In this document: piece by piece, positions 1 to 64,000 of the stretch | Layout of the letters: each line of letters opens with the position of its first letter | Numbering within the stretch: position 1 is the first letter of the stretch | Source of the DNA: Trichoplax adhaerens | Taxonomy: Eukaryota; Animalia; Placozoa | DNA length: 64,000 bases | NCBI RefSeq assembly: GCF_000150275.1 | Contig: NW_002060944.1 | Location: forward strand, 7,888,735-7,952,734 | Reading direction: 5' to 3' | The notes under the pieces: model-generated | Databases searched by the model: none | The model's input: the letters and a program-made list of their open reading frames with translations, nothing else | Told to the model about the DNA's origin: nothing | Position numbers and translations under genes: made by a program

Positions 1-47
1 TATGTATGAATAACATGATTAAAGGGATATCGAACTTCAAGAACCGT

Positions 48-369
48 TGTCACAACCCTCACTTGTGGCAAAGGAAAGTAAAGAACTCTAGTGTAGTTAC
101 TTAAAACTTGGGTTATTTCTCCCAGTACTTTCAGTTTCTATGAGAGAAGTATTTGAGAACTCGATTTCTCGGCTGATCTCCACAGATAACTGACTAATTA
201 TTACACTATTCTTCACGATATGAGTCTTGCCGTTTCTTGAGCAATTACCTTCTTTATTCTACAAACACACGCGCTTAAATAGGTTTCTACAGTGAATCCC
301 AATATTAACGAGTGAGAATTCATGCTTTATAAGTACATTAATTAGTATAATACCATTACTAAATATACA
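48..369 (-). mobile_element. Solo-LTR-like repeat, family copy
   Basis: Starts TGTCACAACCCTCACTTG, closely matching the reverse complement of the 21272 end (TGTCACAAATCTCACTTG) and the 61981 end. Reverse AATAAA near 253 and TATA-like TATTTAA near 280. Right boundary approximate. Confidence 0.5.
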
Positions 370-446
370 TGTCGATATTCTCAGACTTAGATAGCTACAA
401 GCTATCAGGTGTTAAGACGCTTAACCTTCGTCCATATACAGCTCAA

Positions 447-496
447 NNNNNNNNNNNNNNNNNNNNNNNNNNNNNNNNNNNNNNNNNNNNNNNNNN
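447..496. other. Assembly gap (50 N)
   Basis: Run of N; same size as the gaps at 6048 and 63045, so a placeholder length. Confidence 0.99.
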
Positions 497-1067
497 TTTA
501 ATAAAGTCCGTCTTATTTGAAAATGCATACCCCACAGTACAAAATATAACCTGCAATGACATTCATCTGAGTTTCAATTTTGATCAATTATACTGATTAA
601 TAATTAACCATGAGAACATATTGAGAGTGCTATCGAGAAGGCTATATTTTCTAATTCGATAAACTTTTTAAATATGCAATCGTCAAAGAATTTAAATGGA
701 CAATTTAACATATATATAACTTTATCAAACTTTTAGTTTCTACAATTTATGATAGAATATAATCAAAATGATGATCAAAACCTATCTTTAGTCACATTGT
801 AATTTATTACATATGGGGAGATATCGAAGCATACGTATTCTTTTTAATTTATGAAATGGATGAAGTCGGTCCATATTCAAATATGATAGTGATAGTAACA
901 GTTTGATGGTAATATCAAGTGGATCAGAGTCTTTCTCACTTTCTTGTTACAAGAATAATAATAATATATGTAATAGACTTCTTATTGGTAATAATTTTTC
1001 ATTTTTAGCCTTCTTTATTTGCTAATAAAATACATTCTGTTGATTGATAATTAAAATTAATATCTAG

Positions 1068-4000
1068 GTATGAAATCAAACTGTCTTATGAATGTAAGTT
1101 GCCCTTCTGAGTGCGTTTGTGAGACGTCCGTTATCAAATGTACCTTGTTCAGTATGCACTCAGTACCTATTTATATTAGACAAAATGAAGATGGATCAAA
1201 ATTTGAGAAGATGTAAGTGCATTTTAGACTGTTTCCAAGGATACAATAGTACTGTTGATGAGAATTTGAATTAAGCTTTCGATTACTCAAAGATGAATAT
1301 TCTGACAAGATAAAAGTGAATTTAGACTGTTTTCAAAGTTATGTCGGTACTGTTGATCGATATTTGAATTAAGCTTTTGGTTAATCGAAGATTAATAGAT
1401 TCTAAATTCTATAGTTTAGTAATTTCGGTACGTTAACGAGTGTATACTAATAATATTGATGCACAAATTTAGATATCATTAGATATTATTCCCAATTTAA
1501 AATACCAAACAACATTCACGCAGGGTAGTTCCAGCTGATATCATTTTAGATAAATTAAATCTCTCACTAGGATATGTATACTTCACAGTGTAAGTCGCTA
1601 CGTCAAGAATATTCACAAGTGCACCATCAGCGTTGGCCGAGACTATAAAAAGCCGAGCACTAGCTTAGCTGCTCAGTTCCATTTAATCACTTGCAGGATC
1701 ACTTGACTGTTATTGCTAAGAATATTCTTACGTTTTTCTTTAGTACATTTTACGACTAAGATTAACTCAAATAAAGTGAAGTAAATAAACCTATTGCTCA
1801 TTAGTAGCTTATTTGTGTAGCTGAGAGTTAGTTCAACTACGATAGGTCCCTAAGTTAGCTGGGAACACGAGTACTAGTGAAGATAGTGTTTAAGACCCGT
1901 TTTCTAGTTACAAAGGAGATTTGTAACAAATGGGTATGATTTTAATCAATTTTGAAACATTGACTTCAGTAACTTTAAATTTAAAATTGCTTTTCTCCAG
2001 GGTTATTAAAGATACATCAGTGAAAGAGTTAAGGAAAGGAAATTTCGTTGGTTATTCCGGTTTGAAATACTTGTCAGTGCAAATAAAATTAAATCGCCAT
2101 TTTCTTTCACAATTTTATTTATAAATGTAAACCTATCTAATTTTTTATTAAATGCCACGATTCCTTTTCTTATTGATTTTTTCTACATATAATTATGACA
2201 GGGACCTTTATAAAAATGATATTAACTATATCGAAGGTCAAAGTTTTGCGGGAATGAGCGCATTAAAAAAACTGTAAGTCATTCAAGTAATCACCTCATT
2301 CGCCTCTTTGCAATATAACCCTTAATAGCTTATGAAAATGCACCAAATAGATAGTTTTATGAATTTCCTAGTACGCGAATATGTACGTGTGAGATAGAGA
2401 GTAAAATTAGTCAAAATCTAATATGTTCTATATGCTAATGCTCTGATAAAATAGTAATAAGTAATGAATATTAGGAAATAATTCGGTATATAATCTGAAT
2501 TAAAAATTCAATTTAGAGTCTACTGTATCACCAAAAATAGGCAATACGCTCGTGCAAAATTAGTCTCAGTAATAATATAAATATTTTGTTTTGGCTGGGA
2601 AAACAATATCGTGAATTGTATAGTAATACTAATTTAAGTCATCGTAAGGGAAATCTACATTATATTTATTTCTTTAATGTAGAGATATATCCTCCAATTT
2701 TATCACAATGTTATCGCCAGAAATGTTTTACGGGTTGGCAGCTGTTACAGAAATGTTAGTTTTCGATATTGACGTACAGAACTGTTTCAAAATTGTTTTA
2801 ACGTGTCATCATCTGCGCATTATTGATGCATTCTATTGACAGGCTATATCTAAAAAATAAGTTGGATAAGACATTAGACAAGAAAAATATAATAAAGTTG
2901 ATTGTATTTCCGTCAGATAAATTGATTATGCTATAGGATAGATTTACTATTTATGGCTGCAGTCGCTCATTAATAAATCACATTATATAATCAAAGATGA
3001 TTTTTAAGCTTGATGAATGAATGTTTCGTTATATACGAGTATTTGTTTATTCTTGAAGAATAGATTCTTTGTGCTGGTTGGTATTACTATATATATGATT
3101 TGTACTCTAGTCGATTTTTTAAGCTCTTATAGTTATTAATACTTATACCATATATCATACTGATAACGACATCAGTTATAACTGAAGGTATTAAAATTGA
3201 TACGAGAATATACTAGTCAAAAATGCACATTTCGCAAAATCTTATTGATCTAGTAGCAGCCTATGCAGTTCTAAGTTGAACTTTATCAAATATCAGTAGC
3301 CATAAATGAATTATTTTTAATTCATTTCACCTATTTGGATTAGACTTGTGAAAGACAATCAAGTGGAAGCAATTGACGTTAACACCTTCAGAGAATTGAC
3401 CAACTTGAAAGTGCTGTTAAGTATTAACTAGAGTTTATAGGCAATTGCGTGCGTAATAATTAATTTAATTTACATTTAAAACTAGCTTCAAATATGCACT
3501 AGCGTAAGTTGATAAAATGATTCATAAGATCTACCGTTTTCTAATTTAATGAAAATTAAAAATTATCATTTAATTATTTACCTTATTTATTAAAACTATT
3601 ATTTGATTTTATAGGGCATTAGATGGCAATAAAATTGATCGCATCGATCCCATGATTTTTTATTACAACAAAAATTTAACAAATTTGTAAGTTAATAGCG
3701 TAGACTATGCTTAAACAATTAAGAAATACGCCTTGATACATAAAATATATCACTAGTTTAGTATATAATAAGTTTTTAGCAAAGCATATGATATTTAATA
3801 TCCTTTCATAAGTGACCTATAATATGTTATTATCGAACTTACAGTAACTAAAAACATTTTAATGCTATTTCTTCTTTAATTGCGAATACTGCGGATGCAT
3901 ACATATATAATATATGGATAATAAATTCAAATTTTAAGACATTTATTTCTCTTGTTATATGAGACAATAAACGATTGGTCTACTACTGCATTATGTATTA

Positions 4001-6097
4001 CCTATTTGCTAGACAATATTCTTTATTGCGTTTTAAAATTTATTTCTAGAGGCTTGAAATATAACAGAATTCGCCACTTAACACCTGCATTCACCACGCT
4101 GAAAAGACTTAAGATTCTGTAAGAACTAAAATAAAGTTTAATTTCCATTACTGCGTTAAAATACAAATTATTGCATTATTCGTAATAAGCTGCCAAGTCT
4201 CAAATTTACTGCAGTCTGTGGAATAGCTTTCAAAATGAGATTAGTCTTGATAATCAAGAGTCTAAGGTTATTTGATTGGTTCAAACCAGTTTTTTCTAAG
4301 AATAAATTAGAAATAAATCTATTAGTCTACAAAGCTTAGGAGCACTTATTCCCCTAACTTCAATTCTTACGGTGAGATGATTACCTTTACTTTTGTGTTA
4401 AACCTAAAATAGGGTACGAATTTTATTATACTACTTGTCGAACTTCTATTCTCGTCGGTAGTAGTTATATGAAACAGTAGCGGTAGTATTTCCTAAAACC
4501 CTAGAGAAAGATTTACAGTTAAATTTTTAATTAATACAGCGAAGTTGGTGGCTATTAGTTATCGATATCTATGACCAATTCTATATAATCGAATTAAGAC
4601 ATATTGGCAGAATCATTTATGATATACAACCTACCATCCATTAAAATTACTATCACAATAGCTCATAATATAACCAGTTAATGTCAATACGCATGTGAAA
4701 ATACCAGTAACATACTTGCATAATTTTCTATTGTGTAATCGAATTCATTACGATTTTTCTCGTACTGTAAATATTTTATCTTCATTAATATAAGAATATG
4801 AACTTCATAAAATTTAAAAATCTATCCTTCACGTTAGTTAGAGCTGTAACACTTTAATTTGCTATTGCATCACTTATATGCTAAAAGTAAATTCTATCAT
4901 ACTAAACTCTTTTTTAAACAATTAATAGAATAATAGTTCTAATGTTAAAAGAAAATGAGCAAAATTAATACTACTATTTTTTCATCTTGTCTTGAATAGA
5001 CAGTTGTCTAATAACCCTTTGGTTTACCTTCCTCACGCTGCTCTTTTTGGATTAATGAGTTTAGATGTTCTGTAAGTAGCAATTGTACGATCGAAGCTAA
5101 ATTACAGTAGCGACCTTACTGCTATCTGAAACGATACTTAATTAGTGCTATTTATTGATCTCTTAATTAAAGCTAACAACTACAATGGATTAAAAAGTAC
5201 ATTAAAATTAATTATATTATTTCTTTAATGGATCAAGTATAATTCTATCCTATGATTATTAGATATCATTAGTCTTAAATGATAATTATAGTATTATTTG
5301 ATTATATGCAAATTTCCAATATGAAATAAGTAGAAATTTTGTTCACATGTAATTGGTAGTCTATCTTTTATTTTTACAACAGCCTCTTGTAAATTTTCAA
5401 ATTGTAGAAGAACTATTTCTTATTAATTCCTACAAAAATTAATAAACTACAATATAGATATGTTGGAGGCAGAAATTTTAAAGGCTTTCTTCCAGGCAGT
5501 TTGAGTCATCTGCGAGAATTAAAATCAATGTAGGCTAATATTTAAGTTTTAATTTTCGGAAATCATAATATCAGTTACGATAATCGGTTTACAGTAATGG
5601 CTGTCATCATCTTCCGGAAGACGTTTATTTTATATTAATTATTTTGTGTTATTTTAAGATAAAATAAAGAAATTTTATCTAGTTTTTAGTTCGATATTTT
5701 ACTAAAAAGTAAAATTAAAACAGTTATTATTTTGATTAACCTGGTAGATGGGTTGACTTTCACAACTATTCAATATCACAAATAACCAAACAAACGATTT
5801 CTGGTCTACCAGCATTGATCACATTGTAAGTCAATTTTAAGTGAATGAGCTGGTATACTTAATTAATATAACTGCATCATAATTATATAGTTCACATATA
5901 TAATAAGGCGAATAAAGTGTTTTTATATATCATTTTGAATATCCCCTAACGATATTTATTTTTTGGTTTAAATATATTTATTCATATAGCAATCTTTCAA
6001 AATATACTCAAACGGCTTATAACACATTTTTATTCTCATTGTGACCTNNNNNNNNNNNNNNNNNNNNNNNNNNNNNNNNNNNNNNNNNNNNNNNNNN

Positions 6098-6135
<38 letters not shown>

Positions 6136-9100
6136 TATACGATATATAGCAAGTATGATATACTTTACAGAAAATTGAATATCACTGTCATAGCCGAGAT
6201 TACAACACAAAAATAACGGGACTCTTTCCTCTAAAGTGGTCTTAACTATCTAAGCATTAACTCTAAGCACTCTTTAATCTATCAAACCTAGATTCGAGTC
6301 TTAGACGATAGAATACTCACGTTAAGGATCAAAACTTTATTCTAAAAGCCATTTTTTAAAATGACCGATTGAACTCACAACTTACAATCTAGTACTAACA
6401 TTTGGTAACCATCTGTTATCGACTAACTTATCAACTCCCTCAATGAAGAACTTTGAGACTTCCAAATAGCCTCACAAACTTCATTGGTGCAAAACAATAA
6501 TAAATTTATAGCCAAGCCTACAGGCTGAATATCGCAAGAATCATAACACAGATTCTACAATATTCAATCGTAATTAATTAATGGCTTGGTGTTAACATAC
6601 GATTCATTACTCAACAAAATTATATCATTGATGACGCAACAATTAATTAATTTTCACAATTTCATAATGTCTTATATTGATTATATATCTTATTATATTG
6701 ATTTTCAGCAACGTAAGAAATTGCAGAGGTATTTATCGCATTGAAAGTGGTGCATTTCATGGATTAAAAGAGCTAAGAACTGTGTAAGACTTTCCATTGA
6801 TTATATATCAATAATTGCATATTCTTGACAACTACATCAAACAGTAAGAATTGAGTATGATTTAATTCATGGAAATAAAGATAAAATAGGAATAGCTACT
6901 TGTACATAAATGATAAAAATTACCAAATCTCAAATTCTCGAGATAAAATGATCATTTATAAAGCTTTTACAGTTTCCGTATAAATAATAAATTTTCAAAA
7001 GAAACTCCGAGATTTAATATAGCTTCGATTATAGTAAGGCTTTCAATGAGCGTTTTAAAGGAGTATCTAGTAAAATTAGCAATAAGAATTGTTGCTCCTT
7101 ATTTGTGGTAGGTAAGATTTTATGTAACTTACCAGCTATTATTCAGTGCAAATACAGCCGTAGAGATTTAGTACCGTAGTTTACTAGTGTTTATTGTTAT
7201 ATATTATTTATTATTGCTATAAAGTTAGATAATCAATTAGTAGAATTTTAAATTCGACAAGCTCTTAAAATAAGGATTATATTGTTGCTATCTATTTACA
7301 TAACTATTTCTGATATACGTACCAAGTTTAATAGCTTTAATTCAGTTTATTGTTAGTAATTTTACGTTAGAAGTTCTTATAGTGCAATAAAAATCAAGAG
7401 TGGCATATATAATGGTATGCTACCATATTTTAAATATAAAAGATAAGTAGATAATATTTTGGTAGATTATCCATTAATATTAAAACATTTATTCCAGCAA
7501 TAGTAAGGACATGACAAGCATCAAAGTTTTCGATATATTAATTTCAGTCGATTCTATGTTTGCTTTCAGAATTATGGTTTATACAAGTTTGAATAAGCTT
7601 CTTAATGGGACATTCAGTAATCTACCTAAGTTAAAAGATTTGTACGTTTCAAATTAACGGCGACTGCGTAATGAATATCTAAAATTTACTTAAAAGGAAA
7701 AGAGCTAATTTTTTACCTTAACATTCTGAAGTATAAAGTTGCTCATAAGTCAAAATTTTCTTGTAGTACAGCTGTTAAATTTATTATTCGCAACATTAAA
7801 TTATCTTATATTACGCCTATTACATTATCAAAAAAGATTTTATTTGTAAGTTTAATCTTACAGCTAGATGTTCACAGTCTTATCATTAGCAATTTGCAAA
7901 TATTATAATTCAGATAAACAATAATTGAAAATCATTAAGCTAGCCTAAGAAATTAGTCAGAGGAGGGTTTCTTGCAGATTTTTAGTAATGGTACAAGTAA
8001 TACAACTTATTTTGATTTTCTGTAGGGTTTGAAATAGACGAGATAATTATTACACATAAATATAATTTTAGGGAGTCGATATAAGTTTGCGTTCTATTAA
8101 CAAATATAATAATATTTTCATAGAAATCTGCATATGAATAATATTGAAAAAGTCGAAGAAGGAGTATTTGCTGGTTCTAATAACATCAAGACGATGTAGG
8201 AATTATATTTATATTTTAATATTTATAAATATAACTTAATTTTAAATCTAGACTGCTTTTCATATTTTGATCTAAGATCTTAAAATTTTTAAATATCTCA
8301 TATGATTAAAAGCTATTTAAATAGCAACAGCATTCGCGTTATTCCAAAATTACTCTTCGAAAATCTATCTATATTACGGGAGATGTAAGCTTAACACATT
8401 TCTATTGATTACTAATCTTAAAATATTATTTACTGTGATAATTTCATAGCCAATCCACGGATATTTTTAATTTATATCAATAGAGATCTATCTAATAATC
8501 GAATTGAAAGAATTGCAGATAGAGCTTTTAGTGATTTACATAGCTTAACAAAGCTGTAGGTCAAGTATTAATGACTGTAATGAATTTACTTCAATATATT
8601 TATGTAACCTTAATCATTCTGTAGTAGTACAGAAATCTAATAAGAGGTTCATGCGCTCATGCTAATTACTGTCCATAAGAGAATGGGTCTAATGGAGATG
8701 ATTAGCGAGTTTTAAAATGTGCAAGCTGGATTAAATTCTTTTTCCATTTTCATTAAGGTACCTGCAAAGAAATATGATTGGAGAAATCACATCGGAAATG
8801 TTTCAAGGCCTATCAAGTCTTCAATTACTGTAAACTCTATGTTTAATCTATAAAATAGTTGTTGATTATAGTTTGTTTATTTTTACTTACTTGCAAGTGA
8901 ATTGTTATATTTTATTGTCTTGTGCTATTACTAAATATTCTGTAAATCCTTCATTACATAATATTGTAATCAAAATAATTTTATAAGTACAGAGGAAGAA
9001 CTTTGATCATTATGGAGTTCAATTTCTTACACTAATGTTATTTGACGAAAATTTATATCTTCTCCAGTAAACTATCATCGAATCAGATAACTAAATTAAG

Positions 9101-12100
9101 CAGCTACGGCTTATCCACGTTAGTCTCGGTTGTATCTCTGTAAGTTTTATTATGATACATTAACATAGTCAAGCTAAGGTGAAGCTTGGAATTTTCCTAT
9201 GATAAAGCTTATACTTGGTTAACCTATTAGAGAGCTTTCAAGTAATGTTATCCAAAATATTGAGAGTGATACATTTGCTGGGCTTATCAAACTTAAAAAT
9301 TTGTGAGTATTAGCTATAAATGGGATTACATGCATTACTGTATATATTATAATTCTATTATTACTGAGTAAGATTAAATCAGGTAACATTTCATAGGCAC
9401 AGTGTGCTAATGATATTAGTGATCAAATTGTTTTAGTTCATATTTCAGAATGCTTTAATTATCCATAATCATTGCCTACTTAGGGTATTATCGAGTAACA
9501 ATATCCATCGGGTGAAGAAACATGCTTTCTCTAATCTACCCGAACTGGAATCATTGTATGTAGAATATTGGTAACAAATAAATAGAGTATCAGCTAATGC
9601 ATCATACCATAAAGTTTTATAAATTGACTATAATTAATTTAGGAATCTGGATCACAATCTTATCCATTTAATAGAAGCGTGTGCTTTTAATAGATTGAAG
9701 AAATTAAGAATATTGTAAGTATTGTACAAACTTATAGAATTGTACAATTGTACAAGCCTTCACGCGATATTCTACATTAATTTGGATGACGAGCCGAAAA
9801 TAGATACAATAATTACTTGACACTATTGCAGGCAACTGAACGGAAATAATTTACCATTTATCAATGATGGAATGTTTCATCGATTACACAATTTGCAAGC
9901 TTTGTAAGAATATTTTCCATCAATATTCTTGATCAATACTGCGTTTGTACTTTTAAGTAAAGCTTAGATTCAATTTCCTTCTCTATAAAAGATTAAATGA
10001 TAAGTAATCGTACGATACTTAAACTTACTTTCTTAGGGAATTATCCAGCAATCAAATTGACCATCTGGAAATTAGTGATATGCAATCGCTACCCAGCTTA
10101 ACTGCATTGTAATTGATGATAAAATAATTAATTAATAAATATGCTTCAGTATTTGTGGCTTATAAAATTTACTTTGAAATAAAACAGCCAAAACTAAAAG
10201 TTGCCATAGTACCATATTCGTAAAAATATTTTATAATTTGTATTAACGAATACGTACATTGATGATATACAGAAATTTAGCAAATAATTTACTCAGTAAT
10301 ATTTCTTCCGCGAGCATGAAAGGATTATCTCATTTGAAAACTTTGTAAGTTATTCAGAATTATTTGAAAGTATTTATTTTCATGAAATAAGGGGATAAAC
10401 AAATATACGATATTAAGCAGTAATTTTACATACTATTTTCGTAGATGGCTTGATGAAAACAGATTTTCTTCTCTAAAATTTGCCGATGAAATTAAGCTGC
10501 TGAATCTTACCCATCTGTAAGTGCGAAAATCAGTACGTACTTAGAAACGTTAAGAACTCTAGTATATATGTTATATATTTGAGTGGATAAAGGAATATAA
10601 ATTATAATTTTTGATTCGCTGTTTTGTAAGAAGATTAAAATCATCACCATTTTGTTTACAGATATCTAAGAAATAATCAGATTTTGTTGTCAAAACACAT
10701 ACTCCTAAAAGGCTTACCTCAATTGGAGACATTGTAAGTTGTTTAAAAGATGATGGATATATAACTGATAAAAAATAATTGCAATATATTTTCAAGTGTA
10801 AATATCTATAATTGCATAATGCGTACTAAATGAATCTTAGTGTCTTACTTATTTGATGTTAATAGATAATAAATAAGTATAATTCAAATATTATCTACAA
10901 TATACCGGGTGCAGTTTATATTTATCATCTTTAATAGTATAGAGGGTAAAAATTAAGATTAAATGCTTATAAAAATGTTATGTCCCTTAGAGCTCTGGAT
11001 GGAAATTTTATTACACACTACGAAAATCTCTTATTGGGTGAAAATGCTAATGTCAGCTATTTGTAAGATTATAAATCATTCTTTATCTTCTTCAATTGAT
11101 GACATATTATTACTAGTAAATCTGTTTCAATAGCTGTGACTGCCATTTTCAATATCAATTTTGAAATGCACATTGCCTTAGTTCATATTATTAGAGTATA
11201 CAGCTACTGCTATTAGCTAGAATCGCTACACTGCAATAGTTTATTTAATTTGTTTTAGATTTATTAATAAATAATATTGTTATATGTACGCGTATCATCG
11301 AAAATTTGAAAAAACCTATTTTTGATCCAATTTGTAATCATTGTGTCTATAGGGGCTTCTCTAGAAATAAAATTAAAACAATTTGGCACCGGCCAAATGA
11401 AAAAATTAATTGTACATACCTGTAAGCTATTATAAAATCCTATAGTTGGCTTATAATAGATAATAATAAATAATAGCAAAATCACTTAAAAATGTACGTC
11501 AAATTTAAACCATGTTTTACAATCTCTACGGATATATTAGTGATTAAATTGGCAATCTTACACTCAATATTTCAATGTCTTACACTAATTTATTTCCATT
11601 CTAGAGATTTATCTCATAATATGTTAGAGGTTATACCCTATTTTGAAACAAAGGATTATGTTCAAGTTTTGTAAGTGGTTAGAATTGTAAAGGGTATTTT
11701 ATAGGCATTATATTTGAATATGATTTTACCTTAAATGAAATTGATTTATGCTTGCTTATATCTTATTTATTTTTAAACATTTAAATTATGGACTAGAAAT
11801 TTGTCCTATAATGCCATTTATGATCTAAGTGCGACTGATTCATCTAAATCAATAACTTTTGAAGCGATGTAAGTTTGGAAAATGTTAAAACTATTTACCA
11901 ATTAATTATCGCTGTACATTGTAATAAATTCAATTTTTATTTTATTTGCATCTCAGCGATCTAAGCGGAAACTTAATAAAAAGTATCCCTCTTAAATTCT
12001 TTTCACGAATGCCATTTCATGAGAGCTTGAAAGAAATGTATTTGATTAATTAAATAATATTTTTTTAACAGTTTGCAATAATTACCGTCATCTTATTGAT

Positions 12101-15100
12101 TGTTTTTGTATTATTAATCATTATCTCAATTTGCTAATACTTTACGCATTTTAATTTTAGATATTTATCCAGAAATCGTTTAAGCAATCTCGAAGAAACT
12201 TGTTTTATTTCATTATTGCAACTGGAAAAACTGTAAGGATGAAAGTTTAAATTTTAGTAGCTTTTAAATCCATCGAAATGTATCTTACAAGATATTTATT
12301 CGGGATATTTTCATGGCCTACCGCATAAAGATTTATGCGGTATATTGAGTTTATAACTGATAGTACCAAAATGGTAAAAAAACTTAAACTTAAATTATAT
12401 TTATGGTCGTTTATACGGCTAGTCAAAAAATATATAAAATTTTAAAGTATTGACTTCAAGTTCAAATTTAATTGAAAAACGAAATTATTTCCATATTATC
12501 TGGCCAAATCAAAAATGATTGTAGCTATAATCTTCATATATCATTAATATATAACTATTTTACGTCGATATTTCGTTTTTAGAGACCTAAGCACGAACTA
12601 CCTGTCAGAAATGAACTTTTTAAGGCATCTACGCGAGCTGAGATATTTGTACGGTTACGCAATGATTGTAGCTAAGTACAACAGACATTTGTTACAGCTT
12701 GATATAATGTTTATATACCTCAAACTATTTACTAGTATTATAAGTAATTCTATCGAAAAATTAGTACTTAAGCAAAGTTTACCTGTGTGATGGAGGGTTC
12801 AATATCTCAGAGGATTGAGATTTAGTCGCCATTTACAATTATTACAACAAAGGGTTCATAAAAGTTATGCTTTATTGTAGGTTAGTAATGTGAAGTACAG
12901 TGAGGTAGTTACGGTAGATCAGCGTGCAAGCTGTCGTGAGTAACGAGTAGAAGTATTAGACTGTGAGAGACTAACTAGAAGACTAACTGAGAGGCTAATG
13001 ATCTCTGAGGTAGAAATCGCCGGTATTTATAGTTTTAAAGATAGAGCACATGCAGAGGATAGGATTGTGGAATTAGATACAACATATACCATAACAGGTT
13101 ACAAAATAGCAGATGATTGTAGAAAACAGCGAGTACCTTAATAACTAAATACAGTAGTCTATATATGAATGTAGAGTAAGCGGACTGTAGATCTGTCTAA
13201 ATATAAGAGCAATACAACATGTCTATATTTAAGAGTAGAATATAGTTACAGTATATTCTAAATACACTCAACCTGATATTCTATAACAATGTAATATATA
13301 TTATATACCCCAAATTATTTGCTATTATTATACCATGATATCAAAAAATTAGTATCTAAGCACAGATACTTGATAATTCTGCAACATTATAATATACATA
13401 CTCTAGACTATTTACTATTATTATCAAAAATTATATCAAAAAACTAACAATTTAGCTACTTGATATTTCTACAACAATTTACTTTCTGTCTGTAGGAGTT
13501 TGGATAATAATTTTATTGCCAAAGTTAATAAGGATTGTATTAGAAATCTTACTTCATTGACAGAGCTGTAAGTATATGTGCGAGTATACGACATGTTAAG
13601 CACGAAAGTCTGATAGAATGTTAAAGGGAAGAGGGTGGAGATTTACTTTAAAATCTTCTTCGCACTGGATTCGATTTGCGCATTTGCTTTCTATTTTATC
13701 ATCTGATTTAAATTTATATTTTAATACTAAGAATAAAGAGTATTTTCTAACTGAGAATTCTCTAACATGCAGACTCCGGTCTAAAACTGAAATAATTCTC
13801 TCCTACAGTTATATAGGCATGTTACCAATAATACTAATGCAATCCTTTTTTAATATTAACAGAAGATTAAGGCGAAATCTAATACGGCGATTAAAAACGG
13901 GCACTTTTAACTTTAACAATTCTATCCAATGTCTGTAAGCATATTATGTCATATATTAAAATCCAATGCTGTATCTTCAGTTCTATGCATGAGCAGCATC
14001 TAGAAGAATAAAATTTTTAATCATTTAATGTCAATTTTTAGCACTGGCTATCAATAAAATTGTTATTATTGTGACCGGTTTTATTTCTGTAGAGGGCACA
14101 TGGGTGAACAAAAAGTATAATTCGATATGATTAAGGTAGTAAACGATTCTTGGTCTATATGTTTTTAGGGATTTCTCTTGGAATATGATTAAGTACATTG
14201 AAGAAGAAGCATTAATAGGCCTTGACAAACTCCAAATACTGTAAGATTAAAAATGATGAAAGCATTGATAAAAAATGTACAGTAGTAACAGTAATAATAA
14301 ATTTGGTTAAGGATTTGATACCTTACATATATTATGTAATTTTCGTTAAGGTAGTGGGTTAAATGGATAGTACGGTTAAGTTTTACTCCATAGCAATAAG
14401 ATACAATATCCTATCATTAGATGTGGGATATTATAATTTAAAAAATTTAACCCTATTTTCCATAGGCGACTTGATCATAACCGGATTATAACTCCTACTA
14501 ATCTTCTTACCAGATCTTTACAAAAATTGGAAATATTGTTAGTAAATTATTAATGTTTTTGTTATCCCAGAATCGATAAAATTAACATAATTTTGTTTAT
14601 AGGTACCTACGCGATAATCAAATAGAACATTTGCGAGAAGATGTCTTCAGCAATTTGATCTCAATTAAGGAAATGTAAGCGTTACTTGGATGAAACATCT
14701 CATTAATGTCTTTCTGGTTTGTAACTAAATAAAATTCTAATAAAACAACTTCCTTATTAGTTATCTTGACGGCAATAAAATGGACAGTTTGATCGATGTA
14801 ACTTTCACCCGATTAGCTCGTTTAACGATTTTGTAAGTATAACAGATGGTGGTGAGCAGAAGCTGATCAGAGTAATTATAGATCGAAGAAACGATATATC
14901 TGTATTTTTAAAGTTGCTAGGCTAGCTAATATAAATAGCTATTAATCTATGGGATTGAATTTACATTTAATGGCGTATCAATGTAAATATCTTTGATTTA
15001 TAAAGCAATATCTTTTATTATATTTTTAATTAAGCTCTGCAAGCAGGAATAAAATTAAAGAATTCGTTTGCCATCGATTCTACAGTGGCATCAGGGGAAG

Positions 15101-18100
15101 AGTGATTAAGCAATTGTAATTTAACATTTTTCTGCTGGAAATAACCTTGGCTTTTCTTTTCGGCAATATGATGTAGATTATGATAATATCCATTTCTCTT
15201 TTAGGTTCTTACAGCATAATAATATTTCCTTTATTTCCAAACGATGCTTCACATTTTTGGCTTTAATTTCTGAAATTTTGTAAGCTATAAGTTTAGCTAA
15301 TTCATTAATTGTTCATCTGACATAAGCTATTTGAAGTCAAGAAGTTATGGATTGTCAAAGAAATAAATTTTAAATAGTATAACTTGAAAACCTCATATTT
15401 GAATAGGGACATCGGATTTAATGATTTTGCTAATAATATTCCGGATTTGATGGATAAACTACTCCATACAGATTTAAGAGTTACGAGGCTGTAAGTAAAT
15501 AAGAAGGTACACATTGCTGCAAATGATAGTGAAATAGCTATTAGCCTTGGATTGCATAATTGCAGCTTAATATAAGCAATCTTAAATCTCTAGTTAATTC
15601 TCGGTCTAAATAGGTTAAGTAAAATTATAATCTTATGACCGTACACTGATATAATTAAGAATCGACGCAAATACTTTTGAAGCTCCTGCTCTAATGAATA
15701 CTTGGGAAAAAATGATGATACTATACTAAGTATAGGTTGTTTAAATGCAGAATGTTATAATTTGTACGCGCATGTAACGAGTTTAATGATGAATGATTAC
15801 TTTTGATAATATATCTTAATTTTAAAATATATCAATATTATTTTATTAATAGAGGAATTAGTGGAAATGGTCTTAAAACGTTATGGAATAGCTTTAATAT
15901 AGGTCTGGTAAGGAAAGAAATTGGATTGTAAGTTAATCATAAAGAATTTATTCCTCTCATCAACTGTAGCACTTATTTTCGGTAAAATAAGCTTTCTCAA
16001 TGACTTTACTTATTCTGTATTGATATACAGAGATATCAGTTACAACAATTTACCAGCGATTGAAATTCTCAAGATCATCAACCACATCCATCCTCCATAT
16101 ATCTGTGATCACTACAAGCGGGCTGATCGACTTCATCATAATATTTTCGTCAAAAGCTGTTGGTTGATGTACTTGTTAGTAGGCTTAGTTGTGCATTTAA
16201 TATATAGATTATACAGAGCGTATATATCAAGCCGCTAAACTATATTTAATCTATCGTCAGTTCTACTATAAAAAAATTCTAGATTGATTAAGTTACATAA
16301 TTTTAACTTCTGCAGAGGTTTAAGCGGTTTACAACTAAAGCGCTTACCGTCTCCAAATTTACGACACCTGGAAGGTTATATAGCGGTTCTGTAAGTATAA
16401 CATTGTTCATTAAGTTAATAGGAATAACTTTGCTTATGCTTAGAGTATACTATGCAGATATTAAGGAGAGGAGTAGCTAGCTGATTTTAATCTGCAATAG
16501 AAAAGAATCTTAGTTATTGATTCAGCAAAAATCGAATTTGTTTATCAGTACTAATCAAATTTTAAATCTGAGAATAATTAAATTAAGCAAAGCATGGAAA
16601 ATTCGTATCACAAATTTGATCGGATAATTGTTATGCTTACCGAGAGTTTATGACTACATAAATTCAAAATTGATCGGTAAACGTGAGTAAAAAGGTTGTA
16701 GCTGGGTATTGCTATGAAGTAGTCATAATGATTTGTGATATAATCAGAAATGAACATTTCGAGTTAAAAGGAACAACGATACCAATAATATTTATTTATA
16801 TCATCTGAAGAATTATAAACGAATGTACTGTATATAGAGAAAAAGATCCAAGTTGCGGCGCAAATGGGTTAAAAACTGTAGCGTTTAACTCAGATCTATA
16901 TTTCGATAGAGGGGAAGGATCTTTACGAATAGTCCATACCTTCTTACCTCGTATCAATTCCATTCTGACAGATGGTTAGCGACTTAATAGATATGAAGTC
17001 ATAGTTGGAGCTCCTAAAATCTTTGAGCCTGAGTCTAGTTAAAATTCTAAATGAGCTAAGTTGAGAATGATGTGAATTAGCAGCTAGGGTACCTGTACCA
17101 CGATAGAACTTTGTGCACTTTTCCTAGTGTATTCAATGGAGGACAATATTGAATGAGATCATGAATATTTGACTATTTACCATAATTGTACCTGGAATTA
17201 CATGAATTGCGTACAGAGAAAAATATTTACATAAGAAGGCTCATTTAAATTTCCGTCCAGTTTCAACTTGGTAAATTTATCAAAATATTTTTCGTTTGCT
17301 TGATAGATGACCAAGAATTCCATGTGACATGCCATTAATAATTAATTAAAGATTCGAAATTTTTTTATTTTATTTGATATTATACAATTTAAAACAGAAG
17401 TATAAAGTTCCAACATTCACGTCTCTAAATTACTTATTGCTTAAGTTCGATTTTTAATTTACCTCGCATATAGTACTCTGAACAATAATTTTATCAAAGA
17501 ATTTGACGTTGAAGATTTCTTTTCTGGAAGCGATAGTAATCTCCTAGAATTGTAAGTCATAGAAAATGCTTATAAGGTTAAATGATTAGGACTGGGAAGT
17601 AATCTTCATTTGAGTATAGTAGAAGAATACAATGATTTTTCATCTATATCGATTTATCAGGCTTTATCTCATATATACTATGTTACTATTTGTGCCACTA
17701 TAAACATTCAGGCAGCTTGCTGGAAATAAACTTAAAAAGTTTACCAACCGGAAAAATTTTCGTTTTCTAAGCTTACTGTTATTGTAAGTAGCTATCACGC
17801 CTTATCGAAATAAAATGTTATTCTAATATATAAGAGTAGAACTCAAATTATTGATTTCCATATTTGCTATAATAATAGCCATCGATCTTAAAATTAAAAA
17901 TAACAGTTATAATATGATATATCTTAGTATTGATATGATGCTAAGGTTTAGAAGTATAAGAGATTTGTAGAAAATATTGAAGCAGGAATTTATCTTAGCT
18001 TTTGATAATTGTCTTATGACAGGAGCTCAAGACAAACTGACTGTAGGCTATGTTGCCTAAGTCTATAAGGATTTTGTATTAATAGCAAAGTCAATTTAAT

Positions 18101-20484
18101 TTTATTACTAGTTCTTAAAATTTAATTTTCCTGTTGATCGATTGGTTAATAGAATGTAGTTATAAACGAAGAACGTATAAAATTTGTTCGCATTGCTTAG
18201 CATCCTCTGAGAAGATTAAATTTATTCTTATTATCTGTACAACAACCTTATTAGTAGATGATTTAATCAAAATAAATTGTTTGTTTACCTAGAAATATAT
18301 CCGATAATAGCATTACTAACTTCTGCGATAATGCTTGGCAAAAATTTGCGCCAAAACTACGGAATGTGTAAGTATCAAAATCTGACGGAGTAAAGTAATT
18401 CTATATACATGATAATAGATTGGAAAGCAATTGTTTTTAAGTCGTGTCCATAAAATTTCGATCGCCACTTATTGATAAATTTTAAGGGAAAGTTTTCTGC
18501 TAAAAGTAGTAATCAGTATCTGATTTTAGATGCACACGAATATATATATTTATCTGTTACGGGCAATGTATGAAATTATGAAATTTAACATGTATATCTT
18601 TTATGGAAATGCTGCTAATTTTGTATGTAGATATGCGGATAGATCCAATATCAAGAAACTGTCTTCACGATGTTTGCAAAGATTGTCCAATCTTCGATTC
18701 CTGTATGCTACATTATCTGTTTAAAATACTTTCCCATATTATATGATTGATAGTTTATGCCGTGTAAATTGATATTTGTTTATGTGTAGATCATTAAAGG
18801 CGAATCCACTACTAACAATATCTGAAAAATCGCTATATGGACCTCAACAACTATCTACTGTGTAAGACTATTTGAAAGAAAGGGTTAAAAATGTATCAGT
18901 CATTTAATAGATTTATTCCGTCATCGTCCTAATAGTAGTCTTACCGACATTTTTTAAGTATTTTGTAACCATAATAGATTATGTTTCGTTACGTTATATT
19001 AAAAGGAAATTGAATATGTATTAAAGTGATTTATAATCTTACAACTGATAGCTTAGGATTACTTAGATATTCCGCTATTTTGTTACGATTAGATCTAAAG
19101 CAATGCAGCAATATACTATACTTCCGGTGCTAAAAAATGAGCTTCTTGAATTACAATATCATACCGTATTTGTCTATCACATGCAATTAAGTTAAAAAGT
19201 ACGATAGTTAATCATCTACTCCATGTTTGTTTTTTGGTTACAATTATTAATGCGTAAGAAGAACTCAGTAATTTTATCTTTCTATGTGGCAGTTTTACAT
19301 CTCGAGATTATTTCTGTTGCTTGGTACCTGCAAAAGTTACTGCATGCGAGCCGATTATCGTAGAATCACTGACTTCGTGTCAAAATCTGCTATCTCATTT
19401 ATCCTTAAGACTCTACATATGGATAATAGGTGGATTAGCGTTTATAGGAAATTTGTTGGTTTTACGTTTACATTGGATAAAACGGCACAGCAGTAGATCA
19501 AAAGGAACATCACAGCTTCTAATTATCAACCTAGCGGTATCGGACTTTCTAATGTCAATTTATTTACTAATAATTGCTATTAGTGATCAGATTCATGTGA
19601 ATAATTATGGCGTCCGTGCTGAAAGTTGGCTAAGAAGTCCAATTTGTGCATTAGCATTTTTCTTGGGCAGCTTATCTAGCATCATGTCTGTTATCTCGAT
19701 ATTACTAATTAGTGTTGATTTATATTTTCGCTGTACAAACCCGTTTAATTATCAGAATAGAAATTGCAGATCAGAAAAATTCAAAGTTACTGTTATTATA
19801 TTATGGTTAATTTGTATTATCTTTGTTGCAATACCAGCTGTAACTAGCACAAATGCCGCAGGTAATGATCGAATTTATAAATATAGTAGCATTTGTATGC
19901 CAAGTAATGTAGAAGATGCATTTTATCGAAGTTGGATCACAATTGCTACAGTCTGTATGGTTTGTATTTGGTTAACGACATGCATATTGTATGCACTAGT
20001 ACTTTTGAAAGTTCACCAAAGTAGCCAATCTGTTCATAAGTCGGCCCAATTAGATCGAAAATTAGCAAGGAAATTGTTTTTAATTTTATTTACGGACTTA
20101 ATATCATGGCTGCCTTATTATATACTTATTTTTAAAGTGATTTTGACCGGTAGGATCGATATTTTTACGTTAAAATTTGTTATTATACTCACATTACCTA
20201 TGAATTCAGCTCTCAATCCGTACCTTTATAGTTTTACTTGTCCTACATCACCAGGTAGAGCTTTATTGTCTATCCGTAAGAGCTTTTCAGGGAGATTGCG
20301 GGATTATTACTCGGATCCATTGCGCCAAGTTAATCATTATTTCTTCAAGTGTAATGATAATAATGATCCTCAAAATAATTTAGAAGGACCTGATGTTAAT
20401 ATCACACTAAATAATACAGAGTGTTTACAAACTGTTGATAGAGAAGAAGTTGTTAAGCGGACTCTTCGAGAATCAAATGTGTAA
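1068..20484 (+). CDS. Giant LRR-containing rhodopsin-class GPCR (LGR; RXFP/GRL101-like hinge and 7TM), ~50 exons, roughly 1600 aa
   Basis: LRRNT exon 1068-1212 (CPSECVCETSVIKC). Then 48 AG/GT-bounded exons, mostly 72 bp, each encoding xLxxNxIxxLxxxxFxxLxxLxxL (e.g. 2001-2072, 2202-2273, 2683-2754, 8484-8555, 9231-9302, 14603-14674, 18790-18861). Terminal exon 19293-20484: FTSRDYFCC..CEP..SCQNLL hinge, GNLLV, LAVSDFLM, FTDLISWLP, NSALNPYLY. The first exon/signal peptide is unresolved (in-phase candidate 906-987 is not hydrophobic). Confidence 0.9.
1222..1397. repeat. Diverged tandem duplication, ~99 bp period
   Basis: TTTAGACTGTTT..GTACTGTTGAT..ATTTGAATTAAGCTTT occurs at 1222 and 1321. Confidence 0.7.
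1589..1928 (+). mobile_element. Solo-LTR-like repeat in LGR intron 1
   Basis: TGTAAG start, GTGCAC ~30 bp in, TATAAAAAGCCGAGC (cf. TATAAAAGACCGAGC near 21027), AATAAA, and end GAGATTTGTAACA (cf. GAGATTTGTGACA at 21272). Confidence 0.55.
6048..6135. repeat. Assembly gap (6048-6097) followed by (AT)n microsatellite
   Basis: 50 N followed by an ATATAT run. Confidence 0.95.
6186..6548 (-). mobile_element. Solo-LTR-like element in LGR intron
   Basis: TGTCAT...ATAACA termini, reverse AATAAA near 6336, reverse CTATAAAT near 6505, G-poor + strand. No target-site duplication seen. Confidence 0.4.
12786..13096 (-). mobile_element. Solo-LTR-like element in LGR intron
   Basis: TGTGATGG...CCATAACA imperfect inverted termini, reverse AATAAA near 12871, reverse CTATAAATACC near 13022-13032. 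May extend to 13288. Confidence 0.4.
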
Positions 20485-20629
20485 ATTCTGTATAAAGCTG
20501 TGATATACATTTTCTAGGATCAATTAGAAATAAATGTTGCCATTAGATTTCTGACAAGACTGTAAAGTGGCGTGATGCAATTCTGTATTCTTAATGGAAA
20601 AGATTATTCAAAATTAAGTGAAATCGTTA

Positions 20630-20919
20630 TGTTACGAGCTAGGAATAGCCCTAACTTGCGACAAAGATTGAGAGAGTGATTTCTACCATTTACTACTGTT
20701 ATTTGGAATACGAAATAATTGGTATTCCAAGGCAGATAGGGTTTAATACAGGGATACCTTCAAGACTTACTAGAAAATCACAATCTAATTTATTATCGGC
20801 GAACTCGCCGTTTATATAGATTTCGGACCTAAAACCAGTTTAGCTACACACGTCACCTCGTCTATTAGAAATTAACTAAATTAATACCCTAAAGAGATCC
20901 TATTAAATTTACTGTAACA
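20630..20919 (-). mobile_element. Solo-LTR-like repeat downstream of the LGR gene
   Basis: TGTTAC...GTAACA termini. The minus-strand start TGTTACAGTAAATTTAAT is identical over 18 nt to the start at 61662. Reverse TATA and AATAAA near 20790-20820. Confidence 0.55.
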
Positions 20920-21272
20920 ATATTAAAATAATCTGAAGGGTCTAGTGCACAGTTGTGACTATAGTAACCTATACAATTTGTGGAAGGAGCAATTTACTAG
21001 TATACCCCACAAATGAGTGGGGATGGTATAAAAGACCGAGCGAATTGCCATTCGCTAGCAGTAGTCGCTCCGGGCTAGGACAAACTAGTAGAGACTAGAA
21101 ATCAGAAGACTGGTGAATAAAAAGTGCTAGTGGTTTGAAAGAAACCTGAGTAGTTGTGTGACTGCGAGGAAAGAGTTAGTTTCCCCTTAGAAGAAGACTT
21201 CCAAGTTAGTGGAAGACATACACAATTACTATAGCACCTGACATAACCCAATCGCAAGTGAGATTTGTGACA
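20913..21272 (+). mobile_element. Solo-LTR-like repeat, head-to-head with the previous copy
   Basis: TGTAACA...TGTGACA, GTGCAC ~33 bp in, TATAAAAG near 21027, AATAAA near 21116. Confidence 0.55.
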
Positions 21273-21368
21273 ATTCCTTAACGTACATATTACAAATTAT
21301 TTTTCTTATTGTGGTTGATAAAGCGAGAATACAGATGATAGACGCCCTATCGAACATATTATAAAGTA

Positions 21369-22740
21369 CTAGTACAAACTCCCGTCGCTTTGCTGACGGT
21401 TTACGATAATGTGCTCATTTAACAGATAGTATTACCATTTGATAGACGTGTCAGATAATCAAAGTCATTTAACAGTAGTATAAATACCCCCACGCTGCTC
21501 ATTTCAAGGGTGGGTGAGCGGCATTTTGATCGTAGTTGATAATGTGCTTTTTTAGTGTACTGTCAGGTTATAATGAGCGGATATAGCATACTGGAACTGG
21601 TGAAATACTGCGCAATGATATGTGTGTACAAATTAGGAAATTATTGAAGTTGTATTACTCCACGATCATGTTCATCTTTGGTCAATTCATTAATCGTATT
21701 GTAAAAGTGGAGTAATACTACATTCATTTACGCTACCTAAGTTGTATCGCACGAAAATATCCCTTGATCGCCTCAGTCGGTCATTGAAATTTATATGAGT
21801 ATACGTGCAATATTGTTGTTATTGCATCCAATTACGAAGAGATCTGTAAAGTATGGGATACGATTATAACTACGATACGTCTATACAGAAAGCATAAAAT
21901 ACAGTCTGTTTCTTCCGTCAATGCTTTATCAATTTTTAGTTTACGATACGCATAATTCACTTTACTGCACAATTGACTGATTTTACGTTAGTTATACTTT
22001 GGTGTCTTTTGTTGAACCAATTTAAAGGAGACATTACTCCATGAGCCATTTTTCTCTTGTTATCTTTAGTCCATTCATTAATGGAGTTCAGTATGGTAAT
22101 AAAGTATTTCACTTTTACGCTATCGAAGTTGTGTCTGACAAAATATCGCCTCAGTCGGCCATCTCTACTTGTATACGTGTAATGTAATGTTGTTTGGTCT
22201 TCAAGAAAGCGATTCATATTTTATGTTGGTCATTGACTTTATTGATGATATATCACGACACGAGACACTGAGGGCAAAAATTGCCTTTTTACATACCGTT
22301 GGGAAAAGATATCAAGTCTATACGCGTACTACTAGTACGTCGATATAGAAAGTATACAGTAAAACATGTTTCTTCCATCAATGCTTTATCCAGAATGTTT
22401 TATCCATTTTAGTTTCCATACCGTTGGGGAAAGATATCAAATCTATACGCGTACTACTAGTACGTCGATATAGAAAGTATACAGTAAAACATATTTCTTC
22501 CGTCAATGCTATATCCAGAATGTTTTATCCATTTTAGTTTCCATACTGTTCGGAAAAGATATCAAGTCTATACGCGCACTACTAGTACGTCGACATAGAA
22601 AGCATACAGTAAAACATGTTTCTTCCGTCAATGCTTTATCCAAAATGTTGTATCAATTTTAGTTTAATGCACCCTTAATTCACTTTCACTGCACCGATTT
22701 ACGCTAGTTCTATTTTGTTGAAATAATTGATTTATTGAAC
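21369..22740 (-). mobile_element. Non-autonomous Helitron-like element (5' end unresolved)
   Basis: Minus strand ends CCGTCAGC-AAA-GCGACGG (hairpin) GAGTTTGTA-CTAG|T, the canonical Helitron 3' terminus. The interior is made of nested duplications and a minisatellite. Confidence 0.6.
22292..22665. repeat. Minisatellite, 125 bp x3
   Basis: Units start at 22292, 22417 and 22542 (CATACCGTTGGGAAAAGATATCAAGTCTATACGCG...). A diverged partial copy lies near 21885-21990. Confidence 0.92.
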
Positions 22741-22831
22741 ACAGACATCAACATAAATCTCCAATATCAGCATGATTGGATTGTCAGATTGAGCATGCTC
22801 ATCCGTCAATGGGAGTAACATGGGGGTTGGC

Positions 22832-22996
22832 GTACAGTACAGTACAGTACAGTACAGTACACTACAATACAGTACATCATACTGTACATCATACTGTACA
22901 AGTGTACAGTAGTCGAACTGTGCTGTACAGTATACTGTACGGTACAGTACAGTATGCAGCAGTGTTAAGGTACAACACAGTAACTACAGTACTATA
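22832..22996. repeat. (CAGTA)n/TACTG low-complexity tract upstream of SLC25 paralog 1
   Basis: GTACAGTACAGTACAG... followed by degenerate TACTGTAC units. Confidence 0.85.
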
Positions 22997-23284
22997 CGTT
23001 AGTTAGAAACAGTCGTTATTAATATTAAGGGAAATTAATTAATAAAATAATTAATTAATCAGAATTGCTGCATGTGTCGTATGATGGTGGAAGAAGAAAG
23101 CTGCCCTTGTTGTTCCAGTCTTGATCGATGTGGGCACTAGATAGTGTAGTTGCAGAGATTTTATGCCAATCCAACCCTCTGTACTCGTTGTCGCTCCAAT
23201 TTCAACCTCCAGTTTTCATCTAGTGATTAGTCAAATACTGTACGCTTGTTATTGAATTACTCATTTCTTCATTACTTCAAAGTC

Positions 23285-26200
23285 ATGAAGGAATCATCTG
23301 ATCATCAAGGCAATGGCGATCTGACGTCATTTTCATCGATTCCCCCAAGCCAGCGGATGATTTCTGCTTGTGCTGGAGCCTTTTTTGCATCGTTATTAAG
23401 TAAGTAACTGCCATTTGAAGAAGTAATAGAATTAATGATTGTCATCGCTTTTGATCCATCACCCTCTCAACGAGACATCGTTACAGTAGTCACTAGCGGC
23501 CATACTGAAAATTCACGCTCGATAAAAATATAGTTCATAAACATGCAAATAGCGTTATTTGTGACATATTCATTTCAATCGACGATCAAAGTCTTCATGG
23601 TAGAGATATCCAATGAATACGCTAATTTACAGTACATCTACATGTTATTTTGCTTTTCGAATTACTGTACAATCGCATTTTCCACTTTACATAAAAGTAT
23701 AGTGTAGCATGCAATAATAGGAAAATTCCAGGCTATGTGCCGTTGCATTGGTAAAAAGTTATTACCATCGTTAGGCTTAATCAATTGCGGTCTACCATGG
23801 TCAAAACAAAGACTTATTACCCTAAATTTCTCTCTATATAGAATACCCATCAGCATGCATGATTGAAGAATAAACGATTACTTACTTACTCGACGATAGT
23901 ACAGTACAGTATTGTTATAGTTGCCGTGCTGAAATAGTGCTTAAAATACTACTGTATGAATTGTAATCCAATTATATGATTGCATTGCATGTGCTTGTAC
24001 TCTGTACAAATCCCTGGATCGCGAGAAGGCGTTTACCTTATTAGCGTAATTTTAATACTCTGAAATATCGGGCTTAGTAAATCAACAATATATCGGCCAC
24101 GAAAGTCTCTTGTTGACGTATACTGTTTACGAGTAATAACAACTAGAAATGCAGCGGACGCGAAGAAATTCCGTCAATGTTGAGATGAATTAATTATCAC
24201 CTATACAAAGCAGTGATTGTATATTTCTGATTTGTTGCATAAAAATAGTTACTCCATTTGATGTAGTCAAGACCAGGATTCAAGCAGATCAGAAATTGAT
24301 TAAAAGTGGTAAATATGGATTATAAGCAACGCTATTGTTTGTAAATGATTTAAAATGATACTTGTTGTTGATATCTATACTACATTTATTGAATATTTTC
24401 ATCTTAATGTTTGAAGACTTGTAAATAGTAAAAGCATGCATGTAGTATTTTCAAACGATTATTTGGACATATCAAAATTTAAATTTACAGTATTACACTA
24501 AACATGACCATGTTATATGATTTACCGTTTGGTTGTATTTCCTTTATGGATAAACATGAATAGAACTTTCATTTAGTTATTAGTCCTGTAGATAATGATT
24601 GTAGTATCTTGGAACAATTAATTAGACCGATCAATCTTTCGGATCTTTCTAGATGTTTGTTGCTTAGAGTCAATAGTACGACTTTAAACATGCAGTCCCT
24701 TTTAGTTCTTTCTAAATATCATAATACGTTGCAATTGTCGCTATACGTATCTGTCATAACGCTACAATTGCTTTTACTACGAGTAGATTTTAAGTAATTT
24801 CTACAAGTGTTAGTGGCTGGTATTCAATCATCGAGTGATCGCTGATAACATACTAAAGTAAATGAATTAAGATTCAAATATGTTCGTGTACGTTATACGA
24901 GTACAATCTATAGTAATCCTACTTGACATAATTCATTCGTACTCATGTACTTATATTCATTGCATAAGCTAGGTAGTTCTACTGTAATTTGCTCGGACTT
25001 TAAAATGAATCGAAGAGCTCCTATTAAAATACGTTTTTGTTATTCAAATGTTAAACAATTTGACTTTCTTAAACATATTCTTGTTTATTAGATTCGTATT
25101 TATATTGAGCTTTGCCTGGTAAAGCTTGTCATTGGGATGCTTATTTTGCTGTATTTTCTTATTGCATTAATTAGATAAAATTGTCTTTTTTCGAAATGGA
25201 GTCCTAAGTCAAGTTTGCCCAATATGTCCCGCTGGTCCCAGTCATTGCGAACATCAAGTCAACATTACCAGCCGAGCTACGGCTATGGTATGTAATTTTT
25301 ATTAACGAATATTGACATTTAATTGAACATTGCGGCTCGATGCTAATTGATCGGTTATGGGGTCTCCCGTTAAACGGAATTCAAATTTAATGATAACAGT
25401 ATATCTGTAAAATTGGATATTTTTCGGTGATAAATGTCAATTATCGTCGTAATGTTTCTACCTTTATTTCTTGAAAAATCTCAGGAAACTGCGTTCAATA
25501 TTGCAAAAAGTGAAGGAACATTTGGTTTATGGAGAGGATTATCGCCAACTGTGTAAGATATCATTTTACTTTTCTTAAGACCTGTACTACAGGATTAATT
25601 CCTTTCTCTTGCTCACTTTTCTTGGCTGTATGAATGTTACACAAAAATCTTCTTACATCATAAATTTGTTAACACGAATTATGTATCATTGAAATGCTGA
25701 TTATTTTGTTTCCCAAATTAGAATGATGGTGGTGCCTGCTACTGTCATCTACTATACTGGCTATGATTTCTTAAAGGATAGGCTATCTTTTCGTCTTGGT
25801 TCCTATAAAGATGTACTTGCACCAATGATTGCTGGAGTAACAGCGCGTAGTAAGTCGTTAATTTACGGAGTAATTACTGAATTAGTCATCTTTAAGTGAT
25901 AATAACTTCAGAGATGTCCGATATTATATAATTTAATACTTTTAACTAGTTTTTCTTGAATTTAAATTTCTACTTTTGTATGGATTGTTGAACTTATCTA
26001 GAGATTTAAATGTTTATGTCATTACAGCTACGACAGTCTTAATGGTTTCGCCTATTGAATTAATGAGAACTAAGATCCAAGCCAAAGAAGGGTATAGTTA
26101 TAGAGGCGAGTAAAATTACTGCTAACGTACTTATGCATCCCTATTATCATTGCAGTTAATCGAACGACCTCCAGTTCCTAAATTCTGTATACCTTGCTTT

Positions 26201-27124
26201 ATTAGAAATGGCTAGCATTGTGAAAAATGCCGTCAAACAAAGTGGGGCATCGTCTCTTTGGCGAGGACTAGGGCCCACACTTCTGCGCGATGTACCTTTT
26301 TCTGGTGGGTGTTATAAGATTCATTTCCAAAATTTACTTTATATACAGTTATTCTTGTTTACGAATCTTAATTAGCTAATAGTGATTACCTTAATAACAT
26401 AAACAATCCCGATTAATAGCATGTTATTGGGCTGGCTATGAATACTTTAAGCGTAAACTTTCACGGTCTGTGGGTGAGAAAAATCGAAACATCGCTACGT
26501 TTGCAGCCGGTGCTATTTCCGGATCGGTAAGCTATTCGTTCCCATAGTAGTGTAGGTAACTAGATTTTTAATGTAAAAGTATACCATGTATAAATCATTA
26601 ATGCGATAAGATGTAAGCGTGTCTTAATCGCCAATAGAAATCTGTTATGGTAAAGTTCTACAATAAAGATGGTCTTTAATTATAATGATGCAATAGATTG
26701 TTGCTACTGCCACGACTCCCTTTGATGTCGTCAAGACTCGTTTACAGGTTGACATGGGAGAAAATTTTGCAGGTATAAATATTTGGCTTGATTGTGCTAT
26801 ACCTAGCTTTATATTGTTTTTGTGTACTAAAAAATGTAATTAATTTGGATTGATAATAGAAAAGCAAAAAATTCCGTCCACTTGGAGTGTTATCAGAGAT
26901 ATCTGGAAATTACATGGATGGAACGGTTTATTTGCAGGTGCATTAATGGAAAGATTGACAAGTATGATATTATGTGGTTGTAGGCATAAATGATTAAAAT
27001 CAAGATAACTTTTTCTTCAGGTGTAACTGCTCGTGTCGCCAAGATTACGCCCGCATGTGCTATCATGATAGGTAGCTATGAATTTTGTAAAGACTTTTTT
27101 GTGAAAAGAAACCGTTCTCGATAA
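23285..27124 (+). CDS. SLC25A40: Mitochondrial carrier, SLC25A39/A40 (glutathione transporter)-like, paralog 1; 11 exons
   Basis: Exons encode IPPSQRMISACAGA, ITPFDVVKTRIQ, GLWRGLSPT, VPATVIYYTGYD, SPIELMRTKIQ, LWRGLGPTLLRDVPFS, YWAGYE, TPFDVVKTRLQ and RVAKITPACAIMIGSYE; stop TAA 27122-27124. The symbol denotes the A39/A40 orthogroup. Confidence 0.92.
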
Positions 27125-28202
27125 TAGCAAGTTCTTCGAAGATCGTGTAGTATTTCCATTCTGATGGACTACATGAATTTATGATGTCAGTTGCACCTTG
27201 TGCGCAAATTTAACATTTCAGTTTAATTGATACAGCAAGATTGGTTCCAATACAATGTACGCGTAGGTATATTCCTCTTTTCATCATATTCTTGTTTATT
27301 TCACTTGGAAATGAGGATATTTATAGTCACGATAAAAGTATAAGCTATGAATTTAAAACGTTACAAATGATAGCTTGAAAGCATAAATAATTCCTACTGA
27401 CCTAATTTCGCTTAAATTAATCACTAACTTTCACTTATTGCAACGACATATTTTTACGTAATGTATATGAATTTTGCCTTTCATATAATGTTTATATACG
27501 GGCATTTTATATTATTAACAACTTATACTGTTTAAAATATTTCAAATTAGTTATTACAATATTTGGAAAGTTGCTGTAACGATTTATATTTCCTTTATTG
27601 GATATCTGCTGTTCAATTATATTAGTTTGACATGCACAGATGTCGTACCTGTGTATCCATTTATGGGTTTTTATTAGCATGGCTAAAAATGCCCGAAATG
27701 AATGAATATATATGATGAAGTCACAACGATTTTAATGACTAGATTTAAACCTATTTTATGCAGTCTTATAGGAATAAATTAATACAAACATCAATTTGGA
27801 AACTCTCATGTTTTGCGCAATACATTTTGAGTTACCCATCGGTTAAATATAAACAAGATGTTACATCATGCTTTTAAAATAATCAGTGAACCATGTGCGA
27901 TCATACAGTACAGTATAATTATTTGTATTTGATTTCGTTTGGAACGTAATCATACGAACAGTATTATCTCGACCACCTACATGGTACACTATACAGTACT
28001 CCACTAGATAGTACATACAGTAACAAGACAATCATTAATCAAATCAATTCTAGTACTAAGCTCCTTGCATGCTTGAGTCAAACCATACAGTCATAATATA
28101 TCGTCAGCCGAACATTTGTAAAATCTGTCTATCTATCCCGCTGTTGCTGCTGCATGGTTGTAATCCTAGTTTGTCATACAACATCAACCGGAGTTCGGAG
28201 GA

Positions 28203-28516
28203 ATATTTGACTCTGATGCAATACATTTAGCTACTAAGTATTTTGTCCTACCTATCATTATTACTTCGTGTTTTAGTAAAATATTTGATTCTGATGCAAT
28301 ACATTTAGCTACAAAGTATTTTGTCCTACCTATCATTATTACTTCGTGTTTTAGTAAAATATTTGATTCTGATGCAATACATTTAGCTACAAAGTATTTT
28401 GTCCTACCTATCATTATTACTTCGTGTTTTAGTAATATATTTGACTCTGATGCAATACATTTAGCTACAGAGTACTTTGTCCTACCTATCATTATTACTT
28501 CGTGCTTTAGTAAAAT
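28203..28516. repeat. Minisatellite, 78 bp x4
   Basis: ATATTTGA(C/T)TCTGATGCAATACATTTAGCTAC... repeated four times. Explains the repetitive minus-strand ORF 28184-28492. Confidence 0.95.
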
Positions 28517-28620
28517 CCAGCAGTCTCTACATTTATGGCTTTTGCTTGAATTGATGAAAGAAAAAGTGTTGACAGTTTACAAATCAATCAGTTTACAAAT
28601 CGAATTTTTCGATCAGTAGT

Positions 28621-31581
28621 ATGGATACGAAAGGCAATCAAAATGTGGTACGAATTACTGCCGCTCAAAAATTAGCCTCATCATGCTTCGGCGCAATGGC
28701 CACGGCTGTTATAGGTACTGCTGATAATACTGTAATTATGTACTCATCAATCAGGATGAATTAATGCCAATTTCTGTTTGAAATGACTTACCTAGCTACG
28801 GTACTGTTGCTGCGAATTATAATACAGTATACGAGCATAATAATAATGATTTACAAAGTAAGCGGATATCGTGATGTTACGATCAATCATACTGTACTAT
28901 ACGTATTATTATCATTTTATTGTCATGATAAGAATATTGATGTAGATTTTTATGAGATAAAATATAACGAACGTCCTAGAATACTCGAAATTGATTAATT
29001 ACGAAACAGATATCTTCTGTACTTGTAGATATCATATTCTGTGCAAGCACTAACTAACTCTGAGCTATATTTCTCATCATTTGATGATTATTGTTTGTTC
29101 AAGTTACACCTTTCGATGTCATCAAGACACGGATGCAGATCAAGCGGAATGCTCGTCTAGCTAAAGCTCCAATATCAGAATGTACTGTAATTAATTGCTA
29201 ATTCTGATACCTGATTTAATTCCTGTATGCTGCAGGGCGTAATATTTGCAATTTCAGCTCAACACATTAGCATAATACAATTGAAAGATGTAGCGAGAAT
29301 AGAGAATTGTGATTGATGCTTGTATAATATTATATGTTTACAGCTGTTCCATACGTGCTATGTAATGGCTTAATGGATCACAAATGCACTATGTGCCCAG
29401 AAACGATGATGAAGAATTGCAGGACTACAATGTGGGTAAGTTGATGATCGATCTTCTGGAGGCGATGTTTTAACCACAGCTGCAGTACGTGGTATATCGA
29501 ATTGTACCTCTCCTATATGTAATTCCATCTCTTTTACCAATAATTGCACACCTGCATTCACATAAATATTATCACCATTGAACGTCATAACTAATCGTAA
29601 TTTTTATATACTCGTTAATAATAGTGGTGGCGGACACACACTTTGTCATTACTCTTTCGTTAAACAACTAATTTGTAATTATGTTGTTATAGGGTACTTT
29701 CGTCAATATAATGAAAAATGAAGGACCATCAGCATTATATCGAGGATTACCGCCGACATTGTATGTAGTTAAAATCTCTATTTTTCGTTCATTGTCTAAC
29801 TATTGTTGCTAGCTCATAAGAGTTTCGTATTGTTGCACTTTAGTTATTAAATTATTAATCGTAATATAAAGTTACATAGGTAATTCTATCTAAAGTTGAA
29901 ATGATGTTATATCTAAGCCTGTTTAAGCTAATCGGCCAGTTCAGTTTCTTTAATATTGTTCTATACGATCCTACTATTCATACGAAGTACTGTGAATCGT
30001 TGCCAAACATTCTTATATTCGTAGCTTAATTCTGCGATATGGATAAAGCTATGTTAATCCCCAAAAAATTAACTGTAGGGCTCCTACCAAACGAAAATTT
30101 ATTGTAACTTTCAAAAACTGCCATTGATAAAGTTATTAATGCTATTATTAATTATACTTCGTTGGTTGTAGAGTATGTTGGTGGTTTAGCACAGAAAATG
30201 ATAGATAGCTGTTATACTTTCTCTTGTTTAGGATTATGGCAATTCCATCGACAATGATATTTTTTACTGCGTATGACATTTTGAAAGAGAAGTTGACTCC
30301 GCATCTTGGCAAACGACAGGATGTATTAGCTCCAATGCTTTCGGCGATGCTTGCTAGAGGTATATTTTACTACTGTTATGGCTTACTGTATTAATATAAT
30401 GCCTAAAGTTTTTGATATAATCCGTCTTACAGTTACGGTTGTTACGGCAATTTCCCCTATGGAACTTGTCAGAACAAAGATGCAAGCTAGTAAGACAGCC
30501 GGATATGGAGGTGAGAATAGATAAAGTCTTGTTACTCTAATTAGCATACACATTATCTAGTTAAATTATCAGTAAATAGCGGCAAAAAATTTTGGAACTA
30601 TTTGAGTTATTTGCGATAGTAATTTGCTGGCATTTATCCATAGAATTGGTTCGTATTGTTTATCAGGAAGCAAGAATAAGTGGTGTATCGACATTGTGGC
30701 GTGGCCTGGGGACAACCCTTATGCGTGATCTTCCCTTTTCTGGTAGATTTTGAATAGCGTTTTGTATCGAAAAAGATACCATTAATATTTCTGCAAATTC
30801 ATTTCATTCACTTGTTTAATTATATTGCAAGCATTTTACTGGGCTGGGTACGAAAACTTCAAGAAAAGATTTAATACTTTAACAAATGGAAAGTATCCTA
30901 ACATAAGTAATTTTTCCGCAGGTGCTACATCCGGCATGGTAAGGTTTCTTTTAGTTACTATTTACTAGACTAATTATGTAAGTGTTCTATCTGGATCACC
31001 TTAGTGACTCTTCCATTACAGATAGTAGCCGCAGCAACTACCCCTTTCGATGTAGTAAAGACTCATTTGCAAGTAGATATGGGTGAAACAAATAGTAAAA
31101 ACGGTAGCTAATATATACACTTAAAAAATTGTATACGCAAATATGTATAATGATGTACATAAAATAAAATTTATACGCCTGCAAAGTTTGCTAGTTGTCA
31201 TTAACCGATTAAACCCACACACAGATTAGTTGTAGTGGTCTTACTAAATGTATATTTTAATTGTGTATGCAGGAAGCCAAAAAGTACCTTCTATGTTTGC
31301 TATTATGAACAATATTCGACAGCAATATGGTGTTAGAGGACTATATACCGGTATGAAATTAGTTTATAAAGCATAAATAAGCGTATTTTAGCATTCAGCT
31401 TAATAATAGTCATATAATAAGGTATAGAACCCTGAAATTTATAGAATATCCATAAACAATATTTAACTACTTTGTAGGAGTTGCTGCTAGGGTTATTAAA
31501 GTTGCACCAGCAAGTGCAATTATGATTAGCACCTATGAATTCTGTAAAGATTATTTCGCTAACAAAAATCGTTTGACCTAA
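28621..31581 (+). CDS. SLC25A40: Mitochondrial carrier, SLC25A39/A40-like, paralog 2; 11 exons
   Basis: MDTKGNQNVVRITAAQKLASSCFGA, VTPFDVIKTRMQ, LCNGLMDHKCTMC, LYRGLPPTLIMAIPST, SPMELVRTKMQ, LMRDLPFS, TPFDVVKTHLQ, RVIKVAPASAIMISTYEFCK; TAA 31579-31581. Intron positions match paralog 1. Confidence 0.92.
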
Positions 31582-32780
31582 ATTGGCTATGATGTATTTG
31601 GTATACCAGACGAAAGGAGTCACTTTCAAAAGTTAATGTTACAGGAGTTCTGACGAGACTATAAAAGGCTGATGCCTGAAGATTCCTTTTTAGTTCGTTA
31701 GTCGGTTAGATAGTCAACTAGTTTTCAATTGATATTTAATTGTGAAGACTATAATCTTGGGTGCCAAGATTCCTTCAGTAATAAATGATAGTAAATCTCT
31801 GACTATCTCGTCTACATCATCTGTGACGCTATAATTATACCATAGTATTCGGTTGTTGGAACTGAATTATTTGGTGATATAGCTAATCTCGCCTCTTTAA
31901 GTTAGTAAGTGGCGTTCTCCGCAAGGATTGGCGTGTGTAGACTACTTTGTCACTAGTGGTGTGTGACAGTTAAATGCAATCCTGTTTTCGAATGCTCAAT
32001 TGATCATCTGTAAGAATACTATACGCATATATTATAAAGGTTTCTAAAATGATTACATATTTGAAATTGCAGTAATTACATTCAGTTTGGTGGTAACACT
32101 GCATGGTAACACTGATTTGACATACGTATATCCATCCATACTGTAGTTGATTGCTTTGAAGAATTACGTAAACCCTAATTTAAAATCCTAACTTATTTAT
32201 AGGTATTGCTTAATTTTAGTTTAGTGCTATTTCGTCATATTGGCTGTCTATAGAGAAGCCACCGGATTGATAATTGATAGCAATTTACGTCATGTAGTTG
32301 TTTATTGAGGTTTTAAGTTAATGTTGGCTATAACAAAATTTATCAGCCAATGAAAACATTCCGGTAAATTAATTTACAAATAAACATTTAACAAATATCA
32401 ACCAATATGAACAGCTATACACATATAAAATTTATACAGTACTATTTAAAATCTGTACAAACAGGTAATATCTACGATTTTTTGTTTTACTGAAATAAAT
32501 AAATTTCTTGTGCTTAATAATCGATTAGACAATTTTTAAGTCTAGCAAGAAACAGGGTCAGTTCTGTACATGAATCGAAATAGCAAGTTACTGTAAAGCA
32601 TTAAGGATGTGATATAGGTACACCAATGATAATTATTTACCTCATTCATAGTCAATACAATACTAGCCATATCTTATAGTCAGTTTCTATAGAAAACCGT
32701 TTGTGTGCCTATACAGACCATGAGGCCATAGAGTCAAGACTTTAGTCTCAACCAATCTTTATAAAGTGGCAAGGGTGATT

Positions 32781-34502
32781 TCAAGGCGATTGCGATTTAT
32801 CGATTTCTTCTGCAGCAGCTAGTAATGATGCTATAGCATCGGATTGTTGTACAAGAGGCGCATAAGCCGCATAAGGTGTCGGTAAGGCAGCAGAGAACTT
32901 GGCAGGACTGTGACAAACGAATTCTATGCAATCCATTGGCCTACAGACTTCCTCTTCAGGTCCTGTTATTGAGATATGTTTAATTCATCTCAGCAAATGT
33001 GCATATCAGCCGTACACGTACTTAATTTAGCATGGCTGGTTTAAAGATAATGTGAGATTCTACGCCTACTTTATTTAAAAGCAGTTGATTTTTTATAACT
33101 GTCACTTTACCTAAGACGAAAATAGATGGATCGAAATGATCAGGACAAGGTTGAGTAGGGAGTAGCCAAGTTAATACGACACTTTTTTCACCATACTGAT
33201 CTTGCATAAACCCACGAATCTGCGCAAAAAATATTCCACCTTGAATATCCACTAAAGACACGATATCACCGACTTGATACTTTATACCCTGAATAAAAAC
33301 AGTATTGTATAGTCAGAATGTTATAATAGTTGTGTGGATAATAGAAATCCTTCATTTCTGTCAAAAACTACTGGAGCATTGGACGAATTATTTAGCAATG
33401 ACATTTCTAAGTTCGTTAAATTTCATTAGGAATCGTATTTTAACTGCTTTTATTCTGCATCTACGATACTATAGCTACTTGTCTATTTAATTAAGGTCAG
33501 GTGTAGACTGTAGACCTTACCGAAACAGAGTATTGTAAAATACTGTACATAGCGTACCGTAAACGTTAGTAATTTGTGTTTTTGATCAAACAAAGCCATC
33601 TATGATTATCTTATTAAATTACTGTACGAATTGAAAAAAATTCCAATGTGAACTATTCGCATTTGTGTTAAAGTCACGGTTTAAATTAATTTAATTTTAA
33701 CTTAAGCCTGCAAGATTTCCAAACCATGCGGTCGTACGCGTACTGTACAGTGTACAAAATAGCAATAAAGAGAATTGGCTGTAGTGAATTCTGATATACA
33801 ACTACTGTATAATGATCGTATGAATGAAAGTCTCATGAATGTTAGCCATTGGCAATGGTTAATATACATAGACACGAATATAATTAAACCATGAGACTTA
33901 TGAATTATGATATAGTAATCCTGAATGATAGCTGTACTTACCTGATAAAATATTCTACTGCAGGTTACGATTGATGCCACAGCTGAAGGAGCTTTAATCG
34001 GCTAATGATAAAAGGTCAATGTAGAGATATTAGCTATGGAGGTATAGTGTTTATAGTTCCAGTAGGTACTGTTAGGCATGAGTATAGTGTACAAAACTAC
34101 ATTGGAGGAAAATGCATTGAAATCAAGACCTCCATAATAAAAGGACATATGAATCAGTAGATCGAGCGTAAGGCAGGATTATGAGTAAATTACCTTTCTC
34201 TTTTTCAAACTTCGTCTACCCCTTTTGGATACGAGCGAGCTTTTCGCTTGTCCTTGCGAGCGTGTACGTCCACTGCTACCATTGCCTTTATCCCGGTGAT
34301 TTCCCTTACTGCTACTGCTACTAGCCGTACTACTACTAGTATTCCTCTTCTGAGTTGAACTATCGTTGTTATCGGAGGAAGGTAGTAAATTTCGCTTAGT
34401 GTAACAAATTTGGCATACAATTTGATCGTTGGGCAGACGATGCCACATGGTGGTGGATGTCGCTTGGCACCAGACGCAAACGGGCGCACTTCCAGGTGGC
34501 AT
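32781..34502 (-). CDS. GATAD1: GATA zinc finger domain-containing protein 1; 4 exons
   Basis: Exon 1 34502-34194 (MPPGSAPVCVWC-x17-CQIC, basic tract). Exon 2 34001-33942 (PIKAPSAVASIVT). Exon 3 from 33288 (YQVGDIVSL..AQIRGFMQDQYGEKS..LTWLLPT). Exon 4 GPEEE..MDCIEFVCHSP; TGA at 32783-32781. Confidence 0.93.
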
Positions 34503-34753
34503 TTGGGATAATTTAGCAAGCTCTTTCTACAAACGATGATGTAAAGTATACAAGTAACCTTGAGCTCGATTCTATCTGAATAATCTGATGATGACCACTA
34601 GGCAGTAAACAAAGTTGGAGACAAGAGTTTTGATGATTTCGAGTATGGTTTTATTATGGAGAGATTGACTCAAGTTGAATGTCTTGACTACAGTACACAG
34701 TACGGAAAGACTTACACTTTGTACTGTACTACAGGACTGTACTGTACTGTACA

Positions 34754-35581
34754 ACTGATCGTGCTGTGACGTTGCTTTTGCGAGCTGATCATACAGTATT
34801 ATGACTTGATAAATACTGTAAGAAGAATGACTGAAAAGACAGTAATACTATTCACTTCTAAGGACATGGTCACAGGCACTATTGCACACTATTCAGTAGG
34901 ACGTAGAACTGATGGTGCTGTGACATTACTTTTGCGAGCTGATCATAATATGGCTGGATAAATACTGTAAGAAGAATGACTGAAAATACAGTAATACTGT
35001 TCACTTCTAAGGACATGGTCACAGGCACTATTGCACACTATTCAGTAGGGTGTAGAACTGATGGTGCTGTGACATTACTTTTGCGAGCTGATCATAATAT
35101 GACTGGATAAATACTGTAAGAAGAATGACTGAAAATACAGTCTACTGTAATACTGTTCACTTATATGGATGGACATGATCACAGGCACTGTTGCACACTA
35201 TTCAGTAGAGCGTACAACTGATGGTGCTGTGACATTACTTTTGCGAGCTGATCATAATATGACTGGATAAATACTGTGACTGAAAATACAGTAATACTGT
35301 TCACTTCTATGGGCATCGTCACAGGCACTGTTGCACACTATTCAGTAGAGTGTAGAACTGATGGTGCTGTGACATTACTTTTGCGAGCTGATCATAACAT
35401 GACTTGATAAATACTGTGACTGAAAATACAGTAATACTGTTCATTTCTATGGACATCGTCACATGCACTGTTGCACACTATTCAGTAGAGTGTAGAACTG
35501 ATGGTGCTGTGACATTACTTTTGCGAGCTGATCATAATACGACTGGATAAATACTGTAAGAAGAATGACTGAAAATACAGT
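34754..35581. repeat. Tandem repeat, 140-160 bp unit, ~5.6 copies, between divergent GATAD1 and PDIA5 starts
   Basis: ACTGATGGTGCTGTGACATTACTTTTGCGAGCTGATCATA units at 34754, 34908, 35057, 35217, 35357 and 35497. Confidence 0.95.
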
Positions 35582-35856
35582 ACTGAACGTACTACTGGCC
35601 GCGCTGTCATTGGACATCAAACAAAGAGAATCGTTATCATCAGTCAACGACTCGCTTCTAACTGACCCGCCCCGGTAGTTCATACTACTGTAAAGTATAA
35701 AAAGCCAGTCGGAGACACTTGCAAACCAATCGACTTTATCGCCGTGTGTGCAAGCTAGCAAAAGCGTTTGGCTTGTAGTCCTAATTGAGAAAGAAATTGG
35801 GTTACTACTGGTTACTAGGGAAGGAAGCAGCTTGATTGAAGAAATTATTCAAGATC

Positions 35857-38800
35857 ATGAGAGCATTTTTAGCCATTTGCATCCTAATATGTGGATGCTA
35901 TCTACTTCAGGTTAGTGTAATTCATGCAATTGACTATACAGTACTTTTGGCCAAGGCATTGATTGCAGTAGGGCACCAATGGATCACAACTGCTGTTATT
36001 GTTGTATGGCTGATACGTGCGCACTCAGGAAATGAGAGAACTTGTTCATCACTCTAGTCACATAGATTGTACAATTATTTCGAGTGCAAAGTAGATAGTA
36101 GATTGGATCATTCAATGGACAACTCTATTTTAGTATTACTTTCAAAGGCAGTCTGTGTTGCGATGAGTAAAATCCAAGCTTATCGAGGTGCAATGGTCCT
36201 TAGCTAGTCAACAATGTTGTCGTTAAGCTGACGTGGCGTTATTCAAATATGTACTTTACATTCATTAAGTTAATCCGCACACCTGCTTAACGTTCAATAT
36301 CAAAGTATGGTCAAGTTTTACTCGATCAGTTTTCGAATCGACATCGGAAATGGCTATAGAGTAGATATGACATAAAATTAGAATCTAAAATAGATCCATG
36401 TTGAATTCTATCGACGGCTACAACTTGTGGCAAAAGATACCTTACATGAAAGATGTAATGAAAGGGGGAAAAAAATGATTTCGGGATGAGTGATTCTCGG
36501 CTCTTTCTCTCTCAATGCTATATAGACTAGTCTTGCAGCGAAAAAGAAAAAATCAGATAAAGGTCATGTTATTCAAATCGATAATGTGAAGGAATACAAG
36601 AAGCTACTGCGTACGCGTAAGAATATCTTGATAGCATTTTTCAAAACAGGTAAGAGATCGTGATAGGACAAGTAGGTCATCACAAGAGGGATAGCACTTT
36701 TTCTTTTCAATGAACATCAATCATAGACTACTAGAAAGGAATCTATATAGAAAAGAACTCTTTCTAATAGCTACTTCATGCTTGAATCTATTTTGAAGTC
36801 ATAAGGAGTATTTAAACACAACATTTTCAGTTATTGCTGTTATCCATGCCGGTGGTGGATAATATGATTTCAACTTGAATAATACAAGTTCTTACTAATG
36901 AGTATTAATGCGGTATAGTTTAAAGTAGCAACTACCAACTTAATATGGCTATATCGTATGAGTTGATTAATTGATAAATAAACATTTAGAAAGCGGCATA
37001 GAGTACTCACTACACTAATTGCATGATATTGCAATATATTATGCAGTTAGTTGACTTAATTCACTAACAATAAGAATAGCTAAAGTCCTTATTATAATGC
37101 CTACACAGAAGAGCATTATACAGGCACTAATCGCTTGCTAACACAATAGCCGCAATTTACAATGAATCTCTTTCGTCATTTCCCTAGTAATCATGGAATG
37201 TATCCATTCTACTGCTATAATAATTGGATATTTTACTGCTTAACAGGACTAAGTGAAGATACTTTTGATTTTCTCTCAATGTATGATAGTCTACGTTGAG
37301 CTTTTTTCACTTCAGCAACACAATTTCAAGCTAGTTTTTATGATACATTATCATAAGCCAAGGGTTCAGGAACTAGTTCAAGGTACAATACTACAACTGA
37401 CGTTCGATAGTAATCGGACATCTGTGATGATATATCTATCATAAATAAGATCCGGCTATTGTTGCTCAAAAGTAATTCAGCACAATGCTTTCGACATGCT
37501 TCGACTTTGGACTATTTTAACTTTCATCACACCGATTATATTTCCATCTTCATCGATTGAACTAGAATACAATTGCTAGTAGGTGTATCTCAAAACATGC
37601 TTCTCGGATCATGAATGAGTTATACGCTATTAACTTCGGCAATTTCAATGACTGCGGATTAAAAACAATAATATTGGAAGATCTGTTATAGAATTAAATG
37701 TGAAATGATAAATAGGGGAAAGTATAAGATGTAGCCTTCTATAATATCTTTTCCTTTCCAATTTTTTGAACACTGTAATTCTACTTTCTCATAAATAATG
37801 AAAATTTTTTCCAAAGATTAAATCTCGCACAATGAATGCCATTGAATAATGATTAATGCTTTTATGCTAATGCACAACAAGAACAGCTATTGAAAGCTTA
37901 AATATTTGAAAATGGCAAAATTTTGCTGATAAACTCTCTTGAAATAGGGTAGTTTTAAACAAATAGCACTCTTACAGTAGGATAACCATGAACATTTCCT
38001 AAAGTGAATTCGTACTTACATGTTCTATTTATATCGGGATACAATAATCATCTAGACCTTTAGCGACTCTCATGTCAAGATAACAATTTTCTCGGCTGCA
38101 TTTTGATCTTGCATTATCCTTCTTGATTAAGCATTTACCTATGTAATATAGCAAACTTTTGACGATAAAGTTCCAAAGATATTAAAAATTAAGAACAAAG
38201 TGATAACTACAAGTTGATCAATATATATTTCTCATGTTTATTCTGTAATTTTTGCATGAAAATTAACAATTTTGAATTAGGTCAGTGATAATGCGGTAGA
38301 TGTGCATTCTATTTTAACGTACGTAATTAAAAGATGGGTTCATATTCTACAGAAATATAAAATTTCTTTAGCACTTGTAGATTTATAACACAACTAATCT
38401 AAATCGATGAAATCCTTGTCACTCTAGGTGGAGATATTGGTAAAAAATTAGATACACTAATACGAGCTGCAAATCAGGTCTATGGTATTGGAACGCTTTC
38501 ATATGTTGACTGCGGGTATACAAATCACGGATTAATCAATCATAATTTTCATACATTCTATAATAGTTATTGGTTAATTTTATTTTATCTCTTAAATTTT
38601 GGATTGATATTAAGTTATCTACTTATTGAATGCTATCGCGTTAATAGTTGATATTCGATGGTGTAGATAAGACATTGCTTTTTATTTATAAGTAGGAAAT
38701 AAATATTTAAAATTAACTTACACCATCATAAAGTTTTATAGCATGCAATGTAATATATTCATTTGTAGATCGGATAAGAAGTTATGTAAAAAATTAAAAA

Positions 38801-41800
38801 TTAAATTCAAAAAGGACGATTTAATTATCAACCATTATGAGTAAGTTGGCTACTTTCAGATTGTTGTATGTGATTTGATAATAACTTTCTGTGACTAGCC
38901 ATAATTTTCTCATTTGGGATTACTAATATAATCTATGACTTAATTCATTAGAAACGGCAAATGGCATAAAGAATATGATAGAGCGTTCGTTGTGCGGGTA
39001 TTCTGAGATTATGCAATTTTTACTTGTCAAGATAAATTACTGTTTTTTTCAACTGTTTAAGTCAGACATTTTTAAAGCTAAATACTAATTTAGCATTCTA
39101 TTAATAGTCATTAGTTAATTTTATGAATGATCCACATCACGACGCTCCTTGGGAAGAAGATCCAACTGCAAAAGATGTCCTTCATTTATCTAGTGAAAAG
39201 GTAATAGGCAAGACAGCGTGACACCGGTAGTAGTGATTAGTGAAATTTGATTTGTTCTGCACTGACTTTACTTTTACTGCATTCGTTTGTCTTAAATGCA
39301 TATATATAAACACTATAATCACGGTATATTTAATACCAGTGCTTGCTTATCATATTATTTTTCTATACTTTTAGAGCTTACAAAATGTATTAAGTACAAA
39401 AAAGAAGCCGGTGATGGTCATGTTTTATGCTCCGTGTAAGCTTTCTTATTGTTTAGAAGTGGTCTGGCTTATACATAGATCAAATTATGATTTTAAAGAT
39501 GCACAGCCTGTTATTGTATCATATACTGTACAAGGCATTATAACTTTACAAGCTCAATTTACAGATAGTTACAGTAAATACCGTAAAAATTATGTAAAAT
39601 AATTTTATCTTAGGGTGCCGCTATTGTAAGATGTTCAAACCTCGTTTTGCCGAGGTTGCGAAGACATTGAAGCATGATGCAGTAAGTTTTTGATATACTT
39701 TAGTAATCCTCAATTTTACTGAAAAAGATGCTAAGCAATATCGAAATGAAAATCGCTACAACGTTTACGTATGAACCCCCTTCTAGATAATGGCAGGAAT
39801 TGACAGTGATTCTCCCGCTAATTATGGCTTGATTAGTAGATTTAATATTGTCAGTTACCCAACCCTTATCTACTTCAAGTAAGCTGTATTTTATTTCTTA
39901 ATTTTCAAATCTCATTTAGTACCCTGAATTAGGAGTTAATCGAATAGTATCATTTATTAACAGAGATGGTAAAGAATTATATAGATATAATATCACTTCA
40001 GATAAGGACCAAGCCAGAAATTTATACGAATGGATGCTCAAGTATATTTCAAATACTTTTCAATACTGCGGTTATAATGCTTTAGCTAAAAATCATAGTT
40101 ATTAGTATACTAATTTAAAATTTGAATGTTTCTCTTATAATGTTATGCCTTGAAGTCCAAAATTGATTGAGCCTGAAAAGCCAGAGGAAGAAGAAAGCTG
40201 GAAGGATTCAAGTTTGGATGTCGTACATCTTGCTGACGACACATTCGAAGCTTTCATCACTAACCATTCATCGGTTCTGGTTATGTTTTATTCTAAATGT
40301 TAGCTCTAACAATTAAAAATTAGTCCGTTCTTATCAAATAGTAACTGTAAAAAGAATAAAATCGCTCTTCTTTTAGCCTGTTATTATTGCAAAAAGATGA
40401 AACCTGACTACATCGAAGCCGCCGCCAGACTCAAAAAAGAAAATGTATATTGAATTTTTAGTAAAACTATAAATAAATTAATTTTTTCAAGTCATCAATT
40501 GTAATAAGAGAACTAGTAGTTGCTTCTTGCCTATTAATCTTAAGACATTATTGAATTAGGTGGACGGTACTTTGGTAGCTGTCGATGCCAACGAGAATAA
40601 TGCGTTGTCTGAAAAATATTCAATAAAAGGATTTCCAACAGGTTCTATTTAATGTTGTTGCAGTAATCGATGTTATTATTTAATTCCCTTAGCTGATGAT
40701 GTTATTTGTGATTAAATTTATTTTCCGATCTGGCAACCACTTAATTCAAATAATACCATAGTTAAATATTTCAAGTGAGTTTCTATTATTAATTGAACTG
40801 CAGTTAATTTCTACATGTTTTAGATTATAACATTTGATTAATAATTTGGTGACCTACTTGTATATCTTGATTTGTGTAGCGATGGTGAATATAAATACAA
40901 TGTTGATTATCGTACAGCTGATGAGATTGTCGAATTTATGAAAGAGTAAGTAAAACCGCAAAATTCTATTTAACGCTATGCATCGAGACTATGATTGATT
41001 AAAAATTGTAATGTAGCCCTCAAGAGCCTATGCAAGTTGAACAGCTTGATCAAGAATGGAGCCTGTTCAATAAATTTATGGCTATGCTAAATGATGATGA
41101 TTATAAAGATACGTTAAAGAAAATAAAGTATTCTTTGGTCATGTTTTATACTCCTGGTTAGAGAATAAGCATATTTTCTAAATTTTTTTTTTATTACCTG
41201 AGGTGTACTAATATCCACTCCATTTAGGATGTGAACAATCAAAAAAAGCAATTGGGGATTATCTAGCAGCTTCCATGACTGTCAGTGGACCTAAGGTAGC
41301 ATTATCATTTGATTTCTAAGTAAGATTAGTATACTGTATGCAGAACGCGAATGTTCTTTGTCATTTTTTGTTATATAGGTAATAATTAAATCAGTCCAAT
41401 TTTGTCTGGGAATGCTAATTTTGTACAATGTAATTATTGGTTATATAGTACAGATTATTTGCTGTTAATTGCAATGAAGCAGAAAAAATGTGTCAAGAAT
41501 ACAACATTCAAGGGTTAGAAATAATTTTAGTGTTTCATTTTCCCTAAAGAATACTTTTTGAACAGCTGAGAATTGTGTTGTTTACTATTTAGTTATCCGT
41601 CATTCTTATATTTTAAACATGGCAAAAAGCCTAAATCATACGAAGGCGATCAAACGGTGATGATAATAGATTATTTCCATCATGATATCATATTATGTTA
41701 CGTGTATTATCGGATTTCAGTTCTTGTACATTAAAATTGTGATTATTAGAAATCTAAATTTAGTTGACTATGTCAATAGCGAACTGGCTTTGTTGGCTTA

Positions 41801-44075
41801 ATGAAAAGTCTCGGTTATAAACCAGAAGAGCGTCCAAATGAAGTTAAAAGTAATGATGACCAGCAGACTGAATCTAACGAAGTGGAAAACAAGGCAGAGG
41901 TTTTGGAGGCAGGAACAGACGTCGCAGCTAGAAATGAGAAAGGTAATAACGTTGCATGAAAAAAATGGTTAAATAACAGCTCGAATGCCCATATCAATAT
42001 CTGATTATAAAATTTTAGATGAGGATACACCCGCTAGTAAATCAGGATCTTCGTTATCTGACAATGCGGCTAGTTCATCCGATGAAAATAATGAACAAGG
42101 TTAGGCTACTACAGAGTACGCTTCCATATCTTATAATACTTAATTAATTGCTTTAAACTGTAGATAAAGATTTTAAAGAGGAGAAACTGAAGAATGAAGA
42201 AATAAACAAAATTAATGATGGTTCTGATATCAAATCGGGACAGGCGAAAACCGTCGTAAGTGCTGATCTACCGGTAGATGGAAGCCAAGTAAACAAGGAT
42301 TCAAGTTTATCACCAAAAGACGATGAATCTAGACTAGACAACACGACTGATAAAGCAGAGGATAGAAAAGAAAAGGAACAACCAAATAGTGATGATAAAG
42401 AGAATGAAGATAGTATGAACGATGAAATAGATCATAAAGAAGAAGAAAAAACGGAAGCAAGCAATGATAATGGAAAGCAAAAAAAGCCAGCAATAACAAT
42501 ATTTGGCTATGAGCAGGAGTATTGGCTTCCTAAAATTTTTCACGATAAATTTGATTCCTTCATTAAAATGCATAACCGTTTACTAATCGTATTTCTATCC
42601 TCTTCTCCAGGTAATTCGAATAACTAGCTTAGTTTAATATTTTACAATGGAAAGTCAGGAATTTTAGCCATTTTTTAATTTTTAAATAAACGCTCTTCGT
42701 TAGAGGATCATATTAAAGGCGTCACTCTGGATTCTGTTGCTAGAAAAGTTAATAAATTCGCTATTGACAACAAGGTAATTCGAGGAATAATTTGCAACAT
42801 ATTTGCGCCAAATCTTGGTAGATTTATCTACTCATGTAACCTTCTATTGATAATATTTTATTACGCTATGTAGTTTTTGTCAAACCAGTAAATCAAATAT
42901 CAACTTTGCGAGCAGAAATTTGAAACGTTAATATCTAATGCATTATCATTTCCCATACTTCATTTCTTGCAATAATTTCAAACGAGTGCTTATTGTCTAG
43001 ATATCATGAATTGACTGATTAGGTATCTATGTCCGATTTTATATACAGAGACCTTATATGCTTGCAGTAGTAGACTGTGTTGATGATTATGATTTCTGCT
43101 TGCAAAAAGAGGTAGAAAAGCTTCCGACAGGTATGATTAATTCTGTGGTAAGACACATTGCTAACGTTAAAACTGTTTGTGCATCTGCTTGTTGTAGCTA
43201 TGTATTGTTTTATTACGCAGAGGCACGATCATGTAACAGTGTATGGAGTCTATTATATATATTTTTATTGAAGTAAACGGCAATACCGTTAGATGCTGCC
43301 GTTTTATTATTGTTAAGGCTCTTCTGTAGCCTGCGATTATATTATATTAATTAAATTTATTGAATAAATTTCTATTTCTAGTAAACTAGTATCAGTATGA
43401 GCATTAAGCACTGATAGTATAGTATTACCTTACCTGCTTTAAAATCTAAACTAGATCGTTTTCTTTGATAATGGCGAAAGTTCTATCTTGATTTAATATT
43501 TATCTATTCTTTTCTTCTTCACAGCCATCTATTATCAGTAAGTGGTCATTTAAATTTCAAACATATCTCGCTGATTAAATTTTTGACCGTTCTGCGATTT
43601 GGAAAAGATTACTATCAAAATCATAGCTGCTCTGAATACTTAAGACTGGGAGATCATTGCATTATTACGCTTAACGTTGTAATATGTACCACTATAGTTT
43701 ACGGTATCGTTTTATATTTAACAATATTTATAGTAATGGTAAACCAATTGTTCGATATACCGGAAAAAGAACACCTGAAGCTTTAGTCGATTTTCTGGAA
43801 AGGTTGGTAAAGATATGTATATGTGTGTTAATTTGCAATCTTTTATACAATGATTTTCCTGAAACTTCATCAATATACTTAATAGTCCACCAACAAAAAG
43901 TAAACCTCTTGGTGAACAAAAAGTATACAGAATGGATCGAGAAGAATTTCTAGATTACATGGATGACGTTAAGATTCGTGAATTAAATATGCCTAGTATT
44001 GATAAATTGGAAGAAATAGTAGATCTATCGAGAGCAGAATTACAAAGAATTATGCTCAAACATGATGAGTTATAA
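35857..44075 (+). CDS. PDIA5: Protein disulfide-isomerase A5 (PDIR)-like, extended, multi-exon
   Basis: Signal peptide MRAFLAICILICGCYLLQ. PDIR b-domain KEYKKLLRTRKNILI..YVDCG..KKLCKKLKI..EYDRA..APWEEDPTAKDVLH. Thioredoxin domains FYAPWCRYC, FYSKSCYYC and FYTPGCEQS, then an acidic linker, a further Trx-like domain and C-terminal KHDEL-stop (44073-44075). Confidence 0.9.
36229..36237 (+). promoter_or_regulatory. UPRE-like element TGACGTGGC in PDIA5 intron 1
   Basis: Exact match to the XBP1/ATF6 UPRE core TGACGTGG inside an ER-foldase gene. The motif is short and function is untested. Confidence 0.3.
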
Positions 44076-46280
44076 TCTTATTGTTATGGGTAAAATTTAA
44101 GTAGAGGGCGTAGATACTTTTTCACGTAATAAAGCAGCAAGATGATAGATTATCTTAGTTTTAAAATTAATTACATTAATACGCGAAAAAGAGTTTTTAT
44201 GAATCTGAACAACAATGCAGAAGTGAATGTGATATCTTGAATAACAAGAATTTAGCCATCTGTCGGATTTGCCTAGTTATAGATTTTAAAAATATGACGA
44301 GTATGTTAAATTCTTATCTATTTCTGGTCTAAGTTGTTACTTTATTTGATACTAAATCACAGTTGTTACTTGATTTAGAAGATGTAGTAGATTGGTTTTC
44401 TACGGTGCTTACCTTTACAGGCGCAATTATGAACAGCGGCTTGACTAAGATTTAATACGGTGCTTAGCAGACATTTTAGTAAAGTCACAGATATCAACTA
44501 TTCCATTGTTTACGTGAATTGTTCGTATAGAATGATCAAACATTACGGAAGTAAATAAATAATGGTTATGATTTACACGATATTGATGCCTTATCTACTT
44601 ACATCTATCAATTCATTCTACAGGCGTAGAAAATTAAACAATTATTGATTGTAGGCATCTATTCATTTTCATTTTTTGTGCAAAACGATAATACTTATAC
44701 TCGGAGATTTATTTCCATAAAGCGCCCAAATTGTCATAAATGGCGATGTAATCTTACAATGACTTTGGCTTTCGTTAATAAACAGCATACTACGATATGT
44801 AGTAGAGCAAACTTATCCTTATGATATGGCGATAATGGATGATCCTGTTGAAAAGTGGTATAACCCCACATGTATTATAAATTTACTAGCTGATCTTAAA
44901 AATCTAACGGTCACAAAGATTTTTGTGACTGCGCAGCCTTATAGGTTACGGTTTAACCACGTTATTAAATTATTAAATGAATATGCTCTTGTCTATTAAA
45001 TAGGTAATCTAGAAATAACTTTGAAATTGTTACGATGTATAGACTCTTAGCCGAGAACACATAACGTTATTTTTATGAATTTAATGAAAAGCAGAATGTA
45101 GCATAATGTACTGGTTTTAGTAACTAGTCTGTGAAACTAAGCTAAATCCACTATCCCCCTGGATCCTATAAAAAGGGACAAACTTAGCAGTGTCTGTATA
45201 CGTGTTGCTTATGGAGCGTGATAGAACCAAACATCAATTCATAACCACCAATGCTCTAAACGTATATTCATTTATTCTTAAAGGCAAGAAAATAAAATTT
45301 CTTACCATTTTAGTTTTACATAATTACGATATAAAAAGTAGAATCATAACGTTTAGATTAACTAATAACAATAATGAATATTCGATGTACTCGTATAAAT
45401 TCGATGAAGCAATTAATTTTGCAGTTGACTTATGTCGAGAATATTGTAAAATACCAGAATTTTCGATCGTGTAATCAAATGAATAATGTAGTAGATTAAT
45501 CCGTAAAAGAGAAGCAAAGTAATATTTGTAAACTAGCCTTTCAATACACTGAAAGGTTCAACTACTAAAGGGATGAAATTTTAATCAGCCATCAAGGATA
45601 TTGTCGATCAATACATATACATATAGAATTGACTCATTAATATTAGTAGCTATATGAATGAAACGTAGTCATTTTTAAGCGTTATGTCATGATTCCATAG
45701 CCTATTCGTCATTTTCCTCCTAAATGGTTTTAAAATCGATGATAAAAACAGTTTTATATTAATAGAATGGATATTCCAAAATGTATAACCAAATAATAAT
45801 TAATACACCAACAATTATTTTCCATTTTGGAATCGATACTGAAGGGGTTAACAATAATAACTGTAACGATTTCTAGATTATAATTATATTTTATAAATCA
45901 TCCTGGTATAAATGATATAGATTATTTAAGAATATACTGTATTTAAGCCATAATTAGGTCATAAAATGGAAAAACTTTGGAGCTGAGAGAAATACTATAT
46001 GTTAGTGATCGAGCGCAGCCACAGTAGAAAGAATTTACAGCCCACCCTCTGACCTCCACTTCCAAACCCACGTCATGAATATGAATAAAAATTATTCCAT
46101 TACTTTGCTTTAGCCAAGTTGAGTCTATACCGAACTATTTACCCCATTTATGGTACTATACCATCTGATTGTTACGTAATCCAACGTTACATAAAGTTGA
46201 ATGTCGTTTATAATAATAAGAAACATAATTTTCATTTCCTTCAAGAGAATTGAAGACGTCGCATAACCATGTGAACCAGC

Positions 46281-49200
46281 TTACAATACAATACAGCAAG
46301 CGGATTGTTGAACTCTAGCTGGAGGAAGTTCGACTGGAGGAGGCGGCTGTGGTTGCGCTTGAACAACTTTAGTTTCTCGTGTCGTATCTTCTTTAGGCGA
46401 TTGATAGGAATGATTATCATTAGCCTGTACAGGACGATCATCGGTTTTAGTTAGATCATCTGCTGGAACTGATTCAGGCGAAGGTTCAGGCTGATCTTTG
46501 GATTGAGAATCTGAATGATTATCGTCAGCTTTTACAGCATGATCATTGGTTTTAGCTTGATCATCTACTAGAACTGATTCTGGCAAAGTCTCTGGCTGAT
46601 CTTTGGGTTGAGGATCTCCTTCGGCTAGTGATTGTTCGATTATTCCATTTGTACGTAGGGCTGATGGTGGAGGCGAAGATGTAGCTGGCAATCGAGAGAC
46701 AGCCTGCGTATCTAATGTCGCAGTTTCGCCATCTCCTTCAGTACTTTCTCCTGCAACTGCGCTTTCACTCTTTTTAATTTTCTTAGGTGGTACCTCAACT
46801 TGCAAGTTAGCTGCAACAGCTGATGGATTCGTTGTGTTCAGCAAAGATTTCAATTGAGATAGCTGTCAAGCAAATAAATAATATTAGTCAAGTGAATAAC
46901 AGAAATTTTTGAATACTGAGTGGTAAAAATGTGAAAACTGTTAACATTATAGCACACCATAACTGTATCTAGATCCATATCTGTTGCCATGCTTGTAAAT
47001 TTTTTTAGTAGATCCTGAAAGGAAAATTAATATAGAAAGAATTCTTTAAGAGATTATGGCACAGTCGTACAGCGGTAAAGTATTTGAAGTAGTATGGATG
47101 GATTAAGCTATCTACGGGTAGAGCTGTAGCAATATTGCTTCATAAGAATATAAAACAGTTTAAATGGTGTACCATTTTATTTTCCAGCCTCTGTAATTTC
47201 TTTTTCATTGTGTTTTGCGCAAAAGTCATTTTAGCCATTCTAGCAAAGTTTTCCTAGAGGTAGCAGAATTAAGGGTTCATTTCTTGTAATTATAACCACT
47301 TTCTATCAAATACCATATGTCATAGCACAGACTATTCCATGTAAATAATGATTTATATCTCTACATAACGGATGATGATGCAGCTATGATTATCTTTCTA
47401 AATGCAAGATTATGCTCAAGATATTAATCTACACTTGCTGCTTATCAATTTGCATAGATCTGATCCTGTTTTTTTTTATTATACTGCACAAGTATAGAGC
47501 TTGCTACTGTTGAGTAGTTAGCGATATCTGGATATTGGCGCGATAAATCAATAAAATTTCTCATTTCAAATTTACGATTTCATTATGTTTAAGAAATATA
47601 GCGATTGCATACGATGATGAAACATTGCTATTTTACGATTAGTTGTCCATGCAGTTGTGCAACAGCTAAGCTAACATATATGGTAGCATCGCTACGCAAG
47701 CTGTTATTGACAAGCTATCCAATGACCTACAAATTAGAGTCCTACTATAGCAAATATGGCTAATGCTACTAAAAGTAGAAACTATTCTAAGCTCTTTCGG
47801 TTCGCACTGCTTTGCTTGCTTAATAAACATACCATTCCGCCCTGAGTAGCATGTGGTTGCATAGCTTTAACCGATTTGCCACGAGTGAGAACTTTAGACA
47901 TAACCATGTCTTTGGTCTTGATACCTGCATTTCGATTTTGTGATTTGCTAGGTTCCTTATACCTGCCCCATACTTCTACGATCAGATAATCAGTCGTAAG
48001 GTAATCGATCAACTAGATTTGAAGAGAGGGAGAAAAATTTATTACAGACAACTTTCAAAATGCTCTAAAATTGGCAAAATGACGATTCCGACACTCATAG
48101 TTGACTATTTTTATGATTCTCTACAGAACTTGTCTACCTGTTGTGTTGCTGCCGAATATGAGACTAGCTTTTTAAAGTTATATTCTGGATTCCTTGTATT
48201 TTGAATAACTTCGGTAGTGATTGGTAAATCGTCTAAATAGAATTTGAATTTACACCAAGTTTCCTATTTGCAGGGCAGAAGAGAAGGAACGAGTCGGATC
48301 GTTCATTAATTATAGTTGTTTTTAAATATCAGTCCATTTCAATAATTCTTGCAATAATGAGTATTGTAACGTATGCAAGGACATTGAACTTACTAGGAAT
48401 TTATTAGGAAGTCCCAAGGCATGGCTGATATTTATAAGGAAATTAACTTTTTTCCCAAGCTATAAGGTTAAAAGAAAGAAAATAGTATTTACAGTCTTGG
48501 TCTAATTAATTAAAATTTGGATAATCTATTGATTTGGAACTAAATTTATGGCTAGATTATGATAATCAAAATATAATTTTCCGAAGCATTGTTTATTCTT
48601 ACTAGTTCAGACGGGCTATCGACAAAGATGTCCGCATCGATATCATATTCTTTTCCATTTTCATCACAAGGAATGAGTTCTACCTGCATGATGTAAGCCA
48701 TGAAGAACAACATGAAATTATTCTCTGAAATTATAAGCATAATTTAACCTACATAGAAAGGAACTGTTCTTTCAAAGGTATTAGCTAATTAATATCATAA
48801 CATACTCTAAGTTTGCCCATATTGGTCCCTTTATAGTCGGAAATTGTTAGGTGCTCCCTCATATCAATCTATAAAAATAGAGAAATATTAAATTTCTGGT
48901 ACTTAAATTAGGCTATAGCTACATCTCCGACTCGTTGAGAATTACCAAATAAGAAAGGCTTTCCAAGTATACCATGGTGGTACCAATGAAAATATCAGTA
49001 GAAGCACTCTCTGTGAAAGGATCTCGTTCCTATGTCATTCAAGGCAATAAAGGCAGATAATCTTAATACTTTATGCTGAAATTAAACTATGTAATAAAAA
49101 TATCGCTAAGATCTTCTACTGCTAGAGAAACTTACATCTGGTAGAGTCCAATCTTCTCCTTCGATGTAGTTCTGATACATTTCTTGCATTAAAAATTTTC

Positions 49201-52200
49201 GATTAGTAAATCGATTAATTGGCCATAGCCAATCTAACTTGGATTCTAAATTGGTCATCTTGATGAACGGCTACAATGGTAATAAATAATTCGGAACTGT
49301 TTAGTTATTTTGATAGCAGAGTTTGACTACTTCTATACCGTAGATCGATTTAGCCAATATTATTGGAATGGAATAAATATTCAGTGCATGATAGAATATT
49401 GAACTATTGTAATATAGCTTATTCGCGGTGATATTCCACGTTACGCAGTAACTTACTTCTGGTCTCCCTTTCGACAAGCCGCGAGCCTCTGGTGAGAGAA
49501 TAACAATTTCAAAATCAACTTTTCGATCTAATTCTTGACTAATTGCATTTGCTTCTTCAACCATGGGCAAAAGTTCAATTAACTCCTCTCGAAGTAACAA
49601 TTGCTCTCGTGATTTTTCTGATGTATCCATGTCAAATCCGGCCACAGCAGCAATTTCTTCTTGTGCTTTTTCATAAGTTACCGTAGGCAGCCTGATATTA
49701 TTGGCCTTTGCGGCTTCCAATTCCAACGGGTGATGGAAAACATATAAGTGATTTGATCCGAACATAACCCTAATTTAAGAATAGAATGACAAATGTCGAC
49801 ATAAATCACATAACTGAGCTATTGGTTAAGCCTCATCATCTATTCTTATATCAAACTTCTATTCTGATATTCAATAGGATTGTATGTGTGTCTATCTTTT
49901 CTGACAGCGTTACCTATCACCATGGTGGAGAATAACTTTCGAGGTAACTGTTTCACCATTTAAAAGTACTTTTGCATTATTGCAAGCACGAACGGTAATT
50001 TGCCCATCCTTACTGGTTACAATTGCGTGTTCCGATAGAATGCTATACAATATAAAATGTACGTAGATAATTGTGATTAGTCGTTTATATTGATGCTGTT
50101 GAATTTTAACCGAATAAATTGCCATGATGCTTGATGAACTTTCAAAGAAAAGCAGAGTCTGAATATGGGGTTTTACACCCTGAAAATCAGTTTAGTAAAT
50201 CTCTGTATATGAGCTGCAGGCTAAATGAGCTACAATTCCGGTATGATTATTTCGTAACGATTAACTGCTCCAATTTAGACAGTTTTGCATGTATCTGTTA
50301 TTGAATTCGAGAACCGTATGCTCTTTGCAATAACGATTTAATTTGAATTAAGTTTTCTTAGCGAATAGCTGCTATATAAAAGTACGGTACATATCAGGGC
50401 AATAGACTAGATGGTTTCGTAGCTATTCCGTCTTGTTTAGATATTGATTAAAAATTATAATGATTGCATGTATTATTTGCACTCTATATGAAACGAAGTA
50501 AGGTAACGAGAAAACTGAGATCTTACCTCAAACCCTTCAGCTCGATTGCTGGCGAAGTATCACCTAAACCATTGCCAATAATATTTTCTCCTTCATTAAT
50601 AGTGTGGATAATCATTGCCGACAGTTGAGAATCAACATTTAGATTCCAAAAATGTGGAGATGTTTTGGCAGCTTCTTTGACGGAGATGGCAGCTTTATTT
50701 ACTTCCTAAGACATTGAAGACATTTATTAAATAATACTGCATTGCTTGTAGCACTGTAACATAACGATCGTATATTAGCATATTTTTAGATATGATGAAT
50801 TCTACTTGACGTGATTTTAAACCTACCTCGTATAATTCTTGAGCCAGAACTAATTTTTCCTGCCATGATTGATTCATTTCTTCAAGCCTTCGATCATTCT
50901 CTACCATCTAAGAATATTTAATAAGAATTTAGATCAGCAATGCTTAATAATTCCTATCAATCTGCAGTTTATATGAAAAGGGTAAACGAGATTATAACTT
51001 ACCCTAGCTCGTAGCTCTTCTTCCATTTGTTCTTTCATTTTGGCAATTTCTGCATATCAAATAATCCAGATTAATAAGCTAAATGACGTAATGTAAATCC
51101 ATCAAGTAATTGAATTTTTTGATTTGCTCTCACCTTCTTCCGAAATTCCTTCTGCAGCTTTTTCGTCCTCATCATCATCATCCTTTGGAATTTCGCCATT
51201 TTCTAATGCCGCTTTCAACTTGGCATTTTCCTCCTGTAATTCGCGTATTAATTTCTCTGTTGGATCTTCATTAACTACCGCACTGGTCTTAATCTGCTTA
51301 GCTCGATCAGCTGTAAATATCGTATATTAATTAATCGTTAATATGATATAGTAGATTGGGTTTGTTAGTTAAAAAGAACGCGCATATGTTCTGGTCATTA
51401 ATGAATAGAAACACTAGCTACTTCCGATTGTTGCCTTACCATAACGTAAAGTTGATAATGTTTCGTCAAAGTTAATATCTGCAGGGCTAATAGCTGCAAT
51501 CTACCATAAAAATATCGTGTAGGATAAGTACTAGTTGGTTCAAGTTTTCCGTCCTAACTGTACAGATCAGATAGAACTAGAATCTATTCACTAACCATGA
51601 TAGTTTTACTGTTTCCGCCAAGAGCATTCTTGAGCAGCTTTGTCAAGACAGAGTCACGATATGGAACTGTACCCAATATAAGCAAAGTGGATTTTAGGAT
51701 AAAATAGATCGTTGATAAAGTTTTAAAAGCTGATATATAATAGAACTGAAATACTCCCACTGAGGAAAGTAGCATTAATTTGATGATGTGATTTGTAAAA
51801 ATTATAAACGGAAATTATTCCGACGTTTCATTACTCGCCATGGCGTACCTCGAACATTCTTTCCATTCGCCTTGTCAGCAAGCGCTTTGCAAAGATAGAT
51901 AGTAGTTTAAAATGAGTACTTTACTTTTATAGTAAGTGAACTTTATTAAATGTACGTAGCATGATTAGTATTAAGCATTGTCGTATGATTTTTAGCGACT
52001 AATTTAACTACCTGCAATAACATTGCCAAGACTGGATAACGACTGATTAATAGCTGCACCTTCCTTCAAGCGATCTCCAGTAGCTCCTGTAGAATCAGCT
52101 CGTTCACTAAGTCATAGAATTTAAAATTTCTTTCAGAGGCGAAATAACGGATACTAGATCTGTAACTCAAATTACAGCATATTTTCTATTCTAAATTAGA

Positions 52201-55200
52201 TATCCTTGTATGGCGAAGGAGATATTCCTTAAAATATAATCCTAACATTTACCTTCCAGCTAAATCAACCAAATTTATAATGGCTGATTTTGTCGTTTCT
52301 TGACCTGCAGCGTTCTTTCCTTTCTGATGAAAAGTAACTCCAACAATTGTGTGAGCACGGCTATAAGGAAAAAGATGTAAAAATGATTGCTATATACTGT
52401 AAAAGGATCTCGAGATTACCTTGTTATGTAAGAGGCAGAGGCTGTAAATATCTAAATTATCTTACCTGCTGGTGGCATTCATTAAAGTCGCTGCTACTGT
52501 TCTATTTCTTGTTCCTTCTTCCATTCTGTTCTCGATATCTTTGTAGGAATTAACTGGTACTGTCAATAACGATTCCACTACAAAAAAATTGCTGACTCAG
52601 TAATCGATATTCGATCCAATTGAGATTAAGATATTTTTATTTAGCTGCTTATTATCCATTGGATTCACTGTAGATTACCGTAAAATCCTTTTTTGGGATG
52701 TTGACGAACTCTCAATCCTTTCTTGGACTTGGATTTAGAATTAAGTAGGTCACGAACCTAGAGCAACACCAATGAAATTTTATTAGTCTAGTTTACTTTA
52801 GCAATAGAGTGTAGCACTAGTAATTACAACCGATATCTAAGTAAGAGGATAGAAACCGTTCTGGCCGCTACTAGTTACTTGTTCAATTATAATCGCAAAT
52901 GTGATTTGATTTTATTCGATAAGTTAAGATAGTGAATAAGACATCTGACTAGTTTTATATACATTTACCTGCTCATTATAGATTTCTAACATGCTAAAAG
53001 AGACCTGAAAGAATTAAAGAGCAATAGAGATGTTAAATTTGATAAAGTAGCAAATGTTTGTTTTACACGTGCATTCGCTGATTATTGTATAGCTTTATAA
53101 CGCAATGATCGGAGATATTTTAAGGCCATCATTGCACGGCAGTATTACCTCAAATTCAGAACTGTCGCCGCTCTCTTTCTTTCCTTCTATACCTTTAAAC
53201 ATTTCGTCGCAAAATAAGGGTACGATACCTGATAAAAAAATCGCAGGAAAATGTTAACTCTAATTTTATCGAAAAGGCACGGTTTAATTTTCTATATTCA
53301 TGATATTGTGATCGATGTACTCAATATAGAGCCCTTTTAGGTATCCAATCGAAAGTATAAAAATGAACAAGTAAACTTCATATACTATAACACTAATTAA
53401 AGTTTTATAAAAGGAGTACATTTAACAGAAAAGAGAGATAATATAGTTTACCTTTATTTTTTCCATATCCAACAATGGAATAAGATTTCCCGGAACCAGT
53501 TTGGCCATAAGCAAATAGTGTGCTATTAAAGCCATTCCAAGCATTGTCGAGTACACCTCGGCCTAAGTCATCAAATACTTTTTTCTGTATGGCATAGTTG
53601 GCATTATTTTGAAATAGAAGAGAAGAAGGAAAGAAATTAATATCAAGCTTAAGATGAGAGACTATATTTTATCGCTAATATAATAATGGAGGAAAATTTC
53701 AGTATAATTTATAGTTCATAGCATTACTACAATAATCAATCCAAATACTTAATTTTTATGAGCAGTTTTAATCATCATAACGAAGGCAAAATAAAACTAA
53801 CCTGATCAGCATAATGGGGATGGGTGGGTGCAAGATAGCCATCGTCTTGTTCCTCGTAGTCATCATGTGACCAATAACTAAAATCGAAGGCAAATTTTCT
53901 TGGTTCTTCATTTGGTTGTTCTGGATCGATTAATTCTGTGACATTGTCGTGCATATTGACTATTAAACCAGCATTTCTTGCTTTTTCACGCGAATTGTAA
54001 GAATGGTTAAGGTTGATCAATTAACGAAATCATGCTTGCCATTAAAATTATAGTACAGGTAGTAATCAAATTAGTAATTCTTAGTAAATTGATATTGGTC
54101 AATTATTCGCATGATATGTCTTTGATTTATAGCCATACTGAAGGAAACATAATACAAATTATTCTAGTTTCTGACTTTGCTAGTGATTGTCTTCTTCACA
54201 TTATACTGTACATATAAAATAACTAAGAGAATAGCACAGCATCCGCATCTCATTCTTAATCAGATATCATCAAATAAAATGAAGTTCCGATTTCAAGGCG
54301 TGAGTATGAGAAAATTTAAGCCACTGTTAACGTGAAATAAATATCCAATTCTATTCTCGTACGTGTCTTACATCATCAGCAATACGTCAATTTATAACAA
54401 AAATATGATAAATGTGATTTTGTAACCCATAAAGCGTATTATCTATTTTCTCTGCTGGTAAGCAATAATTTAATGTACGATAGCATTTTCTGATACAGGT
54501 GAAAATGTGAATAACTTTGATTTGATATGGATAACGTAGTGTAAACAAAATAAGTGAAGGATTGGTGATTAGCCTTTGGACGAAATATTAAATAGAATGA
54601 AGAAACTGCTTCCAAAGTGAATGATAAAAATTAATAATTTTTCACTGAGATTTAATGTCATTGCCGTCTTGAACTATCCCGACGGCGGCCATAACACGAA
54701 AACTGGCTTATCATAAACGGATAAGTGATTAATACCACTTCACCGTTTTATATACCGCAAGTTATAAACAAATTAAGATACATCATATGGTTATAGTGGG
54801 TTAGAATCTTTGCGTTATAGTTCAGGTTTATCATAGTATTGAAACGGCAATTATAATACAAAAATTGATTTATCATTAAATCAACTTGTATATAGGTCCA
54901 AAGTATTGCCGTTGATTAGAAACTTTACTTACTTTAGTTTATGGCACTCAACTGTTTTAAATTAATTTAATCGTAAATGAGCTTGGTCCTAAATACGGTT
55001 CCGCTAATTAAAAATTAAATTCTAAGTCAAATTTGTCTTAGTTATCTTAACGATAATGAGATAGTTGGCCTACCATAACCTAATCCAGTAGATAGGCTAA
55101 GGCAACGTTCCGGGTACATAACTATTTTAGCAAAATCGAAATAATGTTTATTCCATCGTACCATTGTGGTTGATTGACGTATCGATTCCATTTTCTGAAC

Positions 55201-55392
55201 TATCATAACGCTATTAAGATTATTCTTGTCAAAATAAAATCGACTTTTAATATAAGACATCAATTCTACTAAGTCATGAAAAAAAAATTTATTCTATCAA
55301 GCGAGTATAGCAGATCAGAATGTAAAACAGACTTCATGAAAGGATATAAATGGCCTAACGCGAACGGCAACTTTAACGTTTTCGTCTGTCAT
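46281..55392 (-). CDS. KIF28: Kinesin-3 family motor, KIF28/KLP-6-like (motor, FHA, stalk, C2-like region, CaaX tail)
   Basis: [15 protein letters not shown]|[78 protein letters not shown]-region [32 protein letters not shown]. Ends QQSACCIVL-stop. Confidence 0.9.
53997..55347 (-). other. U12-type (minor spliceosome) AT-AC intron 1 of the kinesin gene
   Basis: Donor |ATATCCTTTC at 55347, branch site CCTTAAC at 54012-54006, acceptor TTAC| at 53997. Splicing restores the conserved VRVRPF-NSRE. Confidence 0.93.
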
Positions 55393-56076
55393 GGCGGTTA
55401 ACAGTTAAATTCTGGAGTTCTGAATCAATCCAATTTCTGACTTGTCGAATCTAAACGTTAGAATGGTCTACTTTAATATTGATGCTGTCAGTTTAGTTAT
55501 CTTAGTCTACAGAAATCAATGCAAAGGTCACTACTTGGTAAGCACTCCTAAATGTAGCGTATAATTCTATTTTCGTCGGCTTCACTTAGGTGTTAAAAAG
55601 AGTATATCATACAGAAAATCATGAGACTATGATGTTTATAACTGGTTGAGCACTATACTAATGAAATACTGCAAAAGTCTGTTCTAGCTTAGCCTTATCA
55701 ATGACTTTTTCGCTGCCTCTATAAATAGATTGTTTAATAAACCTACCCAATCAATAATAACAAATATAAAAATTAAGTCTTCATAACCTATACTAAATCC
55801 TATATGTGCACAGTTTGTAGTCGAATGAATAGGCTTTTAAATAACCTATTAAGTTGTCGGTATGGCATACCAATAATAACACCTGGTTTCAATATAGTTC
55901 CTTATGTGATCACTGAGTGTCTCCTGTATTTCTCCTGTATACTATTAAATCTAAATCTACGGTAATTAACAACTATCATACTCATATTCCTTATAACTGC
56001 AGAAAAATGACCTATGACCTGTTGCTAACAACATAAATCCACACCTTGATATTACAACTCTAGTATTAAAATAGAT

Positions 56077-56090
56077 GTCGCCTTGGCAAC
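56077..56090. promoter_or_regulatory. RFX X-box upstream of the kinesin gene
   Basis: GTCGCCTTGGCAAC matches GTNRCC(N0-3)RGYAAC. A related GTTGCTAACAAC lies at 56021 and a CRE TGACGTCA at 56132; ~690 bp upstream of the ATG. Confidence 0.55.
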
Positions 56091-57419
56091 AGTTTCATGG
56101 CGTAGAAGGATTACTACGTGAGGGTATAAACTGACGTCATACAGACTTAATGTGGAACTTAAAATAAATCGATCATAAATGGATTATAGTGTGCTTTAGA
56201 TCAATGAAACCAATTACAAAAATTGTGCAGTATTATAACCGGCATTAACAAAGTATGAACGGTGTAATAAAACTAACATTCTAGCATAAGCAGCATTGCA
56301 TATGTAAATGTTATGGATAAATCGATAGAAATCAATATTTATAAAGCTACGTGGGAGGAAAAATTAGCAATTTTGTGTATCGTTGTTACGATACTGCTTA
56401 TAACTTAAGTAATTACGGCATTGGTTAGTGAATAATAAGCATCTTAGAATAGTCTAGATAAAGCCATATGCTATGTTTAATGTTCGATTTGCTAGGCTTG
56501 GAGTTGATGTTTTGGTAATAGAATCGTGATATAAAACAAAAATTACAGCCAATTAATTTACTATAAAACGAAAGGCGAGCTACTTCTAACAATTGAACCG
56601 TTTATGGACAGAGGATGAGTATTGCTACCCTCGAAGTTTCAGAATATCTACATACTCGTATCTATTTAGTAGTTTCATAATTCATAAAACAAAGATATCG
56701 TGCATTAAGTGCCTGAGTACCAGAATACTTATAGTAGATTATAAGGTACTATAGATTAGTAGGAAGAAGTGCAGAATTTTATAGCTGTATATCATACGTC
56801 TGTAGCAAAATATGAGTGGTATAAAATAAAATCAACAATTTTTGTGCTATATCGAAATACGAGAGTATTAAACCAGGTGTAGAACTTGATATTTTTCAAT
56901 CATAGCTTGAACAATGATGTCTTAATGTTACTGCATCATGACTCGATCTACCATAGAAGTCATGAAACCATAAACTAAAAATTAGCAAGTTCATTCATTT
57001 TAATTATAATATAAGTAAATGATTTGATATGGTTTAACCGACATTGTATAAGAACAATTATAGCTTTGCTAGATTATTTTAATTTTACTAAAATCGATTT
57101 TTTTAGGCGAAAATAAGTGGTTTCATATCTAATCGATAAGATTTTAATACTAGTACAGTTCTTATAGTCTAACTCGCTACGTAATACATGATTAGAATAA
57201 TTGCTGACGTAGGTGAAACAATAACTATATTACGGGTTTCTTTTAAAATGACTGGTAAAGTAGATAAATAATAAACCAAATTGTTCGTAGTATTACCTTT
57301 TAAACAGTTTACAATGTATTCATGAGCTGTGAGTTAGTATAAGAATTAATACAACATTAATGTAGTTAAATGCTTTCATATTTGCTTATGCATTCTGGTT
57401 ATCATAAGAAGTAACGTCT

Positions 57420-57972
57420 CGTAAATTTCTTAATACTTGAACATAGTAAGGCCAGTGATTGTCTGACCTTTAGCAACATAATGCTTATAAACTACATCTT
57501 TAGAATTGAAAAAAAAACGATATTCATCACTTTAACTTTAGAGCGCTTTGCTTGGCCTTCTTTGGATGTGGAGAATTCGAACATTTCCGTTGAGATGACA
57601 TTGACTTGGTCTCTGATCGTATCCATGGACCCATGTTTCATCTCTTGTATCAAGAACTATATAAAAACGATCAATGGAAGTAAGTAGTACATTCAATATT
57701 CAATACTGACCGGCTATGATACGTTTGGTGTAAGTTGGATTATCCGCAACTTTTTAAAGCATTTCTTGGCTGACCGTCTGCCGTTGCAACTTATGGTCAA
57801 TGGTTAGCAGGCGTGGTACGAACTTCGCAGCGACGCGATAGATGTTCAAATCAACCGTAAGTATGGTAAATGCACTTTAAATGGAAATACCAATACCTTT
57901 AGCCATCTCAGGTACTGTTAAATGGCGATCTGATTTGATGAGCTCGTTAACTTTATTGGTTAAGCCATCGGT
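57420..57972 (-). mobile_element. Decayed mariner (Tc1/mariner) transposase fragment
   Basis: Minus translation KVNELIKSDRHLTVPEMAKGIGIS..RVAAKFVPRLLT..ADNP..RIIAG/DETWVHGYD..SPHPKKAK..KVKVMNIVFF..GQTI, with stops and frameshifts. Confidence 0.85.
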
Positions 57973-59289
57973 TTATAAAAGTACATACGGAAAGTAAGTT
58001 TTAAGGAAATACGTGAATGATGTTATGGAAAAGTTATAATGGATAGGAACGAATGAGAATATTCTAATTTAATGTTAAAAGAACAACGATATTGTAAAGG
58101 TTATGAATTGAAGCAATTATTTTTTTAATTCCTTTTTTATTTATAATGAATAATAAAAGCACAATTTGGTAATAAAAATTGCCAAAAACACCACGAAATC
58201 ATGCTACTGAGAGATTCCCTGCTCGTCTTAGATTCTGCCTTCATTGATCAACTTTGTCTTCAGAATTAAATCTCCAATACCTATGTAAGAGTATTAGCAA
58301 TTGTAGCTTAATAATTTAAGGCGTATTGGGTAAGATAAGTAGCAGTAATTTTTAACTATTGAATATTCGATATATTAATTTGCGGAATAGTTGCTTGTTG
58401 ATGTGACAACTATTGATTCCCATTAATTAATTATTAGAATATTTGTGATCACATACAAATAAACTGATAAATGAATTACTTATTACATTGAAAAAGAGTC
58501 GGTCACCTTGCTTAAGTAATAAAAAGCTTGCTAGCCATGTTAATTTTGTCACCATTAACATTTACGCTATTAGCTCAGCATAGCTCGGCATAGGAGAACT
58601 ATCATTAAGCTAAGATATTTGGTATTATTCAATAACTTTAGTCAGAGCAAGCCCATAAATGAACTGAATTTGAGCATTTATTTATGATGTAGTACAAATA
58701 ATTTTCATTAAACGCAGTCAAGTTAAGGTTCTTAATTGGGGAGTAAGTTAATCAAGAATGACAATTATGATTTATAAAATTAGGTATAAATAAAGATTGC
58801 CGTAATATTACAACCATATGAATCATATGAACGCTCTATCGATGTATAAATGTTCACATCTATTAATTAATTTTTCTTTGATCAATTCATTCATAACATC
58901 ACACAGTAAAATGATAAAATGTCTTTCGAATATTAATGTATAAGTTTTTAATGATATCAACGATGATTGCTTAATCGATTGATTTTCTTTAAACTGATTA
59001 CTACAGTACTATATATATACATATTTATTTTGATTCTTCCAATATTGGCCACCTGTTATAGTACGAGAATAATCGTCTTAAGAATGAATGGAATATCATT
59101 CAAGAAGAACCTAATCTAGAGTAATAAATGATATTGCCTTTAAAAATTGAATAAACAACTAAAATATACACGCATATATGGTAGTTTATCATAAATGTAA
59201 TTTACCAGAAATTTGTGATGTAATAAATATTCTATTTTAAGAGATCGACATTAGGACGTGTACTTCAGAAGATTTAACGCCCTTTTTTA

Positions 59290-59490
59290 TCCATTCGTTT
59301 CATAATAGATGAGTTTGGACCCGCCGACTTCGTTGGCGATAATGTCTGTAGTACTTGAAATGTATAAGATCCCAGGTATCTCTATTAGAGTTATATCTTT
59401 ATAAATGATCAGCTTTTCCATCAGCATTAAAGCCTCTAGTACACGGGTATTAGCTATTAGCCACGAAGGTATGGCAGGATCATTGTAAGT
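59290..59490 (-). pseudogene. Possible degenerate Kelch-repeat fragment
   Basis: RGFNADGKADHL*RYNSNRDTWDLI resembles GGQNNKWKVRSFERYNPSTDTWELL of the neighbouring Kelch gene; contains a stop and frameshifts. Confidence 0.4.
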
Positions 59491-59987
59491 CTAAGATATT
59501 TACTATCATTTAATTACTAAGAGTACAGTAAATTTATAATACAACTGAATTTCAGCATTCATCAATGCTATGCATAGTACAAGTACTTTTCAAAAGAGAA
59601 GTCAAAGCTAAGATCGTCACTTAAGGATTGAAATTAATGAGGAATTATGATGTCTAAAATCAAGCATAATCAAGATTCGTCTTGGTATTTCTTTCTTGAT
59701 TTTATTAGTATTCTATTGATACAAATGAAATTCACATCTATTAATTATCCTTTAATCATCATCTATGATATCGTAGAATGATAAATATCGAAATATCGAT
59801 CTATAAATGATTCACGATAAAAAGCAGTTATCGTTTTATTTATTAATTTCTTGCTCTAAAACGTTACAGTATGTCTATACAAGTTCATCAAGTTTTTTTA
59901 AGATGACTATATCCTGTTACATCGTTAGAATGATGGTCTCGAACATGAATGATACATTATTTTAGAAGAACTAATTTAGAATTTAAC

Positions 59988-60990
59988 TGTAATGAAATGA
60001 AATATGTAGAGATCAAGCTACGAAACTTTAACAAACTTTGATTCTACTTTCGTTGCACTCCGGTCGAGTTAACGCTAATACTTTGACACCAAATAAAATT
60101 TGGGGAAATAACCGAACAACAATTTATTACAAAACAAGAATGGAGAGAAACATAAACCGAACAACCTTACAAATACTTAGCTTTAAGTATTATTAAAATA
60201 AATGACAGACTTAAAAACTGTCAACGACCAAACAACCTTTCAAAAAGAAGAACGTTTTAACTTACGACAATTCGACCCCGAAGGCCTTTTAAATTCAACA
60301 AGTTCTTCAAATAAAATCTTCTCCTACTCTCTCTTCCTCTAAATTTTCTAATTGCACTATCATTTATAGGCTTCGTAGAGCCGTCAGAGGTATTTAAAAC
60401 TAAACATTTGCTAACCAATCGCTCTTAAGATCCGTTTTACAAAACTACTTTGCACCATTTAAGAAAACAAAAATCATTCAAAGTTCAGACACAATTTACC
60501 CTACGATTCCCTTACAAAACACTATAAAAGTAACAAGCTAACTATAAAAATACATCAAACTTCATTTCTAACATAGTTTCTGTCATTAATACACTATAAA
60601 AGTCTAAAAATCAACCTTTAAACATCAAGATTTAGTCATAAAAACAACATTCTAACTACCTAACAATCAACACAACCTCTGCCAATTTCCATCTTATTTT
60701 CTATTTTCCTCACTAAATCTCCTAATGTGACTTCAAATCACGTCATAAAATTCCAAAGTTTCAAATTCATAACAAAAAGTCCAAATCTCAAAATCAACTC
60801 TTACGATATTTTTCATGAACAAAAATCCAAAAATTAAAACAGAAAAATTATAATTCAGACATAAATTAAAAATAAACCCGACCGGTTCCAAAACAGGAAA
60901 ATTATATCGGACACAAACCCGACCGGTCCCAGAATCCGAAAACTATATCGGACACAAATCCGGAAAAATTCGCTTTTTATGAAGATCACA
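59988..60990 (-). mobile_element. ~1 kb LTR-like element
   Basis: TGTAAT...ATCACA termini, strongly G-poor + strand, reverse CTATAAAT near 60362-60369, 41-bp tandem repeat at 60874/60915. Flanks TTAAC/GTAAT may be a decayed 5-bp TSD. Confidence 0.5.
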
Positions 60991-61661
60991 GTAATCGCTT
61001 ATCAAAAAAATTTATATGACTACTACGACTACTTTTCTGACATTAGTATCGCTTAGTATCCGCGAGTATTGACAGTTGATGTTTTAGCGTCAGATTGTAC
61101 TGTAACTGTACGAGTATAGACTACATTACAGTACTTTATCGTCATGTTATAAATCCCCTTTCTCTAAGGATAGGGTTTTGCTACTAAGTCAAATTTCTTT
61201 ACAATTTGAATAGACGATCAAACGCCCTTTCTTTAGATTAGGCATTTGCTCTATAGGGCTACTTCTATAGTAATCTATATAATACCTTGCAAAATAATGA
61301 AGAAGAAAAGATGGCGACATGATGATTTGGCAGGGGAAAACTTAAAGACACTATCACTTTCTAGGTATTTTCTATAGTAAAATAATACTAATTACATACT
61401 AAAAACTACAAAGGACTCTACTTTTAGTCCTTTTACTACATAACGTACATGATATTAGTCGTTGTAATTTAATTAACTTAAGCAAGTACTACAAACGCGA
61501 CATACCCGTAGTATATTATAGACATTAAGCACTTGAAATTTATCGTATTGTCACGGTACGAACTACCGTGAAGAAATAGCTATCTAAATTTGGTTAATAT
61601 AATATAGTGATATTATATTACAACTAGTTACTTACTATAGGAATTACTCTAATTATAAATG

Positions 61662-61981
61662 TGTTACAGTAAATTTAATGCTGTGCTGTAATGTGCACTG
61701 AAATGATTCTGTGGATGGACATTTTGTAGTCCGACTGTGAAAAACTAGCTATCTCTCCTAAGTATTTTTATAAGATGACTTGTGAATGTTAGCTGCTGTA
61801 GAAGGGTATATAAGCCCGTCAGATATTTGAATAAAGCAGTTCTCAATTGTATAGTAGTTTTAACGTAGAATCAAAGGCGTCTAAATTCTTGTGAGGTAGT
61901 TAAGGGATACTGAATCTCGGAGACTATAGTAATTTAGAGATTTATTTTACGTTATCCTTGTCACGAAGCTGGTTTGTGACA
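61662..61981 (+). mobile_element. Solo-LTR-like repeat overlapping the 3' end of the Kelch CDS
   Basis: TGTTACAGTAAATTTAAT start shared with the 20919 copy, GTGCAC, TATATAAG near 61807, AATAAA near 61830. Ends TTTGTGACA like the 21272 and 48 copies. Confidence 0.6.
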
Positions 61982-63750
61982 CGTATAATAAATAATTTAT
62001 TTAGACATTCGTCATAATTAAATTGGTCTTCCTCTGCGCGATATTTAAAACGAAGAATGGCACTAGCAGATTCACTAGCTTCAGTCCACTCATTTTGTAT
62101 TGGGTTATACGTATGACAATGACGACGTCTACACGAATTCCAAATATAATTTAAACATCCGTCGTAAACTGTTAATACATGAGAGTCAGGAAATTCTGAA
62201 AATGGTATGCTCCAATTTAATAATTCCCACGTATCAGTGCTAGGGTTATATCTTTCAAAGCTCCTAACTTTCCATTTATTATTCTGGCCTCCGCCTACAT
62301 AAATTAAATTATCTAAAACAGCAACCACGCTATCATTTCTGGCAACATTCATCGGAGAAACATAAACCCAGTGATCACTACCACTCTCCAGATAGGCTAC
62401 CTCATTAGTCGCAGTTGATGAATTTTCGTGGCTACCGCCAATAATATATAAGCGATTATCACATAGACAAGGCGATAACAGTGCAATGGGTTTAGGAAGT
62501 GGCGCCAAATCCGCGTTACTCCATCGAACTTTGCAAGTATCGAAGGCTATGATACTACGCAATATATCTACATTATCTAGAAATAGAGTAATTCATTTTA
62601 TTTTCTCTAAAGACATAAAATTGATAATCATGTTATGTCAACGTAACATTAATATTTCAAAATAACGATTAATAGACGGTAAGTATTGCCCTTAAGCGAG
62701 AGAATAGCAGTTTAAAAATATGAATAGTTCCTGCATTTTATTTACCTTTAGTAATTCCACCAAACACAAGGATTTTATGACCTATTGCTAAGGCGCCATA
62801 ACTACTTCTATTTGGTGATTCTACGTTGAAATGAGTCTTTTTGTAATCAAATGAGTTATTTTGGGTTTTTAATTTAATATCTATAATGCAATCCTTTCCT
62901 GAACTAAACCTGGATATCCATACAGATTCTCCGTCTTTGGTATAGTTTCGAAATTGGCAACGACTAGAAAAATGTCTTTCAGGTGACGATAGAAATGATT
63001 TGGCTTCAAGCAGGAGCTGAAGACAGCGTGAAGAGTTAAATATTNNNNNNNNNNNNNNNNNNNNNNNNNNNNNNNNNNNNNNNNNNNNNNNNNNAATATT
63101 TTCCATAAGTCACGAAGTGTGTCTTCTCCACAAATGGATTCGTTACAATTATACCAAGTGTCTAGTATGTGCAACAATTCTATTTCGTGGCTAATTCTTA
63201 TATCATCTGATTGTAGGCATCTCTTTAATACTGAGATTGGAATATGCCCAATGTCACTTTGCTTTATTCTGCCAAAGTTGAGTAACAAAAATTGAAAAAT
63301 TTTTTCGCTCAAGTTCGTAAAAAGATACGTATCAGCAAAGATAGATAAGTTTACAACATTTTTGGTATTAATACTCTCGGATAAAAATGAGTAACATTTG
63401 TCAACGACATCCATAATATTAAGCATGGATGCAGTTATTGCCAATATCTGAACATTTTTCTCAGTGATCTTCAAATCTACTCCATAAAAATAGTGAATAA
63501 TGTCAGCGAAAACATCCTCGTTCAGTTCTTTTAACTCGATGATATTTTGCTGAGATTCTGCCATTTCATTTACGAACATTGCTTGAAAGTAAGAGCTAAA
63601 CGATGCTAGCACGAAGCGATGGCAATGAAATTGAGCGTCATTGATCTTGATAATAACATCGGAAAAAATTTTATCTTGAAATAATTGAAAACTCGACTGG
63701 GGTAATCTTCCTTTGATAGTTAATTCCGGCATGATTGATGTAGAGCTCAT
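61942..63750 (-). CDS. Kelch-like protein (BTB-BACK-Kelch), 2 exons, spans an assembly gap
   Basis: FSDVIIKINDAQFHCHRFVLASFSSYFQAMF (BTB), CLQSDDIRISHEIELL (BACK), Kelch repeats ILVFGG, LYIIGG, IYVGGG..ERYNPSTDTW. One intron from 62745 to ~62577 (or 62568). Confidence 0.88.
63045..63094. other. Assembly gap (50 N) inside Kelch exon 1
   Basis: Run of N. Confidence 0.99.
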
Positions 63751-64000
63751 GTAATAATTATGATTATTATTTACTACTTTTGTTCGTCAGCTATGCCTAA
63801 CGTACCTGGACCTAGCGATAGAACGAGAGAAATCCTTCTACCCGATGGTGATGCACCTTATATGAAAGTCCAGAAAGAACAGCACGGAATAGTATAAGCT
63901 AATTAGTAAAATATTTATCTTGAGTGTATCTGCTAGTACATTAGTGATACTTCCATAGTAATTCTTAGCAATAATACAGTTCTTGACTGATTAATAACAA

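What the first reader, a model, noticed from the sequence alone, without database searches (positions are those of the whole stretch)
1068..20484. Giant GPCR with ~48 one-repeat-per-exon LRR cassettes: possible combinatorial recognition receptor
Seen: 48 LRR exons, each a multiple of 3 nt (66-84 bp, one 144 bp) and all phase 2-2, so any subset can be skipped, duplicated or shuffled in frame. All read open. Known: phase-2 single-LRR exons are ancestral in LGRs, but vertebrate LGRs have only about 9-17 LRRs (RXFP1/2 have 10 plus an LDLa module). This receptor has an RXFP-type hinge, ~3x more LRRs than LGR4-6, and no visible LDLa. Inference: a ~1200-aa solenoid is far larger than hormone binding needs and may be a pattern-recognition or chemosensory receptor diversified by exon skipping or exon shuffling. 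The ORF track misses the ectodomain almost entirely.
Basis: partly seen in the sequence, partly recalled or inferred. Interest (0 to 1): 0.8.

Follow-up and report, generated by a model that had tools for sequence, protein, structure and literature searches.

The report
Giant 49-repeat LRR receptor gene, Trichoplax
This is a real, expressed Trichoplax adhaerens gene for a very large hormone-receptor-like GPCR whose roughly 49 leucine-rich repeats each sit in their own exon; it belongs to an already published placozoan receptor expansion, and I found no sign that it is diversified by exon skipping.

Summary
Window 1068-20484 (+) carries an LRRNT exon, 48 single-repeat exons (66-84 nt, one of 144 nt, all phase 2-2, all open) and one last exon with the hinge and 7TM.

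Two corrections:
- The assembly gap at 6048-6097 hides a 49th cassette of 78 nt. It is present in the Trichoplax sp. H2 ortholog, and two RNA runs show "78 letters between" the flanking exons.
- The signal-peptide exon lies 1.48 kb upstream of the window.

The product is about 1,681 aa. The public models of this gene are incomplete: TRIADDRAFT_53796 has 952 aa, and H2 RDD37287.1 has 1,270 aa and is marked partial.

RNA contigs from two studies splice E5 to E20 in constitutive order. They bridge the point where the H2 annotation splits the locus into two genes.

All six paralogs examined have 42-54 such cassettes. In the two tandem neighbours the cassette order is collinear with this gene. No two cassettes within the gene exceed 60% DNA identity. 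Diversity therefore comes from gene duplication plus substitution, not from shuffling or skipping.

The family is published: 41 placozoan-specific LGRs with "unusually high" LRR numbers (PMC9545775). The scan also noted a sister gene on another piece of this genome (s1-733975).

New details: the true repeat count, and loss of the DRY arginine (D-L-Y) in this three-gene subclade. Interest is moderate.

The parts
1068..1212 (+). E2: LRRNT cap (C-x5-C-x3-C-x-C-x6-C), phase-1 acceptor, phase-2 donor. E1, the signal-peptide exon, is outside the window at L001:8255-8318 (1,480 nt upstream of base 1).
   Evidence: RNA contig length fits E1-E5
2001..2072 (+). E3, LRR cassette, 72 nt, phase 2-2
2202..2273 (+). 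E4, LRR cassette, 72 nt
2683..2754 (+). E5, LRR cassette, 72 nt
   Evidence: its end is the loose end before 3344 in RNA contigs
3344..3415 (+). E6, LRR cassette, 72 nt
   Evidence: RNA joint 3415>3615
3615..3686 (+). E7, LRR cassette, 72 nt
   Evidence: RNA joints
4050..4118 (+). E8, LRR cassette, 69 nt
   Evidence: RNA joints
5000..5071 (+). E9, LRR cassette, 72 nt
   Evidence: RNA joints
5458..5529 (+). E10, irregular LRR cassette, 72 nt
   Evidence: RNA joints
5748..5825 (+). E11, irregular LRR cassette, 78 nt
   Evidence: RNA joints
6048..6097 (+). Assembly gap hiding a further 78-nt phase 2-2 cassette (H2: L004:7827-7904). The real missing stretch is about 184 bp.
   Evidence: RNA joint 5825>6709 with 78 letters between, in X6 and X7
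6186..6660 (.). Dispersed repeat of about 470 bp inside the intron (not part of the coding gene)
   Evidence: at least 40 copies at 82-88% identity in the genome; depth spike in all runs
6709..6783 (+). E12, irregular LRR cassette, 75 nt
   Evidence: RNA joints
7570..7641 (+). E13, LRR cassette, 72 nt
   Evidence: RNA joints
8124..8195 (+). E14, LRR cassette, 72 nt; first residues of the H2 model P0014
8313..8384 (+). E15, LRR cassette, 72 nt
8484..8555 (+). E16, LRR cassette, 72 nt
8758..8829 (+). E17, LRR cassette, 72 nt
9068..9139 (+). E18, LRR cassette, 72 nt
9231..9302 (+). E19, LRR cassette, 72 nt
9484..9555 (+). E20, LRR cassette, 72 nt
   Evidence: its start is the loose end behind 9303 in three runs
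9643..12232 (+). E21-E32, twelve cassettes: 9643-9714, 9832-9903, 10037-10108, 10273-10344, 10445-10516, 10662-10733, 10991-11062, 11353-11421 (69 nt), 11605-11670 (66 nt), 11797-11868, 11957-12037 (81 nt), 12161-12232
   Evidence: (all in the H2 protein)
12583..12648 (+). E33, 66-nt cassette with a weak donor (GTACGG); left out of both public gene models
   Evidence: open in H1 and H2 with splice sites kept; 66-nt counterparts at the same position in both tandem paralogs; no RNA evidence obtained
13496..14832 (+). E34-E39, six 72-nt cassettes: 13496-13567, 13863-13934, 14169-14240, 14466-14537, 14603-14674, 14761-14832
15035..15115 (+). E40, 81-nt cassette with a Cys; left out of both public gene models
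   Evidence: clear 81-nt counterparts with the same Cys in both tandem paralogs; identical in H2; no RNA evidence obtained
15205..15927 (+). E41-E43: 15205-15279 (75 nt), 15407-15490 (84 nt), 15853-15927 (75 nt)
16031..16174 (+). E44, 144 nt: one LRR plus a 24-residue two-Cys insertion, predicted as a low-confidence helical excursion; the solenoid continues after it
   Evidence: (a 144-nt counterpart was detected in neighbour A only, not in B)
16316..18861 (+). E45-E50, membrane-proximal cassettes: 16316-16390 (75 nt), 17474-17551 (78 nt), 17712-17783, 18293-18367 (75 nt), 18631-18702, 18790-18861. This is the part best conserved among paralogs (58-87% identity).
19293..20484 (+). E51, last exon (phase-2 acceptor): end of hinge, 7TM, C-tail, stop TAA at 20482-20484
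   Evidence: 45-94% of its sampled 31-mer words are held by runs X1-X10 (X1 behaved as DNA)
19294..19401 (+). Hinge: ...RDYFCC-x8-C-x-P-x10-C-xxLLSH; four Cys conserved in the family (two invariant, two in 90% or more of the sequences)
19447..20229 (+). Rhodopsin-type 7TM domain (Pfam 7tm_1); NPxxY kept (NPYLY)
   Evidence: E 1.2e-25
19717..19725 (+). TM3 motif D-L-Y (GAT TTA TAT) where 13 more distant family members have D-R-(F/Y/L)

Best explanation
This is one expressed protein-coding gene of Trichoplax adhaerens (locus of TRIADDRAFT_53796). It encodes an LGR-type, rhodopsin-family GPCR of about 1,681 residues.

The parts, in order, are: a signal peptide (exon outside the window); an LRRNT cap; about 49-50 leucine-rich repeats, each in its own symmetric phase-2 exon; a short four-cysteine hinge; and a 7TM domain in a single last exon.

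The gene belongs to the placozoan-specific LGR expansion. That expansion has about 50 loci in this genome, many in tandem. This gene is the third of a three-gene tandem array. The one-repeat-per-exon, phase-2 layout is the ancestral LGR gene structure, lengthened here.

Shown: the exon chain, splicing of E5-E20, the hidden exon, the family architecture, and the LGR-like predicted fold.

Inferred: the long, largely continuous LRR solenoid is about twice the length of a TLR8 ectodomain. It binds an extracellular, probably protein, ligand. The conserved membrane-proximal cassettes and hinge relay binding to the 7TM domain. Receptor diversity arises from whole-gene duplication followed by substitutions in the N-terminal and middle cassettes, not from alternative cassette use. 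In this subclade the DRY arginine is replaced (D-L-Y), so signalling may not go through canonical G-protein activation.
For: Gene model.
- The joined model is open from ATG to stop.
- The Trichoplax sp. H2 ortholog protein matches E14-E51 at about 99% identity, apart from two skipped cassettes.
- All exons are open and all splice sites are kept in H2. pN/pS between the two strains is 0.25. Exons differ less than introns, 0.47% against 0.80%, p = 0.01.

Expression.
- RNA contigs of X6 and X7 (two studies) cover no intron. They give GT..AG joints exactly at the E6-E19 borders, with loose ends matching E5 and E20. They include the 78-nt hidden exon.

Domains and fold.
- Pfam 7tm_1 scores 1.2e-25.
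- The best solved relatives are RXFP1, TSHR, LHCGR and FSHR.
- The AF2 model of the C-terminal half (pLDDT 76) matches full-length LGR4, TSHR, LHCGR and FSHR.
- The AF2 model of 660 ectodomain residues has pLDDT 86.6 and pTM 0.82, with one strand per roughly 24 residues. It matches whole TLR8/7/9/3 ectodomains.

Family.
- The hinge+7TM exon gives 92 matches in the own genome, about 50 of them near full length.
- Six of six paralogs examined have 42-54 phase 2-2 cassettes.
- Cassette order is collinear with the neighbours.

Literature.
- PMC9545775 reports 46 T. adhaerens LGRs. Of these, 41 are placozoan-specific, with their own hinge and unusually many LRRs.
Against: - No read or contig evidence was obtained for junctions E22 to E51. 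That part rests on the H2 gene model, open frames and paralog conservation.
- Inclusion of E33 and E40 in mRNA is not shown. Both public models skip them.
- Contigs cannot exclude rare isoforms.
- The ligand, G-protein coupling and cell type are unknown.
- Loss of Arg3.50 could mean a non-signalling or decaying receptor.
Confidence: 0.8

Rival explanations
1. One reading: a combinatorial recognition receptor. Because every cassette is phase 2-2, subsets are skipped, duplicated or shuffled to make many receptor isoforms from one gene.
For: All 49 cassettes are symmetric and in frame, so any skip is frame-neutral. Gene predictors do skip cassettes freely (P0013 lacks about 20 of them, P0014 lacks 2). 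One X7 contig joins 8384 to 8758 with 72 unplaced letters where E16 would be.
Against: - Only constitutive joints are seen across 16 consecutive junctions in two RNA studies. The odd X7 contig replaces E16 with 72 letters and does not skip it.
- Cassette order and the odd cassette lengths are conserved in paralogs that differ by about 40% in the 7TM.
- Cassettes are old and individually distinct: at most 60% DNA identity, median 39%.
- Symmetric phase-2 LRR exons are the ordinary LGR gene layout (my own knowledge of the LHR, FSHR and TSHR genes).
Confidence: 0.06
2. Same gene structure, but the function is pattern recognition or chemosensation. The giant LRR-GPCR family would stand in for the Toll-like receptors that placozoans lack, sensing microbial or food-derived molecules.
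For: - The family is large, tandemly expanded and lineage-specific.
- N-terminal and middle cassettes diverge fast, while membrane-proximal cassettes are conserved.
- The ectodomain models like the TLR7/8/9 horseshoes.
- Placozoans lack canonical TLRs and already couple other recognition domains (CTLD) to GPCRs (PMC6321704).
Against: - Structural likeness among LRR solenoids is generic.
- H1-H2 pN/pS of 0.2 in the ectodomain shows constraint, not an arms race, although power is low.
- The closest sequence relatives are hormone receptors.
- No expression or ligand data exist.
Confidence: 0.25
3. Two separate genes, as in the Trichoplax sp. H2 annotation: a small secreted LRR protein (about E2-E9, 191 aa) and a shorter LRR-GPCR that starts near E14.
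For: The H2 annotation calls two genes at the orthologous place, and the larger one is flagged partial.
Against: X6 contig 15 (1,017 nt) runs from about the start codon to E12. X7 contig 18 runs from E9 to E15. X6 contig 16 runs from E15 to about E22. Overlapping spliced contigs therefore bridge the annotated split. No LRRCT, stop or new signal peptide occurs between E9 and E14.
Confidence: 0.03
4. A decaying or non-signalling receptor: loss of the DRY arginine marks a pseudogene-in-waiting or a decoy.
For: This gene has D-L-Y, and the two tandem neighbours have D-L-R and D-L-H, where the rest of the family keeps D-R-x. There is also a 2-residue ICL2 insertion. A 7TM relic lies between neighbour A and this gene.
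Against: - The change is shared by three genes that have since diverged by about 40% and all stay open. It is therefore old and tolerated.
- All 51 exons are open in two strains, splice sites are kept, and pN/pS is 0.25.
- The gene is transcribed and correctly spliced.
- NPxxY and the hinge cysteines are kept.
Confidence: 0.08

Closest known systems
Placozoan-specific LGRs of Trichoplax adhaerens (Tadh-LGR6-46; example Tadh-LGR15 with 34 LRRs), Koch and Grimmelikhuijzen 2022, PMC9545775
   Same: Same species. Rhodopsin 7TM with its own cysteine-rich hinge, an unusually long LRR ectodomain, no LDLa, and a large tandem expansion.
   Different: This gene has about 49 cassettes, and six examined paralogs have 42-54, well above the 34 drawn in the paper. 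The paper's TriadITZ identifiers could not be mapped to this locus. The D-L-Y change is not described there.
RXFP1/RXFP2 (type C LGRs, relaxin-family peptide receptors)
   Same: Best solved sequence relative of the hinge+7TM exon (7tmw, 1.2e-28). The short hinge aligns through C...C-x-P...(S)..NLL. GenBank names the H2 ortholog 'GRL101-like'.
   Different: There is no LDLa module, which RXFP1 needs for activation (own knowledge). About 49 LRRs against 10. The 7TM is in one exon. D-L-Y stands in place of the E/D-R-Y type motif.
Glycoprotein-hormone receptors and LGR4-6 (type A and B LGRs)
   Same: Overall LRR-hinge-7TM fold (Foldseek top hits LGR4, TSHR, LHCGR, FSHR). One LRR per phase-2 exon and the 7TM in the last exon (own knowledge of these gene structures).
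   Different: They have 9-18 LRRs and different, longer hinges. Sequence similarity is lower than to RXFP1 (LGR4 3e-10).
TLR7/8/9 ectodomains
   Same: A 660-residue stretch of the ectodomain superposes on the whole 26-LRR horseshoe (TM 0.56-0.64).
   Different: There is no TIR domain and no single-pass membrane anchor. The array here is about twice as long. The likeness is the generic LRR solenoid.
Insect chaoptin and artichoke (30-40 LRR surface proteins)
   Same: They are the best sequence hits of the ectodomain outside Placozoa, apart from unnamed ENA/NCBI contig proteins and the Amphiura LRR-GPCR (25-29% identity over half to two thirds of the query). Repeat number is comparable.
   Different: They are GPI-anchored or secreted adhesion proteins without a 7TM.
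Other long LRR-GPCRs, e.g. Amphiura filiformis P0159 (1,451 aa, about 39 LRR motifs)
   Same: LRR array plus 7tm_1 in one protein of more than 1,400 aa. Many-LRR GPCRs are therefore not unique to Placozoa.
   Different: Only 26% identical. Exon structure is unknown. It has fewer repeats.
Dscam1 and lamprey VLR (combinatorial receptor diversification)
   Same: Only the formal possibility that modular cassettes could be mixed.
   Different: No alternative cassette clusters, no near-identical cassette copies, no flanking donor cassettes, and no alternative joints in RNA.

Membership tests
LGR (leucine-rich repeat-containing GPCR, rhodopsin family) | Rhodopsin-type 7TM domain | tested here: met
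   Pfam 7tm_1 E 1.2e-25 over the full profile; seven long helices in the AF2 model
LGR (leucine-rich repeat-containing GPCR, rhodopsin family) | N-terminal ectodomain of LRRs between an LRRNT cap and a cysteine-rich hinge | tested here: met
   E2 cap, 49 cassettes, four-Cys hinge
LGR (leucine-rich repeat-containing GPCR, rhodopsin family) | LRR array and 7TM on one transcript/polypeptide | tested here: inconclusive
   RNA contigs chain about E1 to about E22. E14-E51 is linked only by the H2 gene model and by frame. No read evidence for E22-E51.
LGR (leucine-rich repeat-containing GPCR, rhodopsin family) | Fold like solved full-length LGRs | tested here: met
   Foldseek E 6e-19 to 1e-16 to LGR4, TSHR, LHCGR and FSHR over 500-790 columns
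Type C LGR (RXFP1/2, GRL101) | One or more N-terminal LDLa modules | tested here: not met
   The signal-peptide exon splices straight to the LRRNT. No other coding exon was found in the 1.5 kb between them or upstream.
Type C LGR (RXFP1/2, GRL101) | About 10 LRRs | tested here: not met
   49 cassettes
Type C LGR (RXFP1/2, GRL101) | Type C hinge and 7TM closest to RXFP | tested here: inconclusive
   RXFP1 is the best PDB sequence match and the hinge aligns. The published tree places the placozoan-specific clade outside types A, B and C. I built no tree of my own.
Placozoan-specific LGR expansion (PMC9545775) | Trichoplax gene, own hinge consensus, unusually many LRRs, tandem paralogs | tested here: met
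   Organism from protein names and contig length; family hinge consensus; paralogs
Placozoan-specific LGR expansion (PMC9545775) | Being one of the 41 listed genes | not testable with these tools
   Supplementary Table 2 lists only TriadITZ identifiers
Combinatorially spliced receptor (Dscam-like) | Alternative or skipped cassettes in transcripts | tested here: not met
   Only constitutive joints at 16 junctions in two RNA studies. Contigs cannot exclude rare isoforms.
Combinatorially spliced receptor (Dscam-like) | Arrays of closely similar, interchangeable cassettes | tested here: not met
   Maximum 60% and median 39% DNA identity among the 72-nt cassettes. Position-specific conservation across paralogs.

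The most novel reading that the evidence does not exclude
In an animal without Toll-like receptors, the roughly 50 giant LRR-GPCRs (each with 42-54 LRRs) would form a germline-encoded recognition repertoire for microbial, food or non-self molecules. Its subclades would be rewired away from canonical G-protein coupling (DRY changed to DLY/DLR/DLH). This would be a GPCR-based counterpart of TLR-type immunity or chemosensation. Rare cassette-skipped isoforms would add variety.
Probability: 0.2. Interest if true: 0.7.

Novelty: new member of a known kind. Interest (0 to 1): 0.35.

Why it matters
Placozoans have no neurons and no canonical TLRs, yet they keep about 50 very large LRR-GPCRs. What these receptors bind is an open question in early-animal signalling.

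This case shows that public gene models badly under-count the repeats. This gene is modelled at 952 aa and at 1,270 aa (partial), against about 1,681 aa in reality. The published maximum for the family is 34 LRRs, against 42-54 in the paralogs examined here. Domain surveys and trees of the family rest on truncated ectodomains.

The report supplies a corrected, partly transcript-backed exon map, including an exon lost in an assembly gap. It also flags a subclade that has lost the DRY arginine, which bears on the choice of assays for deorphanisation.

It removes the more exciting idea of splicing-based diversification, at the resolution of assembled RNA contigs.

Tried and rejected
- Word search with the last exon. 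It found only 218-693 aa proteins, none of them the gene's own. Full HMMER over the representatives was needed to find P0013 and P0014.
- Word search with P0014 for a transcript-derived full-length protein. None was found; the hits were only paralogs and generic LRR proteins.
- Word search with P0014:380-680 for transcript fragments spanning E32-E41, to test E33 and E40. Nothing was found at 1e-40, so their inclusion in mRNA stays untested.
- The idea that E44 (144 nt, two Cys) is an LRRCT-like cap splitting the ectodomain into two domains. AF2 shows a low-confidence helical excursion, with the strand ladder continuing. I rejected it as a confident domain break.
- Mapping this gene to the published Tadh-LGR list. 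Not possible, because the list gives TriadITZ identifiers only.
- Rfam on 1-21000. No matches.
- dN/dS on concave-face positions among paralogs. Not attempted, because synonymous sites are saturated at 40-60% protein divergence. I give only descriptive per-position identities.
- The joined spliced protein was built only inside local scripts, from window.fa and L001, for frame checks and local comparison. It has no reference, so it was not sent to any search or fold tool. Searches used the last exon by reference and the stored proteins P0013/P0014 or parts of them.

Full report
**What the sequence is**

The window is AT-rich eukaryotic DNA, with 27-31% GC across the gene. It lies at G000:C1413:7888735-7952734 of a 105.6-Mb assembly with 1,414 contigs.

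The last exon is 100% identical to XP_002109605.1 / TRIADDRAFT_53796 of Trichoplax adhaerens. That protein is recorded on a contig of 9,739,543 bp, which is the length of C1413. The last exon is also 99% identical to RDD37287.1, "G-protein coupled receptor GRL101-like protein, partial", of Trichoplax sp. H2. The organism is therefore T. adhaerens (Placozoa).

**Checking the observation**

I chained every AG|exon|GT candidate that is a multiple of 3 and open in phase 2-2, then joined the chain in a script.

- Between 2001 and 18861 there are 48 consecutive cassettes: 72 nt x33, 75 x5, 66 x2, 69 x2, 78 x2, 81 x2, 84 x1 and 144 x1.
- The codon split by each intron is L/I/V/F/M at all 49 junctions.
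- 41 of 48 cassettes open with L-x-L-x-x-N-x-(L/I).
- With E2 (1068-1212, an LRRNT cysteine cap) and the last exon (19293-20484), the CDS is open to a single terminal stop.
- A position-weight scan finds 45 such exons in this 19-kb gene. It finds one in the other 43 kb of the + strand and one on the whole - strand. Chance is excluded.

**The assembly gap (tested first, as asked)**

The gap at 6048-6097 falls in an intron of the model, so the frame does not depend on it. It is nevertheless not empty.

- The orthologous H2 locus (L004, NOWV01000255.1) is 99.1-99.4% identical to the window.
- H2 has 184 bp where the window has 50 N. These hold a further 78-nt phase 2-2 LRR exon with good splice sites, L004:7827-7904.
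- RNA contigs of two runs join 5825 to 6709 with exactly "78 letters between".
- The gene therefore has 49 cassettes and encodes about 1,681 residues. The 1,655-aa joined model lacks this exon.

**The 5' end**

E2 has no signal peptide and starts with a phase-1 acceptor. A signal-peptide exon with a phase-1 donor lies 1,480 nt upstream of window base 1, at L001:8255-8318.

An X6 contig has 427 nt upstream of E6, against 425 nt expected for E1-E5. This fits the assignment but does not prove it.

There is no LDLa exon. No LRR cassette lies upstream of E1.

**One gene, constitutively spliced where it could be tested**

Run X1 behaves as DNA, because it covers the introns. X6 and X7 come from different studies. 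They cover exons only and give GT..AG joints exactly at the predicted borders of E6 through E19. Their loose ends match the end of E5 and the start of E20.

- X6 contig 15 (1,017 nt) spans about E1-E12.
- X7 contig 18 spans E9-E15.
- X6 contig 16 spans E15 to about E22.

Together they bridge the place where the H2 annotation splits the array into a 191-aa LRR gene and a partial GPCR.

No skipping joint was reported. One X7 contig has 72 unplaced letters in place of E16, which is a replacement rather than a skip. I could not resolve it.

Contigs drop rare variants, so rare isoforms are not excluded.

Junctions E22-E51 have no read evidence. They rest on the following:

- The H2 protein matches E14-E51 at about 99% identity but omits E33 and E40.
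- All exons are open and all splice sites are kept in H2.
- The paralogs conserve the same cassettes.

E33 (66 nt) and E40 (81 nt, with a Cys) have same-length counterparts at the same positions in both tandem neighbours. I therefore count them as real exons that the predictors missed.

The JGI model P0013 (952 aa) skips about 20 cassettes and starts inside an intron.

**Constraint**

H1 and H2 differ at 23 exonic sites and 115 intronic sites (0.47% against 0.80%, p = 0.01). There are 12 synonymous and 11 non-synonymous changes, giving pN/pS of 0.25 overall and 0.20 in the ectodomain. Power is low, but this is not a decaying gene.

**The protein**

- Pfam 7tm_1 matches at 1.2e-25.
- Among solved structures the hinge+7TM exon is closest to RXFP1 (1.2e-28, with the alignment running through the hinge cysteines). 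Next come TSHR, LHCGR and FSHR (1e-24 to 1e-18). LGR4 is far behind at 3e-10.
- An AF2 model of the H2 C-terminal half (pLDDT 76) superposes on full-length LGR4, TSHR, LHCGR and FSHR.
- An AF2 model of 660 ectodomain residues (pLDDT 86.6, pTM 0.82) is a regular solenoid with one strand per roughly 24 residues. It matches entire TLR8/7/9/3 ectodomains. The full array is therefore about twice a TLR8 horseshoe.
- The 144-nt exon E44 adds a low-confidence helical excursion. It is not a clear domain break.
- The ectodomain has 14 N-glycosylation sequons.

**The family**

The hinge+7TM exon has 92 matches in the genome. About 50 are near full length, and many are in tandem. Two lie 24 and 30 kb upstream of this gene, at 61-62% identity.

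All six paralogs I fetched carry 42-54 detectable phase 2-2 cassettes.

Against the two neighbours:

- The cassette series is collinear: 29-31 reciprocal best pairs, 23/28 and 27/30 of them in order.
- Membrane-proximal cassettes E45-E50 are 58-87% identical to their counterparts. Most others are 22-65% identical.
- Within the gene no two cassettes exceed 60% DNA identity.

The array is therefore old and position-specific. It was copied en bloc by gene duplication. There is no sign of shuffling or homogenisation.

**An unexpected detail**

Thirteen more distant family members keep D-R-(F/Y/L) at the end of TM3. This gene has D-L-Y, and its two neighbours' H2 orthologs have D-L-R and D-L-H. All three also have a 2-residue ICL2 insertion. 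NPxxY and the four hinge cysteines are kept. Canonical G-protein coupling may be altered in this three-gene subclade. That is an inference.

**Comparison with what is known**

Koch and Grimmelikhuijzen (PMC9545775) report 46 T. adhaerens LGRs. Of these, 41 are placozoan-specific, with their own hinge and "an unusually high number" of LRRs; Tadh-LGR15 is drawn with 34. This gene fits that clade. Whether it is one of the 41 cannot be told, because the list gives TriadITZ identifiers only.

One LRR per phase-2 exon is the classical LGR gene layout (my own knowledge of the LHR, FSHR and TSHR genes).

Long LRR-GPCRs also exist elsewhere, for example Amphiura filiformis at 1,451 aa.

Placozoans lack canonical TLRs (PMC6321704). 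This keeps a recognition role open but untested.

**Verdict**

The "giant LGR" reading is right. The splicing or shuffling diversification reading is not supported.

The kind of receptor is already published. What is new is the true size, the corrected exon map with an exon hidden in the gap, the family-wide 42-54 cassette architecture, and the DRY loss.

The scan's first stage noted a sister gene elsewhere in this genome (s1-733975).

The joined spliced protein was used only inside local scripts and was never sent to a search or fold tool.

Noticed in passing
window 19717-19725: The TM3 DRY motif reads D-L-Y. The H2 orthologs of the two tandem neighbours read D-L-R and D-L-H, while 13 more distant family members keep D-R-x. 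The three genes also share a 2-residue ICL2 insertion.
   Followed up: partly
window 6186-6660 (intron after the gap exon): A dispersed repeat of about 470 bp, with at least 40 copies at 82-88% identity across the genome. It is strongly over-covered in both DNA and RNA runs. It is probably a non-autonomous transposable element.
   Followed up: partly
L001:1957-2638 (C1413:7880956-7881637, upstream of this gene): A truncated relic of a hinge+7TM exon: TM3-TM7 only, 53-56% identical, with a frame break and one TAA. It lies between neighbour A and this gene.
   Followed up: no
window about 23285-31600: Two tandem mitochondrial-carrier (Mito_carr) genes lie downstream, according to the H2 annotation of the orthologous locus (L004:25005-28843 and 29700 onward). 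They match the first-stage note on SLC25A39/40 duplicates.
   Followed up: no
window 22288-22665: A 125-bp-offset tandem duplication signal appeared in the H1/H2 comparison (253-bp blocks at 93% identity), in a region with 'YSTV'-like repeated ORF text. There is also a roughly 155-bp indel between H1 and H2 at 21368-21523.
   Followed up: no
L001:8255 (start codon) and RNA contigs of X6 and X7: Contigs from two different studies both begin about 2 nt upstream of the ATG. This means either a very short 5' UTR or a graph break at a shared leader. It is unexplained.
   Followed up: no
G000:C1384:407201-436188: A paralog with about 53-54 detectable cassettes in 29 kb. It is possibly the longest LRR array in the family.
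   Followed up: partly
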